From an uncultured Candidatus Saccharibacteria bacterium (lineage in GTDB: Bacteria > Patescibacteriota > Minisyncoccia > Phycocordibacterales > PALSA-1337): a DNA stretch of 64,000 nucleotides. Positions within the stretch are counted from its first letter, which is position 1. Every line of letters begins with the position of its first letter. The stretch lies in assembly GCA_964468845.1 (NCBI GenBank), contig CAYXWP010000001.1, positions 6,411-70,410 of the forward strand, in the 5' to 3' direction. Below are positions 1-64,000 of this stretch, in pieces. The notes beneath the pieces were generated by a model, which worked only from the letters and a program-made list of their open reading frames with translations, searched no databases and had not been told where the DNA came from. Position numbers and translations under genes: made by a program.

Positions 1-230
1 TCGAATTTGACACTAGAATTAATAATACTTTTTGACAAAGGAATACCGTGTTCACAATCATTAATAAATATTCCGTAAACCTTTTTTCTGGCTTTTGAGG
101 TTTCCATTGATTTCATAATATTTAATGACTCTGTCAATGAGATATTTGAATCAAGCAACAAGGAAAGTCTTTGTGCAAAAAATATTTGATCGTTAATTGA
201 AAATGATTTGTACATACTATTTTTATACAT
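1..230 (-). CDS. T2SS/type IV pilus platform protein (GspF/PilC family), N-terminal fragment running off the window start
   Basis: Not in the ORF track because the window edge truncates it. A minus-strand ATG at 228-230, 3 nt after the ATPase stop, opens MYKNSMYKSFSINDQIFFAQRLSLLLDSNISLTESLNIMKSMETSKARKKVYGIFINDCEHGIPLSKSI. This matches the conserved N-terminal cytoplasmic domain of GspF/PilC, and ATPase followed by platform protein is the canonical gene order. Confidence 0.5.
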   Translation of the reverse strand, partial: MYKNSMYKSFSINDQIFFAQRLSLLLDSNISLTESLNIMKSMETSKARKKVYGIFINDCEHGIPLSKSIINSSVKF

Positions 231-232
231 AA

Positions 233-1369
233 CTATTCATGTACAACTCTTAGAACTTCCTCCTGACTTGTAATTCCCTTTTCGACCTTGCACATTCCAT
301 CCTCGTACATTGTGACCATGCCCTTACTTCTTACATATTTACCTATTTCGTCTATAGAGATATGAGACATAATGTATTTTCTGAGCTCTTCGTCGACAAC
401 TATAGTTTCCGCAATCACAGTTCTTCCCCGATAACCAATAGTTCCGCAATCGGCACAACCAATACCTTTGCATTCCTGACATATCTTTCTAACTAACCTT
501 TGTGCGATAACTAAGGATAAAGTTGAGGCAACGAGGTAAGGATCAATTTTCATATCAAACAATCTAGGAATCGCACCAAGTGCAGAATTGGTGTGTAAAG
601 TAGATAAGAGTAAATGCCCAGTCAGAGAAATGTTTGTAGCAATCTGAGCTGTCTCAGTATCACGAATTTCACCAACCATAATAATATCTGGATCTTGCCT
701 AACAATGGATCTCAAACCATTTGCAAAAGTAATACCATGCTTAGAATGTATTTGTATTTGCCGAACCCCTGATATTGCATACTCGATCGGATCTTCAAGA
801 GTAATGATGGAATTTTTCTGTGAAGAAAGTGACGAAATTAAAGTATACAGTGTTGAGGTTTTGCCAGAACCAGTCGGTCCAGTGACCAGTATCATTCCTT
901 GATGTTGTGTTAGTAGGTTTTCGATTCGCATAATGTCATGTTCTGAAAATCCGAGCTTCGACAAGGACATTGAATCATTATTATTTTTTAATATTCTCAA
1001 AACTGCATTTTCACCGTAATGAGTCGGGATAATCGAGACACGCACATCGCAATCACAAACACCTTCATTAAATTTAAATCTTCCATCCTGCGGCACAAAG
1101 TGAATGTCTGTTCTCAAAGCAGAAATTACTTTTATCCTAGCAATGAGTTCTTCATGACTTTCATTTCTTAATGTGTCTTTGTATATCAAAACCCCATCTA
1201 CACGAAATCTGACGACAATACCTGCGGGTGTTGGATCTATATGTATATCAGAGGCATTTAAATGATAGCCGTAGCATATTATTGAATTCACCAGTTCAAC
1301 AACTGATTGAATATCGTGTAATACCCTTTCATTTAAATTAATTTTGTATTGCTCATCTGGCATACACAT
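233..1369 (-). CDS. Type II/IV secretion system ATPase, GspE/PilB family
   Basis: Walker A GPTGSGKTST, Asp/His boxes, and a C-terminal tetracysteine CQEC...CADCG motif that is typical of GspE/PilB and absent from PilT. At 378 aa the N-terminal domain is shortened. Confidence 0.8.
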   Translation of the reverse strand: MCMPDEQYKINLNERVLHDIQSVVELVNSIICYGYHLNASDIHIDPTPAGIVVRFRVDGVLIYKDTLRNESHEELIARIKVISALRTDIHFVPQDGRFKFNEGVCDCDVRVSIIPTHYGENAVLRILKNNNDSMSLSKLGFSEHDIMRIENLLTQHQGMILVTGPTGSGKTSTLYTLISSLSSQKNSIITLEDPIEYAISGVRQIQIHSKHGITFANGLRSIVRQDPDIIMVGEIRDTETAQIATNISLTGHLLLSTLHTNSALGAIPRLFDMKIDPYLVASTLSLVIAQRLVRKICQECKGIGCADCGTIGYRGRTVIAETIVVDEELRKYIMSHISIDEIGKYVRSKGMVTMYEDGMCKVEKGITSQEEVLRVVHE

Positions 1370-1386
1370 AAACTAGCAAAGAATTA

Positions 1387-1410
1387 TTAAGAACTTTTAA
1401 AGAAGTTCTA
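1387..1410. promoter_or_regulatory. Inverted repeat TTAAGAACTT-n-AAGTTCTAA 18 nt upstream of the ATPase start; putative operator
   Basis: A near-identical 26-bp palindrome recurs at 23517-23543 in front of the ORF6N gene. Both copies lie in the promoter/RBS zone of minus-strand genes. Confidence 0.3.
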
Positions 1411-1666
1411 AAGAAACAATAAAGATTTAGTACTATGTGCTCATATTCCACATCGCTTGCTATTATTTAAATGTGTGTTAGTATCTTCAACCTAACTTCG
1501 GCACTCAAACAAAAGCTCAGGACGGGCACGGTGTCGAAAAAAGAACAACTGTACACTGCAAAAAACATGACAAGCGACCACGACACTCGAGGTGGAGACC
1601 ACGATGACGAAATCATCACGGCCACACTCAACGATTGAACGAAGACTCGTCTCCACACACCGCTGC

Positions 1667-1700
1667 GCCACTGTAAAACGGGGCCAGTGGTTATTTTTTT
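1667..1700 (+). terminator. Rho-independent terminator (ccactg/cagtgg stem followed by TTATTTTTTT)
   Basis: Stem 1668-1673/1685-1690 followed by a T-run at 1691-1700. Confidence 0.45.
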
Positions 1701-2055
1701 AGCCTGTGGATGAATTCATTGAAATACGTTGATAATTGGATATAAAAAGATAGACTATTGATATTTTCTAGGGATGTGGTACTATTTTTCTTGGCTCTGG
1801 CACTCAACAATTGATAGGTCCAACACTGGACAAAGTGTCAGAATAGAAACAACAAATCGGAGTAACAGAAATGTTCAAAAAAAAACATCTGTTGGGAAAA
1901 ATGCGTCGCAGTCGGCAATCCGCCATCAGGTCTCATCGGAGAGAGACAAACTGCAAACTCAAGATTTTGGCCGCTGAGGCCGAATGGGTGTTGCGCATCG
2001 ACACCGAAGACGCAATGGTCGCAGAAGAGTAACCCGCGACTTTGTTTTCCCAATC

Positions 2056-2096
2056 GCCGCCGGACCCAATCAGCTGGGCCCGGTGGCTATTATTTT
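2056..2096 (+). terminator. Rho-independent terminator (GC-rich imperfect 12-bp stem plus TATTATTTT)
   Basis: gccgccggaccc / gggcccggtggc pairing with an 8-nt loop, then a T-rich tail. It lies 70 nt before the typA start. Confidence 0.4.
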
Positions 2097-2167
2097 ACCC
2101 AAATTTCTCGACACACCTATAATTTGACTTTTACTATGTTTTTATGCTTTAATAGCAACTTAACTTT

Positions 2168-3967
2168 ATGGATATACGAAACATCGCAATCATCGCCCAT
2201 GTGGACCATGGAAAGACGACACTTACTGACGCAATCATGACTCAATGTGGTCACGGGGACGACGGTACAATGGACTCAAACGCCCTTGAACAAGAGCGTG
2301 GTATTACTATTTATGCAAAAAACACTTCGATTGAATATAAAGGAACAAAGATAAATATTGTGGACACACCAGGTCACGCGGACTTTGGCTCAGAAGTAGA
2401 ACGTGTTCTACGATCTATTGATACAGTTCTTCTTGTTGTTGATGCGCAGGAAGGTCCAATGCCTCAAACACGTTTCGTGTTGAAGAAATCTCTAGAACTT
2501 GGTTTAAAGCCAATTGTAATTATAAATAAAATAGACAAGCCAGCAGCGAACCCAAATCATTGTCATGAAATGGTTCTTGAACTTTTCATGGAGCTTGGTG
2601 CGAATGATTCCCAATTAGACTTCCCTACTATTTACGCTATCGGACGTGAAGGTGTGGCTATGAAGAAACTCGGAGATCCAAGAAAAGATCTTACTCCTCT
2701 TCTAGATATGATTCTTGAACACGTTCCACCTGCAAATAAAGATCACAGTGCAACAGCGCCACTTACAGTACAAACTTTCAATCTTGGATATGATAATTTC
2801 CTAGGACGTCTAGCTATCGGTCGTATTTATGATGGAACAATTAAAATGGGTCAAACAGTTTATGAAAAGAAAATTGGTGGAACAGTGAACTCTGGAAAAG
2901 TAACTAAACTTTTTACATTTGAAGGAAAGAAGAGAGTTGAGATAAACGAAGCAACCGCTGGTGACATTGTTACAATCGCTGGATTCCCAGAAATTTATAT
3001 TGGAGAAACTCTTACAGACAATGCAGAAACTCCGGCTCTTCCTGCAATCAAAATTGATGAACCAACCATTTCCCTAAACTTTCTTGTAAACAGTTCACCT
3101 TTCGCAGGACGCGAAGGTAAATTCGTAACCGGACGACAGATTCGAGAAAGACTCGAGAAGGAACTGGAAATCAACGTTGGTCTAAAAGTGGATTTTTCAT
3201 CTGATGTGTTCTATCGCGTTTACGGTCGTGGAGAACTTCATATTGCAGTACTTCTAGAAAATATGAGACGAGAAGGATATGAACTTCAGGTTTCTCAGCC
3301 TCAGGTTATCATAAAAGATATTGACGGAGTGAAGAGCGAACCTTTTGAAGAACTTACTATTGATACTCCTGATGAGTTCACAGGTGCAATTATCGAAAAG
3401 CTCGGTAAAAGAAAAGCGACAATGATAGATATGAAAACAAAAGAAGGTATAACTCGTATGCTTTTCGAAATACCTACTCGTGGTCTACTTGGCTATAGAG
3501 GTGCTTTCGTTATCGATACAAAGGGTAATGGAATTCTCGCAAGTCGATTTATTGATTTCAAACCGTATGCAGGTGAAATTGAAAAGCATTCAACTGGATC
3601 AATGACTTCTATGATGTCAGGAAAGGCACTTGCCTTTGCAATTTGGAATTTACAAAATCGTGGCCGTATTTTCATTGAACCTACAACAGAAATTTATGAA
3701 GGAATGGTTGTTGGTGATACATCAAAGGGTGATGATATGGATGTTAACCCATGTAAAGGAAAAGCGATGTCAAACATGCGTTCTTCTGGAAACGATGAGC
3801 ACATCATGCTTACACCTGCTTGGAAAATTGATATCGAAAGAGGACTAGAAACAATGCGTGAAGATGAGTATTTAGAAATTACTCCAAAGAACGTACGTTT
3901 ACGAAAAAAGTTTTTGACTGCGACAGATAGATCAAAAGCAGGAAGAAAGGATGGGGTGACGAATTAA
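2168..3967 (+). CDS. typA: Translational GTPase TypA/BipA
   Basis: N-terminus MDIRNIAIIAHVDHGKTTL, G1-G4 GTPase motifs and full EF-G-like domain organisation over 599 aa. Confidence 0.95.
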   Translation: MDIRNIAIIAHVDHGKTTLTDAIMTQCGHGDDGTMDSNALEQERGITIYAKNTSIEYKGTKINIVDTPGHADFGSEVERVLRSIDTVLLVVDAQEGPMPQTRFVLKKSLELGLKPIVIINKIDKPAANPNHCHEMVLELFMELGANDSQLDFPTIYAIGREGVAMKKLGDPRKDLTPLLDMILEHVPPANKDHSATAPLTVQTFNLGYDNFLGRLAIGRIYDGTIKMGQTVYEKKIGGTVNSGKVTKLFTFEGKKRVEINEATAGDIVTIAGFPEIYIGETLTDNAETPALPAIKIDEPTISLNFLVNSSPFAGREGKFVTGRQIRERLEKELEINVGLKVDFSSDVFYRVYGRGELHIAVLLENMRREGYELQVSQPQVIIKDIDGVKSEPFEELTIDTPDEFTGAIIEKLGKRKATMIDMKTKEGITRMLFEIPTRGLLGYRGAFVIDTKGNGILASRFIDFKPYAGEIEKHSTGSMTSMMSGKALAFAIWNLQNRGRIFIEPTTEIYEGMVVGDTSKGDDMDVNPCKGKAMSNMRSSGNDEHIMLTPAWKIDIERGLETMREDEYLEITPKNVRLRKKFLTATDRSKAGRKDGVTN

Positions 3968-4058
3968 TGGAGTACCCCAAAAAACTGACCCCCTCCTCCT
4001 CTCTCTTCCTTTCACTCCAACGCACTCCTGCACAGCCACGCTGTAGAAGCCCCCTAGT

Positions 4059-4089
4059 TAAAGGTGACCAAATTTTGGTCACCTTTTGC
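4059..4089 (+). terminator. Intrinsic terminator of typA
   Basis: Perfect aaggtgacc / ggtcacctt stem with loop aaatttt, followed by TTTGCT. Confidence 0.6.
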
Positions 4090-4140
4090 TATGTGGTACA
4101 GCGCCATAACAAACGAAGCCTCGTCTTTCATTCGTAAATA

Positions 4141-4180
4141 ATACAAAAGAAGCCGGGGGTCAGATTGACCCTCGGCTTTG
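4141..4180 (-). terminator. Intrinsic terminator for the minus-strand gene 4192..4572; convergent with the typA terminator
   Basis: agccgggggtc / gaccctcggct stem. The minus-strand read ends in TTCTTTTGTATT. Confidence 0.5.
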
Positions 4181-4191
4181 CTTGAAACTCC

Positions 4192-4572
4192 TCATACAGT
4201 GTCCAGTTTGACAGCACCCATCAAGATGACAGGATTTTGCCCTTGGAAGAATTGACTGATCCGGCCGGCAACACCGAAGGTTAGAATCACGTGCCGTCCA
4301 CGATCATTTACGTATCCGGCAAACTCCGACTCAGGAACAAAGATTTCAATCTTGTTTTCGACCTGGCAATGGCCCGATTCAGTCTGTTGTGCAAGACTTA
4401 GATTGAGAACCCGAAGATGGTCTGGATCGAGCATGACCTCGAGCCAGCATTTCGTTTCTTTGAAAATCCACCAGCCACTTGTTTTTGAGGTGACAGATGT
4501 AATGACACCTCTTACGTTGTACTCCTGTCGGTTACGCCGTAGGTTCGGGTTGATACTAAGTATTGATACCAT
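4192..4572 (-). CDS. Hypothetical protein (126 aa), GC-richer than the backbone
   Basis: Complete ORF with its own terminator. No family recognised. Confidence 0.4.
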   Translation of the reverse strand: MVSILSINPNLRRNRQEYNVRGVITSVTSKTSGWWIFKETKCWLEVMLDPDHLRVLNLSLAQQTESGHCQVENKIEIFVPESEFAGYVNDRGRHVILTFGVAGRISQFFQGQNPVILMGAVKLDTV

Positions 4573-4822
4573 AATTTATCCTCCGTATTGTTGTTGACTG
4601 CGTTTTCAAAATTCTCGATACATTTTTAAATTAACACAAACATCTTATGCTGTCAATATTATTTTATGTCTAAGTAAAAATTCGCTTCTAGCGATTGCTT
4701 TTTTACATATAAAATCCAGTTGATAAATCCAGTAATTGGAGTATTATGCAATCAGTAAAACTGTAGGTAAATCAACAGCAACAAATAACGGTCTTTGAAA
4801 CCACACAACAACTGGGACAACA

Positions 4823-5530
4823 ATGAAAACGACAATTAAACTCGTAGTCTTCTACTTCCTTCTTCAATTGTGCAACCACGCCAGTGCGGCATACTCTGTT
4901 CAATCGGCTTGGTTTCCTTACGGGCCACAATACAACATCCAAGTGTACCGTCTTTTTTGGGGAACAAATAGTGGCGAGTACACGCATACGCAAGACTTTG
5001 GTTTGGAGACGAATCTCGCTCCCCGACCCGACATCATCCGTGTGTTAAATGTCACAATCGAAGTTCCCAACGCAGGACAGACTTACTATTTCATGATCAG
5101 AGGCATCGACAGCAACGGAAATGAGTTTGGGACTTCGGAGGAGTATCCTTGGTGGGTGCAACGCGAAAATGATGCACGTCCATCAATCTCCGCAATTCCC
5201 AACCGCCATTTTTTGATCAACAGTGTATCGAATACAGTGCCCTTCACAATTGGGGACGACCAGACACCACTCGATGAATTGGAAGTGTACTACACTGCAT
5301 GGAACCCGATCATCATACCAGCGACAAACATTTCGCTTGGTGGGTCCGGTGCAAATCGTACGATTACACTGACGCCGATAACTGGGCGCACAGGTACGAC
5401 CACTGTCGAAGTTATTGTTATCGATAACAATCTAAGTCCGAAAGCAACAACATTCATTGTTGAAGTTTCAGCAAATCCAGGAATTACGAGTCCTAGATTA
5501 CTTTGGTTCAAAACAGTTCCCTTGCCATAG
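4823..5530 (+). CDS. Secreted protein with signal peptide and fibronectin-III / Ig-like beta-sandwich domains
   Basis: N-terminal hydrophobic signal ending in ASAAYS. An FN3-like block (YRLFWGTNSGEYTHTQDFG...TYYFMIRGIDSNGNE) is followed by a second Ig-like segment. Confidence 0.5.
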   Translation: MKTTIKLVVFYFLLQLCNHASAAYSVQSAWFPYGPQYNIQVYRLFWGTNSGEYTHTQDFGLETNLAPRPDIIRVLNVTIEVPNAGQTYYFMIRGIDSNGNEFGTSEEYPWWVQRENDARPSISAIPNRHFLINSVSNTVPFTIGDDQTPLDELEVYYTAWNPIIIPATNISLGGSGANRTITLTPITGRTGTTTVEVIVIDNNLSPKATTFIVEVSANPGITSPRLLWFKTVPLP

Positions 5531-5599
5531 CACCTTTCGTAAAATCCGCAAATACGAACACGAACAAGAACATGTGCACATAGACGGAGTCCACGAGCC

Positions 5600-5648
5600 T
5601 GTCACTTCACTTGCCAACATTACTTGGCGGAGGTGACGGCTTTTTTTA
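5600..5648 (+). terminator. Imperfect hairpin plus T-run between convergent genes
   Basis: gtcacttcacttgcc ... ggcggaggtgac, followed by GGCTTTTTTTATTT. Confidence 0.4.
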
Positions 5649-5682
5649 TTTGAATTATTTTTAATTATTTGTATTTGCTTAC

Positions 5683-6432
5683 TTATTTATAATTATCTTT
5701 TTCTTCTTTACTAAAGTGCTCCGTGGCGTATGACAGCATTACTCTAGGCATCTTTTTATAGTATTTATTCAAAAACTTTTTTTCAATATCTCTTGAAATC
5801 CTTTTGCCAACATCACGCAACATCCAACCGACCGCCTTGTGAATTAAATCATGCTTGTCAGACAGCAACATTTCCGCCAACTTAAATACATCCTTATATT
5901 CACCCGCTTTAATGAAAGCATGCGTAGAAATTATAGAGATCCTTCTTTCCCAAATATTTTTTGACCTAGCTAGCCTATACAAAACCGCCCTATCCCTGTC
6001 CCTATACTTATCATTATCATTATTAAGCAAATAATCACCAACAATGTAACTAGCTGACAAATCCACAAGATCCCAATTATTTATATATCTAGTGTTTTTT
6101 AAATAAAATTTATAAATCGCTTTCTTAATTTTTTCATCCTCTTTTTTCTTATCTTTTGTTTTCTTATTATTTGCTCTTTCATATTGCGCTACAAGTATTT
6201 CCAAAGCTGTAAGCCTAAATTCATGGACCTCACTCTCTAATAATTTCTGAATTACATCAAAATTGGCATCAATATATTTATGCGCAATCTTTCTGATTTT
6301 GGGTACAACTATTCCAATAAAAATATCTCCCTCCCCATACTGACCCTTGCCCGTCTTAAAATATCTTGAAAGCAGTTTGGCTTTCTTTGCGTCAGCGAAA
6401 CTATTTAAATCATTGGTTATTTCTTTTATCAC
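5683..6432 (-). CDS. DNA alkylation repair enzyme (AlkD/AlkC-like HEAT-repeat glycosylase family)
   Basis: Conserved pattern FRLTALEIL...WDLVDLSASYIVGDYL...LYRLARSKNIWERRISIISTHAFIKAG...DLIHKAVGWMLRDVGK, typical of the DNA_alkylation family. Confidence 0.7.
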   Translation of the reverse strand: MIKEITNDLNSFADAKKAKLLSRYFKTGKGQYGEGDIFIGIVVPKIRKIAHKYIDANFDVIQKLLESEVHEFRLTALEILVAQYERANNKKTKDKKKEDEKIKKAIYKFYLKNTRYINNWDLVDLSASYIVGDYLLNNDNDKYRDRDRAVLYRLARSKNIWERRISIISTHAFIKAGEYKDVFKLAEMLLSDKHDLIHKAVGWMLRDVGKRISRDIEKKFLNKYYKKMPRVMLSYATEHFSKEEKDNYK

Positions 6433-6465
6433 AAAATTTTAATATATTAGTGTATAATACTTGAC

Positions 6466-7134
6466 ATGAAGGATCTTTTTTACAGATTGCCACGAAATAT
6501 AATTCGTTCTTTTTCTCCTCGTAATTTTATATGGCATCTGGTCGCATTTATTTTAACATATGTAATTGTCATTCAAGGGTTTGATTGGTCTTGGTTTCTT
6601 GCAGTCAGAGGAGAAATCGTAAACAAGATTCTATTTCCTGCAGTTATAATTGGCGCGTTTGTACCAATATTGTTGCCTCTTGGTTTTCTTGCTATTGGTA
6701 AAATACGAAAAAGCAGAAGTCCATACGAAGGCAAAAAAATAATGAATGTTGGCTGGGCGCTTGGACAAGCAGCAATTGTCGGTTATCTTATTTCCTCCTT
6801 CTATAAAATGTTTACAGGAAGAATACAACCTGACCTATCAAATCTAATTAATGATATTAGCAACAATTTCCAGTTTGGTTTTTGGAATCATGGAATATTC
6901 TGGGGCTGGCCTTCTTCACATACAACAATTGCATTCGCAACAATGGTGACGCTAATAATTCTCTATCCAAGAGGTAAGGCACTGAAATACATTGCACTGA
7001 TCTATGCTTTCTATATCGGTCTTGGAGTATCGATAGGGATACATTGGTTCTCAGAATTTATCGCTGGAGCAATAATAGGAGCTGTGATTGGTAAGGTTGT
7101 TGGTAAATGTTTTAAAGATAAAAAGATAGCGTAG
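6466..7134 (+). CDS. PAP2-family membrane phosphatase
   Basis: Multi-pass membrane protein with the PAP2 motifs KMFTGRIQPD (KX6RP-like), PSSHT (PSGH) and SIGIHWFSE (SRX5HX3D-like). Confidence 0.55.
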   Translation: MKDLFYRLPRNIIRSFSPRNFIWHLVAFILTYVIVIQGFDWSWFLAVRGEIVNKILFPAVIIGAFVPILLPLGFLAIGKIRKSRSPYEGKKIMNVGWALGQAAIVGYLISSFYKMFTGRIQPDLSNLINDISNNFQFGFWNHGIFWGWPSSHTTIAFATMVTLIILYPRGKALKYIALIYAFYIGLGVSIGIHWFSEFIAGAIIGAVIGKVVGKCFKDKKIA

Positions 7135-7170
7135 GGGCGCGCTTCAAACATTGAAGTATGCTGCTAATTA

Positions 7171-7764
7171 TCACGACAACTTTTCAATAATTTCTTGCCA
7201 AGAATTTACTCTGACTATGGGGTGCTTGGCATCATATTGATTATCGCATTGATTCCACGGCGCATTGAAAAGAAGTGCTGAAATTCCAACACCTAACACA
7301 TTTTCTACATTCTCCAAGTTATCATCGACAAATATGTCGACGCCCATTTCTTTGCACACATCTCCCTTTGAACGCCTTATGCCATTTCCAGAAAAATGAT
7401 TGGTAAAAACTATATTTTTAAAAGAATTCGGAAAATATTTATCAATCCATTCCGATGTCGCACCTCGAAGTGTTTCAGGCTTAGATGTAATAATAATTAA
7501 AGTGTTATTGTCTTTAAGTTTTTTAATAGCCTCAACTGCACCGAGAACTGGTACGGCATTCAAGTGTTCTGGTGTTGCATAGAAATCAACCACTCTTTTT
7601 ACAGCTTCTTCTTTTGAACAATTTAAAATGTCCGCATATTCAAATACAGTTAAATCATTCCGACAAATATTTGTACCATAAACACGATTATGATATGCGC
7701 AAAAAGCATTATTAAAATCTAATAAAACTTCGTCGAGATCGAGGCCGATTATTCTGGATTTCAT
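7171..7764 (-). CDS. HAD-superfamily 5'(3')-deoxyribonucleotidase-like hydrolase (NT5C family)
   Basis: HAD motif I GLDLDEVLLDF, motif II IIITSKP and motif IV DIFVDDN. The ATG at 7764 is used because the track's longer ORF (to 7839) overlaps the tRNA-Gln gene. Confidence 0.6.
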   Translation of the reverse strand: MKSRIIGLDLDEVLLDFNNAFCAYHNRVYGTNICRNDLTVFEYADILNCSKEEAVKRVVDFYATPEHLNAVPVLGAVEAIKKLKDNNTLIIITSKPETLRGATSEWIDKYFPNSFKNIVFTNHFSGNGIRRSKGDVCKEMGVDIFVDDNLENVENVLGVGISALLFNAPWNQCDNQYDAKHPIVRVNSWQEIIEKLS

Positions 7765-7767
7765 TTG

Positions 7768-7838
7768 CTGGGGGCCAGGGAATCGAACCCCAATACTATC
7801 CTTCAAAGGGATATGTCCTACCGTTAGACGAGCCCCCA
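7768..7838 (-). tRNA. tRNA-Gln (anticodon UUG)
   Basis: The reverse complement reads TGGGGGC-TC-GTC-TAACGGTAG-GAC-A-TATCC-CTTTGAA-GGATA-GTAT-TGGGG-TTCGATT-CCCTG-GCCCCCA-G. It has a 7-bp acceptor stem with U1-A72, a G73 discriminator, a GGTTCGATTCC T-arm and anticodon TTG. No CCA is encoded. Confidence 0.85.
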
Positions 7839-7898
7839 ATATTCTTTTGTCTATATAAAATACCTTAAAATTAAAGAAAATTCAAGTGTTTATCGAAA

Positions 7899-8348
7899 TT
7901 ACAAAGCCCTCTTTATCTCATCCTTAACCTTAAGTAGCTCCTCTTCCGCACTCGGCTCTCTATCCCCTGTCCTATAAAGCATACTTCTAGGATCATAGCC
8001 GAGTAAACCTGTGTCTCCCTTCTTTCGAGGAACAATATGTAAATGAAAATGTGGTACAGATTGTCCTGCAAGCTTGCCTTCATTCCAAACACAATTAAAA
8101 CCTTCTACGTCATAAAGCTTTTTTAAGGCATTCATTATTTTGTCTGCAAGTTCAAGAATTGCCGAACGTTCTTCTTTAGTTAAATCACTCAACTTAGCGA
8201 CACAACGAATGGGTGCAATCAAAGTATGCCCTGGAGTAATAGGAATATTAGTTGGGAAAGCCCACGCCAAGTCATTACTAATTATTTCTCTAGCTTTAAT
8301 TTCTGGCAGACTACAATATACGCACTTTTTTTCTAAATTGTTTTCCAT
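7899..8348 (-). CDS. HIT-family nucleotide hydrolase/transferase
   Basis: Histidine triad PHFHLHIVPR. Confidence 0.8.
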   Translation of the reverse strand: MENNLEKKCVYCSLPEIKAREIISNDLAWAFPTNIPITPGHTLIAPIRCVAKLSDLTKEERSAILELADKIMNALKKLYDVEGFNCVWNEGKLAGQSVPHFHLHIVPRKKGDTGLLGYDPRSMLYRTGDREPSAEEELLKVKDEIKRAL

Positions 8349-8357
8349 TTTTTAAAT

Positions 8358-9422
8358 TTACCCACACACCTCAATCACCGCCATCTCCAATGGTAAACTC
8401 TCTATATATGCCCTTCCTGTGGCATCATAAGCCTTGAGAAGCGCCAGAAGCATAGCCGAGTTAATTCCAGCCTTACCTTCAATCTTTTCGCTAGCAAGGA
8501 CTTCTAGCACCTTCCAGTCATCTTCCGAAACCTGCTCTTGTAAAGTTTTTGCTAAGGCAGGAGCATTTTTTAAAAGCAAAACCAAACGAACTTTTTCTAG
8601 CACTAGCGAAGCAAAAGTTTTCATGGAAATATTGTCTTCTCGAGCAAGGGAAATTACAGAAAGAGCCTTTTCTTTTTCGCCATGTGCTAGAGCAATTATA
8701 AAATCATTTACAAGACTTCCCTTCGGAGCACCAGTTATCATTTCAACTTCCTTGATAGTGACCTTCTTTTCATCCGCTGTACTTATAACCTTCTGAAGAA
8801 TTCCAAGTGTGTCACGGAAAGATCCATCACCAAGAAGTGCGATCAGGTCAGCAACACCAGTTTCAAGTGTATACCCTTCTTTCTTCGCAACTTTTGAAAC
8901 CAAAGTTTTCAAAATATCTCTTGTAGGTTTCTTGAAAGAAAAAACTTGGCAACGAGAAACCACAGTTTCAGGGATTTTATCTGTTTCTGTTGTGGCAAGT
9001 ACGAAGATAGCATGTGCGGGTGGTTCCTCCAGAGTTTTCAAAAGTGCATTAAATGCCTCCTTCGTGAGCATATGAACCTCGTCGATTATATAAACTTTGT
9101 AAACAGACTCAAAAGGCAAAACATTGACCCCATCACGAATCTCACGAATATCATCAATACCTCTATTTGATGCCGCATCAATTTCATAAACATCATTATC
9201 ACTAACACCTAGAGCTCTAGCAAAAATACGAGCAATGGATGTCTTTCCAGTCCCTCGACTTCCAGAAAAAAGATACGCATGCGCAATACGCTTTAATTTC
9301 AATGAATTCTCTAAAACACTGACGATATGGTCCTGCCCAATAACATCTGACCAATCATAAGGGCGATGCTTTCTATATAGAACTGATGAATTTCCTGAGC
9401 TTTCAGTTGTTTTCTTTGACAT
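8358..9422 (-). CDS. dnaX: DNA polymerase III subunit gamma/tau (short form)
   Basis: HAYLFSGSRGTGKTS Walker A, YKVYIIDEVHMLT box and a sensor region. HolB (delta prime) is a less likely alternative. Confidence 0.75.
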   Translation of the reverse strand: MSKKTTESSGNSSVLYRKHRPYDWSDVIGQDHIVSVLENSLKLKRIAHAYLFSGSRGTGKTSIARIFARALGVSDNDVYEIDAASNRGIDDIREIRDGVNVLPFESVYKVYIIDEVHMLTKEAFNALLKTLEEPPAHAIFVLATTETDKIPETVVSRCQVFSFKKPTRDILKTLVSKVAKKEGYTLETGVADLIALLGDGSFRDTLGILQKVISTADEKKVTIKEVEMITGAPKGSLVNDFIIALAHGEKEKALSVISLAREDNISMKTFASLVLEKVRLVLLLKNAPALAKTLQEQVSEDDWKVLEVLASEKIEGKAGINSAMLLALLKAYDATGRAYIESLPLEMAVIEVCG

Positions 9423-9426
9423 ATGC

Positions 9427-10485
9427 CTATTGTAGCATTTTCAAATATTCTTTAACAATTCCTTCAACCTCCTTCAAACCATCACTTTCCATTAGCTTCA
9501 CTCGCAATTCTTTCGCACCTTCCCAACCAGAAACATAAGCTTTGAAATGTTTTTTCATGTTTGCAAAATTCTTTACCTTACCAAGCTGCTTGTCGAAAAG
9601 TTTTGCATGTTCAAGCATCGCTTTTAGTCTTGTCTCAACGGGAATTTCCGCAGGTGTTTTGCCTGCAAAAAACCAAGGGTTGCCAAAAATTCCTCTTCCG
9701 ATCATTGCCCCATCACATCCACTTTCTTTTACTTTCTGGCGTGCATCCGCAAGACTTATAACATCACCATTTCCTATCAAAATAGTCTCTGGGGAAATGC
9801 GATTTCGAAGTTCAACAATCTTTGGCATTAAATCCCAATGTGCCGGAAAATCCGACATTTCTTTGCGAGTTCGCAAGTGTATCGTCAGCGCCGGCAACTT
9901 TTGCTCGAGTAAAAACTCAATCCAAGATAAATCAATTTTATTGTAACCAATTCTTGTTTTAACAGAAACTGGGATTTCTAGCCCCACATCCTTTACCCCC
10001 GCCCTCGCAGCCTCAATAATTTCCTTTGCAAGCTCAGGGTTCTTCATCATGCTCGCCCCTGCACCTTGTTTCTCTATAGATCGATCTGGACAACCCATAT
10101 TTATATCTATTCCATCAAAACCAAGTTTAGCAACTATTCCACAAGCTTCATGCATTTTGTCCGGGTGAGCAGAGAAAAGCTGTGCTACTATCGGCTTCTC
10201 TTTTTTTGAAAATTTTAAATCATTTAGCAAAACCTTTCTTCCGGCAGAGCAGAGCCCATCTGCAGAAACGAATTCAGTCCACATCACGTCTGGCTTGCCA
10301 TATTTCGCAAACATAGAACGAAAAGCCACATCAGTGACATTTGCCATAGGGGCAATAACAAAAACAGGCTTCTTGAGCTTTACCCAGAAGTTTAAACCGT
10401 CCACAGAACTATTTACACTGTGCACTGTGACTTTTTTAACATTCTTGACGTTTTTAGATTGAGTCTTCCCTTTCTTCATAGACAA
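9427..10485 (-). CDS. tRNA-dihydrouridine synthase (Dus family)
   Basis: FVIAPMANVTDVAFR, DGIDINMGCP and TIM-barrel FMN-binding motifs. It has a Lys-rich N-terminal extension. Confidence 0.85.
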   Translation of the reverse strand: MSMKKGKTQSKNVKNVKKVTVHSVNSSVDGLNFWVKLKKPVFVIAPMANVTDVAFRSMFAKYGKPDVMWTEFVSADGLCSAGRKVLLNDLKFSKKEKPIVAQLFSAHPDKMHEACGIVAKLGFDGIDINMGCPDRSIEKQGAGASMMKNPELAKEIIEAARAGVKDVGLEIPVSVKTRIGYNKIDLSWIEFLLEQKLPALTIHLRTRKEMSDFPAHWDLMPKIVELRNRISPETILIGNGDVISLADARQKVKESGCDGAMIGRGIFGNPWFFAGKTPAEIPVETRLKAMLEHAKLFDKQLGKVKNFANMKKHFKAYVSGWEGAKELRVKLMESDGLKEVEGIVKEYLKMLQ

Positions 10486-10493
10486 CCATACTA

Positions 10494-11504
10494 CTACATC
10501 ACGGCCTCATCAAGCAAGTCAAGAGTATCATTATCACGCATTGAGCTTCCGAGGAGAACCACAAGAAAAAGTTTTTCGCTTTTACCAATTTTAAACAAAG
10601 AAACACCTGTTCTGTTTGCTTCAGTGGTATATCCGTTTTTTCCACCCGCATACACACTCAAATTTAGAAAATGTTTTGGGTTGGTCCAAGTATGAGTTCT
10701 CAGCGACTTTGTCTTATTCATAGTATTATCAAAAATTTCTGGATCATTATTTAAAATCCATTTTACGATAATAGATATGTCCTGTGAGGTCGAAAGATTG
10801 TAAGCAGAAAGACCTGACGGATCTCTAAAATATGTTCTGTAGGCACCAATACTATTGACCCAGCTATTCATTTCTCTAATAAATGCTTTTCTTCCTCCGT
10901 AGTATGAAATAGCTAATGCCTCAGCAGAATCATTACTTGAAACCATGAGCAAGGGATACAGCAGTTCCTCTGCAGTCATTTTCTCACCAATTCTAAATCT
11001 TGCCTCATTACCATAAGTGCTAGCCATTTGAGGCGTGATTGCAATGTACTGGTTCTGATCAAGAAGCTTGCGGGCAATTACTGCAGTAACCAGTTTTGTA
11101 ATTGAAGCAATTGGCAAAAGCTTTTCCTGATTTTTTTCAAGAATAGTTTGATTGTCGCTAATGTTTATTACTGAGTATGATTTCGCAGTAATTTTTCTTT
11201 TACTTTCGGTGGCAGGGGCTCCCTCCTTTCTTTCGGCAATTTCAAATCCATTATCAGAAGAATAAATAACCGCATTAGAAATATGTGAAGAAAAAACTGG
11301 ATCTTCTTCATTATTGTCCTCATTAAATAGTTGAAAATCTTCCTCCTGCTGTCTTAATATTTTATCGGAAACATATGGATGCGAGCTGTATGAGTATAAA
11401 AAAATAGCGATCACAGAGAGTATGATACCTGTGGTAATAGCGGTCGACATTGAGTGTATTAGTCCTTTGAAATCATTTTGTGACATAGAATATATTATTC
11501 CCAA
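10494..11504 (-). CDS. D-alanyl-D-alanine carboxypeptidase (serine peptidase S11 / PBP5-like)
   Basis: SxxK (ASITKLVTA), SxN (SSND) and K(T/N)G (GGKNGYT) motifs. N-terminal TM anchor. The start may be an internal Met because the ORF overlaps the upstream gene by 32 nt. Confidence 0.7.
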   Translation of the reverse strand: MGIIYSMSQNDFKGLIHSMSTAITTGIILSVIAIFLYSYSSHPYVSDKILRQQEEDFQLFNEDNNEEDPVFSSHISNAVIYSSDNGFEIAERKEGAPATESKRKITAKSYSVINISDNQTILEKNQEKLLPIASITKLVTAVIARKLLDQNQYIAITPQMASTYGNEARFRIGEKMTAEELLYPLLMVSSNDSAEALAISYYGGRKAFIREMNSWVNSIGAYRTYFRDPSGLSAYNLSTSQDISIIVKWILNNDPEIFDNTMNKTKSLRTHTWTNPKHFLNLSVYAGGKNGYTTEANRTGVSLFKIGKSEKLFLVVLLGSSMRDNDTLDLLDEAVM

Positions 11505-12327
11505 ACCGTAAATTTATATAGTCAAAAACAGGAGGAGTTGAGGTACCCTTCTTTTTTAACACAGAATCATTCCAAAATGCAACAAGATTTGATGCTGTTT
11601 TATCAAATGGAACCTTGTTATCAAAGTACACGACTGCTTCAGACAAATCCTTGTTCTTTATATACAACTCGTATTCATCCTTTTCACTGATGAGTATACC
11701 AACTGTTGAAATTTTTGAATCTTTAATATAGCTAATGAATTTTTGTAATTGTGAAAATAATTTTGTATCAATGAAATATGTTCCAATGATATCCTTTTCT
11801 TCATCTAGACTGACATAGTAATGCGGATACACACCTTCAGAATATAGTGGGGACTCCTCAAAAACATAACCGTCCTTATCTACTGAATAGCATTTCTGAT
11901 CTAGCCCCTCTTCATTGTGAAATCCTCCACAAACTAGCGCTGTAGGAATTCTTTCAACAATGTTTAATCTTATACCAGAAAGTCCACTTCTCTTTATTTT
12001 AATTGAATCAATTTTTTTGAATAAATCGGTCAAGCCATTTTCAACAAAAGTTTCTGGATAGAAAAATGTATTTGTTTTAGGGATAACACCCAAATAATCA
12101 CCATCCAAAAGTTCAAGGGCTTTCCCCTGCAAATCAGAAATATTCATAGTTGTCGTCCCACTCACTTCAACTCTTGAAATTTGTAAAAATTGTAATCGAA
12201 AAAAAAGAATTACAGACAGCAGACAAACAATGATACAAAAGAAAGCCAGGAGCGTAGTTATAATCAACTTCTTTCGCTTTTTTTGAGCTTGTTTTGGTGA
12301 TTGTAATATACGAGAACGTCTTGTCAT
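11473..12327 (-). CDS. FtsQ/DivIB-like cell division protein (POTRA)
   Basis: Basic N-terminus, a single TM, then ISRVEVSGTTTMNISDLQGKA...LNIVERIPTALVCGG..VDKDGYVFEE, resembling the FtsQ POTRA/beta domain pattern. Confidence 0.45.
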   Translation of the reverse strand: MTRRSRILQSPKQAQKKRKKLIITTLLAFFCIIVCLLSVILFFRLQFLQISRVEVSGTTTMNISDLQGKALELLDGDYLGVIPKTNTFFYPETFVENGLTDLFKKIDSIKIKRSGLSGIRLNIVERIPTALVCGGFHNEEGLDQKCYSVDKDGYVFEESPLYSEGVYPHYYVSLDEEKDIIGTYFIDTKLFSQLQKFISYIKDSKISTVGILISEKDEYELYIKNKDLSEAVVYFDNKVPFDKTASNLVAFWNDSVLKKKGTSTPPVFDYINLRFGNNIFYVTK

Positions 12328-12330
12328 TCT

Positions 12331-13605
12331 TTATTTAATGATCTCTTTGCCCATGTATTTCTGTAACACTTCAGGAATTTTTATTGATCCGTCTGCCTGT
12401 TGATAGTTTTCTACAAGTGATACGAGTATTCTTGGTGTTGGAATTGCCGTGCAGTTTAATGAGTGAACATAACGAAGCTTGCCATCAGCGTCTTTGTATC
12501 GAATATTCAAACGACGAGTCTGGAAATCATGAAAATATGAAGCAGATGAAATTTCTCTATATGTATTCTCTTTCGGAACCCAAAGTTCAATATCATATTT
12601 CTTAACCTGACCAAGTCCGAGGTCACCTCCACAATTCAAAACTGTGTGATATGGAATTCCAAGTGACTCGATGAACTCCTCTGTGTTTGTATTTATTTCT
12701 TCATGCAAAGCGACTGATGCCTCGTGACTTGCTTCACATAATACTAATTGTTCAAATTTATAAAATTCATGTACACGTATAAGCCCTTTTACATCTTTAC
12801 TATGTGCTCCCGCTTCACGTCGGTAGCAAGGTGAAAATCCGAGATAACGTATTGGGAATGATTTTTGATCTAGAACTTCTTCACTATGCATTGCCATTAG
12901 AGGAACCTCGGCTGTACCAGCAAGTGCATCGCCATCTTGTGTCATATAGAAATCCTCAACATCACCCGGTAGATGTCCTGTTCCATAAAGATTTATTTTT
13001 CTTACAATTGCAGGAGAAATAACTGGGACAAAATTTTTCCCTTCACCTCTACTATTACTAAAAAATTCCATGGCATATTGCCAGATTGCAAAAGAAAGTC
13101 TAGCTCCATCACCTGTTAGAAAATATCCTCTGAATCCATGGACTTTCGCTCCTCTTTCAAAATCAACCATTCCAAGCTTTGTCATAAGTTCAACATGATC
13201 CTTTGGTTCAAAATCAAATTTTGGTTTCTCTCCCCATGTTTTTATTTCCTTATTATCTTTATCTGTATCTCCATCAGGAACTGACATGTCTGGAATATTA
13301 GGCACACGAAGCATTGCCTCTTGCCATGATTTCATTATTTCTTTAATCGACTCTTCTTCTTTTTGAAGTGCCTCCTTTACAACCTTCATGTCCTCAATCA
13401 TTTTTTGTCTATCCTCCGGTGTTGCTGTAGGAATTTTTTCACTAATGATGTTTTGCTCAGCACGTTTCTTTTCTATAGATGAAAGTATCTCTCGTCTTTT
13501 ATCATCCAATACAATCAATTCATCAATATTAATATTAACGTGTTTTTTCTTTGCCCCCGCTTGCACTACATCCTTATTTTCCCTAATAAATTTTATGTCT
13601 AGCAT
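12331..13605 (-). CDS. serS: Seryl-tRNA synthetase
   Basis: N-terminal coiled coil (MLDIKFIRENKDVV) plus class II motifs 1-3. Confidence 0.95.
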   Translation of the reverse strand: MLDIKFIRENKDVVQAGAKKKHVNINIDELIVLDDKRREILSSIEKKRAEQNIISEKIPTATPEDRQKMIEDMKVVKEALQKEEESIKEIMKSWQEAMLRVPNIPDMSVPDGDTDKDNKEIKTWGEKPKFDFEPKDHVELMTKLGMVDFERGAKVHGFRGYFLTGDGARLSFAIWQYAMEFFSNSRGEGKNFVPVISPAIVRKINLYGTGHLPGDVEDFYMTQDGDALAGTAEVPLMAMHSEEVLDQKSFPIRYLGFSPCYRREAGAHSKDVKGLIRVHEFYKFEQLVLCEASHEASVALHEEINTNTEEFIESLGIPYHTVLNCGGDLGLGQVKKYDIELWVPKENTYREISSASYFHDFQTRRLNIRYKDADGKLRYVHSLNCTAIPTPRILVSLVENYQQADGSIKIPEVLQKYMGKEIIK

Positions 13606-13684
13606 GCATAAATAATATCAGAAAAGACTACATTTTGGAAGAAAGAGGAAGGAAAAAAGAAGAAAAGCCAAAATAACTGCTATA

Positions 13685-13723
13685 TAAAAACAAAACACCC
13701 CGCGTACATCCTTTTACGCGGGG
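13685..13723 (-). terminator. Intrinsic terminator of gene 13757..14257
   Basis: Perfect 9-bp ccccgcgta / tacgcgggg stem. The minus-strand tail reads TGTTTTGTTTTT. Confidence 0.55.
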
Positions 13724-13756
13724 GTGGTTGAAAGATTTCCCTCTTTCGGGGGTTTG

Positions 13757-14257
13757 CTACGCGGCTTGTTGAACCCACGGAGCAAAGATGCAATTTGAGA
13801 GCTCATCGCAGATAGAGACGCCCATCAGCTCAAGCACCTTGTAAAGCTTTGTCGAGCGCTGATCGTCCTTGACATAGCTCGCAACAAGGACAACCTTGAT
13901 GTCTTGCTCGAGAACTTGAACCTTGAGTGCAACATAGGGGTCATCCGTGATGAATGTGACCTCATGGTCGTGGAAAACCTTTCCACAGAATTCCATGAGC
14001 TGAGGGAAGCCTCCGTTCAAAACGAAGTCAAACTTCGTCGATGTCAGAGGGCAACAACCAAAGTTGTTGTAAGTGACCTGTGCCAGATTTGGACTGCTGG
14101 CCTCTAGGAATGCGAGACATGTACTACCCTCCATCGCGCATGTATTGAGAAGATTGAGCATCTCCCGATGGAATGTTGATCCAGGACGAATCCTGGTATT
14201 TAGTCCCTGCAAATTAAAAATCACAAGGGACGATTTGCTAGTTGTTTCAGTGTTCAT
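13757..14257 (-). CDS. Hypothetical protein (166 aa), GC-elevated
   Basis: Complete ORF with a terminator. No family recognised. Confidence 0.4.
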   Translation of the reverse strand: MNTETTSKSSLVIFNLQGLNTRIRPGSTFHREMLNLLNTCAMEGSTCLAFLEASSPNLAQVTYNNFGCCPLTSTKFDFVLNGGFPQLMEFCGKVFHDHEVTFITDDPYVALKVQVLEQDIKVVLVASYVKDDQRSTKLYKVLELMGVSICDELSNCIFAPWVQQAA

Positions 14258-14364
14258 ACTGCCAAATACAGTATCAGAGATATTATATTATGTCAATATC
14301 ACAAAATATAACGACATGATAATGTAAGTATGGACAGAATACACAGCTCAACCCCTATTTTCTA

Positions 14365-14574
14365 ATGAACATATTAATCCTCCTGATCTGGACTCCAACA
14401 ATCATTTGGTGGGCGCTAACAATTGGCATGTTTATGCGTGGACAACATATCGATGAGTACACGAGTTTCGACAACGGCTGGCATTACTGCTGGGTGTCAT
14501 ACAGAAAGGTAGTGAGCGTCCTTTCGATTCTCCTGCCCCTACCCTACTTCGCCTACATCATGGCGGTTAAGTAG
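14365..14574 (+). CDS. Small hypothetical membrane protein (69 aa)
   Basis: Two predicted TM helices. Followed by an intrinsic terminator. Confidence 0.3.
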   Translation: MNILILLIWTPTIIWWALTIGMFMRGQHIDEYTSFDNGWHYCWVSYRKVVSVLSILLPLPYFAYIMAVK

Positions 14575-14597
14575 GCAATCCACTTTTACTTTCGCAT

Positions 14598-14632
14598 CAC
14601 AGACCAAGACGCTTGGCTGTGATTTTATTTTT
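14598..14632 (+). terminator. Intrinsic terminator
   Basis: cacagaccaag / cttggctgtg stem followed by ATTTTATTTTT. Confidence 0.5.
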
Positions 14633-14798
14633 AGAATGTGAATCATTCTAGATCATTAGGTAATTCCAAGCTATTGAACCATTACGAACAATTTGACATT
14701 CGCGATTTTTCTTGATTAAGTAAATATGGACAAAAGTCGTGAATATTACATAAAGTTTACTTGGAGCCGGAAGTTTCAAGTAATGGGCCGGAAGCTAC

Positions 14799-15452
14799 AT
14801 GGTATTCACAACTCAAGTCCTTTACAAAATGAGAAGCCGAAAACAAACGGAGTTCCTGATGGTTAAACATTTCCTTTCGAGAAATGCTCTTCACTCATTT
14901 GAGCCACTTACAGTATGTGATCAGCTCGTCACAAGAAAACAATTTGATAGTAGCCTAATGGTAATGCTATATAGCATATTATACGGAATACCCATCAGTC
15001 TTGTCTTCATCTTTGGCCCCGCTCAGGTTCCACATCATGTGGAAATTGGCAAGTGTATTTTGTACCTCGCCATCGCAATCTTTCTTATCTTCACAGCCAG
15101 AGCCGGCCTCAAGCTTTTCAAAAAAACTATACATCGACGATACGATAGTGCAGCAACTGACGTAGTTGAAATGCTTTGTGACGCAATATTTAGCTTCAAA
15201 AACCAATTCGGAGCAAACCCAGAAAAACTTGGACCAAAGGGTGTTGCCATCAGGCTTACATCTGTGGCAAAAAAAATATTTGAGTGCAAGGAAAAGCATG
15301 ATGAATACTCTGCTGAAATTGAGCGGGAAAGATTGAGGATTTTGTACGATGCCGCCCAGGTACTTTTCCCGGTCAATACCTACCCAGAGATCTTTGAAGC
15401 TGCAGAAGAAGGCAAAGAAGCACCAGAGTGGATTGCGGATTTTGCAAAATAA
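14799..15452 (+). CDS. Hypothetical membrane protein (217 aa)
   Basis: Two TM helices and an acidic C-terminal soluble part. No family recognised. Confidence 0.4.
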   Translation: MVFTTQVLYKMRSRKQTEFLMVKHFLSRNALHSFEPLTVCDQLVTRKQFDSSLMVMLYSILYGIPISLVFIFGPAQVPHHVEIGKCILYLAIAIFLIFTARAGLKLFKKTIHRRYDSAATDVVEMLCDAIFSFKNQFGANPEKLGPKGVAIRLTSVAKKIFECKEKHDEYSAEIERERLRILYDAAQVLFPVNTYPEIFEAAEEGKEAPEWIADFAK

Positions 15453-15525
15453 CCACCTCACAGGAATTTATTGAATTTGGTCTTTCATCCAGCAGCTAGG
15501 TATCAAGCCAGGCTGCTTTTTTACA

Positions 15526-15981
15526 TCAATACACCATTCCAGTTGTATTCATAGTGCTTAGAATTGTCCAAGTATCATCTATTGGGTTAACAACATTGCC
15601 CGATCTTTGAATTAATTCCTTAACTGCCATTTTGTATCTCCCAAGACTTTCCCCTCCATAAATATCTACGTTTGCGTATAATCTACCATCAGAAATTTTA
15701 ATACCTTCACCAGGTCCAAATGCCACTAAGCCTCTTTCAAAAAAATTTACATTCAAAATATTTTTTTCCTTATCAAAAACGTAATGACATGATACGCTCT
15801 GCCCTACGCATCCGGCTTTCTCTAGACGTCCTATAATAGAATCCATAGGAATAGGCTCTATCTGAACATAGCCCTGATAGTACGTTCTAGTGTCACTATT
15901 ACTAATCCAGACAAACAAGATAGCACCAGCTATAACAATTATGACTAGGGCAACAACAAATGTGATTAAAAGTTTTTTCAT
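15526..15981 (-). CDS. Hypothetical membrane-anchored protein
   Basis: N-terminal TM followed by a soluble domain. Confidence 0.35.
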   Translation of the reverse strand: MKKLLITFVVALVIIVIAGAILFVWISNSDTRTYYQGYVQIEPIPMDSIIGRLEKAGCVGQSVSCHYVFDKEKNILNVNFFERGLVAFGPGEGIKISDGRLYANVDIYGGESLGRYKMAVKELIQRSGNVVNPIDDTWTILSTMNTTGMVY

Positions 15982-16014
15982 ATATTAAATATTATACAAT
16001 AAGCTTCGGATTAA

Positions 16015-16560
16015 TTAATAAAACCACGGGAAAACCCCGACCTTTTTCTTGTACTCTAAATACTCTAATCCGAATCTACTTTCAAGAAAGCTATCTTCTT
16101 TTTTAATTACATAGTTAATAAAAAATATTGAAGGAACAAGTACAACTATGAAATAAAAATTTAATTGAAGATACAATCCAACACCTATAAACAACGCACC
16201 CATGTAATATGGATGTCTAGTAAAGCGATATGGACCTCCAGTAAACAAAACTCCTCCAGTGTCATCTCCCATAAAACCCCAGTCCTTGTTTCTATTTAAA
16301 CGTGTCCAAATCATAAGCGAAAGGCCGATTAAAGAAAAAACTACTCCAAGTATATATAGCGGCGTATAAATTATTTTTTCAATTACATTCAAAAGCAATA
16401 AAATAGGAAATAGAAAGAATATCGCAACTTCAAACAATTTCCTCCCCCAGTAAATCAATCTTTCAACTTTTTTTATATCCCTTTTACCTTTCATCAAGGT
16501 AAAGCTATTTCTAAAAATAAAGAATGTTAGAAGTACTAATAGTGGAATTATGTTGATCAT
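16015..16560 (-). CDS. Isoprenylcysteine carboxyl methyltransferase (ICMT/PEMT) family membrane methyltransferase
   Basis: Polytopic membrane protein with the GPYRFTRHPYYMGAL signature. Confidence 0.65.
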   Translation of the reverse strand: MINIIPLLVLLTFFIFRNSFTLMKGKRDIKKVERLIYWGRKLFEVAIFFLFPILLLLNVIEKIIYTPLYILGVVFSLIGLSLMIWTRLNRNKDWGFMGDDTGGVLFTGGPYRFTRHPYYMGALFIGVGLYLQLNFYFIVVLVPSIFFINYVIKKEDSFLESRFGLEYLEYKKKVGVFPWFY

Positions 16561-16579
16561 ATTTATTGGGTTATATAAA

Positions 16580-16987
16580 TTAGCTTTTTCGCAAATATTC
16601 CTCCATTAATTTAATATCATCAAAATCTTTTTGTCTGCCAAGTTCTTTTTTGAATTTAATAAACTCTTCCAACTTTATAAATGGAAAACCATTTATAATA
16701 TCTGCATTATCAATTAAAGATTTTGTATCCCCTATATAATTACCAAACATATAATTAGGCACAATATCTACATTATCTTTATTAAGCATAATTCTACTTG
16801 TACTCAAGCATTGATCACATAGACATTGTTTATACCCTTCTTTAAGTAACTTTTTATACAAATTCGGAGTAACCAAAATATCAAGGTCATGAGCCTCCCG
16901 AATATTATGAGCTGCCATTGCCCCTCCTACAACAACATACTCGCCTGGAGGATAATCAAGTTCCTTTAGTTTTTTGAATATATCCAT
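16580..16987 (-). CDS. Hypothetical protein, possible minimal nucleotidyltransferase fold
   Basis: VVVGGAMAAHNIREAHDLDILV resembles the GS-x9-13-DxD motif. Confidence 0.3.
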   Translation of the reverse strand: MDIFKKLKELDYPPGEYVVVGGAMAAHNIREAHDLDILVTPNLYKKLLKEGYKQCLCDQCLSTSRIMLNKDNVDIVPNYMFGNYIGDTKSLIDNADIINGFPFIKLEEFIKFKKELGRQKDFDDIKLMEEYLRKS

Positions 16988-17075
16988 ATAGCTATTATAT
17001 CAAAACCAGCGGTGTATTAAAATTAAGTATTTTACAAGTAATTATTTTTCCTTAAACGTATAAATTTATACAAAG

Positions 17076-17642
17076 TTATTTTCGTGCAATAAAGTTATAA
17101 ATATGCCAATGTTTCGTTCGGCCTTCTTTCGTCTCCTCCTCACGAAAAGTGATGATTTCCATGTCATTTAAATATCCTCTAGCTTCGTCAGCGCTTAAAT
17201 ATGTCATTCCAACAGTCTTTGACCATTGGTCATGATCACCAAACATTTGTCCACAAAATATACCACCCTTTTTCAGCGATAACTTAATATTCGTAATGAC
17301 ACGACCAAAGTGCTCTGGCTCACAATGAGGCAAAGAATACATTGCTGATGCTAAAATATATTCATCAGCAGGAAATTTATAATCTTCAAATGAAGTCACA
17401 AATGTATGCAATCGCTCGTTTTTTATTTCCAATGCCTCTTTCTCTAATAGAGGGCTTTTATCAATAACTGTCACATCGAATCCTTTTTGTAGAAGATACT
17501 TAGTATCCCTCAACGCCCCTCCACCAATATCAATTGCTTTCCCTGTATTCTTAACATACAAAAGAGCCTCAGCAAGCAATCCGTGTGAAGGTTGCGCCCG
17601 TGTAAAATCATAATATTCAGACCAATCTTTTTTATCTGTCAT
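17076..17642 (-). CDS. Class I SAM-dependent methyltransferase (TehB-like)
   Basis: Motif I AIDIGGGALRDTKYLLQKG and the acidic motif II FDVTVIDKS. Confidence 0.65.
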   Translation of the reverse strand: MTDKKDWSEYYDFTRAQPSHGLLAEALLYVKNTGKAIDIGGGALRDTKYLLQKGFDVTVIDKSPLLEKEALEIKNERLHTFVTSFEDYKFPADEYILASAMYSLPHCEPEHFGRVITNIKLSLKKGGIFCGQMFGDHDQWSKTVGMTYLSADEARGYLNDMEIITFREEETKEGRTKHWHIYNFIARK

Positions 17643-17675
17643 AATTAATACTTTAATACTAACACAGCTATAACT

Positions 17676-17694
17676 GGTGACCCTACAGAGAATC
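17676..17694 (-). repeat. 19-bp direct repeat of the tRNA-Glu 3' end (T-arm and acceptor), followed by an encoded CCA: tRNA fragment / putative att remnant
   Basis: gtgaccctacagagaatcg is identical to 17817-17835 inside the intact tRNA-Glu. The minus-strand read ends ...CGATTCTCTGTAGGGTCACCA. Confidence 0.5.
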
Positions 17695-17780
17695 GGTCAC
17701 AGGTCTCGCACTGCTGTGCTCGCCTGCGACCCTGATTCGCTCGCTCCGTCTTTCGATTCTCCGAGCCTCCCTTACGATAT

Positions 17781-17809
17781 GAAAAAGACTAGAACAAGTC
17801 TAGTCTTTT
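17781..17809. terminator. Bidirectional intrinsic terminator just downstream of tRNA-Glu
   Basis: aaaaagactaga / tctagtcttttt 12-bp stem with a 5-nt loop. Confidence 0.6.
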
Positions 17810-17817
17810 TCAATCGA

Positions 17818-17889
17818 GTGACCCTACAGAGAATCGAACTCTGCTTCCATCCTTGAGAAGGATGTGTCCTAGCCGATAGACGATAGGGC
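17818..17889 (-). tRNA. tRNA-Glu (anticodon CUC)
   Basis: The reverse complement reads GGCCCTA-TC-GTCT-ATCGGCTA-GGAC-A-CATCC-TTCTCAA-GGATG-GAAG-CAGAG-TTCGATT-CTCTG-TAGGGTC-A. It has a clean cloverleaf, and no CCA is encoded. Confidence 0.85.
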
Positions 17890-17890
17890 C

Positions 17891-17917
17891 GAAAAAAGCG
17901 ATCTGCTTCGCTTTTTT
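17891..17917. terminator. Hairpin flanked by A and T runs between murF and tRNA-Glu
   Basis: aaaaaagcga-tctgct-tcgcttttttt. Confidence 0.45.
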
Positions 17918-17988
17918 TAATACCGCTCGAAGAGCGCTGACCGTTGTTGAGCGAAGCGAAACAGGTCAGTACTACAATAAAACAAAAA

Positions 17989-19239
17989 CTACTTCTTCGC
18001 AAGCCAATTTGGATCTTGGCGTACAAGCAACTCCTCAGCCTTTTCTGGCTCAAGAAGAATAGCCTTCGTTGCCCTTTCCAAACGAACAAACTGTGATCCT
18101 TTTATAAGAACAACATCACCCTGCCCAACAATACCTTTTAAATATTCACCAGCATCAGCAGAAGAATCAAAATGCACAGCACTCTCACTCATTTGCTTCG
18201 CTCTTGGTCCAACAGTAATTAAAATATTACTTGCCTTAACAGCAAGCTCCCCTGCCTTCTTGTGCTCCTCAGCAGAGAATTTTCCGAGCTCCATCATATC
18301 TCCAAGTACTGCAATTTTTTTGCCAACCGTTTGAATTTTTGATAAAGCAGAAAGTGCTTCCTGAAGAGCGTCTGGAGATGAGTTGTATGTATCGTCAATA
18401 ATAGTACAACCATTCATACCAGCAATAATATTCATACGACCTCTAGGTGGAACATGGTTTGAAAAAGATTCAACAATGTTTGAAATAGGAATATTCTTTG
18501 CAATACCAACCGTAGCTGCAGCAATTACAGGATATATTTGCTGATTTCCAATTACCTTTTTTATTACAACTGGAACCGCATTCCCCTCATAATTTAATTT
18601 GAATGAAATTCCGTTGGTGATGTCCAACTGAATATCCGAGGCAGAAATAGTAGCAGGATTATCAATTCCAAAAGTCAAAACCTTTTGCTTTAATTGTTTT
18701 GCACCCTCCATAAGCCTTTTGTCATCAGCAGAAATAACTAACACGCCATCTTTTTTCAAAGACTTTGTTAATGTAAATTTCTCAACAAAAACATCCTCGG
18801 GTGATTTAAAAAATTCAACATGAACAGGAATTTCACTTACTTTCGTTATAACAACAACATCAGACTTGAACCACGAAGTCATACGAAGAATATCGCCAGG
18901 ATGATCAGACCCAACTTCCAAAACTAAACATTCGGGATACTTTGATTTAAATAATATCAACTCCAAGCCCTCAAAAATGTTCTTCAACCAAACCACTGGA
19001 TCATTCCATCCATTTTGACAGCCAAGTATTGTAAGTGGAATACCAATATCACTGTTAAAACTTTTATCACTTTTCCTAACATAACCAGTTTTTTCTAAAA
19101 CAGTATACACAGCATCCTTTGTAGAAGTCTTGCCGACACTACCGGTGATTGAAACAATACTTGGATTATATTTTTTTAAGACAAGTTTAGACTCAAGTAT
19201 CAGTATTTTTGTAATTAAATTCTTGAAAAATGATTTCAT
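17989..19239 (-). CDS. murF: UDP-N-acetylmuramoyl-tripeptide--D-alanyl-D-alanine ligase
   Basis: ITGSVGKTSTKD P-loop, a Mur ligase middle domain and the C-terminal IIDDTYNSSP motif. Confidence 0.85.
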   Translation of the reverse strand: MKSFFKNLITKILILESKLVLKKYNPSIVSITGSVGKTSTKDAVYTVLEKTGYVRKSDKSFNSDIGIPLTILGCQNGWNDPVVWLKNIFEGLELILFKSKYPECLVLEVGSDHPGDILRMTSWFKSDVVVITKVSEIPVHVEFFKSPEDVFVEKFTLTKSLKKDGVLVISADDKRLMEGAKQLKQKVLTFGIDNPATISASDIQLDITNGISFKLNYEGNAVPVVIKKVIGNQQIYPVIAAATVGIAKNIPISNIVESFSNHVPPRGRMNIIAGMNGCTIIDDTYNSSPDALQEALSALSKIQTVGKKIAVLGDMMELGKFSAEEHKKAGELAVKASNILITVGPRAKQMSESAVHFDSSADAGEYLKGIVGQGDVVLIKGSQFVRLERATKAILLEPEKAEELLVRQDPNWLAKK

Positions 19240-19248
19240 ATCGTTATT

Positions 19249-20970
19249 TTATCTATCTGGTGGTAATTCGTAATAATTGATAAGGAATTTTGTAATTTGA
19301 ATAAATGGGTCAGTAAGTGTCTCCGAAGCAAACGCCGCATTTTTTGGGTAAACTTGATAAAGAAAAACTATAAATCTTGGGTTATACGCTGGGAAATATC
19401 CAAAAAATGAGTGTAGCGACCTGTCTTCATAATATCCTTTAGTAAGTGGATTAGCAACTTGCGCCGTACCTGTTTTCGCTGCAATGCTGTAATGTTCCAT
19501 TTTAACTTTTCCATTTTTTAATGCTGTGTCAACAAGCTTCACAAGCATTCTTGTGACATCATCAGTTGTTTCTTTTTTAAATATTTGTGTACCAATAGAC
19601 TTTACGAGTTCTGAACTGCCGTCTACGTATTCAATTTTTTTAGCAATATGAGGAATCACCAATGATCCACCATTTGCCAATGTGGCAAGTGCACGAACAG
19701 TCTGAATTGGAGTTAAAGCAATTCCTTGTCCATATGAAGCAGTGGCAATTTCTATATCTCTCTTACTATCCAAGTTTTTTATCAAACCTCTTTGTTCATT
19801 TGGTTGATCTATACCAGTAATTTCTCCAAATCCCAAACTTTTAAAATATTTAGAAAATTCATCATGCCCGATTTTTAAAGCGATCGTTGCTGCCCCGATG
19901 TTCAAAGACTGACTTAAAACTTCCTGCATAGGCACAACTCCACGAGCACGCCCATCAAAATTTGAGAATTTTTTACCATTTAATTCCATTGTGCCAGTAT
20001 CATTGTATACACTATTTGCATTAATTGAACCAGAGTCTATGCCAACTGCCATCGTCAATGGCTTTATAATCGAACCCATTTCTCTTGCATCCTCGACAAG
20101 TAAATTAGAAAAGACCTTTGGGTCTGATACCTCTTTTAAATTATTTGGATTAAAGGTAGGACGACTAGACAAAGCAAAAATCTCGCCTGTGTTTGGATCC
20201 ATGATTATTCCACCAATAGACTCTGGCATCCATTTCTTTTGTATTTCTGTGAGTGTTTTCTCTAAATAGCTTTGAGTTGTTGGTTCAATAGAAGAGATAA
20301 TGTCACCCTCTTTCTTTGAGGCAGAAAAAACTGTTTTTTTAATTTCTGAAAACATTTCTGCAAAAATATTTGTACGGGTACCTTGTGCTGAGCGAGATAA
20401 AATATTTTCATAATATCTTTCAAGCCCATACCTTCCGGCAATTTTGTTTTCATTATCCGATCCAATTAATCCAATAGAATGAGAAGCCAAAATATCGCCT
20501 GGGTAGACTCTCCAAGTATCCTTTGTCAAAATCACCCCAGGAATTTTCAAATTCAAAACTGATTCACCAACATTTTTATCAATTTTTCTTAATATTTCCT
20601 CGTATGGATCATCGGTCTTGCTTGCCTTCTCCATAAAGGACACTTTATCTAGTTTTATATACTCTGAGATAACACCAAACACATCATCAGCATTTTTTAA
20701 AATTTTTGGATTAATAGCTAATGTATATCCCTCCTTTATAGTAGCTGCACCAATCTTGACGCCGTCTTTTGATTCAAAGAAAATTGACCCCCTATCAAAG
20801 CTGGTAGCGGTCGGCTTGGAATATTGACTTTCAGACTTTTGAGTATAGTAATCACTTTTAACAACTTGTATCCAAAACAATCTGGAAGTTATTAAAAGAG
20901 CGACTAAAAGGAATAAAGCCAATATTAATCTGATTCTTTTAGTATGGTTATAATTCATTAGGCGAAGCAA
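19249..20970 (-). CDS. ftsI: Class B penicillin-binding protein / peptidoglycan transpeptidase (FtsI-like)
   Basis: N-terminal TM and dimerisation domain, then SIIKP (SxxK), SxN and KTGTAQ motifs. It sits in the dcw cluster. Confidence 0.8.
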   Translation of the reverse strand: MLRLMNYNHTKRIRLILALFLLVALLITSRLFWIQVVKSDYYTQKSESQYSKPTATSFDRGSIFFESKDGVKIGAATIKEGYTLAINPKILKNADDVFGVISEYIKLDKVSFMEKASKTDDPYEEILRKIDKNVGESVLNLKIPGVILTKDTWRVYPGDILASHSIGLIGSDNENKIAGRYGLERYYENILSRSAQGTRTNIFAEMFSEIKKTVFSASKKEGDIISSIEPTTQSYLEKTLTEIQKKWMPESIGGIIMDPNTGEIFALSSRPTFNPNNLKEVSDPKVFSNLLVEDAREMGSIIKPLTMAVGIDSGSINANSVYNDTGTMELNGKKFSNFDGRARGVVPMQEVLSQSLNIGAATIALKIGHDEFSKYFKSLGFGEITGIDQPNEQRGLIKNLDSKRDIEIATASYGQGIALTPIQTVRALATLANGGSLVIPHIAKKIEYVDGSSELVKSIGTQIFKKETTDDVTRMLVKLVDTALKNGKVKMEHYSIAAKTGTAQVANPLTKGYYEDRSLHSFFGYFPAYNPRFIVFLYQVYPKNAAFASETLTDPFIQITKFLINYYELPPDR

Positions 20971-21277
20971 ACGCTGTTAAAGATTTTTTTGAAATAAACG
21001 AAGTTACTTCAGAATCTTGAAAACCTTTGGCGCGAGCAAGCTCCATATTTATTTTCTCCTTTGTTGCAAAATAGTTTGACTCCATCTCACTTACTAGAGT
21101 GGACTTCTCTCTTATCTCCTTTACAATCTTTTCCCTCTCAACAACATTAACAATAGTTGAGTGAACAAGATTAACGTAGACTAATGTCAAAATTACAATG
21201 GCAGGCACAAGCATCCAGAAAATGCGTCCTCGATATCTCAACATTGAATTAAAGTTTTCTGAAATTGCTTGCGTCAT
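20948..21277 (-). CDS. ftsL: FtsL-like small bitopic division protein
   Basis: 109 aa with a single TM and a coiled-coil tail. It occupies the ftsL position between rsmH and ftsI. Confidence 0.45.
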   Translation of the reverse strand: MTQAISENFNSMLRYRGRIFWMLVPAIVILTLVYVNLVHSTIVNVVEREKIVKEIREKSTLVSEMESNYFATKEKINMELARAKGFQDSEVTSFISKKSLTAFASPNEL

Positions 21278-21289
21278 TTTGTTTGTAAT

Positions 21290-22234
21290 TTATATTATTT
21301 TTTCTAGTATCCTCAACTTTGCGCTTCTAGACCTTGGATTTTCTAAAATTTCTTGCTCCGTAGGCACTATTGGTCTTTTCGTGATTATTTTCGCCTCCCC
21401 TTTTTCTGCCTTTTCTTTATTAAAATTTTTAACAATTCTATCTTCTAAACTGTGAAATGAAATAATTGCCATTCTTCCTCCTTTTTCTAGTCTTTCAAAT
21501 CCATTGGCCAATCCTTTTTTCAACGTATTTAATTCATCATTAACCGTAATCCTTAATGCCTGGAAAGTTCTTGTGGCAGGATGAATTCTTCCTCTTTTAT
21601 AAAACACTGGAACAGCTTGAGAGATTATCTCTACTAGTTCTCCTGTGGTTTCAATTGATTTCTTTTCTCGGTAATTCACTATCGCTCTTGCTATCCTTCT
21701 TGAATACTTTTCTTCACCGTATCCAAAGATAATGTCAGCGATGTTTTCTTCTTGCCATGTATTCACTATTTCATGAGCAGTTAAGTCTCCATCTTTTGGA
21801 TCTTTCTTAAATGTCATTAGTAGTGGCTCATCCTTTCGGAAGCTGAATCCTCTTCCTGAGGTTTCAAACTGGTCAGAAGACAATCCAAGATCAAGCATTA
21901 TCCGATGAACTTTGCTTATATTTAGTTCATCAAGGACTTTGTCCAGATCAGCATAGCTTGATTCTCTTAGGAAAATCTTAGGCTTTTTTTCAAATCTCTT
22001 ACCATTGCCATCACCACTTCCATCACCGCTAAGTCTTTTCTTTGACCTTTCTAGCGCCTCGACATCTCTATCAAGACCTATGACAGTCAAATCGCCACCA
22101 GCTTTTTCTAAAGCATATTCTGTGTGGCCAGCACTACCTAGAGTACCATCAAGATAAATTTCGGATGGATTAATACCAAGACCATCAATTGATTCTTTTA
22201 AAAGAACTGTGCTATGTACATAATTTGTAATCAT
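21290..22234 (-). CDS. rsmH: 16S rRNA (cytosine1402-N4)-methyltransferase RsmH (MraW)
   Basis: DGTLGSAGHTEYALE and the family's conserved C-terminal region. Confidence 0.9.
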   Translation of the reverse strand: MITNYVHSTVLLKESIDGLGINPSEIYLDGTLGSAGHTEYALEKAGGDLTVIGLDRDVEALERSKKRLSGDGSGDGNGKRFEKKPKIFLRESSYADLDKVLDELNISKVHRIMLDLGLSSDQFETSGRGFSFRKDEPLLMTFKKDPKDGDLTAHEIVNTWQEENIADIIFGYGEEKYSRRIARAIVNYREKKSIETTGELVEIISQAVPVFYKRGRIHPATRTFQALRITVNDELNTLKKGLANGFERLEKGGRMAIISFHSLEDRIVKNFNKEKAEKGEAKIITKRPIVPTEQEILENPRSRSAKLRILEKII

Positions 22235-22249
22235 ATTTTCTACTTTATA

Positions 22250-22693
22250 TTAAAGAATTCCGACTGAACCAAGCTTTTCAGCGAGAGCATCAGTTTTCTT
22301 TTCTACAGTAGTGCGATATGACGACCATAATTTCTCGTCCCATATTTCAACTCTGTTAAGTACACCGATAATCGCAACTTTCGTTTTGATTCCGGCATGC
22401 TCACACAAGTGAACTGGAATGAGAATACGTCCAATCGAATCCACTTCAACCTCGGTCGCACGACCAAAAATTATACGGTTGAAATTACGATTGTCTGCTT
22501 GCAAGACCGAAGAAGAATCTGGCCTCGATAGTCTCTCCGCGAATTCCTTCCATCCTTTCAGAGTAAAAACGAAAAGACAGCTATCTATCCCGGGAGCTAT
22601 GACAACAGTGTTCCCCATTTCCTTTCGGAATTTCGAAGGAAGTGAGACTCTGCTTTTGTCATCTATCGTATGTAGATGTTCTCCGATCAACAT
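22250..22693 (-). CDS. mraZ: Transcriptional regulator MraZ
   Basis: MLIGEHLHTIDDKSRVSLPSKFR and a duplicated DXXXR MraZ domain. Confidence 0.9.
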   Translation of the reverse strand: MLIGEHLHTIDDKSRVSLPSKFRKEMGNTVVIAPGIDSCLFVFTLKGWKEFAERLSRPDSSSVLQADNRNFNRIIFGRATEVEVDSIGRILIPVHLCEHAGIKTKVAIIGVLNRVEIWDEKLWSSYRTTVEKKTDALAEKLGSVGIL

Positions 22694-22740
22694 ATATATG
22701 CGTAAGAAAAAGTATTAAAAAAATATTGATAACACTTCTT

Positions 22741-22766
22741 CCCACTTGCCCACCATTTTATCCCAC
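22741..22766 (-). promoter_or_regulatory. Three GTGGG direct repeats (MraZ-box-like) 48-73 nt upstream of mraZ
   Basis: The minus strand reads TGTGGGataaaatGGTGGGcaaGTGGG. MraZ operators in other bacteria are GTGGG-type direct repeats upstream of mraZ. Confidence 0.4.
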
Positions 22767-22805
22767 AGTATGTACTTATGCAAACACAGTTATCCACTTT
22801 TGCAC

Positions 22806-22834
22806 AAAAAAACCGCAGTTCAAGCGGTTTTTTA
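22806..22834. terminator. Bidirectional terminator separating the ORF6N gene from the mraZ promoter
   Basis: aaaaaaaccgc-agttcaa-gcggtttttt. Confidence 0.55.
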
Positions 22835-22892
22835 GATGATTATATATGCGATTAAATAATATAAAAAAATTATTCTTAACCCTAAGTTCAAT

Positions 22893-22917
22893 CTTGAGGT
22901 ACCAAATTGGTACCTCA
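22893..22917. repeat. 25-bp perfect palindrome ttgaggtacc-aaatt-ggtacctcaa immediately after the ORF6N stop
   Basis: A near-identical twin (ttgaggttcc-aaatt-ggaacctcaa) lies inside the same gene at 23236-23262. Confidence 0.5.
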
Positions 22918-22928
22918 AAACCTATTTA

Positions 22929-23504
22929 CTATTTCTTATTAAACCCAATTTTTCTTTTTTGCTTAAACGGTTTCTCAATTACTGATTTATTAATTAAGTC
23001 TTTAACAGCTGAGTGAACATGAGTAAGTAATACTCCTTGATCCCTTTGTTTAAGCTCAATTTCACCTATCTTAACTGACAGGTCTTTATAGTTATCTAGA
23101 GATTCTCGCATTTTTATAAACGCTCTAATAATAAATATGTTCATTTCTATCGCTTTTTTACTATTTAGTACAGAGGAAAGCATAGCGACACCGTGTTCGG
23201 TGAAAACATATGGCAAATAACGGCTTCCGCCATGGCTAAAACTTGAGGTTCCAAATTGGAACCTCAAGTTTTTATATTCTTCTCGTGTCAATGAAAACAT
23301 AAAATCAATTGGAAATCTCGACATATTCCTTTTCACTGCTTTATTAAAATTCTTTGTTGAAATTTGATATAACTCTGCCAAATCTCTATCAATCATTACT
23401 TTTTGTCCTCTCACAATAAATATTTTTTGCTTGATTATTTCCTCTTGCTTAATATTAATATTTTTATGCATGTAAATTAAATTAATTAATAATACACACA
23501 TCAT
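22929..23504 (-). CDS. ORF6N-domain protein (phage-type KilA-N-related DNA-binding / antirepressor-like)
   Basis: IFIVRGQKVMIDRDLAELYQISTKNFNKAVKRNMSRFPIDFMFSLTREEY...SHGGSRYLPYVFTEHGVAMLSSVL matches the ORF6N family pattern. The true start may be the internal Met at 23471. Confidence 0.7.
   Translation of the reverse strand: MMCVLLINLIYMHKNINIKQEEIIKQKIFIVRGQKVMIDRDLAELYQISTKNFNKAVKRNMSRFPIDFMFSLTREEYKNLRFQFGTSSFSHGGSRYLPYVFTEHGVAMLSSVLNSKKAIEMNIFIIRAFIKMRESLDNYKDLSVKIGEIELKQRDQGVLLTHVHSAVKDLINKSVIEKPFKQKRKIGFNKK
23236..23262. repeat. Intragenic palindrome cttgaggttcc-aaatt-ggaacctcaag, twin of 22893-22917
   Basis: It encodes ...LRFQFGTSSF... within the ORF6N domain. Confidence 0.5.
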
Positions 23505-23516
23505 ACCGAATCAGGG

Positions 23517-23543
23517 TTAAGAACTTCTAAAGAAGTTCTTAAG
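23517..23543. promoter_or_regulatory. Palindrome TTAAGAACTTC-taaa-GAAGTTCTTAA 13 nt upstream of the ORF6N ATG; putative operator
   Basis: 11-bp perfect arms. A closely related copy lies upstream of the pilus ATPase at 1387-1410. Confidence 0.35.
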
Positions 23544-23579
23544 AGATGATAAAGACTGGGGATAAGTCACAAAACCCTC

Positions 23580-25049
23580 CTACTTCTTCGGTCTCATCAA
23601 TGGGAACATTTGTAATTCACGTAGAGGTTTGTCAGCAAGAAAAGCAAAGAATCTTTCTCCAAATCCGAAACCACATGTTGGTGGCATACCGTGTTCAAGC
23701 ATTTCAATAAATTCGTAATCCGCCATCATAGCTTCTGTATCGCCAGAATCAATAAGTTTCTGTTGGCTATCAAATCTTTCTCTCTGATCCACTGGATCAT
23801 TCAATTCAGAATACCCTCTTCCAACTTCACTTCCGGCAATAATTGGCTGAAACATCTGTGCGACATTTGTTGTCTTTCCGTCTTCTCCAACTACACTTTT
23901 TGCTAAAGGAGAAACAAGTAATGGATGATTGATGAGGAATGCTGGTCCGGAAATATTTTTTCTACAATATTTCCAAAGACTGTCTGTAAGTCTCTCCTTA
24001 TTCTTTCCATCATACTCAACCTTCAAGTCCTGCAATTTCTTCATCATCTCCTTTTCATTTGCAGTATTTATATCAACACCTGTCTGCTTTTTAATTTCGT
24101 CTGAGTAATCAATTTTTACCCATTCCTCTGCGAGATCGAAAGTGTGACCGCGAGTTGTAAACTTTGTAGTACCAAAAACTTCCTGAGCTATTTTTATATA
24201 CATTTCTCTCACTAATTTCATTCCATCATTATAATCAGCAAAAGACCAATAGAATTCCATATTTGTGAATTCCTGTGCATGCTCTGGACTTGTTCCTTCA
24301 TTTCTAAACACCTTACCTATTTCAAAAGTTTTTGGAAATCCCGCAGCCATCAAACGCTTCTGCCATAATTCGCCAACAGATATTCTCAAGTACACATCAA
24401 GGTCATAATCATTGTGATGAGTCTTAAAAGGTGTAGCTTCCGCACCTCCAGTTGTCACCTCGAGCATTGGTGTTTCTACTTCGATAAAGCCATTTTCTTT
24501 TAGAAAATTTCTTGTTACATCCCAGAACTTTATTTTCTTCATGAACAAATCGCGAAGCTCCTCATTCATTAAAATATCTAAATATCGCTTTCTGTATCTT
24601 TCATCGTCGTCTTTTATTCCATGCCACTTTTCTGGCAAAGGCAAAAGCGTTTTTGTAGCAATTGTCCAGGATTTTACAAGTAGACTTTGCTCTCCACGTT
24701 GTGTAGCAAAAAATTTTCCTGTAACAGAAATGAAATCCCCAATGTCTACTGCATCGGTAAATAACTGAAATAGTTTTTCGTCAATTTCATCCTTTTTGAA
24801 TACTGCTTGAAATTTCCCCTTTCCGTCATAAAGAACGACAAAAAGAATTGCTCCTTGTCCTCTGATCGCCATTATTCTTCCAGCAATTGAAAATTCTTTT
24901 CCACTTTTTTCATTTTCAATAAAACCAGCTTTGGCATCAGCAAGACAGAATGAACGAGGAACTTTGCTAGGAAATGGATTCATCCCCGCCTTTTTTAGTA
25001 TTTCAAGTTTTGCTATTCTTGTAGATTTTAATTCTTCTAAAGAAGACAT
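23580..25049 (-). CDS. lysS: Lysyl-tRNA synthetase (class II)
   Basis: N-terminal OB anticodon-binding domain plus class II motifs 1-3. Confidence 0.95.
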   Translation of the reverse strand: MSSLEELKSTRIAKLEILKKAGMNPFPSKVPRSFCLADAKAGFIENEKSGKEFSIAGRIMAIRGQGAILFVVLYDGKGKFQAVFKKDEIDEKLFQLFTDAVDIGDFISVTGKFFATQRGEQSLLVKSWTIATKTLLPLPEKWHGIKDDDERYRKRYLDILMNEELRDLFMKKIKFWDVTRNFLKENGFIEVETPMLEVTTGGAEATPFKTHHNDYDLDVYLRISVGELWQKRLMAAGFPKTFEIGKVFRNEGTSPEHAQEFTNMEFYWSFADYNDGMKLVREMYIKIAQEVFGTTKFTTRGHTFDLAEEWVKIDYSDEIKKQTGVDINTANEKEMMKKLQDLKVEYDGKNKERLTDSLWKYCRKNISGPAFLINHPLLVSPLAKSVVGEDGKTTNVAQMFQPIIAGSEVGRGYSELNDPVDQRERFDSQQKLIDSGDTEAMMADYEFIEMLEHGMPPTCGFGFGERFFAFLADKPLRELQMFPLMRPKK

Positions 25050-25058
25050 AAGTAAGTA

Positions 25059-25526
25059 TTATTCTATTGAAACAAGTGTGTAAGTCGCCTCGCCCTTTGG
25101 AGTTTTGAAACTGACAACATCGCCCTTTTTCTTTCCAAGCAAAGCTGAGCCAAATGGAGAAATGTTTGAAATCTTTGAAGCAAGCATGTCTGCCTCTTCT
25201 GAGCCAACAATTTTGTATGTTTTTGTCTCACTTTCCCCCTCTTTTTTAACCTTTACTACAGTACCAATAGTGACACTGTCGCCACTTTGACCATCAACAA
25301 TAACAGCTGTCTTTAATAGGTTCTCAAGGTGATTGATACGATCTTCGATTTCTGCTTGTGCTTGTCGTGCCTCATTGTATTCTGCGTTTTCTGATAGGTC
25401 GCCGAGCTTCTTTGCGTATTCTAGATTTTCTGCAATTTGCTTTCTCTTTTCTGTCTTTAGGTGATCAAGTTCCTTCTTAAACTCTTGTAATTTCTCATTA
25501 GTTAGATATTGTTGTATTTCGCTCAT
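25059..25526 (-). CDS. greA: Transcription elongation factor GreA
   Basis: N-terminal coiled coil with acidic-tip residues and a C-terminal FKBP-like domain. Confidence 0.9.
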   Translation of the reverse strand: MSEIQQYLTNEKLQEFKKELDHLKTEKRKQIAENLEYAKKLGDLSENAEYNEARQAQAEIEDRINHLENLLKTAVIVDGQSGDSVTIGTVVKVKKEGESETKTYKIVGSEEADMLASKISNISPFGSALLGKKKGDVVSFKTPKGEATYTLVSIE

Positions 25527-25626
25527 GCTTTTAAATATATGATCTTATAAGACCCTTATCTTACCTTATATTAAGGCAATAGTAAAGGAAGTGTCGGGAA
25601 ACTGATTTGTATTTTACCTACCAAAT

Positions 25627-26619
25627 CTACTCCTCACCAAAACTTGTAAAAGATGTTTTGTTTTCTAGATCGCGGTTTGCGAGATAATTGTTCACAACAT
25701 ATATACCAAGAATAAGTACAAGGACGATAAGTCCATTTGTAATAAGTCTTGGATGCTTTTTATCCATACGAACAAATAGTTTGAACAGAAGTGCAATTAT
25801 GACGAGAATTGCTAAAATAAATAATACAATATTTATAATATGGCGTGGTGATGTTGAGTATTTATCGATAACAGTAGATTTTACATATGTTTGTGGGGGT
25901 TCTGTATTCACGATCTCTGTTGAAGTACCTTTGACTGTCGGTATGAGAGTTTCTATTTTTTCTACTAAGACCGGTGTCACACTCTTGGCTACTACTGGCT
26001 TATCCACAACATTAATCTGTGCAGGCTTGCCATAAACCTGAGCAACGAAAATAGTAGGACTTCCCTCAAATGTTCCTGTTGCAATACCCGTTCCCATCTC
26101 TGTATAAGCATTCTTCACAATATTTGCCTTATGGGTCGGAGAATTCATCCATGCGATAGTAACATCCTGTGAATCCGTGAAGTCGATAGCTAGATTCTCT
26201 CCCGCATACTCATATTTGTATCCAACTTGATTAAACCAGTACCATGGAGCCTTTCCTTCGGGACTAACATGGGAAAAATAACCCTTTTCTGCCATATCCC
26301 TTGCTTTGAGCTCTGCAACTTTGTTTAGAAGTGGATTTACCGTAAGAATTGCTAGATCCTGTGATTCTCTATTTTGATTTGTTAAGTCGTCTAGTACGCT
26401 GGGTAGAACCGCTGCTAGATTACTATTATCAACAAAACTAAGTGGTGGTATGTACGGCAATGTCAAAGCACCGATCTCCAGCATGAATACAATCAATACC
26501 AGTAAGCGTGTATTTTTGCCACGTAAAAAATGAGGTTGGTGTCCATTACCTTCATGAGGTATAAAATGTTTTTTTATCCACTTCATCATTGGGATTATTG
26601 TAGCAAACAACCCACACAA
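25627..26619 (-). CDS. CAP (SCP/PR-1, YkwD-like) domain membrane protein
   Basis: N- and C-terminal TM helices. The CAP signature is YFSHVSPEGK...GENLA...WMNSPTHKANIVKNAYTEMGTGIA. Confidence 0.6.
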   Translation of the reverse strand: MCGLFATIIPMMKWIKKHFIPHEGNGHQPHFLRGKNTRLLVLIVFMLEIGALTLPYIPPLSFVDNSNLAAVLPSVLDDLTNQNRESQDLAILTVNPLLNKVAELKARDMAEKGYFSHVSPEGKAPWYWFNQVGYKYEYAGENLAIDFTDSQDVTIAWMNSPTHKANIVKNAYTEMGTGIATGTFEGSPTIFVAQVYGKPAQINVVDKPVVAKSVTPVLVEKIETLIPTVKGTSTEIVNTEPPQTYVKSTVIDKYSTSPRHIINIVLFILAILVIIALLFKLFVRMDKKHPRLITNGLIVLVLILGIYVVNNYLANRDLENKTSFTSFGEE

Positions 26620-26669
26620 AGACGAGCCTCATGTGGGTGTATTGCTAACATCTTAGAGATATAGAGATA

Positions 26670-27101
26670 TTATTTTGTGTTTAATTGTTCAAGTGTCATT
26701 GGTCCAACTCTTCCGACTGTAGGGATCTCATTTGCTAGCTGGAATGCCTTAACTGCTTCCTTTGTAATTGAGCCAAAGAATCCTGTTGATTTACCGAATT
26801 TAAAATGTCCTAGAGCAGCTAGAAGATTTTGTAGCTCAACAACATCACCTCCTCTCATACCTATTTCAAGTTGCTTTGTGAAGTTGAATGCAGATGCTCC
26901 AAGAACACGTCCCTTTTGTGTAGCAATAACTGCCCTTGGGTTTGCTTGTACAGGAAGTACTGGATATGTTCTGTTTATATAACCCTGTGAACCAGAGGAA
27001 TTTCCGCCTCCGCCACCATAACCAAACGCTGTTCCAAAACCTATAGCCGATACCGTAACTAGGGCTGCAATCGCTAAAACTATTTTTGTGTAACTTTTCA
27101 T
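26670..27101 (-). CDS. Secreted peptidoglycan-binding domain (PG_binding_1) protein
   Basis: Signal peptide and a Gly-rich linker, then GDVVELQNLLAALGHF...FFGSITKEAVKAFQ. Confidence 0.55.
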   Translation of the reverse strand: MKSYTKIVLAIAALVTVSAIGFGTAFGYGGGGGNSSGSQGYINRTYPVLPVQANPRAVIATQKGRVLGASAFNFTKQLEIGMRGGDVVELQNLLAALGHFKFGKSTGFFGSITKEAVKAFQLANEIPTVGRVGPMTLEQLNTK

Positions 27102-27179
27102 TATTTTTAAAATATTTAATTAAATGCTTTTTATATGATAAGATACTACCATAGTAATCAACCATGAGCAAGGTGTAAC

Positions 27180-28712
27180 ATGTTAACAACCTCACTTCAA
27201 AAATCAAGCCTTAATTTAAGCCATAGTCTCATATTAACATCTCTATTTACACTAATCATCCTTGGAGGTTTTTTACGTTTCTACAACCTCTCATCTCAAT
27301 CATATTGGATGGATGAGGGTTATACAGTGAACGCAGTCATGTCTATTTCTGAACATGGATCAACTATTCTAGACTCAGGCCAGAATTACTCATGTCCAAC
27401 ATACTGCTATCCTACGGCATTATTTGTAAAAATACTTGGTAATGATCCGGGAACTTACCGTCTACTATCTGTGATAGTTGGGTTAATTTTTATTGTTGCA
27501 ATATTCTTTATTGTTAGGAAACTCTTCGATAAAAATATTGCATTACTTTCATCTTTTTTTATTACTTTTTCCTATTGGCAGATAGCATGGTCTAGACAAG
27601 CACGTTGGTATACCCTTTTTGCTTTATTTTTTTGGTTAGCTATTTATTTCTTTTATCAAGCTATCTATTCTGAGAAAAAAAGATACGTAAACATTCTTCT
27701 TACTACTACTTTCTCAGTCCTTGCTATCCTTACTCATGGTTTGGGGTATTTGTTACCTATTATATTCATTGGTTGGATATTGCTGGATCAAGTATTCATT
27801 CAAAGGAATTTTAATTGGAAAAAGAACCTCCTTGTTCTAGCAGGCGGAACGATTGTCTTATATATATTCAATCTCATATCAAATATCGATATAATAGGAT
27901 ATCTTTTAAATACCTTCAAGCTTCACTATGTTCTGCCATACTATCTGAATTTTTATCTCCGAAACTATTGGCTCTTTATTGTCCTTGCTCTTGTCGCAAT
28001 TTTTAGTAATAACAAGTCTTATAGAAAAGAAATATATTTTTTATTATTTACTTTTCTTATTTACTTTATTCCCCTCTCTCTATTCACAGACATCGTTCAG
28101 TATCGTTATATGTTCCATCTGACACCAATTTTTTTTATACTGGGTTCTATGGGGGTATTCCAACTACACAATGATATAAAGAGCCTATACGGAAAAGTTA
28201 TACTTTGGATTGTAGTTGTGGGCCTATTTGCTACTATAGCTGGTGGCGTATTTATTCCAAAGACAAACTATTATCTAGAATCTGATAATCCAAGTACTCT
28301 TGGTGACCGTCCTTACTATGCTTATACTCCTCAGCCAAATTGGTCTGGTGCATACGGCTTTATAAAAGCCAATAGTAATGCTGATTCTAAAATTATTTCT
28401 AGTCATCCTCACTTCAATAAAATATTTCTTGGCCAAGCTGGTTATTGGATAAAGTATAACTATCTCGGTTTTGATAATAAAGCTGAATATAGTAAAGATA
28501 ATAAAGAATTCTATGTTGGAGCAGAAATCATTAATAATATTGATAAGTTAAAGACTATAGTGACAAATAGTAATGGCTATATCGTATTTGACTACATGGC
28601 TACAGACGGAAGAATATTGCCTGAGATTATTGATTATATAGAAACCAATTTGGATCTAGTATTTCACGATTTTACAAACTCATATTCTGAAGTCTGGGTG
28701 TATAAATTTTAG
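27180..28712 (+). CDS. GT-C fold glycosyltransferase (family 39/83, ArnT / PMT-like)
   Basis: About 11 TM helices. The first-loop motif YWMDEGY and overall topology are typical of polyprenyl-phosphate-sugar dependent GT-C enzymes. Large C-terminal periplasmic domain. Confidence 0.6.
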   Translation: MLTTSLQKSSLNLSHSLILTSLFTLIILGGFLRFYNLSSQSYWMDEGYTVNAVMSISEHGSTILDSGQNYSCPTYCYPTALFVKILGNDPGTYRLLSVIVGLIFIVAIFFIVRKLFDKNIALLSSFFITFSYWQIAWSRQARWYTLFALFFWLAIYFFYQAIYSEKKRYVNILLTTTFSVLAILTHGLGYLLPIIFIGWILLDQVFIQRNFNWKKNLLVLAGGTIVLYIFNLISNIDIIGYLLNTFKLHYVLPYYLNFYLRNYWLFIVLALVAIFSNNKSYRKEIYFLLFTFLIYFIPLSLFTDIVQYRYMFHLTPIFFILGSMGVFQLHNDIKSLYGKVILWIVVVGLFATIAGGVFIPKTNYYLESDNPSTLGDRPYYAYTPQPNWSGAYGFIKANSNADSKIISSHPHFNKIFLGQAGYWIKYNYLGFDNKAEYSKDNKEFYVGAEIINNIDKLKTIVTNSNGYIVFDYMATDGRILPEIIDYIETNLDLVFHDFTNSYSEVWVYKF

Positions 28713-28753
28713 CTATTGTAATATGGTCATAAATATGACATAATATTGCCCAC

Positions 28754-29836
28754 ATGAATAACTTTCTGAAACACTTAAGAAGTGGCCTTTGGCTCAAATC
28801 CCCTATCTTCTGGGCTCGCTTCCTCGCTTACGCTATCCCTCTCACCTTCCTCCTCTATGTTCTATATATGAACTTCCTTCCTTTTGGCTATAATAAGAGC
28901 TTTGTAATAGATGTTGGTAGTCCTACCGATACTAAAGTCAGTGAATTCTATCTCGAACCATCGAAAGATCTCTCAGAATCAAAAGTTGGTCCTGATGGTA
29001 AAACATACCGTGAACTTAACGGTACAGCTTCAGTTGTTTTCAAACCAAAGGTCATATTAAAAAATGCTACTGCTACTATATCAGTTGATGGTGAAGGTGT
29101 GTCAATAATCCCTCCAGTAATCAACTTTGATCCATCTAGTATCACAGACTGGGACTATAGTTGGGACTTCACAAAAGGAATTCCGAAGGAATTGGTAGGC
29201 AACGCCTTCATGTTCGATGGTGCTACGTATTTCGATGGTAAAAGCAGACTAGAGCTTCCAAATACTGCAAATAAGTTTGAAAACAGAGCATTCAGTATTT
29301 ATGTAGAATGGGAGCCAAGAGATAGTGAGAATAATACCCAGCAAATCATCGGACACTATAACTGGGAAATATGGCAGAATAAAGAGACGGTAGAATTTCG
29401 TGTCGGTAGAATGACGAATAATACTGGTCCTGCATACTCACTAAAGTTTAACATCATTCCAGATTTTTTTAATAAGAGTCATACAGCACTAGCAATATAT
29501 AATCCATCAGAAAGTGGCTATATAGAATTTTATGTTGACGGTAACTTTGCTGGAAGAACATATTTTGCTAATGAAAAAATATTTACTAAATATGGGGATC
29601 AGAATTTAAGTTTGGGATGGACACCACATAACAATAGTAATAGTCCATACTTTATTGGATCGGTTTATAAGGTAAACACCGTCTCCAAGAATGTATTACA
29701 GCCTCAATCTGAGATAAGCCTTACAGCGACTAATAGTGATCCGATTTATATTTCTATTATTTCCACTTATGACACCTCAACCTCGACTGCCACCTCGACT
29801 ATTAGGCAAATAAAATTAAATGCCATTCAAAAATAA
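28754..29836 (+). CDS. Membrane-anchored LamG / concanavalin-A-like lectin domain protein
   Basis: N-terminal TM, then FDGATYFDGKSRLELP...FSIYVEWEP...EFRVG (Laminin_G_3-like). Ser/Thr-rich C-terminus. Confidence 0.45.
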   Translation: MNNFLKHLRSGLWLKSPIFWARFLAYAIPLTFLLYVLYMNFLPFGYNKSFVIDVGSPTDTKVSEFYLEPSKDLSESKVGPDGKTYRELNGTASVVFKPKVILKNATATISVDGEGVSIIPPVINFDPSSITDWDYSWDFTKGIPKELVGNAFMFDGATYFDGKSRLELPNTANKFENRAFSIYVEWEPRDSENNTQQIIGHYNWEIWQNKETVEFRVGRMTNNTGPAYSLKFNIIPDFFNKSHTALAIYNPSESGYIEFYVDGNFAGRTYFANEKIFTKYGDQNLSLGWTPHNNSNSPYFIGSVYKVNTVSKNVLQPQSEISLTATNSDPIYISIISTYDTSTSTATSTIRQIKLNAIQK

Positions 29837-31625
29837 TATAAATAAGTATATTTATTCAACATATAGGTATTTTATTATACCATTTTGCTTAATGAGTAGT
29901 ATTGTAATATTAGTCATTATTATTTATTTTCCTATCTATGGTAATACATTTAAACCTTATACTGGTTTAATTAGCCCCCTAAAATTTTTTTCAGCATTGG
30001 GATTAATCATGCTAATAATTAAATTTAATAATTATTTTAAGACCCCAAAACAATCTATAGATATAAAAAAGGAATACTTTTTTCATCCAATATTGCTCAC
30101 AGCATTTATTATTACATACATTTTAACCAGATTGTATTTTATCCTTCATTCCCCGATTAATGTCTCTGATGATTGGCAAGCGATTACTTCAGGAAAAAGC
30201 ATAATAGAAAATGGTTATTTTCCATCAATCACCACTAATGATTCTCAATATGGATATATTAGGGGCGCGTATGTTTCAATTCTTGTTGCAATATTTTTTA
30301 AATTGTTTGGATATAGTATTTATGTTGCAAAGGCAGTACCAGCTTTTATTGGATTATTAAACTCAATATTGTTTTATAATATTTGTAGCAAGATTTTTCA
30401 AAATAGGTGGGTAAAAGTATTGTCATTGATAATATATATAGTTTGTCCACTAATTATATTTAATGATTGGTTTATTAGAATGTATGTTTTTTATGAGTTT
30501 TTTGCACTTTTAAGTATATTATTTCTATTTAGGATCAATTTATTTATTGAAACTAAACAAAACAAAAAAATACTCACGTATATTATATTAATAGTCCTCA
30601 TAAATATATTTTGTTGGTTTCTAAGCTTTGATCCAGGAAAATACCTTATACTCATACTAAATATATTTGGTTTATTTGCGATTCTATTTTTAAATAGAAA
30701 AGAATTATACAAATTTGATATTATAAAAAAGATAACTTGTAATAAGTTTTTACGAATTACTGATATGTTTATATTAGTAACTATTATTATGTCTGGGTTT
30801 ATGATTAGATATTTCCCAGTAATTCAGGATAGAATATTTTTTTTATTAAATGGTAAATTAGATAACTCATTACATTTATCTTTTTATAAAATATTTTTTG
30901 AGGAAAATATAATATTAACACTTCTCTTTATTACTTCCTCATTATTTATTGTAAAATTAAAAAATAACAGTAGTAAATTAATTACCATTATAGGAATATC
31001 GTTATTTTTACTTCATTTAATTTCAAGTGATGACCTACAAGTTTCAAGAGGATTACTATATTTTATACCAATCTACATTATTATTGCTTTAATTTCACTT
31101 GAAAATATTATTGAGTGGATAGGATCTAAGTTATTTTCTATTTTACTTATTATGATAATTGTATTAAATATATTACTATCTTTTCCTTTAAATTATATTG
31201 AATCATTTCCGAGTTTAGAAAATGAACTTCACTATCAAGATGATCTTGGTTTATATTCCTTTATTAAAACAGATTTAAAAAACTATACTATATTACAATC
31301 AACATATGAAAATATGCCCGATTTATTTTTTGATACCTATACGGAATTTAATATTATATTAAATAGTCACTCTACAACTGATATACCCTATTTTTACTTT
31401 GATTCAGAAAATAATTTATATAGACAAATATCAACTAAAACACCAGTTGTGACAAACGCTGACATTTTTGAAAATAAATTTAATATTTTATTAAAAAATA
31501 AAGTAGCAATAGTAATTTTGCCACACGTTAGAGAATTATTTATTGATAATAAAACTTTTGAAGTGATAAGACAAAAACTTCCAAACTTGAGAAAATTTGT
31601 TGGATATGAAATATACTATAATTAG
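29820..31625 (+). CDS. Large polytopic membrane protein; possible second GT-C glycosyltransferase or O-antigen polymerase-like
   Basis: 601 aa, extremely AT-rich, at least 12 TM helices in the N-terminal two thirds and a soluble C-terminal domain. No diagnostic motif recognised. Confidence 0.35.
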   Translation: MPFKNNINKYIYSTYRYFIIPFCLMSSIVILVIIIYFPIYGNTFKPYTGLISPLKFFSALGLIMLIIKFNNYFKTPKQSIDIKKEYFFHPILLTAFIITYILTRLYFILHSPINVSDDWQAITSGKSIIENGYFPSITTNDSQYGYIRGAYVSILVAIFFKLFGYSIYVAKAVPAFIGLLNSILFYNICSKIFQNRWVKVLSLIIYIVCPLIIFNDWFIRMYVFYEFFALLSILFLFRINLFIETKQNKKILTYIILIVLINIFCWFLSFDPGKYLILILNIFGLFAILFLNRKELYKFDIIKKITCNKFLRITDMFILVTIIMSGFMIRYFPVIQDRIFFLLNGKLDNSLHLSFYKIFFEENIILTLLFITSSLFIVKLKNNSSKLITIIGISLFLLHLISSDDLQVSRGLLYFIPIYIIIALISLENIIEWIGSKLFSILLIMIIVLNILLSFPLNYIESFPSLENELHYQDDLGLYSFIKTDLKNYTILQSTYENMPDLFFDTYTEFNIILNSHSTTDIPYFYFDSENNLYRQISTKTPVVTNADIFENKFNILLKNKVAIVILPHVRELFIDNKTFEVIRQKLPNLRKFVGYEIYYN

Positions 31626-31629
31626 AAAT

Positions 31630-32385
31630 CTATATATTTAAAATCAGTCTTATCTTCTTTTTTATTATAAAAATATAATATCTAAGATAACCAAAATAGA
31701 ACTTAACAATCAATGATGACTCCCTATAATTTTCTCTTTTCTGTCTTGAACTCACTCCATCTATTCCATAGACAGCAACGTCTCTATCTAAGTAACCAAT
31801 TCCTTTTTTTTGAATATAAAATTTACAAATCAGATCAAAGTCAGATGCAATTCTGTAGTTTAAATTAAATAAACTAAAATTAATAATTGATCTTCTATCC
31901 ATAAAAATTGCTTGATGTGGTGGTCTCCTACCAGCTTTTATATCTTTATAATTAAATATACCTCCAATCTTATTATAATCACCGCTCTTTGACATAAAAG
32001 TTACATTTCCATACAACATATCAATTTTTTGCGTTTTGTAATAATTCATCATATCTAAAATTGAATTATTGTCAGCAATAACGTCATCCGCCCCAAGAAA
32101 ATATATAACATCACCCTTTGACAGACTAACTCCTTTGTTCATCGCGTCATAGATACCACTGTCTGGCTCGCTTATTATACAATCGATTGAATCTTGGTAT
32201 TTATCTATAATACTTAGTGTCCCATCAGTAGATTCACCATCAACAATAATATATTCAAAATTTCTATAATTCTGATGTGCGACAGACTTTATTGTATTTT
32301 CAATGGTATCTTTGGCATTAAAGACAACAGTGATGATACTAAGAAAGGGTTTATCTATTTTTTTATTTTCATATCTTTTGTGCAT
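31630..32385 (-). CDS. Family 2 glycosyltransferase
   Basis: SIITVVFNAKDTIENTIKSV...YIIVDGESTDGT and DxD. Confidence 0.8.
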   Translation of the reverse strand: MHKRYENKKIDKPFLSIITVVFNAKDTIENTIKSVAHQNYRNFEYIIVDGESTDGTLSIIDKYQDSIDCIISEPDSGIYDAMNKGVSLSKGDVIYFLGADDVIADNNSILDMMNYYKTQKIDMLYGNVTFMSKSGDYNKIGGIFNYKDIKAGRRPPHQAIFMDRRSIINFSLFNLNYRIASDFDLICKFYIQKKGIGYLDRDVAVYGIDGVSSRQKRENYRESSLIVKFYFGYLRYYIFIIKKKIRLILNI

Positions 32386-33673
32386 TTTTTTTAAGAAGAA
32401 AATAATAATATGATATAAATAATATATCAGTAAGACATCTTATACCAACCGTAGCATATACTCCACCCATAAATCCAAACTTACTAATTAACATATATGT
32501 AAATGGGATATTGAGTATGCCGAATATAAGTAAGAAATACATATTAATCTTTGCGTGTCCTGTAGCAACACTGAAGCCAACAGAAACGACAGCTGCGACA
32601 GCTTGTGTAATTAACATAATTAGCATCACATAAAATGCATTAAAGAAAATTACAGCCTGATATTTAATTAATATGTACTTTAGAATGAAAGGTACAAGTA
32701 AATATGAAGCAATAGTTAAAATAATTGAAATAACAAATATTAATGTAAAGTATTGTTTAAATTTTTTATATATTTCACTGACTCTTCCACTAGCATACAG
32801 ACCAGTAATATCAGGTGAGATCACCTGAGCAAAAATCATAAATGGTGACACTAGAATTAGAAAAATTTTATTAATCAATTCGTAAAAACCAATTTCGGAT
32901 ATATAACCAAAGTGACCTAATAGAATCACATCTACTCTGCTATATACAAAATAACTTAGACTTATTACACCAAGAATTATAGAATATTTGCTAATATTTC
33001 TAATAACTGATAAATCAACTTTAATCTTCCATTCTCTTGGCCAATAGCCAATCAGAATAGCTAAAAAAAAGATAATTGAAAATACGTTATTAGCCCAAAG
33101 AGCACCAAACAATCCCCAAAAATATATAAGGGGTAAAGAAATAATTAATCCAATAATACCCGTAAATGCGGTTATAATTGATAGTTTTTTAAATAATTTT
33201 AACCCGCGATATATTCCTGTATAGATATAAGTTAACGGAAGAAAAATTAATGATGGAATTAAATTTTTTACAAATATGAACTCCTTTCCTAATAGAGATG
33301 GTCCAAATATTAATAATAACAAACTCAATAATATTAAAATAGATCCAACAAAAACCAACGTACTAAATGATAAATATTTTAGTTTGTCTTTATTAGTTTC
33401 ATTATACTCGGCAACATATTTTGATGTTGCAGTAGATACACCAAAATCTCCAAATAAAACAAGTAGCATCAATATGGCTACTGAATAATTATAAATACCA
33501 AAGTCATATGAATTTAATAACCACGCTGATATAAAAAATACACCCAATATAAACAGCTGTTTCCCTGATATTTGAATAAACTGCCAAAAAGTATTAGCTA
33601 GTGTTTTTTTATTATTTAAATATATTATTCTTATTTTGTTAATCATTTTTAATACGTTTATATAAGACTGCAA
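32369..33673 (-). CDS. Wzx-like oligosaccharide flippase (MOP superfamily, polysaccharide biosynthesis protein)
   Basis: 434 aa with 12-14 TM helices and the typical MOP-flippase hydrophobic profile. Confidence 0.6.
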   Translation of the reverse strand: MQSYINVLKMINKIRIIYLNNKKTLANTFWQFIQISGKQLFILGVFFISAWLLNSYDFGIYNYSVAILMLLVLFGDFGVSTATSKYVAEYNETNKDKLKYLSFSTLVFVGSILILLSLLLLIFGPSLLGKEFIFVKNLIPSLIFLPLTYIYTGIYRGLKLFKKLSIITAFTGIIGLIISLPLIYFWGLFGALWANNVFSIIFFLAILIGYWPREWKIKVDLSVIRNISKYSIILGVISLSYFVYSRVDVILLGHFGYISEIGFYELINKIFLILVSPFMIFAQVISPDITGLYASGRVSEIYKKFKQYFTLIFVISIILTIASYLLVPFILKYILIKYQAVIFFNAFYVMLIMLITQAVAAVVSVGFSVATGHAKINMYFLLIFGILNIPFTYMLISKFGFMGGVYATVGIRCLTDILFISYYYFLLKKNAQKI

Positions 33674-34598
33674 AGTTAGTTATGATTAACGATAAACCAT
33701 CCATCCATGGCTTAATTAATAAGCTTTGAAAAAATAAACCAGTTTGATGTGCAGATTTAATTGAGAAAAAAATTAATAATCCTCCACCAATCATGAAAAG
33801 CAGTAGTGAAAGCTTTGGAATATATACGCAACTTAATAATATTATTAAAAAATATATTATTGGTATATTAAAACGAAATAATACACTTAATGGGTCATTC
33901 ATACCCATTTTAATCATGGTTGCTCGCCCTAAAGAACCTTTAATCAATGTAGAAATATAATCTAGAAAAAATGATGTATTGTCATGAAAAATAAAAGTGT
34001 GAGGGTTATAAATAATATTATAATTTGATTTAAATATTCTTTCACAAAGCTCTTTATCCTCAGAGAAACGGGTAACATTTGATGTTGTTTGTAGTTTTTC
34101 GAGAAAATTACCTACTTTTTTTAGAACATTTTTTCGAATCGCGAGATTGCAACTAGGACATCCACGCATATATTTAAAATGTTTGAACCTAGGATACCCA
34201 TCTAATAGTGCAACTCCGAGATAGTTTGATATCCAAGTTACGTTAAATGGTAAAATCATGCCTATTCCAGCACCAGTTTTAGTATCTACGAAAGTTTCGT
34301 CATTACAAAAATTTAGATACTCAGAATCAATTTTTGTATCGGCATCAAGAAATAATAGAATTTCTCCTAATGATTTTTCTATTCCTAAATTTCTAGCCTC
34401 AGATGGCCCACTCTTAACTTCTAAAAATACTTTTATTGGATATTTTCTAGCTATGTTTATGCTTGCGTCATTAGAATTATTATCAACATAAATAATTTCG
34501 TATGCTTTTTTTGGATAATTTAATTTTAGACATGATTGAATACATCTATCTAAATTTTTTTCTTCATTATAACCACATATAATTATACTAAATTTCAT
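33639..34598 (-). CDS. Family 2 glycosyltransferase with C-terminal TM helices
   Basis: FSIIICGYNEEKNLDRCIQS...IIYVDNNSNDAS and the DAD motif. Confidence 0.75.
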   Translation of the reverse strand: MKFSIIICGYNEEKNLDRCIQSCLKLNYPKKAYEIIYVDNNSNDASINIARKYPIKVFLEVKSGPSEARNLGIEKSLGEILLFLDADTKIDSEYLNFCNDETFVDTKTGAGIGMILPFNVTWISNYLGVALLDGYPRFKHFKYMRGCPSCNLAIRKNVLKKVGNFLEKLQTTSNVTRFSEDKELCERIFKSNYNIIYNPHTFIFHDNTSFFLDYISTLIKGSLGRATMIKMGMNDPLSVLFRFNIPIIYFLIILLSCVYIPKLSLLLFMIGGGLLIFFSIKSAHQTGLFFQSLLIKPWMDGLSLIITNFAVLYKRIKND

Positions 34599-34599
34599 A

Positions 34600-35715
34600 T
34601 TATTTTATATACTTTTCAGCAATTTTTTTTAAATTAAATTGATTACTATATTTTATTATTTTTTCTCTATTAAAATAATTTTCGTTAAAAATAGTCCCTA
34701 TGTCTTTTATAGTCTGATCTATATTATTATATTCAATTAAAAAACCATTTGTATTATTTACTAAGTCAGCCTGTCCACCATTATTTGTTGCTACGATTGG
34801 TAGACCGACTTGCATAGCTTCCTGCAAGACAATTCCAAAACCTTCATGAACAGACGATAGAAAAAATATATCACTATTTTGTAAATATTGAAACTTTTTG
34901 TTTTGATCTATAAACCCAGTAAAGATTATCTTATTAGATATACCTAGTTTATAAGCTAAATTTTTTAATTGTTTCTCCTCTGGACCATCACCAATTATTA
35001 TTCCAATGACATTATTTGGTAATTTAGATATAACTTTAATAAAAAAATCAAAGCCTTTTCTTTTTACAAGCCTACCGACTCCGATAACATACTTTTTATC
35101 TACTTCCAAACCTATTTCTGATCTACTTTTTTTATCAAATGGCACCAACTCGTATGGTAGTGGGATAATCTGTATATCATTTTTAGGGTGATAATATTTT
35201 ATACAATTTTCCTTCGTATTTGAAGATTGGGCCACTATAGTATTGGCTCTATTTAAAAGGAAAGTAATGCATTTCCTTAAATACCAATGTAAGTGAGGCG
35301 AATTATTTTTAGTTGGATCATATATATCACCACCATGAAGAGAGACTATATTTTTAATATGAAATAGTCTTGCTAAAATATATCCAAGTGGGCCAGTAGG
35401 CACTACAAACTGGGTATTAATAAACTCATATTTATTCTTTCTACATAAAGATATCCCTTTCCACAACCCAGAAATTGGATAACAGAGCATGGAAATAGTT
35501 GTGGCGGTAGATAATTCCTTTCTGCCAAAAACTTTTACTCTATATACATTAATACCATCAATAATCTCAAACTTTCTTAATCCTTTATACCATGTAGTAA
35601 TGTAGTCTACCTGATAACCAAGTTCTACAAAACCTTTTGCTAATTTATGAGCAGCAACACCTCCTCCCCCACCAAGTGGTGGAAATTCATAGTTTAGGAC
35701 TAATATCTTTTTCAT
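34600..35715 (-). CDS. Family 4 (GT-B, group 1) glycosyltransferase
   Basis: N-terminal GGGGGVAAH and the C-terminal EGFGIVLQEAMQVGLPIVAT (E-x7-E region). Confidence 0.8.
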   Translation of the reverse strand: MKKILVLNYEFPPLGGGGGVAAHKLAKGFVELGYQVDYITTWYKGLRKFEIIDGINVYRVKVFGRKELSTATTISMLCYPISGLWKGISLCRKNKYEFINTQFVVPTGPLGYILARLFHIKNIVSLHGGDIYDPTKNNSPHLHWYLRKCITFLLNRANTIVAQSSNTKENCIKYYHPKNDIQIIPLPYELVPFDKKSRSEIGLEVDKKYVIGVGRLVKRKGFDFFIKVISKLPNNVIGIIIGDGPEEKQLKNLAYKLGISNKIIFTGFIDQNKKFQYLQNSDIFFLSSVHEGFGIVLQEAMQVGLPIVATNNGGQADLVNNTNGFLIEYNNIDQTIKDIGTIFNENYFNREKIIKYSNQFNLKKIAEKYIK

Positions 35716-36677
35716 TATTTTATTAGAATCTCTCTCACTCTATATCTCCTCTCATGTTTCGATGTATTGAATCGAATACCAATAAGTAGATCAATTACAA
35801 TACCGAAACTAAATAATATTATACCAGCAATTATTAGAAATGCTGTTATGAAGAAGAGGCCGTTTCTGTTGAACCCAAGGCCCATAAATATTTTTTCATA
35901 AAGAGTCCAGAATCCTGCTACGAATCCAAAGAAGAAACATGTGATACTTGCGTAGCCAAAAAGGTGCAGAGGTCTTTGTGAATATTTCTGTATAAACCAA
36001 ATATATACTAGGTCGATAAAACCTCGTATTGCTTTACTGCAATTATATTTACTCTTACCAACTGTCCTTGGGCGATGATTCACTACCAATTCACCAATTC
36101 TAAAACCTTTCCATTTTAAAATAGCTAGAATATAACGATGCATCTCACCTCCTATATCTAGACAATCAACTGCCTCCTTTGTATAAACTCGAAGCATACA
36201 CCCACTATCATGAACAATATCACCTATAAGTATTCGGCGAAGTATACGGCCAATACGTGTAAGAATATTAATACTAGAGCTATCCATTCTCTTCTTTCTC
36301 CATCCAGCAACTACATCTAGGTTCTCTTTTATTAGCTTATCAAAAAGGAGTGGTATATCAGCTGGATCATTCTGACAATCGCCATCCATAGTTACTACAT
36401 ACTTGCCAGTACAAGCTCTAAAACCAGCGTCTAAGGCTGTTGCTTGACCATAGTTACGGTTTAGATTGATGATCTTCGCATTACTTAGTGTATTGAGCTC
36501 TGTTAGGGTTTCATCAGTACTACCATCATTCACATAAATAACTTCGTAATCTCCTGAAATATCAGACAAAGATGTTTTTATTTCCTGATCTAGTCTACTA
36601 ATATTCCCTGCTTCATTATATATAGGGACCACAATAGACAGTCTTTTTCCTGTATTTTCCATAAAAATACTATACAT
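35715..36677 (-). CDS. Polyprenyl-phosphate glycosyltransferase (GT2; GtrB / ArnC / DPM1-like)
   Basis: LSIVVPIYNEAGNI...VIYVNDGSTDET and DGD, plus two C-terminal TM helices characteristic of Und-P-sugar synthases. Confidence 0.7.
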   Translation of the reverse strand: MYSIFMENTGKRLSIVVPIYNEAGNISRLDQEIKTSLSDISGDYEVIYVNDGSTDETLTELNTLSNAKIINLNRNYGQATALDAGFRACTGKYVVTMDGDCQNDPADIPLLFDKLIKENLDVVAGWRKKRMDSSSINILTRIGRILRRILIGDIVHDSGCMLRVYTKEAVDCLDIGGEMHRYILAILKWKGFRIGELVVNHRPRTVGKSKYNCSKAIRGFIDLVYIWFIQKYSQRPLHLFGYASITCFFFGFVAGFWTLYEKIFMGLGFNRNGLFFITAFLIIAGIILFSFGIVIDLLIGIRFNTSKHERRYRVREILIK

Positions 36678-36744
36678 TAGAAATCAGTTTCTTACAATAG
36701 GATTACTCTTAAATCTCCAATATCAACCTTCCAGTAATCGCCTC

Positions 36745-38415
36745 CTACCTCAAATACTCTGGCGTATTCACATTCATCCAATCCACAATCTCTCTCATTA
36801 CAGAACCTGCACCGATAAGATTGTGTGTGGATCCTTTTTCTAGAAGAATAGCGAATGCATATCGAGGATTTTTGTAAGGAAAATACCCAGTCATCCATGA
36901 ATTAACTTTTTCCTTTGCCGATCCAAGCTCGGCAGTACCAGATTTTGCAGCAATTTCAACAAAGGGGAAATTTAGAGATTGGCAAGTACCTTCGGTAGTA
37001 CAAAGGCGCATTCCTTCCTTTATTATTGAAAAATATTTCTGTGGAAGTTCTACACTCCTCAAAACTTTTCCCGCTTCACCTTTTATAATACTCGGATCAC
37101 GAATCAGCCCGTCATTAGCGATTGCAGCGACAGCGCGAGCAACCTGTAGTGGCGATGTTTGAAAACCATATTGTCCAATAGAGGTGTGATATGTATTACC
37201 TAGATTCCATGACTCACCATCAAAATTTTCCTTTTTCCATTCAGGATTTGGGACAACACCATCTGACCCTGTAAAGAATGAACCTTCAATTTTTTCTCCA
37301 AAACCAAATGATTTCATGTATTTCTCTATGCGAGCAATACCCAACCCTTTCTGATCTTTATAACCTCCACCAATTTCATAAAAATATACATCAGAAGACA
37401 CAGCAAGTGCATGTCTCATATCGACCCAGCCATGTGCTTTCCAATCCTTGAAAACAGTTTGTAATGTTGGATAATACTGATTTTGTACAGAAATAGAACC
37501 AGTACTTAAAATCCTCGCAGTTGGCTCAATAATTTTTTCATTTAACGCAGCCATTGCCATGAATGGTTTAATAATGGAACCGGGTGTATACAATCCATCA
37601 ACAACTCTATCCAAAAATGGCTTCTTTTTATCATTTAAAAATGATTTAACTTTAACAGTATCCTCTTTCAACGACATAATTTCTGAGTCATATTCTGGAT
37701 AACTTGTCAGAGCCAGCACTTCACCACTTCTTGTGTCCATAATTATTCCAGCTCCTCCATCAAAACCCACTCTCTCTGCGACACCTTTTATTGCTCTGTA
37801 CATTTCAGATTGAACTCTTGAATCGATCGACAACACAATGTTTTTCCCTTCCTTAGGTGGTTGAGTAATATTTTGCGAACGAACTTTTCCGCTAGCATCA
37901 ACCTCAACAAGCTTTACTCCGTTACTTCCCTGTAGGTCTGAATTAAAATATCTTTCAATTCCGTCTGCTCCTTCAAAATCTTCACGATAATAAAATCCTG
38001 CCTTATCCTTTGAAGGATACTGAACGTACCCAAGAACATGTGCAAGTCCAACATCATCCTTGTATTTTCTCAAAGCTATATCTGGATCCTCGCTAGGTGC
38101 ATTCCATGCAAGCTCGACTCCATTTCGATCATAGATAACACCTCGCGCAGCAAAAATTGGAGTATTTCTTAATCTATTATTTTCACTTCTCTCATTATAT
38201 GCCTCACCACTTTTTATTTGAAGAAACCAAAGCTTTGAACCAAATACCAAAAAGACTAATACAAAAAAAGCCAAAATACCCATGAGACTCAATCTGGAAA
38301 TTGGTTTGTCCAAACGTCCTTCAAATTGCTGATTATCAAACATCGGCAAATTGTGAGAGTCCATAAATATCTCATCGGGAGCAATATCTTTATTATTCTT
38401 TATTTTATGATTCAT
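36745..38415 (-). CDS. mrdA: Penicillin-binding protein 2 (elongasome transpeptidase)
   Basis: TM, dimerisation domain, then GSIIKPF (SxxK), SSD (SxN/D) and KSGTAE. Located directly downstream of mreBCD. Confidence 0.75.
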   Translation of the reverse strand: MNHKIKNNKDIAPDEIFMDSHNLPMFDNQQFEGRLDKPISRLSLMGILAFFVLVFLVFGSKLWFLQIKSGEAYNERSENNRLRNTPIFAARGVIYDRNGVELAWNAPSEDPDIALRKYKDDVGLAHVLGYVQYPSKDKAGFYYREDFEGADGIERYFNSDLQGSNGVKLVEVDASGKVRSQNITQPPKEGKNIVLSIDSRVQSEMYRAIKGVAERVGFDGGAGIIMDTRSGEVLALTSYPEYDSEIMSLKEDTVKVKSFLNDKKKPFLDRVVDGLYTPGSIIKPFMAMAALNEKIIEPTARILSTGSISVQNQYYPTLQTVFKDWKAHGWVDMRHALAVSSDVYFYEIGGGYKDQKGLGIARIEKYMKSFGFGEKIEGSFFTGSDGVVPNPEWKKENFDGESWNLGNTYHTSIGQYGFQTSPLQVARAVAAIANDGLIRDPSIIKGEAGKVLRSVELPQKYFSIIKEGMRLCTTEGTCQSLNFPFVEIAAKSGTAELGSAKEKVNSWMTGYFPYKNPRYAFAILLEKGSTHNLIGAGSVMREIVDWMNVNTPEYLR

Positions 38416-38683
38416 AGATAATTAAACGCTTCTTAAGTATGAGAGAAATTAGAAATAAAACAATACTGACAAGAGTAAAAATGTAATTTATATTCCAAAA
38501 GCTAGGTAGTGGTATGGCGTATAGAGCATCATATAAAATTCCCCATGCAATTATTTCAAAATAAATTGGGAAATAAAAAAGAAAAATTATTGATAGAGAC
38601 CACGTAAGCCACCAATATCCCCACAAAATAGAACACAAAACTAATATTCCAAATATAATTCTAATTTGATTTTGTCTTTTCAT
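38405..38683 (-). CDS. mreD: MreD-like small membrane protein
   Basis: 92 aa with 3 TM helices, positioned between mreC and mrdA. Confidence 0.4.
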   Translation of the reverse strand: MKRQNQIRIIFGILVLCSILWGYWWLTWSLSIIFLFYFPIYFEIIAWGILYDALYAIPLPSFWNINYIFTLVSIVLFLISLILKKRLIIYES

Positions 38684-39407
38684 AGATTTGAACCCATTTC
38701 TGTTCGTAAATATTTATTGGCTGAGAAAATATTATTGTCGAAAACGCACGAGCTGGATCCGCGATAACCTTACTGACAATTCCAAAAACAGAACTAGAAA
38801 TATTCGGAATGATAATTGTATCACCTTCTGAGACCTTTACATCTCTTGGAATTATTGTTTCAAACAAGCCGCCACCACGGCCAACTGCTGTCGCTTGAAT
38901 ATTTTGCTCACCAATTAAAACATCATATTTTTCTCCATATGTTGAATATAATTTTACTTTTGAAGTATTAGAAAATACCTCTTCAGTTTCTCCAATCAAT
39001 ATATTTCCTAACACATATACCCCATCGCCCTTTTCGACTCTATCATTTGAACCAACATCCAAAATAAAGGAATCATAGGCTGTAAATGGTGGTTTTTTCA
39101 AGACATAAGCAAGTACAAGATTCTTTGAAACGGCACGATTCATTATTTCCTTCAATTCAAAATTCTCCTTTGTAAGCTCAGAAATTATCATGTCTTTCGT
39201 ATTATCAGGAAGCTGATTCAGACTAGGTCTATTTCCAGAATTAATATTCCAAACTGGGCTTACAATAGTTGTAATTATTGAAGACAAAAAAGTTGGAGCA
39301 GCGAAATGTAGTAACACAAGCACAAGAACAATCACACCAACAACCTTTATTGGCCAAAAAATTTTTCTTTTGTGAATACTACTTCTGAGCACGTAATTCA
39401 TCTTCAT
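38661..39407 (-). CDS. mreC: Rod shape-determining protein MreC
   Basis: N-terminal TM, coiled coil and a beta domain (AYVLKKPPFTAYDSFILDVGSNDRVEKGDGVYV). Confidence 0.6.
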   Translation of the reverse strand: MKMNYVLRSSIHKRKIFWPIKVVGVIVLVLVLLHFAAPTFLSSIITTIVSPVWNINSGNRPSLNQLPDNTKDMIISELTKENFELKEIMNRAVSKNLVLAYVLKKPPFTAYDSFILDVGSNDRVEKGDGVYVLGNILIGETEEVFSNTSKVKLYSTYGEKYDVLIGEQNIQATAVGRGGGLFETIIPRDVKVSEGDTIIIPNISSSVFGIVSKVIADPARAFSTIIFSQPINIYEQKWVQIYEKTKSN

Positions 39408-40443
39408 TTTGTATTAATACACCAGAATACTTTTCTAATTCTTCAAGAATAATGCCTGTTCCACGAGCAACGGCAGTCAATGGATCTTCAGAAATATAAA
39501 CAGGAATTTTAAGTGTTGAAGTTAAGAGCTCATCTAAACCTTTTATCAAAGCTCCACCACCAATTAAATGTATTCCTCTGTGCATTATGTCAGAGAGTAT
39601 TTCAGGGGGAGTAGATTCTAGAACCTCTTTTGAAGATTCGACTAGAGTATCTATGGATGAGGACATGGCTTCGCGCATATCCGAATCTGTAATAACCACT
39701 TCTCTTGGCAAACCAGTAATCAAGTCTCTTCCGCGAATTGTTGTTTCAAGAGATTCACCTGGTATAACCGCACCAACGGCAATTTTTATAAACTCAGCAG
39801 TTTTTTCGCCAATCAAAATTTTAAATTCATTTCTAATGTATGACATTATGTCATTATTAAGTTTGTCACCAGCAATTTTAATATTTTTTGAACGGACAAT
39901 TCCGCCAAGAGAAATTATTGCAATATCTGTTGTGCCACCACCGATATCAATAATCATACTTCCGATCGGTTCATGTATTGGCAAACGTATTCCGATAGCA
40001 CCTGCCATTGGCTCTTCGACAATATACACTTCTCTTGCTCCAGCGTTTTTCGTTGCATCTCTCACTGCACGAATCTCAACGTTCGTAACTCCAGACGGCA
40101 CTCCGACAACAACTCTTGGTCCCAACATTTTCTTTGAATATTGTTCTGCCTTTTTTATCAAATATGAAATCATTTCTTCAGTAACTTCAAAATCAGAAAT
40201 AACTCCATCGACAAGAGGTCTTATCGCAACAATGTGAGATGGTGTTCTGCCAAGCATATTTTTTGCCTCTGTTCCCACGGCGACAACACGACCAGTTTTC
40301 TGGTTCACGGCTACGACAGATGGCTCAGTGACAACGATTCCATGCCCACGAAGATAGACTAGAGTATTTGCAGTACCGAGGTCAATTCCAATGTCATTTG
40401 ACATATATCTATACATCTTTTCCTTGAAATCTTTCATAGGCAT
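39379..40443 (-). CDS. mreB: Rod shape-determining actin homologue MreB
   Basis: DIGIDLGTANTLVY phosphate-1 motif and full actin-fold motifs. Confidence 0.9.
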   Translation of the reverse strand: MPMKDFKEKMYRYMSNDIGIDLGTANTLVYLRGHGIVVTEPSVVAVNQKTGRVVAVGTEAKNMLGRTPSHIVAIRPLVDGVISDFEVTEEMISYLIKKAEQYSKKMLGPRVVVGVPSGVTNVEIRAVRDATKNAGAREVYIVEEPMAGAIGIRLPIHEPIGSMIIDIGGGTTDIAIISLGGIVRSKNIKIAGDKLNNDIMSYIRNEFKILIGEKTAEFIKIAVGAVIPGESLETTIRGRDLITGLPREVVITDSDMREAMSSSIDTLVESSKEVLESTPPEILSDIMHRGIHLIGGGALIKGLDELLTSTLKIPVYISEDPLTAVARGTGIILEELEKYSGVLIQNEDELRAQK

Positions 40444-40529
40444 ACATTACCATAAAAAATAGTTTTTTGTAATAAAAAGAGCCGGAAATTCCCCAGCTCA
40501 ATGAAAAACAAACTTTCCTTCACACACCC

Positions 40530-40763
40530 TCAGTCCGCCACCTCTCGGTAATCCCCTTTATTCAGATTCACGACCACGGGGCAAGCATCATCAACATCCC
40601 TTCGAGGGTCAAGGGAAACCTTGATAGTTCGATCCGGATTGCGAATCATGAACATTCCTCTTGAATCAACTGGGAATGTCGCTCCAGCCTTGTGTGGGTG
40701 AGGGATTGCCTTTGTGAGTCGAATGATCACTGCTTTCTTAACTACACGTTGTCTTATTGGCAT
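40530..40763 (-). CDS. Small hypothetical protein (77 aa); GC-rich gene with a strong SD
   Basis: The track's 132-aa ORF is trimmed to the Met at 40763, which has AAGGAAA 5 nt upstream. Sequence MPIRQRVVKKAVIIRLTKAIPHPHK... No family recognised. Confidence 0.35.
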   Translation of the reverse strand: MPIRQRVVKKAVIIRLTKAIPHPHKAGATFPVDSRGMFMIRNPDRTIKVSLDPRRDVDDACPVVVNLNKGDYREVAD

Positions 40764-40869
40764 GTGGTTTCCTTCGTTTGAACGGTTGGATGTTTTACTA
40801 CAGAAAATCTGACCCCAAAATCTGGGGTAATTTATACACCAAAATACCACCTTGCGCAACAAATTTTCA

Positions 40870-41145
40870 CTAAGCGGCCATCTTTTTCTCGTATAACATA
40901 TCTTTAATTTTGGCAATATAACTTTCACGATTACTCAACATGTACTCACTCGCAAGTTGAGGGTTATTATTAAATAGTTCAATTAGTTTATTTTCGTGTT
41001 CATTATGCCAATTTTCTATTTGCTCATCGCTTACATCATTAGTACCAAAGAAATCCTTTAATAAATCCATTTTTACCAGCGTCCTTATATTCTCAAATGA
41101 TTTCTCAATTTCTCCCGCTTGATCTACAAAATTCCTCTCGTTCAT
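40870..41145 (-). CDS. Hypothetical acidic protein (91 aa)
   Basis: ORF only. Confidence 0.3.
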   Translation of the reverse strand: MNERNFVDQAGEIEKSFENIRTLVKMDLLKDFFGTNDVSDEQIENWHNEHENKLIELFNNNPQLASEYMLSNRESYIAKIKDMLYEKKMAA

Positions 41146-41189
41146 AAAATTTAATTTATTAAATATTAATTGTAACTTACTACTAATTT

Positions 41190-42437
41190 TTAAAACCCTT
41201 TTATAACCTCGGATATTTCTTTCATTTCTACCCTACCGTCTAGCCTACATTTAACCTCCACCTTTCCTTCAGCCAAAGTTTTTTCACTAATAACAAATCG
41301 TACCGGGATACCAATAAGATCACTATCTGCAAATTTCTCTCCAGCGCGCATATCTCTGTTATCATAAAGCACCTCAACACCTTTCTTCGTCAGTTCAGCA
41401 TAAAGTGTATCTGCTTCTTTTTTTACTTTCCCTTCCTTGTCCTCGATAGAAATAAGATGAATAGCAAAGGGCGAAATAGATTCTGGCCAAACAAGACCCT
41501 TATCATCTGAAAGAATTTCTGCAACAGTTCCCATAAGTCTTCCGGGACCAATGCCGTAACTTCCCATTATTACTTTTTGTTTTTCACCTTTTTCATCAGA
41601 ATATGTAAGATCTAGAGCATCAGAAAATTTAGTGCCGAGATTAAATATGTTTCCAACCTCCACAGCTTTCTTCTCAATCAAATCTTCTCTTTTTAATCCC
41701 AAATCATTCAGAACCTCATCATTCAAAACTTCCTTATTTATAGCGATCTTTTTACTCTCATCAACAAAAATACTGTCTTCACCTGCGTCGGTTACCGTTT
41801 GGAATTCATGTGAGTATTTCGAAAATGTACCGCCAGAAGAAAAGGTTATATATGTTATATTTCCAAGTCCAGCTCTATTATATATATTTAAATATGCTTG
41901 CTTGGCTCTGTCATAAAATGCGTCATGCTCTTTTTCATCTCGTGAAAATGAATACAAATCTTTCATCAAAAATTCTCTACATCTCATTATTCCTGATTTT
42001 GCCCTTATTTCATTTCGGAATTTTGTTTGAAATTGATAAGCGTAAACAGGAAGATCCCTGTAAGATCGAATGTAATCCTTCATAAGATTAGTAATTTCCT
42101 CTTCATGGGTTGTGCCAAGACCAACCTCTGTTCCATTTTTAAATGTCGTCTTAAACCAAATATCTACAACGTCATCTGACCAACGGTTCGTCTTCTCCCA
42201 AAGATTTTTATCCTGCAATGCAGTCAACGAAATCTCCTGTCCTCCAATAGCATTCATTTCCTCTCGAATTATTCCAATAATCTTATTCATCACCCTCAAA
42301 CCAAGTGGTAAATATGAATAGACACCTGCCATTTCTTTATGGATAAAACCAGCACGAATTAGAAGTTGTGCATTTTTTGACACCTCGTCTTTTGGCGCAT
42401 CTTTGCGAGTCTTTGTAAATAATTGTGACTGATACAT
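41190..42437 (-). CDS. proS: Prolyl-tRNA synthetase (bacterial-type catalytic core lacking the INS editing domain)
   Basis: N-terminus MYQSQLFTKTRKDAPKDEVSKNAQLLIRAGFI, class II motifs and a C-terminal anticodon-binding domain. Only 415 aa. Confidence 0.9.
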   Translation of the reverse strand: MYQSQLFTKTRKDAPKDEVSKNAQLLIRAGFIHKEMAGVYSYLPLGLRVMNKIIGIIREEMNAIGGQEISLTALQDKNLWEKTNRWSDDVVDIWFKTTFKNGTEVGLGTTHEEEITNLMKDYIRSYRDLPVYAYQFQTKFRNEIRAKSGIMRCREFLMKDLYSFSRDEKEHDAFYDRAKQAYLNIYNRAGLGNITYITFSSGGTFSKYSHEFQTVTDAGEDSIFVDESKKIAINKEVLNDEVLNDLGLKREDLIEKKAVEVGNIFNLGTKFSDALDLTYSDEKGEKQKVIMGSYGIGPGRLMGTVAEILSDDKGLVWPESISPFAIHLISIEDKEGKVKKEADTLYAELTKKGVEVLYDNRDMRAGEKFADSDLIGIPVRFVISEKTLAEGKVEVKCRLDGRVEMKEISEVIKGF

Positions 42438-42455
42438 AGATATTATTTAATAATT

Positions 42456-42875
42456 TTATTTCACGGCTTCAATCTTAGCTGCTTCAATTGGATTCGCCAA
42501 TGTATGCTTCATTTCCTCAACCATTTGATCCAAACTATAATTTGTCTTTATAAGATATCCTGAAGCATTATTCGTAACGGCATCAGAAATCGCATCTAGC
42601 TTGTCCACCAAAGTTAACATAATAATCTTTACCTGCTTACCCCATTGGTCTTGTCTTAACCTCTTTAAAACTTCAAGACCATCAATTCCAGGCATAAGTA
42701 AGTCTAGCAAAATAATATCTGGATGGACCGAAAAAGCCTTCTGTATTCCCTCTTCTCCATTTGTCGCTCCTATGGCTTCAAACCCAGAAATATTCAATTT
42801 ACTCACAAGGACAGTGTTCAAATTTACATCATCATCAATGACTAATATTTTTTTCTTATTACTAGGATTATCCAT
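42456..42875 (-). CDS. Stand-alone response regulator receiver (CheY-like)
   Basis: KILVIDDD...DIILLDLLMPGIDG...K. No output domain. Confidence 0.8.
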   Translation of the reverse strand: MDNPSNKKKILVIDDDVNLNTVLVSKLNISGFEAIGATNGEEGIQKAFSVHPDIILLDLLMPGIDGLEVLKRLRQDQWGKQVKIIMLTLVDKLDAISDAVTNNASGYLIKTNYSLDQMVEEMKHTLANPIEAAKIEAVK

Positions 42876-42902
42876 GTTATTGATTATATTATTTATATGT
42901 TA

Positions 42903-44201
42903 TTAAAACGTAATGGTAAAAATACTACCCTTATTCTCTTCTGATGAAAAGCGTATATCACCTCCCATTGAAACTATTATTGATTTTACCAGATATAAGC
43001 CCAAACCGGTACCTTGACTACTACTTAATTTCTTAACATTGTCCGCTCTAAAGAGTTTGGAAAATATTCTATCCTGCTGGTCTATAGGTATACCAAAACC
43101 AGTATCCGAAACAACTATTCTCCTCTCATTCGATGATTCTTCAAAATTGATGGAAATCGTACCACCATCTGGAGTATATTTTATTGCGTTTGAAACCAAA
43201 TTTTGTATAACAATACGAAATAGTTTTGGATCGCTCTCTATACTCTCGAACAAACCATTATAATTAACAACCAAATTAATCTTTTTTAAATTAATCTGCA
43301 ATGCAAATTCATTTTTAATACTCTCTAACAAATCCTGTACATTGGTTGGCACTTTTTCAACTGCCAAAGAACCCATTTCAATTCTTGAGATATTCAGTAG
43401 CACATCCACGAGCTCAACCATGTTCTGATTCGCAACATGCAAAACAGTCATGTACTTTTTTTGTTCATCGTTAAGTACACCAATATCTCCAGAAAATAAC
43501 ATATCGGTGTACCATTTTGTTGTGGCAAGTGGAGTTTTCAATTGGTGTGCTGCAAGTGATAAAAACTCCGTCTTTGCTTTTTCGATTAGTTTCTGCTCAG
43601 TAATATCCATAATTACTGCTAGTCCTGTGCTCAAATAACTACCTGGACCTCTCATATCAAAAACGGAAATCATAACTGATCTGACTGTTCCATCTTTTAT
43701 CATCATCTGTACCTCTTTCCTATTTATAGAAACCTTGGACCTAAAGTATGCAAAAAGATCGCCGGCTTTTTCTTTTGAATCATCGGAGACAAAAGAAAAG
43801 AAGTTTTTATTTTCAATATCTTCAGTCAATGAACCAAAAAAACGTAGCGCAGCCTTGTTTGGCTCATGCATATTACCATCACCGTCCAACATTACATATG
43901 GAATAGGTGCACTTTCATATAGTCTTTTGAATTGCTGTTTTGAGAAAGCTAAATCCTTTGTTTCATTCCATATTTCCAAATTAAACCGAGAGTTAAAGGT
44001 TAATAATAAATAAAATATAAATGAAAGTGAAACAGCCACAATAATAAATAAAACAAGAATAATCTTTACGTTCGTCTGTACGTCAACCAATAGAATATCC
44101 AAAATAAAATTACGAGATGCAAATAACACACCAAGAAGTGTAATCAAAAAAATCAAAGAAACAAGCACATGTGTAGAATACAGTTTACCTTGATTTGACA
44201 T
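42903..44201 (-). CDS. Sensor histidine kinase with TM and PAS domains
   Basis: Two N-terminal TM helices and a PAS-like region, then H-box LAAHQLKTPL and the HATPase_c boxes (N, G1 DTGFGIP, G2 GTGLGL). Confidence 0.8.
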   Translation of the reverse strand: MSNQGKLYSTHVLVSLIFLITLLGVLFASRNFILDILLVDVQTNVKIILVLFIIVAVSLSFIFYLLLTFNSRFNLEIWNETKDLAFSKQQFKRLYESAPIPYVMLDGDGNMHEPNKAALRFFGSLTEDIENKNFFSFVSDDSKEKAGDLFAYFRSKVSINRKEVQMMIKDGTVRSVMISVFDMRGPGSYLSTGLAVIMDITEQKLIEKAKTEFLSLAAHQLKTPLATTKWYTDMLFSGDIGVLNDEQKKYMTVLHVANQNMVELVDVLLNISRIEMGSLAVEKVPTNVQDLLESIKNEFALQINLKKINLVVNYNGLFESIESDPKLFRIVIQNLVSNAIKYTPDGGTISINFEESSNERRIVVSDTGFGIPIDQQDRIFSKLFRADNVKKLSSSQGTGLGLYLVKSIIVSMGGDIRFSSEENKGSIFTITF

Positions 44202-44229
44202 ACCTACATTATATCAGACAATGTAATCA

Positions 44230-44997
44230 CTACCATCCCCAGATATTAGCGGCCTTAAAGATGCCACTCTCAGCAATTGAGCCAGATATCTTTATCTTAT
44301 CAGAAAATTTCAAGCAATCTTCAGTATGCCATTTAGCATCATCAGTTTTAATCACCCACACTCCACCATGGAAATCCAAAAGGGTTATCTTTGTAGTAGA
44401 AGTACTAGGGACCGCGCCAAGATCAGTACATGCTTTTATTCCTTCAATTTCAAGGATTTCCCCACCAAGTAAACCATCCTCTGATCGACTCCATACGGAC
44501 AGTTTAGTATTTGATACCTCGTGATAATATGGGACTTCATTAATAAAAAACCTATCGACATATTCAAACGTATTAGTAAAATAAAATACCACTCCAAGCA
44601 ATATGTACACAGCAATGACAATGTAAGTCACCTGAAAAAACTGTCTATATCCGTATTTTGTTTTTATAAAATCAAAATATGCCAAAACGGCTACAGCCAA
44701 AAATATCGTCAACCAAAACAATAGATCTATAAAATATACAAGATAGCTAAAGACACCTCCAGACTGAAGGGCAACTGCATCATTACTATCGAACAAAGTG
44801 TAGATAAAAACACTTAATGCCAGACTTGCAATTACAACAAGCGAAACACAGAGTACCCAGAAAATCGCCTCATTAACGAAGAAGTGCCATTTAGGTTTAA
44901 CTTTAATTTTCTTGTCAGATATCATTTGCAAAACCTGGGCTTCTACCATGCTTCCGCCCTCGTCTTTTTTCATATCTGTTTTATTTTGTTTGGTCAT
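44230..44997 (-). CDS. Membrane protein, putative anti-sigma factor
   Basis: It overlaps the ECF sigma stop by 4 nt (translational coupling). Cytoplasmic N-terminus, 4-5 TM helices and an extracytoplasmic C-terminal domain. Confidence 0.35.
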   Translation of the reverse strand: MTKQNKTDMKKDEGGSMVEAQVLQMISDKKIKVKPKWHFFVNEAIFWVLCVSLVVIASLALSVFIYTLFDSNDAVALQSGGVFSYLVYFIDLLFWLTIFLAVAVLAYFDFIKTKYGYRQFFQVTYIVIAVYILLGVVFYFTNTFEYVDRFFINEVPYYHEVSNTKLSVWSRSEDGLLGGEILEIEGIKACTDLGAVPSTSTTKITLLDFHGGVWVIKTDDAKWHTEDCLKFSDKIKISGSIAESGIFKAANIWGW

Positions 44998-45623
44998 ATG
45001 TCTTTTTTTGTTAAATTATTGCTTCCTGCAAGTTCCTTGAACTCTTTTTTTGCCCTATGCACAAGTATTGCAACAGTTCCCAAGGGAATTTTTAAAATAT
45101 CAGAAATTTCATTATAATCCTTATCCTCTAAATATTTCAAAACCAATACAGCCCTGTACTTTTCCTTCATTTTTAGTAAAACTTGCAATACCTGCTCCTT
45201 TAACATTCTACCATTTGATTCCTCCGCAACATTCACTTTATCATCTGGAATATTCACAAAAAAATCCTCTTCCTCGTCGCTTGAAGCGGTTTTTGGTCTA
45301 ATTTTGAGTTTCCTAATATAATCAATTGTCTCGTTATGAGCAATACGATATATCCAAGAAGAAAATGGTAAGTTTATATCGAAGTTATTTAAATTTCTGT
45401 ACACTTTTATAAAAATATTTTGTAGCAAGTCATCTATTTCAAAAGACGTAGACCTCGCTATCCTGTAAATGTATCTTTCGATACGCGGAGAATACTTGCG
45501 CATTATCTTACCAAATGCCTCTGGCTTTAATAGTGTTTCCGCAACCAAAATTCTATCATCTTCCATGACCTCTAATGTTTTTGAATTTTCATGAAGAATT
45601 GTTAATTTGTCACCCTTTTTCAT
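44994..45623 (-). CDS. RNA polymerase ECF-type sigma-70 factor
   Basis: Sigma region 2 (YIYRIARSTSF...FSSWIYRIAHN) and region 4 HTH (YNEISDILKIPLGTVAILVHRAKKEF). Confidence 0.8.
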   Translation of the reverse strand: MKKGDKLTILHENSKTLEVMEDDRILVAETLLKPEAFGKIMRKYSPRIERYIYRIARSTSFEIDDLLQNIFIKVYRNLNNFDINLPFSSWIYRIAHNETIDYIRKLKIRPKTASSDEEEDFFVNIPDDKVNVAEESNGRMLKEQVLQVLLKMKEKYRAVLVLKYLEDKDYNEISDILKIPLGTVAILVHRAKKEFKELAGSNNLTKKDI

Positions 45624-46094
45624 AGCAATGATTCAATTATATCACCTTAACTGTGTAATCAGAGTAAACATTATGCGTATATTTGCTTCTTATAGGGCAA
45701 AAAGCCCCGGCATATGTAATGCCTAAAGGGTCACTGTATGATGATACCCCTTTAATTTTGACGGGCTCCAAAAAGATCATTCTATTTATGCTACGTATGA
45801 GTGTGAATATTTCTTTCAATTTGTTAAATTTTGTAAAAAAACAAGTAATTTTCAATCAAAACTTGCTCACTTAAAATATTATCAGCCAAGATAATTATGT
45901 GCTAACTATTTATATTAATTTTTGAAAGTTTTTTTTATACCGTCCGTAGTATAAGCATGAAGAAGTAAAATAAAGTCGAATATTAAACTTCATTACTAGC
46001 ATAATTGTAAAATTTTTAAGTAACTATGATTTAAAAATATAGCAAAACAACAAATAACCAACTAAATGGTTCAAAGAATGTGTATAAAGAGAAG

Positions 46095-46130
46095 TCAGCC
46101 GAAATTTTAATATCGGCTGATTTCTTTTTT
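46095..46130 (+). terminator. Orphan intrinsic terminator 20 nt upstream of the DUF192 gene
   Basis: tcagccga / tcggctga stem followed by TTTCTTTTTT. There is no obvious upstream plus-strand gene. Confidence 0.45.
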
Positions 46131-46151
46131 CCTCGTACGTGATATATTTAT

Positions 46152-46772
46152 ATGAATGGAAATAGAGAAAAACTCATGATTAGACTGCAAACAAAGAGGA
46201 TAGTAGCTATTTTATTTACATCCATATTGGTACTAGCAATTGCGTCTTTTTTCATATTTAAAAGTAAACCTATAAATATTGATGGGGGTCTTTCAACTAT
46301 TCAACAAGCATCTACAATAACCACATCCCCTGTTATCGTTGTTAAGCCGGCAGGAACAACTACAACTTCCACGTCCAAACAAGCAAAAGTATTGATAGGA
46401 AGTACAAAAATATCCGTAGAGCTTGCGAGGACTACAGCACAGATAAATAAAGGCCTGTCTGGCCGACTTTCACTTGACCCATATAATGGTATGCTTTTTA
46501 TGTTTAGTAAGGCATCTATATACCGTTTCTGGATGCCAGACATGCATTTCCCGCTCGACCTAATTTGGATAAATAATGGTAAGATTGTAGACATATCAGC
46601 GCATGCTTCAAATGATTTTAACCCGACGAACCCTGTGTACTATAGACCGAAAAGCCCAGCCCAATATGTACTAGAGGTGAACGCTGACTTTTGCAAAAAT
46701 CATGGGATAAAAATAGGAGATAAGGTGACATTTGAAAATATCCCCCAGCTTAACAATCTAAGTAATGAATAA
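46152..46772 (+). CDS. DUF192 (COG1430) domain secreted protein
   Basis: TM/signal, Thr-rich linker, then GLSGR...GMLFMF...FWMPDMHFPLDLIWIN. Confidence 0.65.
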   Translation: MNGNREKLMIRLQTKRIVAILFTSILVLAIASFFIFKSKPINIDGGLSTIQQASTITTSPVIVVKPAGTTTTSTSKQAKVLIGSTKISVELARTTAQINKGLSGRLSLDPYNGMLFMFSKASIYRFWMPDMHFPLDLIWINNGKIVDISAHASNDFNPTNPVYYRPKSPAQYVLEVNADFCKNHGIKIGDKVTFENIPQLNNLSNE

Positions 46773-47790
46773 TATAGAAATTACAACAATGTATCCCGAG
46801 CAATGGGATAAATTCGTAGAAGAAAATTACCCTGCAGTTGGGGCTTTTATGCAAACATGGGCCTGGGGGGAATTCCAAAAAAAGCTAGGTAGAAATGTAA
46901 ATAGATATTCAGTAATGAATGGCAAAAAAGCTATAGCAGTCTTTACTCTCGTCGAACTAAAATTAAATTTTGGTTTTAAATATGGATATATACCAAGAGG
47001 ACCAGTAATACAGAGGGGTACTAATTCAAAAAAGATAGCTGATATATTTGAATCAATCAAAAAATGGTCTTTAAAAAAATTTCCACAATATATTTTTCTT
47101 CGTCTTGAACCACCAATTTCTTTTTCAAATGAATATATGCGAAATGGTTTCCATTTACCATCATTTTATATTCAGCCAAGACACAATGTTGTTATAGACC
47201 TTACTAAATCTGAGGAAGAAATTCTTGCTTCTTTTCATTCTTCAACCCGATCAAACACAAAGCGTGCAGAAAAGCGTGGAGTAACTGTTGTGGTGAAAGA
47301 CAATATTACCCTAAGCGACTATCAGGCCTTTAAAGAAATGGTGAACGACACTATAGTAAGAAATAACGGCAAAAACGCTTATCCGAGCGACGAATACTTC
47401 CGATTCTTTCTGAAGGAAGTCCCCTTTACTGGATTTTATGGTCTGTGCGATGAAAAACCAGCATCCGTTCATTTTGTACTTTTCTTTGGCAACACAGCGA
47501 CATATCTTTATGGAGCATCCCATACAGCATATTTAAACTCAAAGGTGGATACGTATCTGCATTGGTCCGCAATGCGAGAAGCGAAGCGCAGGGGATGTAA
47601 ATACTATGACTTAGGGGGGATTGATCCTGTACGCTGGCCGGGCCTAACTGCTTACAAAAGACAGTACAAAGGCATGGAATTAGAATACATGGGAAATATT
47701 GATATACCTTTTAAAATAATTCACTATAGGCTATATTCGCTTGCAAGGCTTATAAAAACCAAGATCAGTGAGATGATTACGAAGAAGTAA
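46765..47790 (+). CDS. FemAB-family aminoacyl-tRNA-dependent peptidoglycan peptidyltransferase (lipid II interpeptide bridge)
   Basis: 341 aa. W..F......F.Q...W......G...Y, YIPRGP and a duplicated GNAT-like fold typical of FemX/FemAB. Confidence 0.6.
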   Translation: MNNIEITTMYPEQWDKFVEENYPAVGAFMQTWAWGEFQKKLGRNVNRYSVMNGKKAIAVFTLVELKLNFGFKYGYIPRGPVIQRGTNSKKIADIFESIKKWSLKKFPQYIFLRLEPPISFSNEYMRNGFHLPSFYIQPRHNVVIDLTKSEEEILASFHSSTRSNTKRAEKRGVTVVVKDNITLSDYQAFKEMVNDTIVRNNGKNAYPSDEYFRFFLKEVPFTGFYGLCDEKPASVHFVLFFGNTATYLYGASHTAYLNSKVDTYLHWSAMREAKRRGCKYYDLGGIDPVRWPGLTAYKRQYKGMELEYMGNIDIPFKIIHYRLYSLARLIKTKISEMITKK

Positions 47791-47816
47791 TTTTAAAAAC
47801 CGCCATCATCCCTCCA

Positions 47817-48272
47817 TCACACATGTTTCTCAATATTTTTAAAATCACCAAAAAGACAAATTGGGTCCATTGCGTGTATTTCTTCTAAATAAGCTGACTC
47901 TGTAGGTATGTCATTTGAAAGAAATATCTTTTTATCATTTACATAAGCCATTCCCATTTCCATCAGACAATTCCCTCCAATGTAATTTTTCTTACCTTTC
48001 TTCTCCAAATTTACAATCAAAATGGCATCACTCTCTAATATATGTTTGTAGTGTTGACGAATATAATCATGAGCGCGCTTAAAATCTGCAGTTTCAATTT
48101 GGCTCGCCCCTTCTTCTAAAATCGCCTGAACTTTACCATTTACATGATCCTCGTAATCCTGATGAATCCACCCATTGTAACCAAGTTCGCAAAGCTTATT
48201 CTTACTATCAACCATTTCATTCACAAAACTATTACTTCCTAATACGTATATTTTAGGGGGTTTATTTTTCAT
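47817..48272 (-). CDS. Nucleoside 2-deoxyribosyltransferase-like protein
   Basis: KIYVLGSNSF N-terminal strand and the C-terminal NYIGGNCLMEMGMAY..KKIFL motif of the NDT/YtoQ fold. Confidence 0.4.
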   Translation of the reverse strand: MKNKPPKIYVLGSNSFVNEMVDSKNKLCELGYNGWIHQDYEDHVNGKVQAILEEGASQIETADFKRAHDYIRQHYKHILESDAILIVNLEKKGKKNYIGGNCLMEMGMAYVNDKKIFLSNDIPTESAYLEEIHAMDPICLFGDFKNIEKHV

Positions 48273-48306
48273 AACAATATAATAATACAGATGTTATACT
48301 TAAACA

Positions 48307-48780
48307 ATGCAAAAGAAATGTGATCACACAAGTGTAGGAATGCTTGTTTGGAAGGATGAAAAACTTCTATTAATAGAGAGGAGGAAGTTTCCCTTTGGCT
48401 TCGCGATACCTGCTGGACACGTTGATGGGGATTCAACATTTGAGGACGCAGCAATACGAGAACTGAGAGAGGAAGTCGGCTTGGATTCTATCAATTTAGA
48501 ACCTGTTTATGATATAAAAAAAGAAAATCCATGCAGACGCGAGGACGGGACCTGGCATCACTGGAAAATATTTAAAACCGAAATTATTGGAGAGGGGGAA
48601 TTGAAACGTAGTGAAAGCGAGACGAAACAAGCAAATTGGTTTGATAAAGATCAAATACGCGCATTAGCTGAAAAAACTGCGAGATATTTTGATAAAAAAA
48701 TATCTGACGAGGAATGGGAGAAGAGTCCTGGGCTTGAACCAGTGATGTACGAGTTTTTCAAGGAATTAAAAATTATATAG
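48307..48780 (+). CDS. NUDIX hydrolase
   Basis: Nudix box GHVDGDSTFEDAAIRELREEVGL. Confidence 0.75.
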   Translation: MQKKCDHTSVGMLVWKDEKLLLIERRKFPFGFAIPAGHVDGDSTFEDAAIRELREEVGLDSINLEPVYDIKKENPCRREDGTWHHWKIFKTEIIGEGELKRSESETKQANWFDKDQIRALAEKTARYFDKKISDEEWEKSPGLEPVMYEFFKELKII

Positions 48781-48791
48781 AAAATATAAAC

Positions 48792-49208
48792 CTAAATACC
48801 GAAGGTTTCATCAATCTTTTGTTGCATCTCATTAAATGCCTGGTTATAAATATCAGGAATAAATATATCTAAATTCCCCGAGTTCCCTTTTTTTACAAAA
48901 ACCATAGCCACTTTTTTCTGAGCATTATTGCGACCATTATAGGTAGTTGTGTTAGACCCAACCTTACATTTAGTCTCGTAATTTGCATATATTGGCCACG
49001 CATCAAATTGTTTTATGTATGCACCCAAACTTACATTATCAAGAAAAGTTAATGCATTTGTTCCCTTACAGTTTCCAAAATCGCTAGACTCAATATATGT
49101 TTTTATCTTTGATTCAATACCGATAATTGAAGGTCTATTATTTGTAGTAAAATACCTTATCGCAAAGAATGCGCAAACCAAAATAACAATTCCCATTATG
49201 TATTTCAT
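48792..49208 (-). CDS. Hypothetical secreted protein
   Basis: N-terminal signal/TM. Confidence 0.3.
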   Translation of the reverse strand: MKYIMGIVILVCAFFAIRYFTTNNRPSIIGIESKIKTYIESSDFGNCKGTNALTFLDNVSLGAYIKQFDAWPIYANYETKCKVGSNTTTYNGRNNAQKKVAMVFVKKGNSGNLDIFIPDIYNQAFNEMQQKIDETFGI

Positions 49209-49349
49209 GTTATTTATTTTGTTTATTAGTTACTAATGTTAAGTATAATTTAGCATAATAATAGCATAATTTGAATATCAATAAAAAGAAAACCCACCTT
49301 GCGGAGGGTCGTGTGCAACAAACGAATGGCGAAAGCAAACTGCTGGGGG

Positions 49350-49685
49350 TTAATTAAGAACAGCTGAATCAACCCGAGCAATCTCTCTCCAGTAAAATGC
49401 TGGGAATACCCATCCACGCCTTGGAATTGAATAGAATGGTTTACGTTCTTGAAGTAGATAGTTGATCGCGCTTTCAAAATTGCCAGGTGCAAGTGGATCT
49501 TGAATCCAAAAACGAGGGTTGCTTCTTGCTGAAAGTAATGTAACAGTCGGAATACCGACATCAATATTTTCAGCAATTTCTCCAAAAAGAATACACGGCT
49601 CTCCATCCCCCAATGGAACACAGAGAATTGTGCAATTACTCGCAGCACATCGATGAGCCTCGATAATTTTAGTGAGATCAATCAT
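49350..49685 (-). CDS. Hypothetical protein (111 aa), GC-rich
   Basis: Preferred over the overlapping Leu-rich alternative frame 49250..49681. Confidence 0.3.
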   Translation of the reverse strand: MIDLTKIIEAHRCAASNCTILCVPLGDGEPCILFGEIAENIDVGIPTVTLLSARSNPRFWIQDPLAPGNFESAINYLLQERKPFYSIPRRGWVFPAFYWREIARVDSAVLN

Positions 49686-49861
49686 GAAAAAATGGGTTAG
49701 ATTGTTTCTCCATCCAGAATCAATCTACTAGATAGGTACTGATTAGTCAATTTTTTGTACGCGTCCATAACATGTGACGCAGGTTGTCCTATTGAAAAAC
49801 ACTGCAAAAGTCAAATGTGACTAAAAATTGGTCAACTTTTCAAAACTAGCATTCTGGACAA

Positions 49862-50326
49862 TCAACTCCAGAGCCCATTTTTTAATTCCTCCCTAATTTC
49901 CATCCAAATTTTCCCGATGTGATTTAAGCCCTCACCATCTATCCCATCATCCCAAAAGCCATCACCTGGTGGATAAGTCACGATATGCTTCACAATTTTT
50001 ACATCTCCAGAATTAATTAATGCTTTTATCACCTCTTCATGTTGCACGGCCTTAAGTTTCATAAGCTTCTTCATTACTAGGAGTTTATATTCTTCACTTT
50101 TAAATTCTGGAATTTGCAAATGCTTATATTTTGTAGAAACCTCCCAAGCCTTCACTGGGCTATGTGCATTAATAATTTCACTCCTTATTTTCTGATCCGT
50201 ATACCTTTGACATTGATATGCATGCTCTACAGTAGGATAAACAACGCCATCAATCTCTATCGCATGCGCCGTGTATGGTGAAAAATATATGTAAAATATT
50301 TCTAAAGGTAAAATTTCATTTTTCAT
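49862..50326 (-). CDS. NADAR (YbiA/DUF1768) family protein
   Basis: FYIYFSPYTAHAIEIDGVVYPTVEHAYQCQRY...GDGFWDDGIDGEGLNHIGKIWMEIR. Confidence 0.7.
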   Translation of the reverse strand: MKNEILPLEIFYIYFSPYTAHAIEIDGVVYPTVEHAYQCQRYTDQKIRSEIINAHSPVKAWEVSTKYKHLQIPEFKSEEYKLLVMKKLMKLKAVQHEEVIKALINSGDVKIVKHIVTYPPGDGFWDDGIDGEGLNHIGKIWMEIREELKNGLWS

Positions 50327-50333
50327 AAATTTC

Positions 50334-51239
50334 TTACAAATTTTTTAAGCCATTTATAAAATCACAAACCTCCTGCGCCAACGCATCTTCATCACCAAAA
50401 TATCCATGATTCGCATCACCAAGGATTTTTGTTTCAACTCTTGAACTATTAGTAGCCGCATTTTTTATTCTACTCATCACTTCCTCCACCGGCACGACGA
50501 TAGCATCATCCTTCCTCCCCATAATTACAAAAAGTGGTTGTGTAATTTTACTTAAAACCTCCAACTTATCCTCAGGCTTATATAAATTAAAAATTCCTGT
50601 CTTAGACTTTTCGCCAAAAAGACTTAAATATGTTGAGGCACTTAGTAGATAATCATTCCAAAGTAATTTTGAAAGCAATTCACTCCCTCTACCACTCTCA
50701 GCTTTTTCATTTGCTTCTTTAATAAATTCCTCAAACCCCTCACCTTCATCGCGAGCCAATCCGTGCATATCAGCAGGCGATAACAACAAAATTGAATTAA
50801 TTCTTTTGTCATTTGCCTCAGTGATATAGAATACAATTTTTGATGTGCCTAAACTGTGCCCAGAAAGATTAATTTTATTGAAACCTTGGCCCGCCACAAA
50901 GTCCATCGCGGCACCGATATCAAAAATGCAATCCTCAAACTTTTCATAAGTGCTTCCAATCCGAACAAAACTCTTTTTGCTATCTTTTTTGCTATCTATC
51001 GTTTTAGTTAAATCTTTAATTGCCTCACATCCCCTATTATTAAATACAAAAAGGGCAACACCTTCACTAGTAAGTTTTTTTGCAATTGAATCTACGAACG
51101 GGTTTTCATAAAAATTTCCACCCATTCCGTGAACGTGCACTAGAATTTCTTTTGAGTCACTAACACCGTCAGGCTCATAAAGCAAACCTACTAGTTCCAA
51201 GCCGTCTTTTGTAATGATGCGATGTAAGGTAGTTTTCAT
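50334..51239 (-). CDS. Alpha/beta hydrolase
   Basis: HVHGMGGN oxyanion region, GHSLGTS nucleophile elbow and a C-terminal His. Confidence 0.65.
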   Translation of the reverse strand: MKTTLHRIITKDGLELVGLLYEPDGVSDSKEILVHVHGMGGNFYENPFVDSIAKKLTSEGVALFVFNNRGCEAIKDLTKTIDSKKDSKKSFVRIGSTYEKFEDCIFDIGAAMDFVAGQGFNKINLSGHSLGTSKIVFYITEANDKRINSILLLSPADMHGLARDEGEGFEEFIKEANEKAESGRGSELLSKLLWNDYLLSASTYLSLFGEKSKTGIFNLYKPEDKLEVLSKITQPLFVIMGRKDDAIVVPVEEVMSRIKNAATNSSRVETKILGDANHGYFGDEDALAQEVCDFINGLKNL

Positions 51240-51263
51240 AAAAGTATTATATATAATAACAAA

Positions 51264-51593
51264 TTACTCCACATCTACCCAAGCTTGCGCTTCATAGTTA
51301 TATGATGACAACAAATCACTACTGCAAGGCATATCATTTTCATAGTGAATAGCGTGAATTTCAGTTGCACTAGTAGAATTTCCATCGGGATAGTTTCCTT
51401 TTCTTAAATACAAATACTCTGTAAAACTACCTGGTTTATCACCCTCAAGTTTTGTTTCCAAACGATAAAGACCTTTGTCATCTGATTTTTCACTGGTTAT
51501 GACCATATTTTCCGCAAAACGTGAAATTATCTCTAGAACAATTTCTTTTGTTGGTATCCATTCTATAGTTGTTTCAAATCGGCTATTTTCCAT
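51264..51593 (-). CDS. Hypothetical protein
   Basis: ORF only. Confidence 0.3.
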   Translation of the reverse strand: MENSRFETTIEWIPTKEIVLEIISRFAENMVITSEKSDDKGLYRLETKLEGDKPGSFTEYLYLRKGNYPDGNSTSATEIHAIHYENDMPCSSDLLSSYNYEAQAWVDVE

Positions 51594-51598
51594 AATAT

Positions 51599-52144
51599 CT
51601 ATTTTAATAAATCATCTGGCGTTGATAAATCATAACCCAATTCCTTTGCTCTAAGCGCAGATTTTTTCAAAAAATAGACCCAATGATCGTAATCCTTGTT
51701 CTCATTATGTGCTATCCAACTAGAAAGAATGTCCTCTGCACTTACCCAATCGAGTGTAAACCTTTCGTGATCCTCTAGTTTGGTATCCACTAGTTTTCTA
51801 CTTTTTAATATTACAAGAAAACATGTAGCCATTGCTGACCTGTTTACATTCTTTAAAACATTATGAAAATGTGTAAACACTTTAGCAATTTTCTCAACGC
51901 ACAGAAAATCATACAGGCCACTTTCTTCAACAACTTCTCTCAAAACGCCCTCCTGAATATCTTCTTTATCGCTAACCCCACCAGAAAAAAGTATGTACCT
52001 ACCCCTTTTTATTTGATCACCAACTGCATACTTTTGTGTTTCTGGATCAAAGACAACAGCACATCCGCCATCGCGACGCTCCTCATTTTCTCGCTTAATT
52101 CCAAATTCTAGAATGCCATCTAAAGTCATGTAGCTATTATACAC
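51599..52144 (-). CDS. NUDIX hydrolase (divergent)
   Basis: Nudix-like GGVSDKEDIQEGVLREVVEESGL. Confidence 0.5.
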   Translation of the reverse strand: MYNSYMTLDGILEFGIKRENEERRDGGCAVVFDPETQKYAVGDQIKRGRYILFSGGVSDKEDIQEGVLREVVEESGLYDFLCVEKIAKVFTHFHNVLKNVNRSAMATCFLVILKSRKLVDTKLEDHERFTLDWVSAEDILSSWIAHNENKDYDHWVYFLKKSALRAKELGYDLSTPDDLLK

Positions 52145-52166
52145 TCATCAATGTTGTTTGTAATGC

Positions 52167-52586
52167 TCATCCCCTATACCCCTCCGCGTATATCTTAAAA
52201 TTATTCAAAATCGCTTGCCAGCCCACCCGTTGCTTATCCTCAGGATTAATATTTTCCAATTCAAAATTTTCTACAATTCGTATACCTGTATTTAATTGAT
52301 AAAAAAATACCGAAACTTTTCTATTATCATCTAAAATATATGCTATTACTTTATTTATCTCAACAATACTGTAAGTGCCAGAAAAATCAAAAGAATCTGA
52401 TTTATCCTTTGCAGACATAGTAAAAACAAAACGTCCCCCAGCTTTGAGGTCATTCTCGGCATTTGGACATTCCCAATCATACGATGCATGCAACCATTTC
52501 ATAACATGCTCTGGTTTGGTCCATAAATCCCAAACCAGCGACAATTCTCTATTTACTGTCGTCTCAACGTTTATAGATTTAAACAT
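52167..52586 (-). CDS. SRPBCC (AHSA1 / polyketide-cyclase-like) family protein
   Basis: MFKSINVETTVNRELSLVWDLWTKPEHVMKW... typical of the family. Confidence 0.55.
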   Translation of the reverse strand: MFKSINVETTVNRELSLVWDLWTKPEHVMKWLHASYDWECPNAENDLKAGGRFVFTMSAKDKSDSFDFSGTYSIVEINKVIAYILDDNRKVSVFFYQLNTGIRIVENFELENINPEDKQRVGWQAILNNFKIYAEGYRG

Positions 52587-52728
52587 TTGAATTACCCCTT
52601 ATCACCCTAATCAAGATCATGATAATAGCAACTACCAACAAAACATGAATAAAACCTCCTATAGTGTAGGAAGTAATCAAGCCCAGCAACCAAAGAATTA
52701 CCAAAATGATAGCTATTGATGTTAGCAT
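52579..52728 (-). CDS. Small membrane protein, lmo0937-like family (49 aa); absent from the ORF track
   Basis: MLTSIAIILVILWLLGLITSYTIGGFIHVLLVVAIIMILIRVIRGNSNV. It overlaps the SRPBCC start by 8 nt. Confidence 0.45.
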   Translation of the reverse strand: MLTSIAIILVILWLLGLITSYTIGGFIHVLLVVAIIMILIRVIRGNSNV

Positions 52729-52916
52729 GTTTGTATATATATTATATTTATTCTAATAATAGGCGCCAGTTATAGTACGAAGCTGGAGGGGTTTTTGTTA
52801 CGGGGGGGATATGTAAAAGGGTTATTTATAGGATTCATCATTACATCATAAAATGAATTCTAAAATAAAATCCCCACCACGTTGAACCGTAGTGAGGAGA
52901 TGAAACAACCGCAACT

Positions 52917-54221
52917 TCAATCAATCGCGCCCGAAATGGAATTGGTCGCCTTATCGCCAATATCATGTCGCATCTGCTTGCCATTGAAATGGATTTCGTT
53001 GGCAGCAGCATAAGCACGTTTCTTAGCTATATGAAGATTTTCTCCCCAAGCAGTGACTCCTAGGACTCGTCCCCCATTGGTACCAAACATCTGGCCCATG
53101 CGCTTAGTCCCAGCATGAAAGATTTTGACATTGTCCATTTTGGATACTCGATCGAGCCCCCAAATCAACTGATCGTTACTTTGCCCTTTCGGATACCCCT
53201 TTGAGGCAAGCACGATGCAGACCGAGGCACCCGGAAACCAGTCCAATTTAACATGGCTGGAACCGCCGTCCGACGAGCATGCATATAGAACTTCAAACAG
53301 ATCGGAGCCAAGCCTGGACAGATATGCTTGAGCTTCCGGATCACCAAAGCGGGCATTAAATTCGAGAACCTTCAAACCCTTGTCCGTGAGCATAACCCCT
53401 GGATAGAGTAAACCTCGATAATCGATACCTTCTGTTACGCATCCATCATGCCAGTGTGCAATTATATCCTCATTGATTTTCTTGAGTAGCCCATTGTGAA
53501 CAAATGGCGTGGGAAAATATGCACCCATACCGCCTGTCATGGGACCTTGATCACCATCAAGAAAATGCTTATGATCTTGAGAAGTCGGAAATAGATACAC
53601 GTTCCTCGCGTTGCAAAGAATGTGAAGTGAGATCTCTGTTCCAACAAGCCGTTCCTGTATAAGAATTGGAGAGTCCGGCTTATTCGCAAACTTAGCATCA
53701 ATCATCTCAATGGCCTCCTCAATGAAATCTGGTAAACTCACACCCTTGCCCCTACATAATCCATCAGATTTAATGACACATCGCCCACCAAGTTTTTCAA
53801 CGTAATGTTTTGCAGGTTCTGGGTCGCTAAACACTTCCCCATTTGGCGATGGAATACCATAACGCTTCATGAAGTTGTGAGAATAAACCTTGGATGACTC
53901 AAGTTGTGCAGCCTTCTGATTTGGTCCGAATATGGCAAACTTTTTCCTTGCAAAGAGATCCGCAATACCGATTGCAAGCGGATCGTCAGGACCGACAACA
54001 GTCAGTGTTGGTTTCTTCTCACAAGCAAAGCTAAAAAGTCGTGGCAAATCTGTGACCTTAATACCAACGCATTGCACGGAATTGCCGTTCTTCAGTCGCT
54101 CTTGTGCTATACCAGGATTACCTGGAGCACACCACAGTTCCGTAACTTGTGGTGATTGTGCCAATGACCACACTAACGCATGTTCCCTACCACCTCCGCC
54201 AATAACCAGTACAGTGCTCAT
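52917..54221 (-). CDS. purD: Phosphoribosylamine--glycine ligase (GAR synthetase), copy 1; GC-rich
   Basis: MSTVLVIGGGGREHALVW and an ATP-grasp domain with LEFNARFGDPE. The start is trimmed to the Met at 54221 because the track's N-terminal extension is AT-rich leader. Confidence 0.9.
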   Translation of the reverse strand: MSTVLVIGGGGREHALVWSLAQSPQVTELWCAPGNPGIAQERLKNGNSVQCVGIKVTDLPRLFSFACEKKPTLTVVGPDDPLAIGIADLFARKKFAIFGPNQKAAQLESSKVYSHNFMKRYGIPSPNGEVFSDPEPAKHYVEKLGGRCVIKSDGLCRGKGVSLPDFIEEAIEMIDAKFANKPDSPILIQERLVGTEISLHILCNARNVYLFPTSQDHKHFLDGDQGPMTGGMGAYFPTPFVHNGLLKKINEDIIAHWHDGCVTEGIDYRGLLYPGVMLTDKGLKVLEFNARFGDPEAQAYLSRLGSDLFEVLYACSSDGGSSHVKLDWFPGASVCIVLASKGYPKGQSNDQLIWGLDRVSKMDNVKIFHAGTKRMGQMFGTNGGRVLGVTAWGENLHIAKKRAYAAANEIHFNGKQMRHDIGDKATNSISGAID

Positions 54222-54295
54222 AATTTTATTTCCTTTCGAAGAACATTCACCATTGACTATACTGATTTTTAGCAAAAAAACAACCGATAGAAAAC

Positions 54296-54844
54296 TTACT
54301 CCACCAATGTAATCCTTGGCCACCTTTCCTTCCACTTCTTTTTTTCCATCCTTTCTTTGATTACATCTATCCTATCTTTAAAAACTGGACTCGGTCTTAC
54401 AATAAAATTTACAAGGTCACTTATCCCATGTGGGGCAACTAAGACCAAGTTGCCATTTTTATCCATGCTCACACCTACCGCAGTAGCTGTCTCTGGCCAC
54501 TTTGAAATTGCATCTTCAGTTGATGTATATGGAGATAAACCATTCCACTTATTTGCATAGAATTCGTTTACAACTTCCCATTCAATTCCAGTCTCCTCTT
54601 GAAGCTTGGTAGACAATTTTTTATCCGCCTCCTCGTCATTACCGTTTGGATCAAAATATACCAAATCGATGTCAGTAATATCGGCAGTTGTATTCTCAAT
54701 CCCTGACAAATGATTCCATATTTTACTTCTCACAAAGCCAGCACCGATAACCCAATCGGGTAAATTTAGTGTAGAAGCAATTGTAATAATTTTCATCATC
54801 CATTCGTCTTGTTTTATTAAATTGTGTATGTCTTGTTCGGTCAT
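54296..54844 (-). CDS. Nucleotidyltransferase-family protein (NTP_transf_6 / DUF925-like)
   Basis: WVIGAGFVRSKIWNHL...DIDLVYFD. Confidence 0.5.
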   Translation of the reverse strand: MTEQDIHNLIKQDEWMMKIITIASTLNLPDWVIGAGFVRSKIWNHLSGIENTTADITDIDLVYFDPNGNDEEADKKLSTKLQEETGIEWEVVNEFYANKWNGLSPYTSTEDAISKWPETATAVGVSMDKNGNLVLVAPHGISDLVNFIVRPSPVFKDRIDVIKERMEKKKWKERWPRITLVE

Positions 54845-54984
54845 AAATATACGCTTTCTATTATATCAAACCTATAAATTTAATCCTTGCATTTTCTACA
54901 TCAAAATGTAACATTACTTTTAGACACCTTGAGTGAGGTGTGCATTAGCAAAAATACGAAAAAACTAACCAAAAAGGAGGAGCT

Positions 54985-56475
54985 ATGGCTCACATCCCTC
55001 AGTCAGTACTTGAAAAACAAGCAGTTATCGAAGGCCTCAGTCTGCGTGGTCGTGGAAAAGTTCGCGAATCGTATGACCTGCTCGGGCATCCAAACGAAAT
55101 GCTAGTGGTGGCATCAAACCGCTGTAGCATCTTCGATTTTGTTTTACCAGCCTTGGTCCGCCTTAAAGGAGAAATCCTGACGGCGATGAACCACTTTTGG
55201 GTGACGAATGTCATCGGTGAAATCTTTGAAACCGACCTCGTCGCCTGCGGATCCGGCGTGGATCTGTTTCTGCCAGAGGGTCTGCGTGGTAATGCGGAAC
55301 TTCAGAAGCAAGCCACGGTGGTGAGAATTCTCCCCGCTCCAGACGTTGAGGACGTCGTACGTTTTATCCTCACTGGAGGTGGTTGGGAAAGCTACAAGGC
55401 AACGCAAAGCATCTGTGGGCATCGCTTTCCGAATGGCCTCAGTGATGGAAGCAGGCTTCCATTTCCAGTTTACACCCCAACAACGAAAGCGGCCGTCGGT
55501 CATGATGAACACATCACTGCCGACAGTGTCGCCGAACGTTATGGTGTAAAACGCGAAAGGATGTCTCTGCAGGTAGCTGGGCTTATCGCAAGTTACGCTG
55601 CCAGTCGTGGAATTATTCTCGCAGACACCAAGTTTGAGTTCAGTCTGAGCAATGGGAAGTTGATTTTGGCGGATGAAAAAGGAACCCCGGACTCGAGCCG
55701 ATTCGTCGACAAGGCGACCTGGGAAAAACTCGCGTCAAAGGGCAAGTTTCCGCCCTCACTCGACAAACAATACATTCGTGATTGGGGCATCAAAGCAGGG
55801 GTCAAAATACGAGATCCCCGTAAAGCTGAGGATCTAGCCTTTGTTGACTCGCTTGAAGTGCCGGAACGAGTCACAGATATGACCACCAGCATTTACCGCT
55901 ATGTCTTCTGGAGGCTGACCGGCAAGCAAATCGAGTATTATCAGCGTGACATCTTGGGAATCGCCATGCAGACACCCACACGACGCAAGATCCATGTCGT
56001 GGTCGGAAGCGAAAGCGACTTACCGCAAATTGTCAGGGGGGTTGATTCCATGCGAGTTGTTGCTGACGTGGGTGTAAGCGCCATCAGTTGTCATCGCAAC
56101 CCGGATGAACTGCGACGTTTCGTTCGTGATGAACTAACCACGACTGATGTAGTCATCGCCGGCGCTGGGAAAGCTGCAGCATTACCTGGAATTATCAAGA
56201 GCTACTTGTGCGAACTCGGCAGCCATGTGCCAGTCATTGGTGTTGCCCTTGATTCTGAAAACAGGAAGGACAATGATGCAGCAATATATTCGATTGAATG
56301 CTTGCCAGGGCAACCTGTCGAACTTGATGCCGACGGCAATGCCTATTTCGGCCCAATCGGTTTCATGAAGGCTTGTAGTGCCGCTTCGTGGGATGAGTTC
56401 CTCCCGAAGGCAGTCGAACACAAACCTGCGAAAATCCATATCGAGGGGCAACTTGGGCGGTCTTATCCCCACTAA
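54985..56475 (+). CDS. Bifunctional SAICAR synthetase (PurC) / N5-CAIR mutase-type PurE fusion protein; GC-rich
   Basis: The N-terminal about 300 aa carry PurC motifs (RGRGKVRESYDL, SNRCSIFDF, FWV). The C-terminal about 170 aa carry PurE motifs (HVVVGSESDLPQ, SCHRNPDEL, IAGAGKAAALPG, PVIGVAL). The AGAGxAAxLPG form is class I-like. Confidence 0.8.
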   Translation: MAHIPQSVLEKQAVIEGLSLRGRGKVRESYDLLGHPNEMLVVASNRCSIFDFVLPALVRLKGEILTAMNHFWVTNVIGEIFETDLVACGSGVDLFLPEGLRGNAELQKQATVVRILPAPDVEDVVRFILTGGGWESYKATQSICGHRFPNGLSDGSRLPFPVYTPTTKAAVGHDEHITADSVAERYGVKRERMSLQVAGLIASYAASRGIILADTKFEFSLSNGKLILADEKGTPDSSRFVDKATWEKLASKGKFPPSLDKQYIRDWGIKAGVKIRDPRKAEDLAFVDSLEVPERVTDMTTSIYRYVFWRLTGKQIEYYQRDILGIAMQTPTRRKIHVVVGSESDLPQIVRGVDSMRVVADVGVSAISCHRNPDELRRFVRDELTTTDVVIAGAGKAAALPGIIKSYLCELGSHVPVIGVALDSENRKDNDAAIYSIECLPGQPVELDADGNAYFGPIGFMKACSAASWDEFLPKAVEHKPAKIHIEGQLGRSYPH

Positions 56476-56514
56476 GAACCAGAACCGTTCCTGATACTAA
56501 TCACTTGCAACAAT

Positions 56515-56548
56515 CCAGCGTATGAAAATACGCTGGTATTTTATTTTC
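56515..56548 (+). terminator. Intrinsic terminator of the purC-purE gene
   Basis: Perfect ccagcgtat / atacgctgg stem with a GAAA loop, then TATTTTATTTTC. Confidence 0.6.
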
Positions 56549-56638
56549 ATAATAAATTTACTCCCATTAAATTTGCCAAAATTAATAATTCATGATATTT
56601 TGCTAAGCAGTCTGAACCTTACCAACCAAGGCACCACT

Positions 56639-57205
56639 ATGTTTATCGAATCCATCGACCGCTGGCTACTTACTAACGTTTTTCAGAAGTTCTCCAACTG
56701 GTTTCAAAGACTTACTGGCAAAGACAACTTCTTTCTTGCTAATGTCTGCATATTCATGGAACTGACTTGCAGCATAATCCGATCGATTTATATAAAGAAA
56801 GATGTTCGCTTCATTGTGATCACTTCTGATTTCGTGTTCGCTATTATATTTTTTTTCACGGTGAAGCTAATAAGAATGCGTCATAAACAAATGTCCATTA
56901 AGTCAATGGGAATGAACCCTTTGGCGATAAGCCCAGGAAGTATTTTGATGAGAGTGATTGGTGTAGTTATAGTATTTACTGGGATCATCAAATTCTTTGT
57001 GGATTTGAAAATGCATGGAGGTATTCCAACAGATACTCTGATCAAGTTTGTGTTTGAACAGGCTGGATCAGGATTTATGGTATCAGCCTTCTATCTGATA
57101 GCTTGCACTCCACTACCACCTCAGAAAGGTAAGATCAGCGAGTGGCTAACTAACTTAGGGGAATCCCTCGCGAACAGAATGTCCCCAGTGCCAGAGCCGG
57201 TGTGA
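56639..57205 (+). CDS. Hypothetical multi-pass membrane protein
   Basis: The track's ORF starts at 56522, inside the terminator hairpin. The Met at 56639 (MFIESIDRW) is the more plausible start. 4-5 TM helices. Confidence 0.35.
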   Translation: MFIESIDRWLLTNVFQKFSNWFQRLTGKDNFFLANVCIFMELTCSIIRSIYIKKDVRFIVITSDFVFAIIFFFTVKLIRMRHKQMSIKSMGMNPLAISPGSILMRVIGVVIVFTGIIKFFVDLKMHGGIPTDTLIKFVFEQAGSGFMVSAFYLIACTPLPPQKGKISEWLTNLGESLANRMSPVPEPV

Positions 57206-57221
57206 GGTGATCGAAGCACAG

Positions 57222-57270
57222 CGTGCCAGAGCCATCGTCAGGGAGAAATTCCTCACGATGGTTTTATTTT
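57222..57270 (+). terminator. Imperfect hairpin plus long T-run
   Basis: ccatcgtcagggag-aaatt-cctcacgatgg followed by TTTTATTTTTTATTT. Confidence 0.4.
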
Positions 57271-57449
57271 TTATTTATCTTAAATTAATTGTCATTTAGT
57301 CTCCCTTCTCGTCTTCCAAATTATAGGAAACATCGGAACGATACATAGATACCACGTAGTTACTCTGATCAGTTTTGAAGTGGTTTCTATTTCAGTTTTC
57401 CAATATAGACCTATCCACAAATCTTGTCTTACAAATTTTATTTTCATAC

Positions 57450-57785
57450 TTAAAATAAGTTTCCACCAATAACTGATATAGCCTTATCAGGCGTGATTAA
57501 TACAACATTACCATCTTTATCAGGAACTCCAAGTGTCAAAACTTCTGATTCAAAAAGTCCAATTTTTCGAGAAGGAAAATTAACAACACCCAAAACCAAC
57601 TTGCCAATAAGTTCTTCCTTTTTATAGAGTGCGACAATTTGCGCAGAGGAGTTTTTAACACCAATCTCAACACCAAAATCTATCCTAAGTTTATATGCCG
57701 GTTTCTTTGCTTCAGGAAAATCATTCACTTCAATTATTTTCCCCACCCGAATATCTATTTTTTTGAAATCTTCAATGGTTGCCAT
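57450..57785 (-). CDS. tRNA-binding protein (CsaA / Trbp111, OB-fold Myf domain)
   Basis: FKKIDIRVGKIIEVNDFPEAKKPAYKLRIDFG...SAQIV..Y..EELIGKLVLGVVNFP. Confidence 0.75.
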   Translation of the reverse strand: MATIEDFKKIDIRVGKIIEVNDFPEAKKPAYKLRIDFGVEIGVKNSSAQIVALYKKEELIGKLVLGVVNFPSRKIGLFESEVLTLGVPDKDGNVVLITPDKAISVIGGNLF

Positions 57786-57790
57786 GTTAT

Positions 57791-58444
57791 TTAATTAAGT
57801 ATTATATATTTACCTTCACTAATTACATCGACCATGCCATCAACAATTTTTAGCGCTGACTGATCATCAAGAGCATAAATCTTCTTAGGTAGTGTCTTAG
57901 CGACCTCTCTAATCGTGTCCTCCATACGTATTGGGTAAAATGGAGAATTAAGGTGGGGTAAAAAGTAAAAATCAACATAATTCAATCCATCCATAGGCTT
58001 CTCCCCTATATCATCTCCATAAATTATTTGTGACAATCTCAAAGCAAGATCTGGATTAGTCACCATACTGCCTGCACTTGACCCTACATATACTTTTGTC
58101 TTAATAAACTCAGGGAGAATATTGATAAGTCCAGATTTATTTATCCACCTCATTAAGTGATAGGTATTACCACCTTCAAAATACAAAATATCCGCTTCTT
58201 CCAACTGTGGTCTCCAAATACTTTCTGAAACCGCAGAAATATCCACAATATTTACTGATTTAAAATTTTGTTTATAAATATTATTAAGGTCTTTTATAAA
58301 CCATTCTTTGTTACCCATTTCAACATTTGAAGCTGTCGGAATAAAAGCAATTATTGTATCATTGAGTTCTTTCCCAACTAAGTCAAAAAGTGCTTTTGAA
58401 ATTGACTTGTTTGTAAGCCCTGATGAGGTTAGAAGAAATTTCAT
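57791..58444 (-). CDS. Peptidase S51 (dipeptidase E / type 1 glutamine amidotransferase-like)
   Basis: ADILYFEGGNTYHL...YVGSSAGSMV. Confidence 0.65.
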   Translation of the reverse strand: MKFLLTSSGLTNKSISKALFDLVGKELNDTIIAFIPTASNVEMGNKEWFIKDLNNIYKQNFKSVNIVDISAVSESIWRPQLEEADILYFEGGNTYHLMRWINKSGLINILPEFIKTKVYVGSSAGSMVTNPDLALRLSQIIYGDDIGEKPMDGLNYVDFYFLPHLNSPFYPIRMEDTIREVAKTLPKKIYALDDQSALKIVDGMVDVISEGKYIILN

Positions 58445-58445
58445 A

Positions 58446-58943
58446 TTACTTAATTAATAAATTAATAATACTATGTAGAGACGTAACATATTTATCAGGA
58501 TAATTTTTCATATCAAGAAGAAGATCATCTTTATTAATCCATTTAATTTGCTCGACTTCATCCTCTTGAATAACAAATTGCTCAATGGATCTATCTATCT
58601 CACAAAGAAACCACTGACCAAAATATTTTCTTGGCGATACAGAGTGTTGTTTCGGACCTAATTCTAATTTTATACCTGTTACTCCAATTTCTTCCTCAAG
58701 TTCTTTATACGCATTTGACTCGTATGTCTCTCCTTCTTCAACAGTTCCGGCAGCAGCAGGTCCCCACTTTCCTGGATCCTTACTTTTTGTAAATTTCCTC
58801 TGAGCGATTAGTATTTCACCTTGAGAATTGACCAACCAAATACCAGTACATCTATATGTTTCTTTTAAATAATCCACTTCATCACGATATTTTGTTCCCA
58901 CTGGAACATCATTATCATCTACGATAACTACCTTCTTTTTCAT
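58446..58943 (-). CDS. NUDIX hydrolase (IDI-like architecture)
   Basis: Nudix box AAGTVEEGETYESNAYKELEEEIGV. Confidence 0.65.
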   Translation of the reverse strand: MKKKVVIVDDNDVPVGTKYRDEVDYLKETYRCTGIWLVNSQGEILIAQRKFTKSKDPGKWGPAAAGTVEEGETYESNAYKELEEEIGVTGIKLELGPKQHSVSPRKYFGQWFLCEIDRSIEQFVIQEDEVEQIKWINKDDLLLDMKNYPDKYVTSLHSIINLLIK

Positions 58944-58956
58944 AAGTCTAATATTA

Positions 58957-59631
58957 TCACATTTTCTTAGCTAAACTCACTATAGTAATTTTCTTTACTT
59001 TATCAACATGTTTGTAACCTAAATCTATTTTTGCATCAGAATTCTGTATGTCCCCATACATCAAATTTTCAAAGCCGTTGTCAGTTAAAATATTGTACAT
59101 TTCCCATTTTGTCTTTATAAAATTAGATACAACAACTGAATTCTGTTTACACCCCAATCTCACTGGTATAACTGTGTTTATTAGGCTTTCTGATCCCTTA
59201 GCAACATCATACGCACTAAATGTCGACAGCAAAATTCCGTCTCTCTTTAAGACTCTTTTAATTTCTAATATTGGTTTTATGTATTCATCAAAATGATGGA
59301 AAACAAAATTTGAAAAAACTATATCAATTGAACCATCTTCAATTGGCATATTAGCCCCATCAGCCACAACAAATTTTACATTTTTATATTTTTCACTTAA
59401 ATTATTACCCGCCAACTTAATCATTTTCTGACTATTATCAATTCCAGTAACAGACTTGGCACCCAATTGAGATAAAATCAGAGAGTACCTACCATCTCCA
59501 CAACCAAAATCAAGAATATCCTTACCTTCTAAACCAATTTTACCAATCAAAGAAAAAACTAGCTCATCCGTCGCAATAAAATCACCTCTATTTTTTGAAT
59601 AATCATCTGAAAGCTTATCTGAGTATTGCAT
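58957..59631 (-). CDS. Class I SAM-dependent methyltransferase
   Basis: ILDFGCGDGRYSLIL motif I and an acidic motif II. Confidence 0.75.
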   Translation of the reverse strand: MQYSDKLSDDYSKNRGDFIATDELVFSLIGKIGLEGKDILDFGCGDGRYSLILSQLGAKSVTGIDNSQKMIKLAGNNLSEKYKNVKFVVADGANMPIEDGSIDIVFSNFVFHHFDEYIKPILEIKRVLKRDGILLSTFSAYDVAKGSESLINTVIPVRLGCKQNSVVVSNFIKTKWEMYNILTDNGFENLMYGDIQNSDAKIDLGYKHVDKVKKITIVSLAKKM

Positions 59632-59639
59632 AAAAATTT

Positions 59640-60098
59640 TTATTTTTCCCAGTTATCTATTAACTGATTAACAATCTTGGCGTTATTTTCTATAAGATCA
59701 TGAGTTATTTTTTTATAGTAACCCACAAGTTCTTCAGCTTTATATTTGTTAATGTTAAAATTTAATTGCAATTGAAAATATGGTTCCCTCTTAATTTCAT
59801 CTTCTATCTTATCTAGATCATAATTATTACGAAAGCTAGATAAACCATACAACTCAATTCCCGACATATTTTTCAATAAATTAAATAGGTTACCACTCCA
59901 GGAATCTGATTTAATGATGAATACAAAATATACTTCATCTCCGTAAGAACCTATTTCACAATATTCTGTAGTTAAAGTAGGTATACCTATCTCTATCGGT
60001 TTATCACTTTTATCATAATTCCCTTTAGTTATTTCCTCAAAAGTCACGACGCCAGAACTTTCCAATTTATTTTTTATTTCTTTAATTATATCTGCCAT
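59640..60098 (-). CDS. Hypothetical protein
   Basis: ORF only. Confidence 0.3.
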   Translation of the reverse strand: MADIIKEIKNKLESSGVVTFEEITKGNYDKSDKPIEIGIPTLTTEYCEIGSYGDEVYFVFIIKSDSWSGNLFNLLKNMSGIELYGLSSFRNNYDLDKIEDEIKREPYFQLQLNFNINKYKAEELVGYYKKITHDLIENNAKIVNQLIDNWEK

Positions 60099-60163
60099 AA
60101 TTTATATTATATATCATCCGTAGCTTCTATTACATTATTAATTAAAATAATATATTAATTCTC

Positions 60164-60199
60164 TACAAAAACGCACCTGTAGCCGGAGCTACAGGTGCG
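60164..60199 (-). terminator. GC-rich intrinsic terminator of purD copy 2 (bidirectional)
   Basis: Perfect 12-bp cgcacctgtagc / gctacaggtgcg stem with a cgga loop, and T-runs on both sides. Confidence 0.6.
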
Positions 60200-60228
60200 A
60201 GTGTTTTTCAAACGAGGAACGATCTTTG

Positions 60229-61524
60229 TCAGTGGACCGCCAAGGACTTGGCACCGATATCTTTCCGATACTGTGCACCTTCGAAGTCGATGCACTCCAC
60301 ACCGTTGTAAGCGTGATCGAGTGCTTCCTGTAGCGTTGCACCGATGCCGGTGACACCGAGGACACGTCCGCCAGATGTGACGAGATGGCTATCAGTTTGC
60401 TTGGTACCTGCATGGAACACGACGACGCCAGGAAGAATCTCGGCGTTATCGATGCCTGTGATCGGCAGACCTTTTTTGTAGTTAGGCGATGGGTAGCCAC
60501 CGGACGCCATTACAATGCAGGCAGCGAAGCCCGGATTCCACTCGACGTTGATCTCATGGAGTCGTCCTTCGACGCACGCCTCCAAGATGTCGAGCAGATC
60601 TGTTTTCAAGAGACACATGTAAACCTGTGTCTCCGGATCGCCGAATCGCGCATTGAACTCGAGGACCATGGGTCCCGCTTCTGGCATCTTGAGTCCGGGA
60701 TAAAGCAAACCGACGAACGGCGAGCCTTTTTCGCGGAGCCCGCTAAGAATTGGGCCGATGATCTGTTCACTCACCGCATTGTGGTCTTTGAACCACGGGA
60801 CCGGAGCAATCGTACCCATGCCACCGGTGTTCGAACCATCGTCGCCATCGAATGCCGGCTTATGATCCTGCGCTGACGGAAACAGCTTGAACGACTTGCC
60901 ATCGCAGAACGCATGGATAGACACTTCCTGTCCGCCTACATATTCTTCGATGATGACCTCATCGCCAGCGCTTCCATGAAGGTGCTTCACCATGACCTCG
61001 TCGAGAGCCTGTTCAGCTTCGGTAAAATCACGGCAGACGTACGCTCCTTTTCCGAGAGCGAGACCTGATGCCTTCACGACAATCGGTAGTCCAAAGTACG
61101 TAGCAAAATGCCTGCGCACGTCCTCGAGGACTTGAGTGTGGTCCGTGTAAACATCGAACAATGCTGTCGGCACGCCGCAATCTTTCATGAGACGTTTCGA
61201 GAACACCTTCGATGCCTCGATTTGAGCCGCTGCCTTGGTGGGACCGAAGATGCGAAGGCCTTTTGCCTGAAATGCATCCACGATGCCGAGTGCGAGCGGA
61301 TCGTCTTGGCCGACGATAGTGAATTCGATCCCTTCCTTGAGTGCGAAGGCTAAGAGGCCGTCAACGTCCGTAGCTTTCACTGGAACGTTTTCTGCGATCT
61401 GAGCCGTGCCAGCATTACCTGGAGCGACGAAGAGTTTGCCGAGTCGGGGGGATTGGCGAAGTTTCCACGCAATTGCGTGTTCACGGCCGCCACCTCCGAC
61501 CAGTAGGACTTTCATTTGGTTCAT
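60229..61524 (-). CDS. purD: Phosphoribosylamine--glycine ligase (GAR synthetase), copy 2; strongly GC-rich
   Basis: MKVLLVGGGGREHAIAW and an ATP-grasp domain with LEFNARFGDPE. AAGGAG lies 8 nt upstream of the ATG. Roughly 40-45% identical to copy 1 by eye. Confidence 0.9.
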   Translation of the reverse strand: MNQMKVLLVGGGGREHAIAWKLRQSPRLGKLFVAPGNAGTAQIAENVPVKATDVDGLLAFALKEGIEFTIVGQDDPLALGIVDAFQAKGLRIFGPTKAAAQIEASKVFSKRLMKDCGVPTALFDVYTDHTQVLEDVRRHFATYFGLPIVVKASGLALGKGAYVCRDFTEAEQALDEVMVKHLHGSAGDEVIIEEYVGGQEVSIHAFCDGKSFKLFPSAQDHKPAFDGDDGSNTGGMGTIAPVPWFKDHNAVSEQIIGPILSGLREKGSPFVGLLYPGLKMPEAGPMVLEFNARFGDPETQVYMCLLKTDLLDILEACVEGRLHEINVEWNPGFAACIVMASGGYPSPNYKKGLPITGIDNAEILPGVVVFHAGTKQTDSHLVTSGGRVLGVTGIGATLQEALDHAYNGVECIDFEGAQYRKDIGAKSLAVH

Positions 61525-61700
61525 GATCTTGTCTCCTTTTTTTGTGAGAGGTTCAGGTGAGTACTTTAAGCCGTACCCTTAGCTTGCCGAAGTACATCGA
61601 CTCTGGAGCAATATTAGCCGACAATTGACATAAAATCAAATTTGTTGAGCTACTGTAGGTCGAACCAAATTGTATAAACCATACGTCCTTTTTTTTATAA

Positions 61701-62162
61701 TCAGTAACCCTTTGGAGGCGACGCTTTTTCTCCAAGATAAATAAGATCTAGAGATATAATTTCTTGGTATATATTATTAACTAGATCACCTAAAATTTGC
61801 TTCTCTTTTTCTGTTTTTGTCATAAGAATGTAGTCTAAAGCCTTATCAAAATCATTATTATATTTTTGATTAATGTCCTTCCAATGTATCCCTTTGAGAA
61901 TAGCTCCTGCATTTTGATCATATGAAATAACCCCAATTTTCAGCAAAAAAGCGATTGACGGGTAGCCCAAATCACCTATCCAATATGAGCTATTATCATT
62001 AGACATAATAGCTTTCTTACTCGAATCGTAAATGACATCGTAATGTTTATTTCTACTAGACGAATATACTTTAGCTGAATTACCGTCAATCTCTACTCTG
62101 CTATCTGCTACGGCACCCAATGCTTCATAAATTTTGATTACGTGAGGATATTTCCATTTCAT
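61701..62162 (-). CDS. Hypothetical protein
   Basis: ORF only. Confidence 0.3.
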   Translation of the reverse strand: MKWKYPHVIKIYEALGAVADSRVEIDGNSAKVYSSSRNKHYDVIYDSSKKAIMSNDNSSYWIGDLGYPSIAFLLKIGVISYDQNAGAILKGIHWKDINQKYNNDFDKALDYILMTKTEKEKQILGDLVNNIYQEIISLDLIYLGEKASPPKGY

Positions 62163-62173
62163 ACACTATTTGA

Positions 62174-62734
62174 TTATAGACTGTTTAGTTCCTTCATTAT
62201 TTCAGGAAGTTCTACATAGCCATCAGTCTCTGAAATATGACCTGCATTGTGCATCACCACTACCTTTGACCCGAGCTCGCTGAACTTCTGTTTATTTATT
62301 TCAAAAGCACCGAACGGATCATTATCGGAAATGATTAAGGTTGATTTTGGCAAAACCTTTCTTATTTTTTCTATGTCTATGGGTGTATGTATCCAAGGAC
62401 TGGCGATCCTCTCAGTTTCCTCATCCTCCAAGTTTTCCAAATTAAACCAACCTGCCACGAATATAGCTCCCCCAACCTTTACATTGACTGTTTCTAAATA
62501 TCGCAAAATAGCCTGACATCCAATACTGTGACCAATAAAATATGTGTTCCTGTCAGGAGTGCCTGCAACTTCTGTGAGTTTGCTAACCCATTTCCCTATT
62601 TCCGGAACATCCATGTCAGGCATTTCGGGTACGAGAACTTCAGAACCAAGCTTCTCTAGCTCGACTCTGAGCCATGGCCTCCAATCACCCTCTGCTCCAG
62701 ACATCCATTGATGGACTATAATTACTTTTTTCAT
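62174..62734 (-). CDS. Serine hydrolase of the YdeN/RBBP9 alpha/beta-hydrolase family
   Basis: IIVHQWMSGAEGDW...FIGHSIGCQAILRYL...HNAGHI. Confidence 0.6.
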   Translation of the reverse strand: MKKVIIVHQWMSGAEGDWRPWLRVELEKLGSEVLVPEMPDMDVPEIGKWVSKLTEVAGTPDRNTYFIGHSIGCQAILRYLETVNVKVGGAIFVAGWFNLENLEDEETERIASPWIHTPIDIEKIRKVLPKSTLIISDNDPFGAFEINKQKFSELGSKVVVMHNAGHISETDGYVELPEIMKELNSL

Positions 62735-62782
62735 ATATATTTGTTAAATTGTAACACGATCATTCATTTTTGATTCTCTTCA

Positions 62783-63448
62783 TTATCCCAAATGGGTATG
62801 GTCGTTGTAAATCCAAAGTCTCCAACTATCCTCCTGTCCAAAACTTGATTGGTAACGGATAACCGTAATGCCAGTATTTTCCGTATGTGCGCTCTTTTGA
62901 AATTTAAAGAATATTTCTTCAGACAGTGAATCACCGACAAGTATCCGGGCAATCAATGTACGCAAGAAAAATCCATGAGTAATTACAACAATTGATTGTT
63001 CTGATTTGTCCTGCAGAAATTTAAGTGCCTTATCAGCGCGTTTTAAAATATCATCAAAATTTTCTCCGTCAGAAATACGCATGCCTGAGATATATAAACT
63101 CTTCTCCCATTCATTCCAAATATCATTTGCCACCTTATCCTCATGAGGTTTACCATTTATAGAAGTTGGCTTCACCCTTTCGACAAATAGATTTGAAAAT
63201 TCATACGTTTTCCCAGTAGCTTTAGCAATAAAGTCGGCAGTTTCTTTCGCCCTTTCTAATGGACTTGTGATTAAGACATCGAATCGTAATTTAGCTATTC
63301 TCTTTGCTATAGACTCTGCTTGTTTTTTGCCAAGCATGCTAAGTGGAGAATCGGGAGATTGGAATACAGAAGTAGCATTATGTTCGCTCTGTCCGTGACG
63401 AATAAAATAAACTATCTTTTTGATATTTTTATCAAGTTTGACATTCAT
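62783..63448 (-). CDS. Histidine phosphatase (phosphoglycerate mutase-like) family protein
   Basis: VYFIRHGQSEHN catalytic RHG motif and a downstream His. Confidence 0.7.
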   Translation of the reverse strand: MNVKLDKNIKKIVYFIRHGQSEHNATSVFQSPDSPLSMLGKKQAESIAKRIAKLRFDVLITSPLERAKETADFIAKATGKTYEFSNLFVERVKPTSINGKPHEDKVANDIWNEWEKSLYISGMRISDGENFDDILKRADKALKFLQDKSEQSIVVITHGFFLRTLIARILVGDSLSEEIFFKFQKSAHTENTGITVIRYQSSFGQEDSWRLWIYNDHTHLG

Positions 63449-63768
63449 ATATTTTCCAAAGGATACACATCCAAAGCTACTTCTTCATACGGATGGACAC
63501 TTTTAATTGCTTCAATTACATCAGTCAGTTTTTCTCTAGAACAAACCACCTCTATTCTTTCCTCTACAACTTCCTCAAATTTTCCAACTTCACCTATATA
63601 TGGATTAGCCTCTTGTTCTGGTCTGAACCTTCCGACACCCTTTGACGAGAAAGTGCAGTAACTATAATTACCAATTTTGCCTGCACCAGCCTTGCCCATA
63701 GCTTCACGAACTATATCTGTGTGAGTTTCTGGCACAAAGACTATAATTTTTACGTTATTTGAATTCAT
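63445..63768 (-). CDS. PII/CutA-like small protein (COG3323-type)
   Basis: VFVPETH...EAMGKAGAGKIGNYSYCTFSSKGVGRFRP...NPYIGEVG...HPYEEVALDVYPLEN. Confidence 0.4.
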   Translation of the reverse strand: MNSNNVKIIVFVPETHTDIVREAMGKAGAGKIGNYSYCTFSSKGVGRFRPEQEANPYIGEVGKFEEVVEERIEVVCSREKLTDVIEAIKSVHPYEEVALDVYPLENI

Positions 63769-63770
63769 AT

Positions 63771-64000
63771 TTAAAATTCCTTTTCATCTCCCTCATTCAT
63801 AATAATAAATTCAATACCATTCTCAGACAGAACCTTCTCAGGTACTTTATGTGAAGCTCCAATACGATCTTTCTGAAGCATTCCATCATGAACAGGAAAA
63901 ACTTTCTTAGGCTTTACTGTTAATGCATACCGAATAGCATCAGAAACCCTACACCAAGGGCCAGCGACAGGTAGCGCAAGAATATCAATTTCTTTTTTAG
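63771..64000 (-). CDS. MBL-fold metallo-hydrolase, C-terminal part (5' end beyond the window)
   Basis: The minus-strand read ...KEIDILALPVAGPWCRVSDAIRYALTVKPKKVFPVHDGMLQ...EGDEKEF ends at the stop at 63771-63773. Confidence 0.45.
   Translation of the reverse strand, partial: KKEIDILALPVAGPWCRVSDAIRYALTVKPKKVFPVHDGMLQKDRIGASHKVPEKVLSENGIEFIIMNEGDEKEF

Follow-up and report, generated by a model that had tools for sequence, protein, structure and literature searches.

Which genes in a crowded stretch of chromosome work together, and which merely lie side by side? The question is raised by nine adjacent small genes in the window, the 64-kb stretch of Candidatus Saccharibacteria DNA analysed here, most of which a preliminary description read as a possible ADP-ribose or nucleotide-derivative processing module. 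Judging from the genes present, their folds and conserved residues, and the statistics of their adjacency, we lean, without strong conviction, towards a lineage-specific aggregation of mostly independent small hydrolase genes in a CPR gene-flux zone, holding two two-enzyme units and no single ADP-ribose module. These would most likely be small units of an N-glycosidase and a pyrophosphatase, acting in nucleotide sanitation or salvage among unrelated passengers.

Gene content of the block

The block begins with a 151-amino-acid protein of the NDT superfamily (nucleoside 2-deoxyribosyltransferase / DNPH1-like fold) that lacks a Pfam model (47817..48272, minus strand; hereafter NDT-like). A 34-bp spacer, read from the sequence (48273..48306), separates it from the divergent NudixA gene (48307..48780, plus strand; 157 amino acids, Pfam NUDIX 7.5e-19). 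The remaining genes lie on the minus strand: a familyless 138-amino-acid protein with a hydrophobic N-terminal segment and a native coding signal (48792..49208); a 111-amino-acid protein of a small uncharacterised family (49350..49685); a YbiA-like NADAR of 154 amino acids (49862..50326; Pfam NADAR 1.7e-16); a DUF1749-like alpha/beta hydrolase of 301 amino acids (50334..51239; Pfam DUF1749 7.8e-11); a 109-amino-acid ORFan (51264..51593); NudixB (51599..52144; 176–181 amino acids, the gene caller favouring the ATG at 52129 and 176 residues; Pfam NUDIX 6e-7); and a 139-amino-acid SRPBCC/AHSA1 ligand-binding-fold protein (52167..52586; Pfam AHSA1 4e-16). Also on the minus strand are a third Nudix gene, NudixC (58446..58943; 165 amino acids, Pfam NUDIX 1.5e-18), a histidine phosphatase (62783..63448; Pfam His_Phos_1 3e-33) and NT5C (7171..7764; Pfam 4e-18). 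NudixC is flanked by genes for a Peptidase_S51 protein and a methyltransferase, and NT5C and a HIT gene are further small nucleotide hydrolases elsewhere in the window.

The open reading frames of the preliminary description exist at or near the positions it gave, and the profile searches that it called for bear out its identifications of three Nudix proteins, NADAR, the alpha/beta hydrolase, SRPBCC, the histidine phosphatase and NT5C. Its two proteins of no recognisable family remain so: the 111-amino-acid protein has about 19 remote homologues and no Pfam match, and the other is an ORFan. It omitted the 138-amino-acid gene, and its end of the cluster, 52728, lies 142 bp past the SRPBCC start.

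Pfam finds exactly three Nudix matches in the window, all above the PF00293 gathering score. NudixB carries the canonical box GX5EX7REUXEEXGU, NudixC shows KE instead of RE, and NudixA keeps an intact REx2EE core, with the first Glu of its box replaced by Ser. Because Nudix genes make up only about 1.3% of ORFs in related genomes, three in one window are a local excess above chance. Five genes form a co-directional string, SRPBCC–NudixB–ORFan–hydrolase–NADAR, with gaps of 22, 5, 24 and 7 bp; upstream of SRPBCC, its first gene, a terminator-like hairpin follows purD (52898-52871, minus strand).

A recurrent NDT-like and Nudix cassette

The neighbourhood is mostly unconserved, tight spacing alone is weak evidence in CPR genomes, whose genes are densely packed and mostly run in one direction, and the window holds other small nucleotide hydrolases (NT5C, HIT) outside the cluster. 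These features would suit a chance juxtaposition of independent housekeeping genes with no functional adjacency at all, an explanation that we nevertheless consider improbable for the cluster taken whole. In related loci (80 NDT-like-centred and 44 NADAR-centred, 124 in all), Nudix genes account for 52 of 218 ORFs (24%) within 1 kb of an NDT-like gene, compared with 6 of 462 (~1.3%) farther out (Fisher p = 1e-21), a statistic that, like the NADAR one below, draws on metagenomic loci that are not fully phylogenetically independent. Of the unique loci, 37 have at least 700 bp of flank on either side, and in 24 of these a same-strand Nudix gene adjoins NDT-like, mostly across gaps of 1–20 bp. The partner is usually a NudixA orthologue, with 33 such genes adjoining NDT-like in other loci (median identity 59%). 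Other neighbours vary, the commonest other family reaching only 7 of 80 loci (73 unique), so that inheritance of a conserved gene order does not account for the link. A 291-amino-acid Nudix–NDT protein, found in two samples of one lineage, is a true gene fusion; elsewhere Nudix is flanked by tandem NDT paralogues, one type of which exceeds the PF05014 gathering score. Together these data strongly support a real, recurrent link between NDT-like and Nudix genes. Recurrent neighbours of the cassette include UDG and an ATP-cone nuclease, and NudixC is only distantly related (~31% identity) to a 185-amino-acid Nudix type that partners NDT-like elsewhere. The window's own pair is divergent, not co-directional, a layout that recurs only in locus L119, with similar spacing (35 bp). 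On either side a −10-like hexamer precedes the start codon by 6 nt, an arrangement that L119 shares, and the 34-bp spacer may hold back-to-back promoters for leaderless mRNAs.

The NDT-like family comprises about 520 homologous clusters, mostly from Patescibacteria. The window protein matches neither PF05014 nor PF15891 at E ≤ 0.1, nor any NCBIfam model, and cassette paralogues in relatives score 31.2 bits (PF05014 gathering score 28.8) and 21.4 bits. It has an NDT/Rcl-type Rossmannoid fold, and its putative catalytic residues Glu105 and Tyr9 are invariant (E105 in 120/120 homologues). E105 aligns with the Glu of the PF05014-positive paralogue, which itself aligns with the Glu of ELG in two NDTs of solved structure, 6evs and 8pqp; E105 follows strand 4, the place of the superfamily's Glu nucleophile, and would thus be catalytic. 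A GS motif after the first strand presumably corresponds to that of DNPH1. DNPH1/Rcl, MilB/BcmB and LOG all cleave an N-glycosidic bond. Within the NDT/DNPH1 (Rcl)/MilB-BcmB superfamily, the NDT-like family differs in carrying Gly where true NDTs have Asp before the Glu, and in its coupling, sometimes by fusion, to Nudix. The closest PDB match of NudixA is Thermus thermophilus Ndx1, an Ap6A hydrolase, at only 1e-7.

NDT-like and NudixA (Unit A) form a conserved, mostly patescibacterial cassette, for which we infer the following substrates and reaction order. NudixA would turn a nucleoside di- or triphosphate or NDP-X into a nucleoside 5′-monophosphate, and Glu105 of NDT-like, positioned by Tyr9, would then cut the N-glycosidic bond, yielding free base and (deoxy)ribose 5-phosphate. 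Such a unit could remove non-canonical nucleotides, or recycle bases and sugar phosphates, in an organism that lives by salvage. The proposed chemistry resembles, by analogy only, sanitation by a MutT/MTH1-class Nudix enzyme followed by the dNMP N-hydrolase DNPH1; the NDT-like and NudixA genes are paired or fused, whereas to our knowledge the two enzymes of known MutT/MTH1 and DNPH1 systems are neither in an operon nor fused. Salvage-dependent cells need nucleotide sanitation (PMC12887539).

A different assignment, which we judge unlikely, makes NDT-like an NDT/TIR-like glycohydrolase that frees nicotinamide from NAD+ (or a derivative) and NudixA an ADP-ribose pyrophosphatase that clears the ADP-ribose product; with NADAR, the locus would turn over NAD and ADP-ribose. 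The top structural and sequence bridges lead instead to true NDTs through PF05014-positive paralogues, the UDG and ATP-cone nuclease neighbours are DNA- or deoxynucleotide-oriented, and the specificity matches of NudixA all fall far under family cutoffs. Nudix equivalog matches in NCBIfam are far under theirs (for example NAD+ diphosphatase, 31.9 bits versus 158). NADAR and NDT-like are also otherwise unlinked: NDT-like lies near NADAR in 1 of 44 NADAR-centred loci, and no NADAR occurs within 10 kb in any of the 80 NDT-like-centred loci.

NADAR, Lys113 and neighbouring Nudix genes

NADARs are ribosyl N-glycosidases (PMC11543638, PMC11125620). The window protein passes PF08719 (61.4 bits, cutoff 35.1), has E. 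coli YbiA as its best PDB match (2b3w, 7e-19) and scores below the cutoff of the riboflavin-intermediate N-glycosidase model TIGR02464 (62.7 versus 73.7 bits). Its orthologues, annotated where named as Paceibacteria/Parcubacteria, are 65–86% identical across 44 species, an unusual degree of conservation over CPR lineages. Its domain stands alone, as in E. coli YbiA (2B3W) and P. nicotianae NADAR, spans about 150 residues without an N-terminal extension, and retains Asp122 (=D130) and Trp125 (=W133). The first catalytic Glu of the superfamily is invariant (E34, =E43/E48/E88); seven residues further on, at the K50/K95 position, R41 provides the basic side chain in 119/120 members; NADAR K95R keeps its activity in vitro (PMC11543638).

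The YbiA subfamily is further defined by a Glu in the last strand (E125) that contributes to catalysis (PMC11543638, PMC11125620). Here the window clade departs from it: two alignments made with HMMER and one with MAFFT pair E125 with Lys113, and this Lys is invariant in the clade (120/120 and 40/40 members). The equivalent residue is Asp in BC4488 and DarG1 and His in phage gp30.3, and of 55 viral NADARs, 54 hold E in this column and one holds H. The clade also has a four-residue insertion after K113 and Asp in place of Gly134, and it lies outside LexA-type, riboflavin and ART contexts. Lys in place of the catalytic Glu, Asp or His suggests that the substrate of this clade is probably not the canonical one.

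Nudix genes are enriched around NADAR as well, making up 15 of 145 ORFs (10%) within 1 kb and 8 of 616 farther out (p = 1e-6). They occur within 2.5 kb of a NADAR orthologue in 13 of 44 species (binomial p = 7e-6), invariably on its strand and several across gaps of 5–30 bp, and NUDIX ranks first in a Pfam tally of genes within two positions of NADAR (16/139). Loci L013 and L047 carry NudixB orthologues (65% and 63% identity) immediately upstream of NADAR; the end of each coding sequence abuts the start of NADAR or overlaps it (6–7 bp to the tblastn match). NADAR-adjacent Nudix genes are nevertheless diverse and non-orthologous across species, which points to a partnership that is loose and not specific. 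We therefore regard the NADAR and Nudix link as real and recurrent with moderate confidence. In L028, a histidine phosphatase orthologue (52% identical) lies 6 bp upstream of NADAR. In close relatives, NADAR has DinB and an alkyltransferase-like DNA_binding_1 gene as neighbours, and a Y-family polymerase is encoded about 4 kb away.

NADAR and NudixB, in one co-directional string and probably co-transcribed, would form Unit B, in which NADAR cuts the ribosyl N-glycosidic linkage of an ADP-ribosyl-type or riboflavin-intermediate-type adduct and Nudix then splits the resulting pyrophosphate. The ADP-ribose and nucleotide theme of the preliminary description survives to the extent that both pairs fit N-glycosidic plus pyrophosphate cleavage, and both fit its suggestion of nucleotide salvage in an auxotrophic symbiont; a single ADP-ribose module does not emerge.

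A bolder view, which we hold only tentatively, is that the NDT-like/Nudix cassette and the Lys-type NADAR clade represent two uncharacterised but strongly conserved patescibacterial enzyme systems: a CPR-specific nucleotide-processing pathway with a novel substrate, made up of Nudix and a divergent NDT-fold N-glycosidase that are sometimes fused, and a Lys-type NADAR subfamily whose active site has been rewired and which acts with Nudix on an ADP-ribosyl-like adduct outside the range of known NADARs. If so, either could be central to how obligate scavengers handle salvaged or host-derived modified nucleotides or an ADP-ribosylating attack.

Block conservation, passengers and gene flux

The preliminary description also raised the possibility of an anti-ADP-ribosylation module for counter-defence or repair. 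Extended from NDT-like to SRPBCC, such a module would reverse or detoxify ADP-ribosylation, whether of nucleic acids or of small molecules, and all its members would serve one pathway. Five co-directional genes with gaps of 5–24 bp, probably one transcript, are in keeping with it, as are the DNA-repair-type genes beside NADAR in close relatives. In vitro, NADARs undo the ADP-ribosylation of guanine and cytidine (PMC11543638, PMC12945103), and viral NAD/ADP-ribose-processing networks combine NADAR and Nudix domains with Rossmannoid N-glycosidase (SLOG) domains (Iyer et al. 2022, PMC9503650). Yet the nine-gene block was found only on contigs of one organism (a Paceibacteria groundwater MAG). Homologues of the alpha/beta hydrolase (searched by phmmer), SRPBCC and the three uncharacterised proteins (138-amino-acid, 111-amino-acid and ORFan) number zero in the 44 NADAR-centred species-level loci, and zero in all 124 related loci. 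Mutation of the catalytic acidic residue of NADARs abolishes de-ADP-ribosylation, and the window NADAR does not have this residue. ART, Macro and TIR Pfam domains are absent from 41–64 kb, where Sir2 was likewise not found; PADLOC detected no defence component, the defence-system model NF053876, whose cutoff is 240 bits, scored 54, and the 111-amino-acid protein has no ART-like fold or similarity and no invariant catalytic-type residues. The neighbourhood data thus largely refute a single module, to which we assign a low probability, and its anti-ADP-ribosylation role finds no positive support. Conservation of the neighbourhood, which the preliminary description had set as its refutation test, gives a split result: the block is not conserved, and the two pairs recur.

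The viral Macro-NADAR-SLOG-Nudix networks (PMC9503650) share with the window the co-location of NADAR, Nudix and a Rossmannoid N-glycosidase-type domain and a common logic of N-glycosidic and pyrophosphate cleavage, but the window is a cellular CPR chromosome without Macro, ARG or ART, its block is unconserved, and viral NADARs are only ~30% identical to its NADAR, with Glu at the key site. DarT1-NADAR (DarTG1) and YarT-YbiA resemble the window in that a NADAR gene is followed by a small uncharacterised ORF; they differ in that the window has no adjacent ART-fold gene or PADLOC match and its NADAR has Lys for the catalytic Asp/Glu. A DarTG1 or YarT-YbiA toxin–antitoxin or NADAR anti-phage identity was rejected, since there is no adjacent ADP-ribosyltransferase and no defence-model match.

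The alpha/beta hydrolase, SRPBCC, ORFan, 111- and 138-amino-acid genes would accordingly be passengers in the aggregation that we favour. Chance juxtaposition is the best description for these five genes; for the two pairs it is contradicted by the Nudix enrichment around each anchor, the Nudix–NDT fusion and partners that stay orthologous over many loci with differing other neighbours. Given the tight spacing of the five-gene string, its passengers may yet be expressed together and linked in function in this organism. The alpha/beta hydrolase lies 7 bp upstream of NADAR, and a different alpha/beta family (Ser_hydrolase) occurs near NADAR in 3–4 of 44 loci. The ORFan fits tightly into the space between the NudixB and hydrolase genes, and among 5.8e9 proteins its sole match is itself; codon usage is native in both 49350-49685 and 51264-51593, with a strong in-frame signal in the latter. 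The 111-amino-acid protein has a confident predicted fold without a solved structural neighbour. The 138-amino-acid protein, without a Pfam, NCBIfam or PADLOC match, is a lineage-specific passenger and probably secreted or membrane-bound. GC content of the nearby purD and purC-purE genes is foreign (0.52–0.55 versus 0.35). One related locus, L041, keeps the window's order of histidine phosphatase (60% identical), Ser_hydrolase, one further gene, NADAR and NDT-like in compact form, and about 12 kb is inserted in the window.

Gene content and conservation of the cluster

The region is best explained as a set of small hydrolase genes that have aggregated in one lineage and include two genuine two-enzyme units, and what is new here is an unannotated NDT-like/Nudix cassette and a Lys-type NADAR. 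Nine ORFs occupy 47.8–52.6 kb of the window, which has a low GC content (~0.35) and identical counterparts among the groundwater-metagenome contigs of PRJNA292723. The genes listed in the preliminary description exist, and Pfam bears out the following families: NUDIX for NudixA (48307–48780, +) and NudixB (51599–52144, −), NADAR (49862–50326, −), a DUF1749-type alpha/beta hydrolase (50334–51239, −) and AHSA1/SRPBCC (52167–52586, −), together with a third NUDIX gene (NudixC, 58446–58943), His_Phos_1 (62783–63448) and NT5C (7171–7764, −). The whole 64-kb window has no Nudix genes besides NudixA, NudixB and NudixC. Profile searches agree that no family can be assigned to ORFs 49350–49685 (−, 111 aa) and 51264–51593 (−, 109 aa), and we add an overlooked ORF at 48792–49208 (−), whose 138-aa product has a hydrophobic segment at its N terminus. 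All three of these ORFs have native in-frame codon usage. The 111-aa protein has a confident structure model yet no solved structural neighbour, and its homologues sit on contigs too short for their neighbourhoods to tell us anything. The 109-aa protein matches itself alone among 5.8 billion proteins; its gene has a strong native coding signal and is wedged between NudixB and the alpha/beta hydrolase with gaps of 5 bp and 24 bp, at a position where two other species have NudixB directly abutting NADAR.

The exact arrangement of the cluster is confined to contigs from the same organism. In the loci fetched with NADAR as anchor (44 with a full-length match), tblastn and iterated HMMs found no homologues of the alpha/beta hydrolase, the SRPBCC protein or the 111-aa, 109-aa and 138-aa proteins, and all-against-all clustering revealed a highly variable NADAR neighbourhood. 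Among 80 metagenome loci anchored on the NDT-like gene, none has NADAR within 10 kb. The nine genes therefore do not form a conserved module. The earlier proposal of a single ADP-ribose or nucleotide-derivative processing module survives in part: NDT-like/Nudix and NADAR/Nudix links recur across genomes, and the nine-gene block does not. Annotating that block as an ADP-ribose or defence system would be unwarranted. We also rejected a mobile element or prophage island, as there are no meaningful repeats and no tRNA or other RNA features nearby, and the GC content and codon usage of the cluster are native; the NADAR clade is moreover absent from viral contigs, where its relatives are only ~30% identical. 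A YarT-like ADP-ribosyltransferase (ART) toxin downstream of NADAR was likewise dropped, because the candidate lacks both an ART fold and invariant residues of a catalytic type.

An NDT-like family with a Nudix partner

CPR/Patescibacteria rely on scavenged nucleotides, and many of their conserved small proteins lack annotation. The family of the 151-aa NDT-like protein (47817–48272, −) comprises 522 clusters, none with a Pfam annotation, and its named sources are almost all Patescibacteria. By sequence alone, searches of Pfam, NCBIfam and PADLOC and phmmer against the PDB returned chance matches only, as did a 40-sequence profile against the PDB, and hhalign against an approximate human DNPH1 sequence gave no significant match (E = 0.16). 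The window protein itself thus lies outside Pfam-level family membership. Paralogues that other genomes encode within this cassette do reach Pfam PF05014, one of them at 31.2 bits, above the gathering score. The window family aligns with a PF05014-type paralogue (hhalign E = 1.6e-4) with Glu105 opposite a paralogue Glu that in turn aligns to the ELG Glu of solved NDTs, which we take to be the nucleophile position. Tyr9, Gly12, Ser13 and Glu105 are invariant in 118–120 of 120 homologues. The PF05014 paralogue, the hhalign match and the aligned Glu uphold the NDT-fold call of the preliminary description as correct, with Glu105 as the probable catalytic residue.

Genomic context ties this family strongly to Nudix hydrolases. 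Across the 80 metagenome loci (73 unique), Nudix genes make up 52/218 ORFs up to 1 kb away from the NDT-like gene and 6/462 farther out (Fisher p = 1e-21). Of the 37 unique loci whose flanks both extend for at least 700 bp, 24 have an adjacent same-strand Nudix gene, mostly 1–20 bp away or overlapping, 16 have a second NDT paralogue, and 29 have one or the other; the usual layouts are NDT129-Nudix155-NDT147 and NDT145-Nudix185-NDT148. The partners include 33 orthologues of NudixA (median identity 59%), and two loci from independent samples (L075 and L076) encode a 291-aa Nudix-NDT gene fusion, Rosetta-stone evidence for the partnership. The link is not inherited synteny, because the remaining genes around the cassette differ between loci: even the most frequent of them, which encode an ATP-cone/Mrr_cat protein and a UDG-family glycosylase, occur in only 7 loci each. 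These UDG-superfamily and ATP-cone + Mrr_cat nuclease-like proteins are found at L064 10939–11544, L066 8663–9508 and five further loci each. Our literature searches turned up no account of an NDT-Nudix cassette in CPR. A family of >500 clusters lacking a Pfam model can now be given a fold, a conserved Nudix partner and a residue that is probably catalytic.

In the window, the NDT-like gene and NudixA are divergent across a 34-bp spacer (48273–48306), a layout shared by related locus L119, where the spacer is 35 bp long (9484–9518). Each start codon has a −10-like hexamer exactly 6 nt upstream (TATACT/TATTAT in the window, TATACT/TATAAT in L119), which suggests that both spacers hold back-to-back promoters for leaderless transcripts. 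A scan for promoters gave no more than shuffled sequence did.

Taking as a guide DNPH1, MilB/BcmB and LOG, which cleave N-glycosidic bonds, we propose that the pair acts sequentially: the Nudix enzyme would make a nucleoside 5′-monophosphate and the NDT-fold enzyme would then cleave its glycosidic bond. Such action would fit nucleotide-pool sanitation, a necessity in salvage-dependent cells (PMC12887539). A pairing of TIR-like NADase and ADP-ribose pyrophosphatase, acting on NAD+/ADP-ribose, is an unlikely reading of the same cassette. All substrates that we assign to the NDT-like protein, NudixA, NADAR and its Nudix neighbours are putative, and both the NDT-like family and the Lys-type NADAR are open to concrete, cheap biochemistry.

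A Lys-type NADAR and its neighbours

The window NADAR is YbiA-like (2b3w match, 7e-19), scores below the TIGR02464 cutoff and belongs to a clade with a mean column identity of 79% over 25 species; its nearest relatives, like those of the NDT-like protein, are in Paceibacteria/Parcubacteria MAGs. NADAR subfamilies are defined by a single catalytic residue of the final strand: YbiA-type proteins have Glu there, DarT1-associated ones Asp and phage ones His. Its mutation abolishes guanine de-ADP-ribosylation (PMC11543638, PMC11125620, PMC12945103). Two HMMER alignments place Lys113 of the window protein opposite YbiA E125. Lys occupies this position in 120/120 database homologues and 40/40 genome loci, and the same column in 55 viral NADARs holds E in 54 and H in 1. 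Glu34, Arg41 (at the K50/K95 position), Asp122 and Trp125 are kept in the clade. A very conserved clade thus breaks the Glu/Asp/His rule that underlies known de-ADP-ribosylation chemistry, and the substitution argues for a non-canonical substrate. We came across no published account of a Lys-type NADAR.

The association of NADAR with Nudix genes is moderate. Our anchor set comprised 46 loci from different GTDB species, 44 with a full-length match. Nudix ORFs account for 15/145 within 1 kb of NADAR versus 8/616 farther out (p = 1e-6), and 13/44 species have one within 2.5 kb (binomial p = 7e-6). A Pfam scan of 139 genes within two positions of NADAR ranked NUDIX first with 16, followed by Ser_hydrolase and CYTH with 4 each. 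These Nudix genes share the strand of NADAR, often lie 5–30 bp away and are of many non-orthologous types, at times two or three in a row. NudixB orthologues (63–65% identity) lie directly upstream of NADAR in two loci (L013 and L047); in the window, the 109-aa ORF and the alpha/beta hydrolase sit between them. N-glycosidic cleavage followed by pyrophosphate cleavage would match a known NAD/ADP-ribose theme (PMC9503650).

In the closest relatives the NADAR gene sits directly against genes for a DNA_binding_1 protein (MGMT C-terminal, alkyltransferase-like) and a DinB-family protein, with a Y-family polymerase also nearby, and in another relative it overlaps a 392-aa Exo_endo_phos-Nudix fusion (L051 7206–8486 and L050 6830–8447), neighbours that hint at a DNA-damage context.

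Purine-synthesis genes and the other end of the window

Histidine phosphatase orthologues adjoin NADAR in locus L028 and lie near it in L041, where the order HisPhos - Ser_hydrolase - x - NADAR - NDT-like is compact; the window has the same order stretched by ~12 kb. Between its histidine phosphatase and NADAR string lie two purD (GARS) copies and a purC-purE (SAICAR synthetase + AIR carboxylase) fusion (52917–54335, −; 54985–56475, +; 60229–61524, −), whose GC content is 0.45–0.55 and whose GC3 reaches 0.59, against a genome GC of 0.35. These are probably a recent horizontal gain of purine-synthesis genes by a CPR bacterium, and the ~12-kb stretch fits accretion in a gene-flux zone. An NTP_transf_6 nucleotidyltransferase gene (54296–54844, −) and the long purD ORF (52917–54335, −) share 40 bp at the 5′ end of the latter; the true purD start is probably further downstream, because this ORF has a GTG start and a ~40-aa N-terminal extension ahead of the GARS_N domain. 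At the other end of the window, genes for an AlkD-like DNA alkylation repair enzyme (5683–6432), the NT5C deoxyribonucleotidase (7171–7764) and a HIT-family hydrolase (7899–8348), all on the minus strand, are clustered. The mechanical ORF 7171–7839 covers tRNA-Gln (7767–7838), and the start of NT5C must therefore lie at 7764.

Follow-up and report, generated by a model that had tools for sequence, protein, structure and literature searches.

Patescibacteria (CPR) are usually described as nucleotide scavengers. Genes acquired with a GC content atypical of their new genome are said, after Lawrence and Ochman, to ameliorate toward the composition of the host. Among the enzymes of purine synthesis, class I PurE (N5-CAIR mutase) has PurK (N5-CAIR synthetase) as its partner and carries the motifs GSxSD, SAHR(T)P (with the catalytic His45, E. 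coli numbering) and AGGAAHLPG. The animal enzyme PAICS (SAICAR synthetase / AIR carboxylase; PDB 2h31, 6yb8 and 4ja0) joins two activities in a single chain, with PurC N-terminal and PurE C-terminal, and carries the class II PurE motifs SAHK and AGRSNGLGP. According to a preprint, 93% of Patescibacteria genomes are without de novo nucleotide synthesis (doi 10.64898/2026.06.21.733656).

The window, by which we mean the whole 64-kb stretch of DNA that was analysed, holds three genes whose sequences predict intact enzymes for making purines de novo. Two would be GAR synthetases (purD1 and purD2) and one a bifunctional CAIR-forming / SAICAR synthetase (the purC-purE fusion). In domain architecture, fold and key motifs their products agree with the canonical PurD, PurC and class I PurE of bacteria. 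The differences are that PurC is fused to PurE, that the PurE-like part has diverged and that two PurD genes of different ancestry occupy one small genome. With ameliorating horizontally acquired genes or islets they share a foreign GC3, sharp boundaries at the gene edges and a phylogeny or divergence at odds with that of the neighbours. Unlike typical acquired islands, however, the window lacks an integrase, a tRNA target and flanking repeats, each unit is one gene that brings its own leader and terminator rather than a multi-gene island, and two of the three genes were sourced within the host's own phylum. Our preferred reading, which we consider probable though far from certain, is that the pur genes are GC-rich because they arrived laterally, from different sources and at different times, through three different histories. 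Each of them would form its own small transcription unit ending in its own terminator.

Host and base composition

The host is an AT-rich member of the Patescibacteria, sampled from a groundwater metagenome. The marks of the CPR in the window include a dcw cluster, a short ProRS, a short DnaX and numerous small NUDIX genes, and homologs carry the names Patescibacteria, Parcubacteria or Paceibacterota. Overall GC is 36.3%. In a sliding profile over 200 nt, the runs that stay at 45% GC or above are longest at 52860-54273, 54911-56569 and 60135-61668, and these coincide with the three pur genes. Measured against the 70 background ORFs of the window (GC3 mean 0.301, sd 0.075), GC3 is 0.414 in purD1 (46.4% GC; z = 1.5), 0.519 in purC-purE (51.6% GC; z = 2.9) and 0.595 in purD2 (54.9% GC; z = 3.9), the last being the most GC-rich of all 73 ORFs. 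Background ORFs of at least 300 aa (n = 24) span a GC3 of 0.169-0.363, and all three pur genes lie above this range; each thus has the host-atypical composition by which horizontally acquired genes are recognised. Amino-acid composition can be dismissed as the source of the GC excess, since GC3 itself is raised and other conserved enzymes stay at 0.24-0.30 (BipA, MreB and SerRS in the window; RF1, RuvB and CTP synthase in relatives). An earlier note on this DNA had called the pur genes compositionally distinct, and in this it was right; its hand count of 54% GC for the first 100 nt of purD2 is also close to the computed 56%. Its estimate of 50-55% coding GC holds for purC-purE (52%) and purD2 (55%) but not for purD1 (46%). 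Similarly, the GC jump that it placed exactly at the start codons is sharp for purD1, but gradual for purC-purE, and at purD2 the island reaches about 140 nt into a leader of 42-48% GC.

Composition that shifts so abruptly within a metagenome-assembled contig could also be an artefact, in which a chimeric assembly or contaminant GC-rich DNA was joined into a CPR contig. Yet the order purD1 / NTP_transf_6 / purC-purE was recovered independently in assemblies from three samples and two pipelines (L001-L004), and this identical gene order excludes a chimeric contig. Every islet is one gene with AT-rich CPR genes on either side, and both purD2 and the fusion have CPR relatives with a like pattern on other long contigs. 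An artefact is therefore hardly credible here.

The two purD genes

All three Pfam domains, GARS_N, GARS_A and GARS_C, are present at full length in both PurD proteins, which share 41% identity and so are, as had been proposed, homologous yet only moderately similar. The first gene, purD1, is a Verrucomicrobiota-like xenolog of phosphoribosylamine-glycine ligase (GAR synthetase) on the minus strand at 52917..54221 (TIGR00877 427 bits; cutoff 288). Its start was placed at the ATG at 54221 rather than the GTG at 54335, because homologs are 433-435 aa long and GC falls exactly there. Right 3' of its stop lies an intrinsic-terminator-like hairpin, a consensus match only (52871..52898, minus strand; 11-bp stem with 6 GC pairs, T-rich tail). 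The best matches of PurD1 come from two CPR contigs (L172 and L173) at 75% and 71% identity, after which identity drops to 57%; all named matches from there on are Verrucomicrobiota, versus only 42% identity to CPR-type PurD. In a neighbour-joining tree that took in two families only, all 200 bootstraps placed PurD1 with the Verrucomicrobiota set. For this protein the proposed source outside the host lineage thus finds support, and the pattern fits transfer into the host from outside. Since synonymous sites are saturated between purD1 and its counterparts in L172 and L173, the transfer appears to be old. A Verrucomicrobiota-like donor of high GC may have passed the gene, long ago, to the ancestor of what is now a small CPR clade, and since then purD1 would have drifted most of the way to host composition. 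Its GC3 of 0.41 is intermediate between the 0.71 of a donor-type purD from a 56% GC genome and the 0.29 of the host, as in amelioration.

The second gene, purD2, is a CPR-type phosphoribosylamine-glycine ligase on the minus strand at 60229..61524 (TIGR00877 488 bits; cutoff 288). The hairpin that the earlier note ascribed to it is indeed present: an intrinsic terminator (60172..60199, minus strand; 12-bp perfect stem with 8 GC pairs, then TTTTTGT) forms the 3' edge of a cassette of about 1.5 kb, whose 5' edge is a conserved leader/promoter region at 61525..61693 on the same strand. In blastn, positions 60167-61693 of the window match L090 at 82% and L175 at 78%, whereas the flanks outside do not align. 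The hairpin is kept in both relatives and homology ends right after it; the cassette edges are conserved across three distinct genomic contexts. A riboswitch or another known RNA in the leaders of the pur genes was rejected, as no Rfam family was matched in 52.5-62.3 kb, and the predicted fold of the purD2 leader is no more stable than that of shuffled sequence (z = -1.05).

Divergence sets purD2 apart from the rest of the genome. Its protein shares 83-90% identity with PurD from other Patescibacteria contigs, whereas other genes common to those genome pairs, a handful that stands in for a species tree as the measure of host relatedness, are 45-84% identical (MreB 45%). The dS of purD2 is 0.66-0.98, against at least 1.85 or saturation for every other gene common to the same pairs, and identical codons are used at identical residues in 0.59-0.69 of cases, against 0.36-0.48 for other common genes. 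A dN/dS of about 0.06-0.11 indicates strong purifying selection. Divergence incongruent with the host is seen, as far as such comparisons can tell, both for purD1, in its Verrucomicrobiota affinity, and for purD2, in dS and identity. Because identity and dS are so out of line with other common genes, and the cassette brings its own leader and terminator, the transfer of purD2 seems to have been recent and within the phylum. This CPR-type gene would have spread lately among distantly related AT-rich Patescibacteria as a unit of leader, coding sequence and terminator, and its composition may still be decaying toward AT.

Alternatively, the pur genes may have been inherited vertically, their high GC3 and low dS being kept by synonymous-site selection or biased gene conversion; codon choice, mRNA stability and recombination-linked GC bias are the candidate causes. 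Such a view would account for the many AT-rich Patescibacteria that repeat GC-rich pur genes and for the similar GC3, 0.52-0.61, of five purD2-type genes, and the tRNA_bind gene near purD in several loci (see below) hints at an old common locus. Polarised synonymous changes bear on it in both directions. In a looser three-taxon polarisation the window branch is balanced at 19:20 (GC-to-AT vs AT-to-GC), far from the neutral expectation (p = 1e-5), which would fit selection keeping GC3 high, with parallel changes probably swelling the AT-to-GC class. The compositional equilibrium suggested by three-taxon parsimony was replaced by a stricter five-taxon count with a GC-to-AT excess: 43 GC-to-AT against 20 AT-to-GC changes in AT-rich hosts (p = 0.005), and 9:2 on the window branch alone. 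This net loss of GC is what an ameliorating gene would show, and it speaks against selection, yet the summed 43:20 also falls short of the skew of roughly 4.5:1 that purely neutral decay would give (p = 0.008). Where PurD is 83-90% identical, MreB of the same genome pair reaches 45%; the incongruence is thus one of protein sequence, for which selection on synonymous sites cannot account. The low GC3 of BipA, MreB, SerRS, RF1, RuvB and CTP synthase, the pur genes that match their flanks in L085, L086 and L172, and the differing contexts of the pur clusters in L088 and L174, the latter beside an integrase, also count against it. We therefore regard vertical inheritance as unlikely and keep to lateral arrival. 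A gene-specific, GC-favouring constraint on the synonymous sites of pur genes may nevertheless exist, and would also be new.

Signs of mobility at the three islets are few: neither integrase nor tRNA nor flanking repeats were found at them within the window. Around purD2, a transposon-like structure was rejected, short repeats occurring at chance level only. Carriage by phage was likewise rejected, as scans of viral contigs with PurD2 returned nothing and those with the fusion alignment gave only distant plain purC at no more than 39% identity over the main matches. As a separate observation, purD lies close to tRNA_bind in the window, L090 and L173. Clean insertion sites were sought by tRNA_bind synteny with close relatives in a metagenome scan, but the neighbourhood proved too rearranged; L095 and L099, whose tRNA_bind is 83% identical, have no pur gene within 10 kb.

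The PurC-PurE fusion

The purC-purE gene lies on the plus strand at 54985..56475. Residues ~1-320 correspond to SAICAR synthetase (PF01259, 156 bits against a gathering score of 20) and residues ~330-480 to a class-I-like PurE (PF00731, 54 bits against 30, over profile positions 1-107 of 148). A terminator-like hairpin follows at 56515..56536 on the same strand (9-bp stem with 5 GC pairs, T-rich tail), its end overlapping the start of an unannotated ORF at 56522-57205. The PurC domain falls below the NCBIfam equivalog cutoffs (229 vs 251 bits for NF010568, the best; 103 vs 190 for TIGR00081), a score depressed by the fused architecture and by sequence divergence. An AlphaFold model of the fusion (pLDDT 93, pTM 0.91) was compared with known structures by Foldseek: the N-terminal domain fits PurC of yeast and M. 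abscessus (TM 0.79-0.86, 31-34% identity) and the C-terminal domain on E. coli PurE (TM 0.68, rmsd 2.5-2.7 A, 32-33% identity). In the motifs GSESD and SCHRNP, the G, S, S, D and N are invariant across 32 homologs and the H and R nearly so. The third motif reads AGAGxAAALPG, with Ala where the AAHLPG loop has its conserved His, a replacement seen throughout the family and presumably at the position of His75 of class I PurE. Because the PurE-like domain scores far under its TIGR01162 cutoff (50.6 vs 149.6 bits), has Ala for His and is accompanied by no purK in the window or in the relatives' loci examined, its activity is an assumption on our part.

The fusion would have the same two activities, with its domains in the same order, as PAICS, which is among its Foldseek matches over the whole chain. 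However, identity is 14-18%, the rmsd is 13-15 A and the domains are arranged otherwise; the N-terminal domain resembles the long yeast/mycobacterial PurC, and the C-terminal domain is nearest to class I PurE (E. coli 33%, SCHRNP). The class II motifs and equal inter-domain arrangement that common descent with the animal enzyme would entail are not found in the fusion. Given this low identity, the other arrangement and a class I-like PurE in place of class II motifs, the fusion is probably separate in origin from PAICS.

More than 120 full-length homologs exist, all named ones from Patescibacteria, and on this evidence PurC-PurE appears native to the phylum rather than foreign to it. Among the matches listed in a scan of genome contigs with the fusion alignment, most are ordinary PurC, and what looked like Clostridia 'fusions' turned out to be a purE ORF and a purC ORF lying next to each other, unfused. 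Even the nearest relative of the fusion has no more than 65% identity, too distant to give the time or direction of a transfer. Against L085, the fusion shows 63% identity where MreB shows 47%, which is suggestive of a divergence incongruent with host genes. As a member of this phylum-wide family, purC-purE was probably passed on inside the phylum as well, out of a lineage richer in GC. The earlier note asked whether the best BLASTP matches lie outside the host lineage; for PurD1 they do so beyond the two CPR contigs, whereas PurD2 and the fusion are both matched best inside the phylum. Its broader proposal of independent horizontal acquisitions draws support from the foreign composition, the separate origins with a Verrucomicrobiota-like PurD1, and a PurD2 far more similar in other Patescibacteria than co-shared genes, but has to admit sources within the phylum for two of the three genes.

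Purine genes in relatives and their meaning

GC-rich pur genes recur across AT-rich Patescibacteria and are not special to this genome. In 9 of 12 related loci they exceed the flank median GC3 by 0.11 to 0.31 (by 0.14 to 0.31 in the eight of these with CPR-type genes), whereas adjoining genes for CTP synthase, RF1, RuvB, MreB and EPSP synthase show no excess. In L085, L086 and L172 pur genes match their flanks. In L174, purL-purN-purD-purM make up a GC island that spans about 9 kb, and an integrase gene comes next; L088 carries a purL-purN-purD(-purM) cluster in a different genomic context, and the purCE-purB-purH block of L087 adjoins tRNA-Ser. In these sampled relatives, pur genes would behave as modules that are mobile, patchy in distribution and richer in GC than the AT-rich hosts that carry them.

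As the earlier note had stated, other pur genes are missing from the window: tblastn for purL, purN, purM, purB, purH and guaA found nothing there or in a 9-kb extension (L001), nor was another pur domain present among the Pfam-scanned ORFs of the window, a scan that covered all but a few ORFs of 90-255 aa. Its phrase 'isolated purine steps' has to be given up, since relatives place the same gene types beside purL-purN-purM (L088, L174) or purB-purH (L087), and the three genes are better seen as parts of a pathway. They could, however, be a remnant rather than pieces of a complete but scattered pathway, that is, non-functional or re-purposed leftovers of a purine pathway otherwise lost by a scavenger. 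The lack of further pur genes, the 93% figure of the preprint, the redundancy of two purD copies and the solitary state of purD2, which in L088 and L174 is accompanied by purL, purN and purM, would all suit such a fate. Against it, the three frames are intact and full length, both PurD proteins exceed the equivalog cutoff, the fusion keeps its catalytic motifs, each gene retains its own terminator and purD2 remains under strong purifying selection. L090 and L175, too, conserve purD as a solo cassette, and in other Patescibacteria as well the pur genes are scattered and form no single operon. We judge a remnant improbable, slightly more so than vertical inheritance; the products of the acquired genes would more plausibly serve this organism's own purine synthesis.

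A wider model can be offered tentatively, as a possibility we do not favour strongly: de novo purine synthesis in Patescibacteria would be a mobile accessory trait with source-sink dynamics. Fuller, GC-richer lineages would keep the genes, while AT-rich reduced ones would repeatedly gain cassettes or islands (a single purD, purL-purN-purD-purM or purCE-purB-purH) and later lose them, so that the pur genes of AT-rich genomes would always be young and GC-rich. The phylum-specific PurC-PurE, convergent with PAICS, would belong to this mobile set.

In our literature searches we met no account of CPR that describes a PurC-PurE fusion or pur genes rich in GC. Events of this type are ordinary, and the twist is modestly new. 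With the fusion, the architecture of animal PAICS has been invented a second time, apparently independently, and the protein may serve as a handy bacterial model for substrate channelling between both steps. GC3 contrast can be used as a cheap marker for spotting such acquisitions. If the minority of Patescibacteria that carry pur genes gained them repeatedly by transfer, as GC3 and dS suggest, biosynthetic independence would be a fluid, exchangeable trait rather than a property of a lineage, and the presence or absence of pur genes would therefore be a poor guide to ancestry.

Three GC-rich purine genes in an AT-rich contig

The purine-synthesis genes of the window stand out in composition, as the earlier note had proposed from reading the DNA. 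Across the whole window GC content is 36.3%, while purD1 (52917-54221, minus strand) has 46.4% GC and a GC fraction at third codon positions (GC3) of 0.414, the purC-purE fusion (54985-56475, plus strand) 51.6% and 0.519, and purD2 (60229-61524, minus strand) 54.9% and 0.595. All three stand out among the 73 ORFs in the window that are 90 aa or longer. Background ORFs have a GC3 of 0.301 +/- 0.075, with a maximum of 0.363 among the 24 of at least 300 aa, and the conserved genes BipA, SerRS and MreB reach only 0.25-0.27. A 200-nt sliding profile places the three longest runs of 45% GC or more at 52860-54273, 54911-56569 and 60135-61668. Because GC3 is raised as well as GC1 and GC2, amino-acid composition is not the cause of the excess. 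Two details of the note needed correction: purD1 had been placed at 50-55% GC and measures 46%, and the rise in GC, said to fall exactly at the start codons, takes in about 140 nt of leader (42-48% GC) in the case of purD2. A glycosylation island at 27180-36677 deviates in the opposite direction (ORFs 23-29% GC, GC3 0.17-0.23); this very AT-rich region encodes three GT2 and one GT4 glycosyltransferases, a Polysacc_synt flippase, a PMT_2-like protein and two large ORFs without a Pfam match. Moderately GC-rich ORFs (GC3 0.48-0.56) also lie at 4192-4572 (-), 4823-5530 (+), which starts with a signal-peptide-like stretch, 13757-14257 (-) and 49250-49681 (-). None of the four has a Pfam family, two regions searched against Rfam gave no match, and these ORFs could be additional acquisitions or spurious.

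In each PurD copy the GARS_N/A/C architecture is complete, and the scores are above the TIGR00877 equivalog cutoff of 288 bits (PurD1 427, PurD2 488); the two share 41% identity. The terminator hairpin reported for purD2 is real, with a 12-bp stem at 60172-60199 followed by a T run; terminator-like hairpins also belong to purD1 (52871-52898) and purC-purE (56515-56536). That these genes are in use is supported by intact frames, conserved motifs, private terminators and strong purifying selection on purD2 (dN/dS ~0.06-0.11). Judged from sequence, their roles are most likely the ordinary ones: PRA and glycine to GAR for PurD, and N5-CAIR or AIR to CAIR to SAICAR for PurC-PurE. No other pur gene was found in the window, as the note had stated, nor in 9 kb beyond. 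De novo nucleotide synthesis is reported in a preprint to be missing from 93% of Patescibacteria genomes (doi 10.64898/2026.06.21.733656). Clustered pur genes, as seen on relatives' contigs, are carried by a minority.

The window's other genes are typical of Patescibacteria/CPR, including a dcw cluster (MraZ, MraW, PBP, Mur ligase), MreB and MreC, a 415-aa ProRS, a 354-aa DnaX-like protein, FemAB, DUF192, many NUDIX genes and the AT-rich glycosylation island. The 73.5-kb contig derives from groundwater metagenomes (PRJNA292723). Assemblies of three samples independently gave the order purD1 / NTP_transf_6 / purC-purE, so that a chimera is excluded. Genes for nucleotide house-cleaning or modification form a dense set, most of it surrounding the pur genes (7899-8348, 48307-48780, 49862-50326, 51599-52144, 54296-54844, 58446-58943 and 62783-63448): three NUDIX genes, NADAR, HIT, a histidine phosphatase and the NTP_transf_6 nucleotidyltransferase. 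The last immediately precedes purD1 and shares its strand; the HIT gene lies at 7.9 kb, well upstream of the rest. Beside the dcw cluster is a gene (22929-23504, minus strand) for an ORF6N/Rha-like protein with a phage regulatory domain.

Histories of purD1, purC-purE and purD2

The three genes have three different histories. Only two close homologs of PurD1 were found (75% and 71% identity), both on CPR-like contigs, L172 and L173. Identity then falls to 57%, and the named matches from there on are all Verrucomicrobiota; to CPR-type PurD it is only 42%. In a neighbor-joining tree sampling these two families only, the PurD1 trio groups with the Verrucomicrobiota set in 200/200 bootstraps. Synonymous sites are saturated in comparisons among the purD1-type genes of the window, L172 and L173, and a representative donor-type purD has a GC3 of 0.71 in a genome of 56% GC. 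These data fit an old inter-phylum transfer of purD1 into the lineage ancestral to a small CPR clade, in which case its GC3 of 0.41 would be largely ameliorated. On L172 (5369-16868), the PurD1-type gene and MacB/ABC transporter, EamA, DKNYY and NYN genes separate L3 from L4 within the S10 ribosomal-protein operon. On L173 the PurD1-type gene adjoins a small tRNA_bind-domain gene (8106-8441), and such a gene also lies 1-3 kb from a PurD2-type gene in the window (57450-57785) and in the related locus L090 (12383-12727). This shared proximity may be a remnant of an old common locus, or coincidence.

In the purC-purE product (496 aa), a SAICAR synthetase domain is followed by one that resembles PurE. 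AlphaFold modeling with 32 homologs gave a confident structure (pLDDT 93, pTM 0.91), in which the N-terminal domain can be superposed on PurC of yeast and M. abscessus (TM 0.79-0.86) and the C-terminal domain on E. coli PurE (TM 0.68, 33% identity). Animal PAICS matches the whole chain, yet at only 14-18% identity and 13-15 A rmsd. The PurE-like domain retains GSESD and SCHRNP, the latter holding the counterpart of the catalytic His, and its third loop reads AGAGxAAALPG, with Ala at the place of the His of class I enzymes. It is probably a divergent, class-I-like PurE whose activity we infer, because its score of 50.6 is well below the NCBIfam purE cutoff of 149.6. More than 120 full-length homologs of the fusion (47-65% identity) were found, and since all named ones are Patescibacteria, Parcubacteria, Paceibacterota or Buchananbacteria, the gene is native to the phylum and not foreign. 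In relatives the fusion adjoins purB and purH (L087) or guaA (L005), neighbors that support a role in purine synthesis. The GC-rich purCE-purB-purH block of L087 (10001-15012) directly abuts a tRNA-Ser(gga) gene; tRNA genes are classic integration sites of islands.

The closest matches to PurD2 share 86-90% identity with it, and those that are named belong to Patescibacteria. Orthologs lie within purL-purN-purD(-purM) clusters in L174 and in L088, which comes from the same sample as the window but another organism, and as solo genes in L090 and L175. Nucleotide alignment of the window with these solo genes spans 60167-61693, from the leader through the coding sequence to the terminator, and goes no further; the genomic contexts differ among the three. 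In the same genome pairs, purD2-type genes have 83-90% protein identity, identical codons at 0.59-0.69 of identical residues and a synonymous divergence (dS) of 0.66-0.98, against 45-84%, 0.36-0.48 and 1.85 or more (or saturation) for every other shared gene (tRNA_bind, PII-like, methyltransferase, abhydrolase, LactB3 and MreB). Between the window and L175, PurD is 83% identical and MreB 45%, an incongruence at the protein level that selection at synonymous sites cannot explain. The purD2 leader (61525-61693, minus strand; ~170 nt) contains a TTGATT box and is 78-82% conserved in nucleotide sequence with the L090 and L175 cassettes; it matches no known riboswitch, and the stability of the fold predicted for it is not unusual (z = -1.05). 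Among the PurD2 homologs, P0220 (744 aa) combines PurD with a methyltransferase domain.

GC-rich pur genes across Patescibacteria

At 12 related loci, where purD, purL, purN, purM, purCE, purB, purH and guaA were counted, pur GC3 exceeds the flank median by 0.11-0.31 in nine, and by 0.14-0.31 in the eight with CPR-type genes. In the other three (L085, L086 and L172) it matches the flanks; these have GC-richer hosts or the old purD1 type. CTP synthase, RF1, RuvB, EPSP synthase and MreB genes beside the relatives' pur genes have host-like GC3 (0.24-0.31). L174 carries a ~9 kb GC-rich island (5150-15371) of purL-purN, divergent purD-purM, a TrpR-like gene and an unknown 335-aa ORF, which begins abruptly after a host-like Lactamase_B_3 gene (70% identity to the window contig's copy) and is followed by a phage-type integrase gene. 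Leucyl-tRNA synthetase genes with inserted extra domains occur in related Patescibacteria, in L085 (11535-15134) and at the locus of P0138, a protein from the database searches; one insert is Ham1p-like, and the other gene carries abhydrolase, Ser_hydrolase and NUDIX domains.

Synonymous third-position changes in purD2-type genes were polarized in three-taxon and five-taxon designs, the latter counting a change only if a single terminal carried it. The window branch is balanced in the three-taxon design (19 GC-to-AT and 20 AT-to-GC) and 9:2 in the five-taxon one. The five-taxon count is preferred, because parallel GC-to-AT changes inflate the AT-to-GC class when three taxa are used. Pooled over the four AT-rich hosts the ratio is 43:20 (p = 0.005 against 1:1), and in the GC-richer setting of L174 it is 10:11. 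Purely neutral decay would be expected to give ~4.5:1, and 43:20 falls short of that value (p = 0.008); a GC-favoring force, either selection or biased conversion, may act to some degree on these genes.

The independent horizontal acquisitions proposed in the earlier note thus hold in outline, but an origin outside the host lineage applies to purD1 alone; both purD2 and purC-purE are of Patescibacteria type. As a general description, "isolated steps" is unsupported, with purL-purN-purD(-purM) and purCE-purB-purH clusters present in relatives. A literature search found no paper on GC-rich, low-dS pur modules recurring in Patescibacteria or on a phylum-wide PurC-PurE fusion. The acquisition of pur genes seen here adds a new case to a familiar type of event. 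The modestly new points are that a PurC-PurE fusion paralleling animal PAICS is found phylum-wide, and that GC-rich, low-dS pur modules recur across AT-rich Patescibacteria.

Follow-up and report, generated by a model that had tools for sequence, protein, structure and literature searches.

A PurC–PurE-type fusion protein from Patescibacteria with a PurE domain that fits neither known class cleanly

The fusion gene and its surroundings

The DNA analysed here, a stretch of 64 kb referred to below as the window, comes from an ultra-small groundwater bacterium (Patescibacteria/CPR) in which one gene carries two consecutive enzymes of purine synthesis. This purC–purE′ fusion gene occupies positions 54985..56475 (+), with an ATG start and 496 codons plus stop, exactly as described in an earlier note made from the sequence alone, which had reported a single-polypeptide PurC–PurE reading frame of 496 amino acids. 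The four motifs quoted there (GSESDLPQ, SCHRNPDEL, IAGAGKAAALPG and PVIGVAL) are all present in the translation. A Shine–Dalgarno sequence, AAGGAGG, can be read off 4 nt 5′ of the ATG (54974..54980, +), and a terminator-like hairpin with a 9 bp stem (five GC pairs) followed by a T-run lies 40 nt past the stop codon (56515..56546, +). In the mechanically made ORF list the downstream ORF starts from an ATG at 56522 that overlaps the hairpin; other gene callers place its start later, giving 188 amino acids.

Two purD genes are encoded nearby on the reverse strand. Copy 1 (GAR synthetase; 52917..54221, −) scores 427 bits against TIGR00877 (cut-off 288), contains the Pfam domains GARS_N, GARS_A and GARS_C and has a GC content of 0.464; it is divergent from the fusion gene, with an NTP_transf_6 gene (54296-54844, −) in between. 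Copy 2 (60229..61524, −) contains the same three Pfam domains, has a GC content of 0.549 and a GC3 of 0.595, and shares only 41% identity with copy 1 (blastp, 434 amino acids). A search with Rfam found no riboswitch or other family in the 52–62 kb portion of the window.

The identical 496-residue protein is found, with the same neighbours, on five contigs from independent assemblies (groundwater runs SRR2177968, SRR2177952 and SRR2177950), and more than 120 clusters (90% identity), mostly from Patescibacteria and reaching down to 47% identity, carry both domains in an uninterrupted fusion. The AF2 model is confident through the junction (pLDDT 95.9, pTM 0.93). Frameshifted copies do occur at some related loci (L021 and L041), in low-coverage or long-read assemblies, but the five independent contigs and the more than 120 clusters with both domains exclude, for all practical purposes, that the fusion stems from a frameshift in sequencing, an overlooked stop codon or a chimeric assembly. 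The interruption between the domains that the earlier note had raised was found in none of the five contigs. The arrangement, which had been called unusual, is indeed rare overall; however, it defines a sizeable conserved patescibacterial family, with about 35 fusions among the best 150 representatives and about 30 GTDB species representatives carrying one.

The earlier note had also remarked on the lack of PurK in the window. A query with E. coli PurK (checked against PDB code 1b6s) gave no match at E ≤ 1e-3 among six-frame ORFs of at least 70 amino acids across the 64 kb, and in Pfam scans of 44 window ORFs the only ATP-grasp enzymes were the two PurD genes, which bears the remark out. Likewise, no PurK was found in 82 non-redundant related loci totalling 1.25 Mb. 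These loci cover about 20 kb, or roughly 2–3%, of each genome, and early pathway genes are also rare in them (PurM at one locus, PurD at two and PurN at four), so that the zero count for PurK is weak evidence. The recurrent neighbours are PurB (27 loci), PurH (nine) and GuaA (six), together with SHMT and FolD. In bacteria, purE and purK are usually adjacent (the purEK operon); every purE-type gene found here adjoins purC and none adjoins purK.

The two halves of the protein

The N-terminal half (residues 1–322; 54985..55950, +) is a SAICAR synthetase of the long subtype known from yeast and Mycobacterium. It matches Pfam SAICAR_synt (PF01259, EC 6.3.2.6) over residues 23–270 with 156.5 bits (cut-off 20), and the family profile scores 249 and 235 bits against the long PurCs 1a48 and 6yvq. 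Foldseek superposes its model on 2cnq, 1obg and 6yvq with TM scores of 0.80–0.86 (r.m.s.d. 3.1–4.7 Å), identifying the SAICAR synthetase fold. The E. coli PurC residues reported to contact ATP or CAIR are K11, K13, R94, S100, D175, E179, R199 and R215 (PMC3261824). After the E. coli reference sequence had been checked against 2gqr, the equivalents of K11, R94, D175, K177, E179, D191, R199, K211 and R215 proved to be invariant in all 116 members of the fusion family, and that of K13 is an equally invariant arginine (R27, 116/116). The CAIR-contacting Ser100 is represented by Ser in 103 of the 116 relatives, but by Gly132 in the present copy. The half falls below the NCBIfam equivalog cut-off, its best model being PRK13961 (229.4 versus 251); so narrow a miss is consistent with a divergent PurC subfamily.

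A linker, LGIAMQTPTRR (residues 323–333; 55951..55983, +), joins the halves as a coil between helix 316–322 and strand 334–340, with AF2 pLDDT of at least 94. The PurE-type domain that follows (residues 334–470; 55984..56394, +) matches Pfam AIRC (PF00731) over residues 335–444 with 54 bits (cut-off 30). Both domains predicted by the earlier note are thus mapped by Pfam, and the C-terminal half, for which it had allowed that a profile search might give no PurE alignment, does align. The AIRC match spans only positions 1–107 of 148 in the model. E. coli PurE numbering, used below, was checked against 1qcz and agrees with the HMMER alignment to 1o4v.

The core of the PurE active site is strongly conserved. 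In the P-loop, G341-S-E-S-D345 (E. coli G15–D19; 56005..56019, +), G341 and S342 are invariant across the family, and S344 and D345 are kept in 102 and 115 of the 116 members. The 40s loop, S368-C-H370-R-N-P373 (E. coli S43-A-H45-R-T-P; 56086..56103, +), was placed by the alignment to 1o4v and carries the catalytic His; its conservation runs to 116/116 for S, 112/116 for C, 111/116 for H, 115/116 for R and 113/116 for N. The 70s loop, A392-G-A-G-K396-A-A-A399-L-P-G402 (56158..56190, +), places K396 at E. coli G72 (Arg331 in class II) and A399 at His75. At position 75, about 103 of the 116 members have Ala or Gln and a single one has His. Position 72 varies among M, K, E and L, and we accordingly discarded Lys396 as a family-wide counterpart of the class II Arg331. 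Given the conservation of the substrate-binding residues of PurC and of the PurE catalytic core (GS.SD and S-C-H-R-N-P), both halves are probably active.

The C-terminal tail (residues 471–496; 56395..56472, +) lies where canonical PurE has a long C-terminal helix. Across the fusion family E471-F472 is invariant and K480 nearly so. The AF2 model shows coil after helix 456–469, with pLDDT dropping to 83 and then 59, and lacks the long helix; going by this model, its loss could have an effect on the octameric assembly from which the PurE active sites are formed.

Relation to known PurE enzymes and fusions

PurE proteins combine one fold with two chemistries, N5-CAIR mutase activity, dependent on PurK and ATP, and direct carboxylation of AIR, and this difference between the classes has been exploited as an antibacterial target. 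The PurE half of the fusion fits neither class cleanly and is nearer to class I: the family profile gives 59–77 bits against class I chains and 19–37 bits against class II chains, and no class II chain matched the PurE half even at E ≤ 1. With the class I enzymes (N5-CAIR mutase, EC 5.4.99.18; E. coli 1qcz, T. maritima 1o4v and A. aceti 1u11) it shares the fold (2.3–2.7 Å over about 140 residues, 28–33% identity), the P-loop GS.SD, the 40s motif S-x-H-R-x-P with Arg after the catalytic His, the 70s motif A-G-A-G-x-A-A-x-L-P-G and the 100s loop xPGxPV. It differs from them in the replacement of His75 by Ala or Gln, Ala44 by Cys, Thr47 by Asn and G-V-P by G-V-A, in a five-residue insertion past the 70s helix, in the absence of the long C-terminal helix, and in being fused to PurC with no PurK seen nearby. 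Scores between the PurE half and class I enzymes reach only 29–51 bits, as low as those of class I against class II; the purE equivalog TIGR01162 is missed by a wide margin (50.6 versus a cut-off of 149.6), and in the tree the PurE half forms a clade of its own. The earlier assignment to class I therefore stands as to the nearer relationship, and the AGAGxAAxLPG skeleton on which it was based is indeed common to both; however, the hallmark His75 of that loop (AGAGGAAHLPG) is Ala here, and the separate clade, the missing helix and the low equivalog score do not fit a class I enzyme.

The accompanying exclusion of class II, in contrast, holds by motif and by profile. Compared with the AIR carboxylases (EC 4.1.1.21; T. 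denticola 3rg8, to which the profile gives 19–23 bits), the signature motifs S-A-H-K, A-G-R-S-N-[GA]-L-[GS] and C-P-P are all absent, their places being taken by S-C-H-R, A-G-K-A-A-A-L-P-G and G-V-A. The two are alike in that position 75 holds a small residue, Gly in class II and Ala in the fusion, and in that the present copy has a basic Lys396 at the phosphate-contacting Arg331 position; an independence from PurK is possibly common to both. A. aceti PurE mutants at His89, the equivalent of His75, reportedly keep activity; mutants of this type exist as PDB entries 2fw8, 2fwa and 2fwb. In the carboxylase site of PAICS the residue at position 75 contributes its backbone NH (PMC9376930), and an Ala at this position is therefore compatible with catalysis.

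Fusions involving PurE are known from other lineages. Animals do not need PurK. Animal PAICS (2h31, 6yb8 and 4ja0) resembles the bacterial protein in joining the same two consecutive steps in one chain, the PurC domain coming first and the PurE-fold domain second, and to this extent the earlier statement that the fusion mirrors PAICS is borne out. The likeness does not go beyond domain order. The family profile finds no match in the PurC domain of PAICS and only 30–37 bits in its PurE stretch; PAICS belongs to class II in its PurE domain (S-A-H-K, A-G-R-S-N-G-L-G-P and C-P-P), unlike the protein described here; it has the C-terminal PurE helix that the bacterial fusion lacks; and superposition of whole chains (r.m.s.d. 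13–15 Å, TM 0.41–0.49) reveals an unlike predicted packing of the domains. Since PurC subtype, PurE type and domain packing all differ, the bacterial fusion is of independent origin and its resemblance to PAICS is convergent.

In fungal and plant Ade2 (PurK–PurE), PurE is likewise fused to a pathway neighbour, but there the partner, PurK, acts upstream of PurE, and the PurE domain is canonical class I (e.g. P0243, AIRC 212 bits). A functional parallel may be offered by archaeal class-I-like PurE from organisms without PurK, including the methanobacterial PurE–PurE′ (PMC3261824). These enzymes combine a class-I-like sequence with CO2-rich anoxic habitats, and archaeal PurE alone can serve the functions of both purE and purK (PMC3261824). 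They are, however, stand-alone or PurE–PurE′ proteins and not PurC fusions, and reportedly retain the conserved class I positions except Met14 (PMC3261824), whereas the fusion clade lacks His75. In the literature, we found no description of a bacterial PurC–PurE fusion or of purK status in CPR.

Related loci give some indication of how the join came about. Unfused purC→purE′ pairs with spacers of 16–17 nt occur at two loci of the sister clade (L072 and L081), and the linker 323–333 corresponds to the stop codon plus spacer of these pairs. Fusions in the reverse order, PurE–PurC, are also found, and another CPR genome (L058) has a class II-like PurE in the same position. The existence of separate pairs and of reverse-order fusions implies that purC and purE have been joined repeatedly. 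Two loci do not count among the unfused forms: at L041, where a 4 bp overlap had suggested an ancestor, one frame reads through and the split is due to an upstream frameshift in a contig of 1.08× coverage, and L021 is likewise a frameshifted copy.

The fusion gene has a GC content of 0.516 and a GC3 of 0.519 in a window with a mean of 0.363, and exceeds its flanks by 0.157 in GC (GC3 0.52 versus 0.22–0.30). This high-GC island suggests horizontal acquisition of the fusion gene in the present genome. However, the gene is GC-richer than its flanks at all 26 of 26 fused loci examined for it (mean +0.07), so that only the size of the excess in this genome is suggestive, and compositional anomaly was dropped as clean evidence of transfer.

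Proposed function and its significance

We propose, with a probability of about one half, that the protein is a bifunctional PurE′/PurC enzyme whose fusion was born in Patescibacteria and which most probably works without a dedicated PurK. The join would have come about when neighbouring purC and purE′ genes lost the stop codon of purC together with a spacer of about 17 nt. The PurE-type domain, built on a class-I-like scaffold, has lost His75 and the C-terminal helix but retains the universal core: Ser16, Ser18 and Asp19 in the P-loop, together with Ser43, His45 and Arg46. It may form CAIR from N5-CAIR that arises spontaneously from AIR and CO2, or may carboxylate AIR directly; the N-terminal PurC domain would then join aspartate to CAIR with the use of ATP, giving SAICAR. 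Kinetic coupling or channelling between the halves would let the PurC step, ATP-driven and physically linked, draw the unfavourable CAIR-forming equilibrium forward.

A rival account, which we consider possible although less probable, keeps the protein bifunctional but takes its PurE half for a normal class I N5-CAIR mutase that relies on a PurK encoded elsewhere in the genome, the fusion serving merely to co-express two steps. The profile scores nearer to class I, the Arg after the catalytic His and the reported activity of the A. aceti His89 mutants are all in keeping with it, as is the small share of each genome examined, in which other early pur genes are seldom seen either. PurK is nevertheless missing from the 64 kb window and from the 1.25 Mb around the 82 related loci, the partner of this purE-type gene is always purC where bacterial purE usually sits beside purK, His75 has been lost family-wide and the domain scores far under the purE equivalog cut-off. 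The weak match to PurE models and the loss of His75 and of the helix could also be read as signs of a catalytically dead half that acts as an oligomerization or scaffold domain for PurC, with CAIR coming from another protein; the PurE′ domain of unclear role in methanobacterial PurE–PurE′ offers a precedent (PMC3261824). Such a role is very unlikely, because the catalytic His, Ser, Arg and Asp and the substrate loops are near-invariant over 116 sequences down to 47% identity, which is not expected of a mere scaffold, and no second PurE was seen in the window or at any fused locus.

It is also improbable that the PurE-like half carries out some other carboxylation, decarboxylation or hydrolysis, whether LarB-like or on another imidazole or pyridine nucleotide. 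The clade is distinct, with invariant residues of its own (Cys369, Asn372, Gln348 and Glu471-Phe472), and has a weak match to LarB (E = 0.0033), but this amounts to 17 bits against a cut-off of 175, the best sequence, profile and fold matches are all to PurE, the domain shares a chain with PurC, which takes the PurE product as its substrate, and the neighbours include purB, purH and guaA.

Returning to the PurK-independent bifunctional enzyme, a broader suggestion can be made tentatively: the S-C-H-R/A-A-[A/Q]-L-P-G clade might represent a third functional kind of PurE, one that would make CAIR without PurK on a class-I-derived scaffold devoid of His75, and that would have been made viable by repeated fusion, in two orders, to an ATP-consuming PurC that pulls the equilibrium. 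If true, bacteria would have invented the PAICS solution anew, and the clade would reveal which residues separate mutase from carboxylase chemistry. The family, with its shared core, its lack of both the class I His75 and the class II signatures, and its tie to PurC, could serve directly to test what determines PurE class and whether the ATP that PurK spends can be made up for by coupling to PurC.

The PAICS architecture has evolved at least twice, and purE and purC have been joined in both orders. In public annotation the fusion proteins are named only SAICAR synthase, so that the PurE step may count as absent when pathways are reconstructed for Patescibacteria; this touches on the question, under debate, of how many such ultra-small bacteria are capable of making purines de novo.

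The fusion gene

A single unbroken open reading frame of 496 codons at 54985–56475 (forward strand) encodes the single-polypeptide PurC–PurE fusion reported in the earlier note, and all four motifs quoted there are found in its translation. Pfam assigns SAICAR_synt to residues 23–270 (156.5 bits) and AIRC to residues 335–444 (54 bits, profile positions 1–107 of 148), both above the curated cut-offs, and the C-terminal region thus aligns to a PurE profile. NCBIfam gave the same identities, but both halves are divergent, with 229 bits for the PurC half against PRK13961 (cut-off 251) and 50.6 bits for the PurE half against TIGR01162 (purE; cut-off 149.6). The identical protein, with the same neighbours, is found on five contigs of independent groundwater metagenome assemblies, and both domains occur together in more than 120 protein clusters of ∼485–500 residues with identities down to 47%, which excludes an assembly artefact or a frameshift or stop between the domains.

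A Shine–Dalgarno sequence (AAGGAGG) lies 4 nt 5′ of the fusion ATG, a terminator-like hairpin (9 bp, followed by a T-run; 56515–56546) lies 40 nt 3′ of the stop codon and no Rfam family was matched between 52 and 62 kb of the window; taken together, the gene seems to be monocistronic and self-contained. The first ATG of the next ORF, 56522–57205 (227 residues), falls within the hairpin; this ORF matches no Pfam family and resembles a membrane protein. Its mechanically assigned start is probably wrong, since other gene callers begin later (188 residues).

Relationship of the PurE half to known classes

The reference sequences of E. coli PurE and human PAICS (residues 264–425) agreed exactly with the PDB, and the Bombyx and T. 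denticola class II references were read from the same PDB check as human PAICS. The family profile scored class I chains (N5-CAIR mutases) at 59–77 bits versus 19–37 bits for class II chains (AIR carboxylases), and the latter gave no match to the single fusion sequence even at E ≤ 1. The residue following the catalytic histidine is arginine, compared with lysine in class II, and the class II signatures A-G-R-S-N-G-L-G-P and C-P-P are both missing from the PurE half, which is therefore not a class II enzyme.

Neither is it a regular class I enzyme, so that the class I assignment in the earlier note holds as regards profile proximity and the exclusion of class II, but not beyond. The loop A-G-A-G-x-A-A-x-L-P-G, taken there as the bacterial class I form, is present as a pattern, but the HMMER alignment of IAGAGKAAALPG (fusion) against IAGAGGAAHLPG (T. 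maritima) places Ala399 at the class I hallmark His75 (E. coli numbering). Family members have Ala or Gln here, with a single His, and the second-best PDB match of the fusion sequence is the A. aceti H89G mutant, in which the same histidine is gone. Scores of the PurE half against class I enzymes (29–51 bits) are as low as those of class I against class II (32–46 bits), and the long C-terminal helix of PurE is predicted to be missing, with a coil carrying an invariant Glu-Phe in its stead. A neighbour-joining tree groups the fused domains in a clade of their own, with four stand-alone PurE-like genes (loci L072, L073, L079 and L081) as its sister; these share G-V-A-F and L-S-I-x-E-x-P-G with the fused clade and retain the 70s-loop histidine.

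In the PAICS carboxylase site, the backbone NH of position 75 holds the carboxylate (PMC9376930), and Ala at this position is thus compatible with catalysis. Nor is the loss of His75 limited to the fused clade, since Ala also replaces it in stand-alone class I-like PurEs encoded 5′ of purC with A-G-M-A-A-A-L-P (L046, L049, L055, L059, L063 and L068 from CPR and L062 from an Acidobacteriaceae MAG), which are otherwise canonical (66–93 bits to E. coli PurE). Lys396 of the present copy occupies the position of class II Arg331, which contacts phosphate (PMC9376930); it was rejected as a class-diagnostic residue because the family varies there (M/K/E/L).

The likeness to animal PAICS drawn in the earlier note is confined to domain order. 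The PurC half is of the long yeast/Mycobacterium subtype (249 and 235 bits with the family profile), whereas PAICS matches the profile in the PurE stretch only; the PurE types differ, and whole-chain superposition of PAICS on the fusion model gives an r.m.s.d. of 13–15 Å. The resemblance is one of convergence and not of common descent of the fusion.

Distribution, origin and genomic setting

Named relatives come from Patescibacteria/CPR MAGs (Uhrbacteria, Buchananbacteria, Taylorbacteria, Staskawiczbacteria, Parcubacteria/Paceibacterota and others). Species-representative genomes, when scanned, gave 80 loci, with the fusion in ∼30 and, in the remainder, separate genes in the same order, a canonical-looking purE 5′ of purC or PurC alone. 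In L072 and L081, purC ends in ...YQ[RK]E.MGV* and is followed, after a 16–17 nt spacer, by a purE′ starting M.KK[IL].[VI]AII.GS; loss of the purC stop codon in such a pair would yield a linker of ∼10 residues like that of the fusion (residues 323–333). Frameshift-broken copies occur in L021 (10001–11485, long-read MAG) and L041 (272–1791); they reflect sequencing errors or are pseudogenes, and can be confused with unfused pairs, and L041 was rejected as such a pair, its frameshift lying on a contig of 1.08× coverage.

Searched with the PurE half, 1.84 billion representatives gave only 97 matches at E ≤ 1e-10, ∼35 of them fusions. The search also returned stand-alone S-C-H-R-type PurEs and two reverse-order PurE–PurC fusions, P0183 (455 residues) and P0254 (505 residues), indicating that the joining of purE and purC has happened repeatedly and in either order. 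P0183 seems to carry a PurC half of the short PAICS/E. coli type (…VIDNDSWRL…), and P0262 (653 residues) is an odd PurE–Clp_N–Sua5/YrdC fusion.

The fusion gene (GC 0.516, GC3 0.519) and the two purD copies, the only other purine genes in the window, at 52917–54221 (reverse strand; GC 0.464, GC3 0.412) and 60229–61524 (reverse strand; GC 0.549, GC3 0.595), stand out from neighbouring and housekeeping genes (GC 0.28–0.41, GC3 0.22–0.30 for most; window mean GC 0.36). The fusion exceeds its flanks in GC in 26 of 26 fused loci (mean +0.07), the excess here (+0.157) being near the maximum. This suggests that the purine genes were acquired horizontally in this genome, which fits a report of scattered nucleotide-synthesis genes across the phylum (bioRxiv 10.64898/2026.06.21.733656). 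The purD paralogues, both GC-rich within 8 kb, share only 41% identity and look like separate acquisitions, not a duplication; an altered role for one of the two ATP-grasp enzymes in a reduced genome is speculative.

An NTP_transf_6 (PF06042) nucleotidyltransferase gene (54296–54844, reverse strand) lies between the first purD and the fusion and is not a recurrent neighbour in the other loci. It overlaps a long GTG-started version of that purD, for which the Met at ∼54221 is the probable true start. Genes handling nucleotides or ADP-ribose (three NUDIX hydrolases, a NADAR-domain protein and a histidine phosphatase; together 48307–48780, 49862–50326, 51599–52144, 58446–58943 and 62783–63448) cluster around the purine genes. 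Elsewhere the window encodes housekeeping functions typical of a Patescibacteria/CPR genome (cell-wall enzymes, tRNA synthetases, MreB, a type IV pilus ATPase and glycosyltransferases). A stretch of very low GC (0.23–0.30) at 30000–36000, where genes for glycosyltransferases and polysaccharide export lie, is a possible surface-glycan island; two large ORFs without Pfam matches (28754–29836 and 29820–31625) coincide with it.

Active sites, PurK and the supply of CAIR

Conservation was assessed over 116 aligned full-length family members, using ATP- and CAIR-contacting residues listed for E. coli PurC (PMC3261824; reference 237/237 identical to 2gqr). The equivalents of K11, R94, D175, E179, R199, R215, K177, D191 and K211 are invariant, K13 is an invariant Arg and the CAIR-contacting Ser100 is Ser in 103 members; the present copy has the sole Gly there (Gly132, 55378–55380). 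The PurE half shows near-complete conservation of its P-loop (G-S-x-S-D), 40s loop (S-C-H-R-N-P, the catalytic His being kept in 111/116) and 70s loop (A-G-A-G-x-A-A-[A/Q]-L-P-G). An AlphaFold model from the family alignment was very confident (pLDDT 95.9, pTM 0.93), with the PurC half resembling yeast and M. abscessus PurC (TM 0.80–0.86) and the PurE half class I PurEs (2.3–2.7 Å over ∼140 residues). Purifying selection on both active sites, as read from the alignment, argues that the protein would be bifunctional; a scaffold role or a different chemistry for the PurE half is much less likely, as is an artefact, against which the five contigs and the many two-domain clusters speak.

In bacteria, purE and purK are usually adjacent. 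As the earlier note had remarked, PurK is missing here: an E. coli PurK query (one residue different from 1b6s) matched none of the six-frame window ORFs of at least 70 residues. By the same phmmer method, PurK was found in none of 82 non-redundant loci (1.25 Mb), compared with PurB in 27, PurH in nine, GuaA in six, PurN in four, PurD in two and PurM in one. With PurB, PurH and GuaA, and also SHMT and FolD, recurring nearby, the surroundings of the fusion are those of purine and one-carbon metabolism, and the partner of the purE-type genes in the scanned loci is always purC and never purK. In one CPR genome a class II-like PurE takes the same position: L058 (Ca. Falkowbacteria, PFAT01000036.1, 9411–9968) carries, directly 5′ of purC, a stand-alone PurE with S-A-H-K and I-S-C-A-P that groups with T. 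denticola and PAICS in the tree and, from its sequence, would be a class II-type PurE.

The reading we favour, at a probability of about one half, is that the PurE half would not need a dedicated PurK to make CAIR; it would carboxylate AIR directly or use N5-CAIR that forms spontaneously, while the fused ATP-driven PurC would pull the unfavourable equilibrium. Its main rival, an ordinary PurK-dependent mutase fused merely by chance, seems to us the less probable of the two; that PurK is missing from the window and the 82 loci is suggestive and not proof, since genes of the early pathway are likewise scarce around the fusion.

Fusion of consecutive enzymes is a common theme and both folds are known. 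Full-text literature searches brought up no account of a PurC–PurE fusion in bacteria; one review refers to PurCE fusions, but says only that they are 'common in eukaryotes' (PMC3261824), and public records label the family's proteins as SAICAR synthase only. We tentatively raise the possibility, which we hold to be rather unlikely, that the family represents a third functional kind of PurE; if true, this kind would not depend on PurK.
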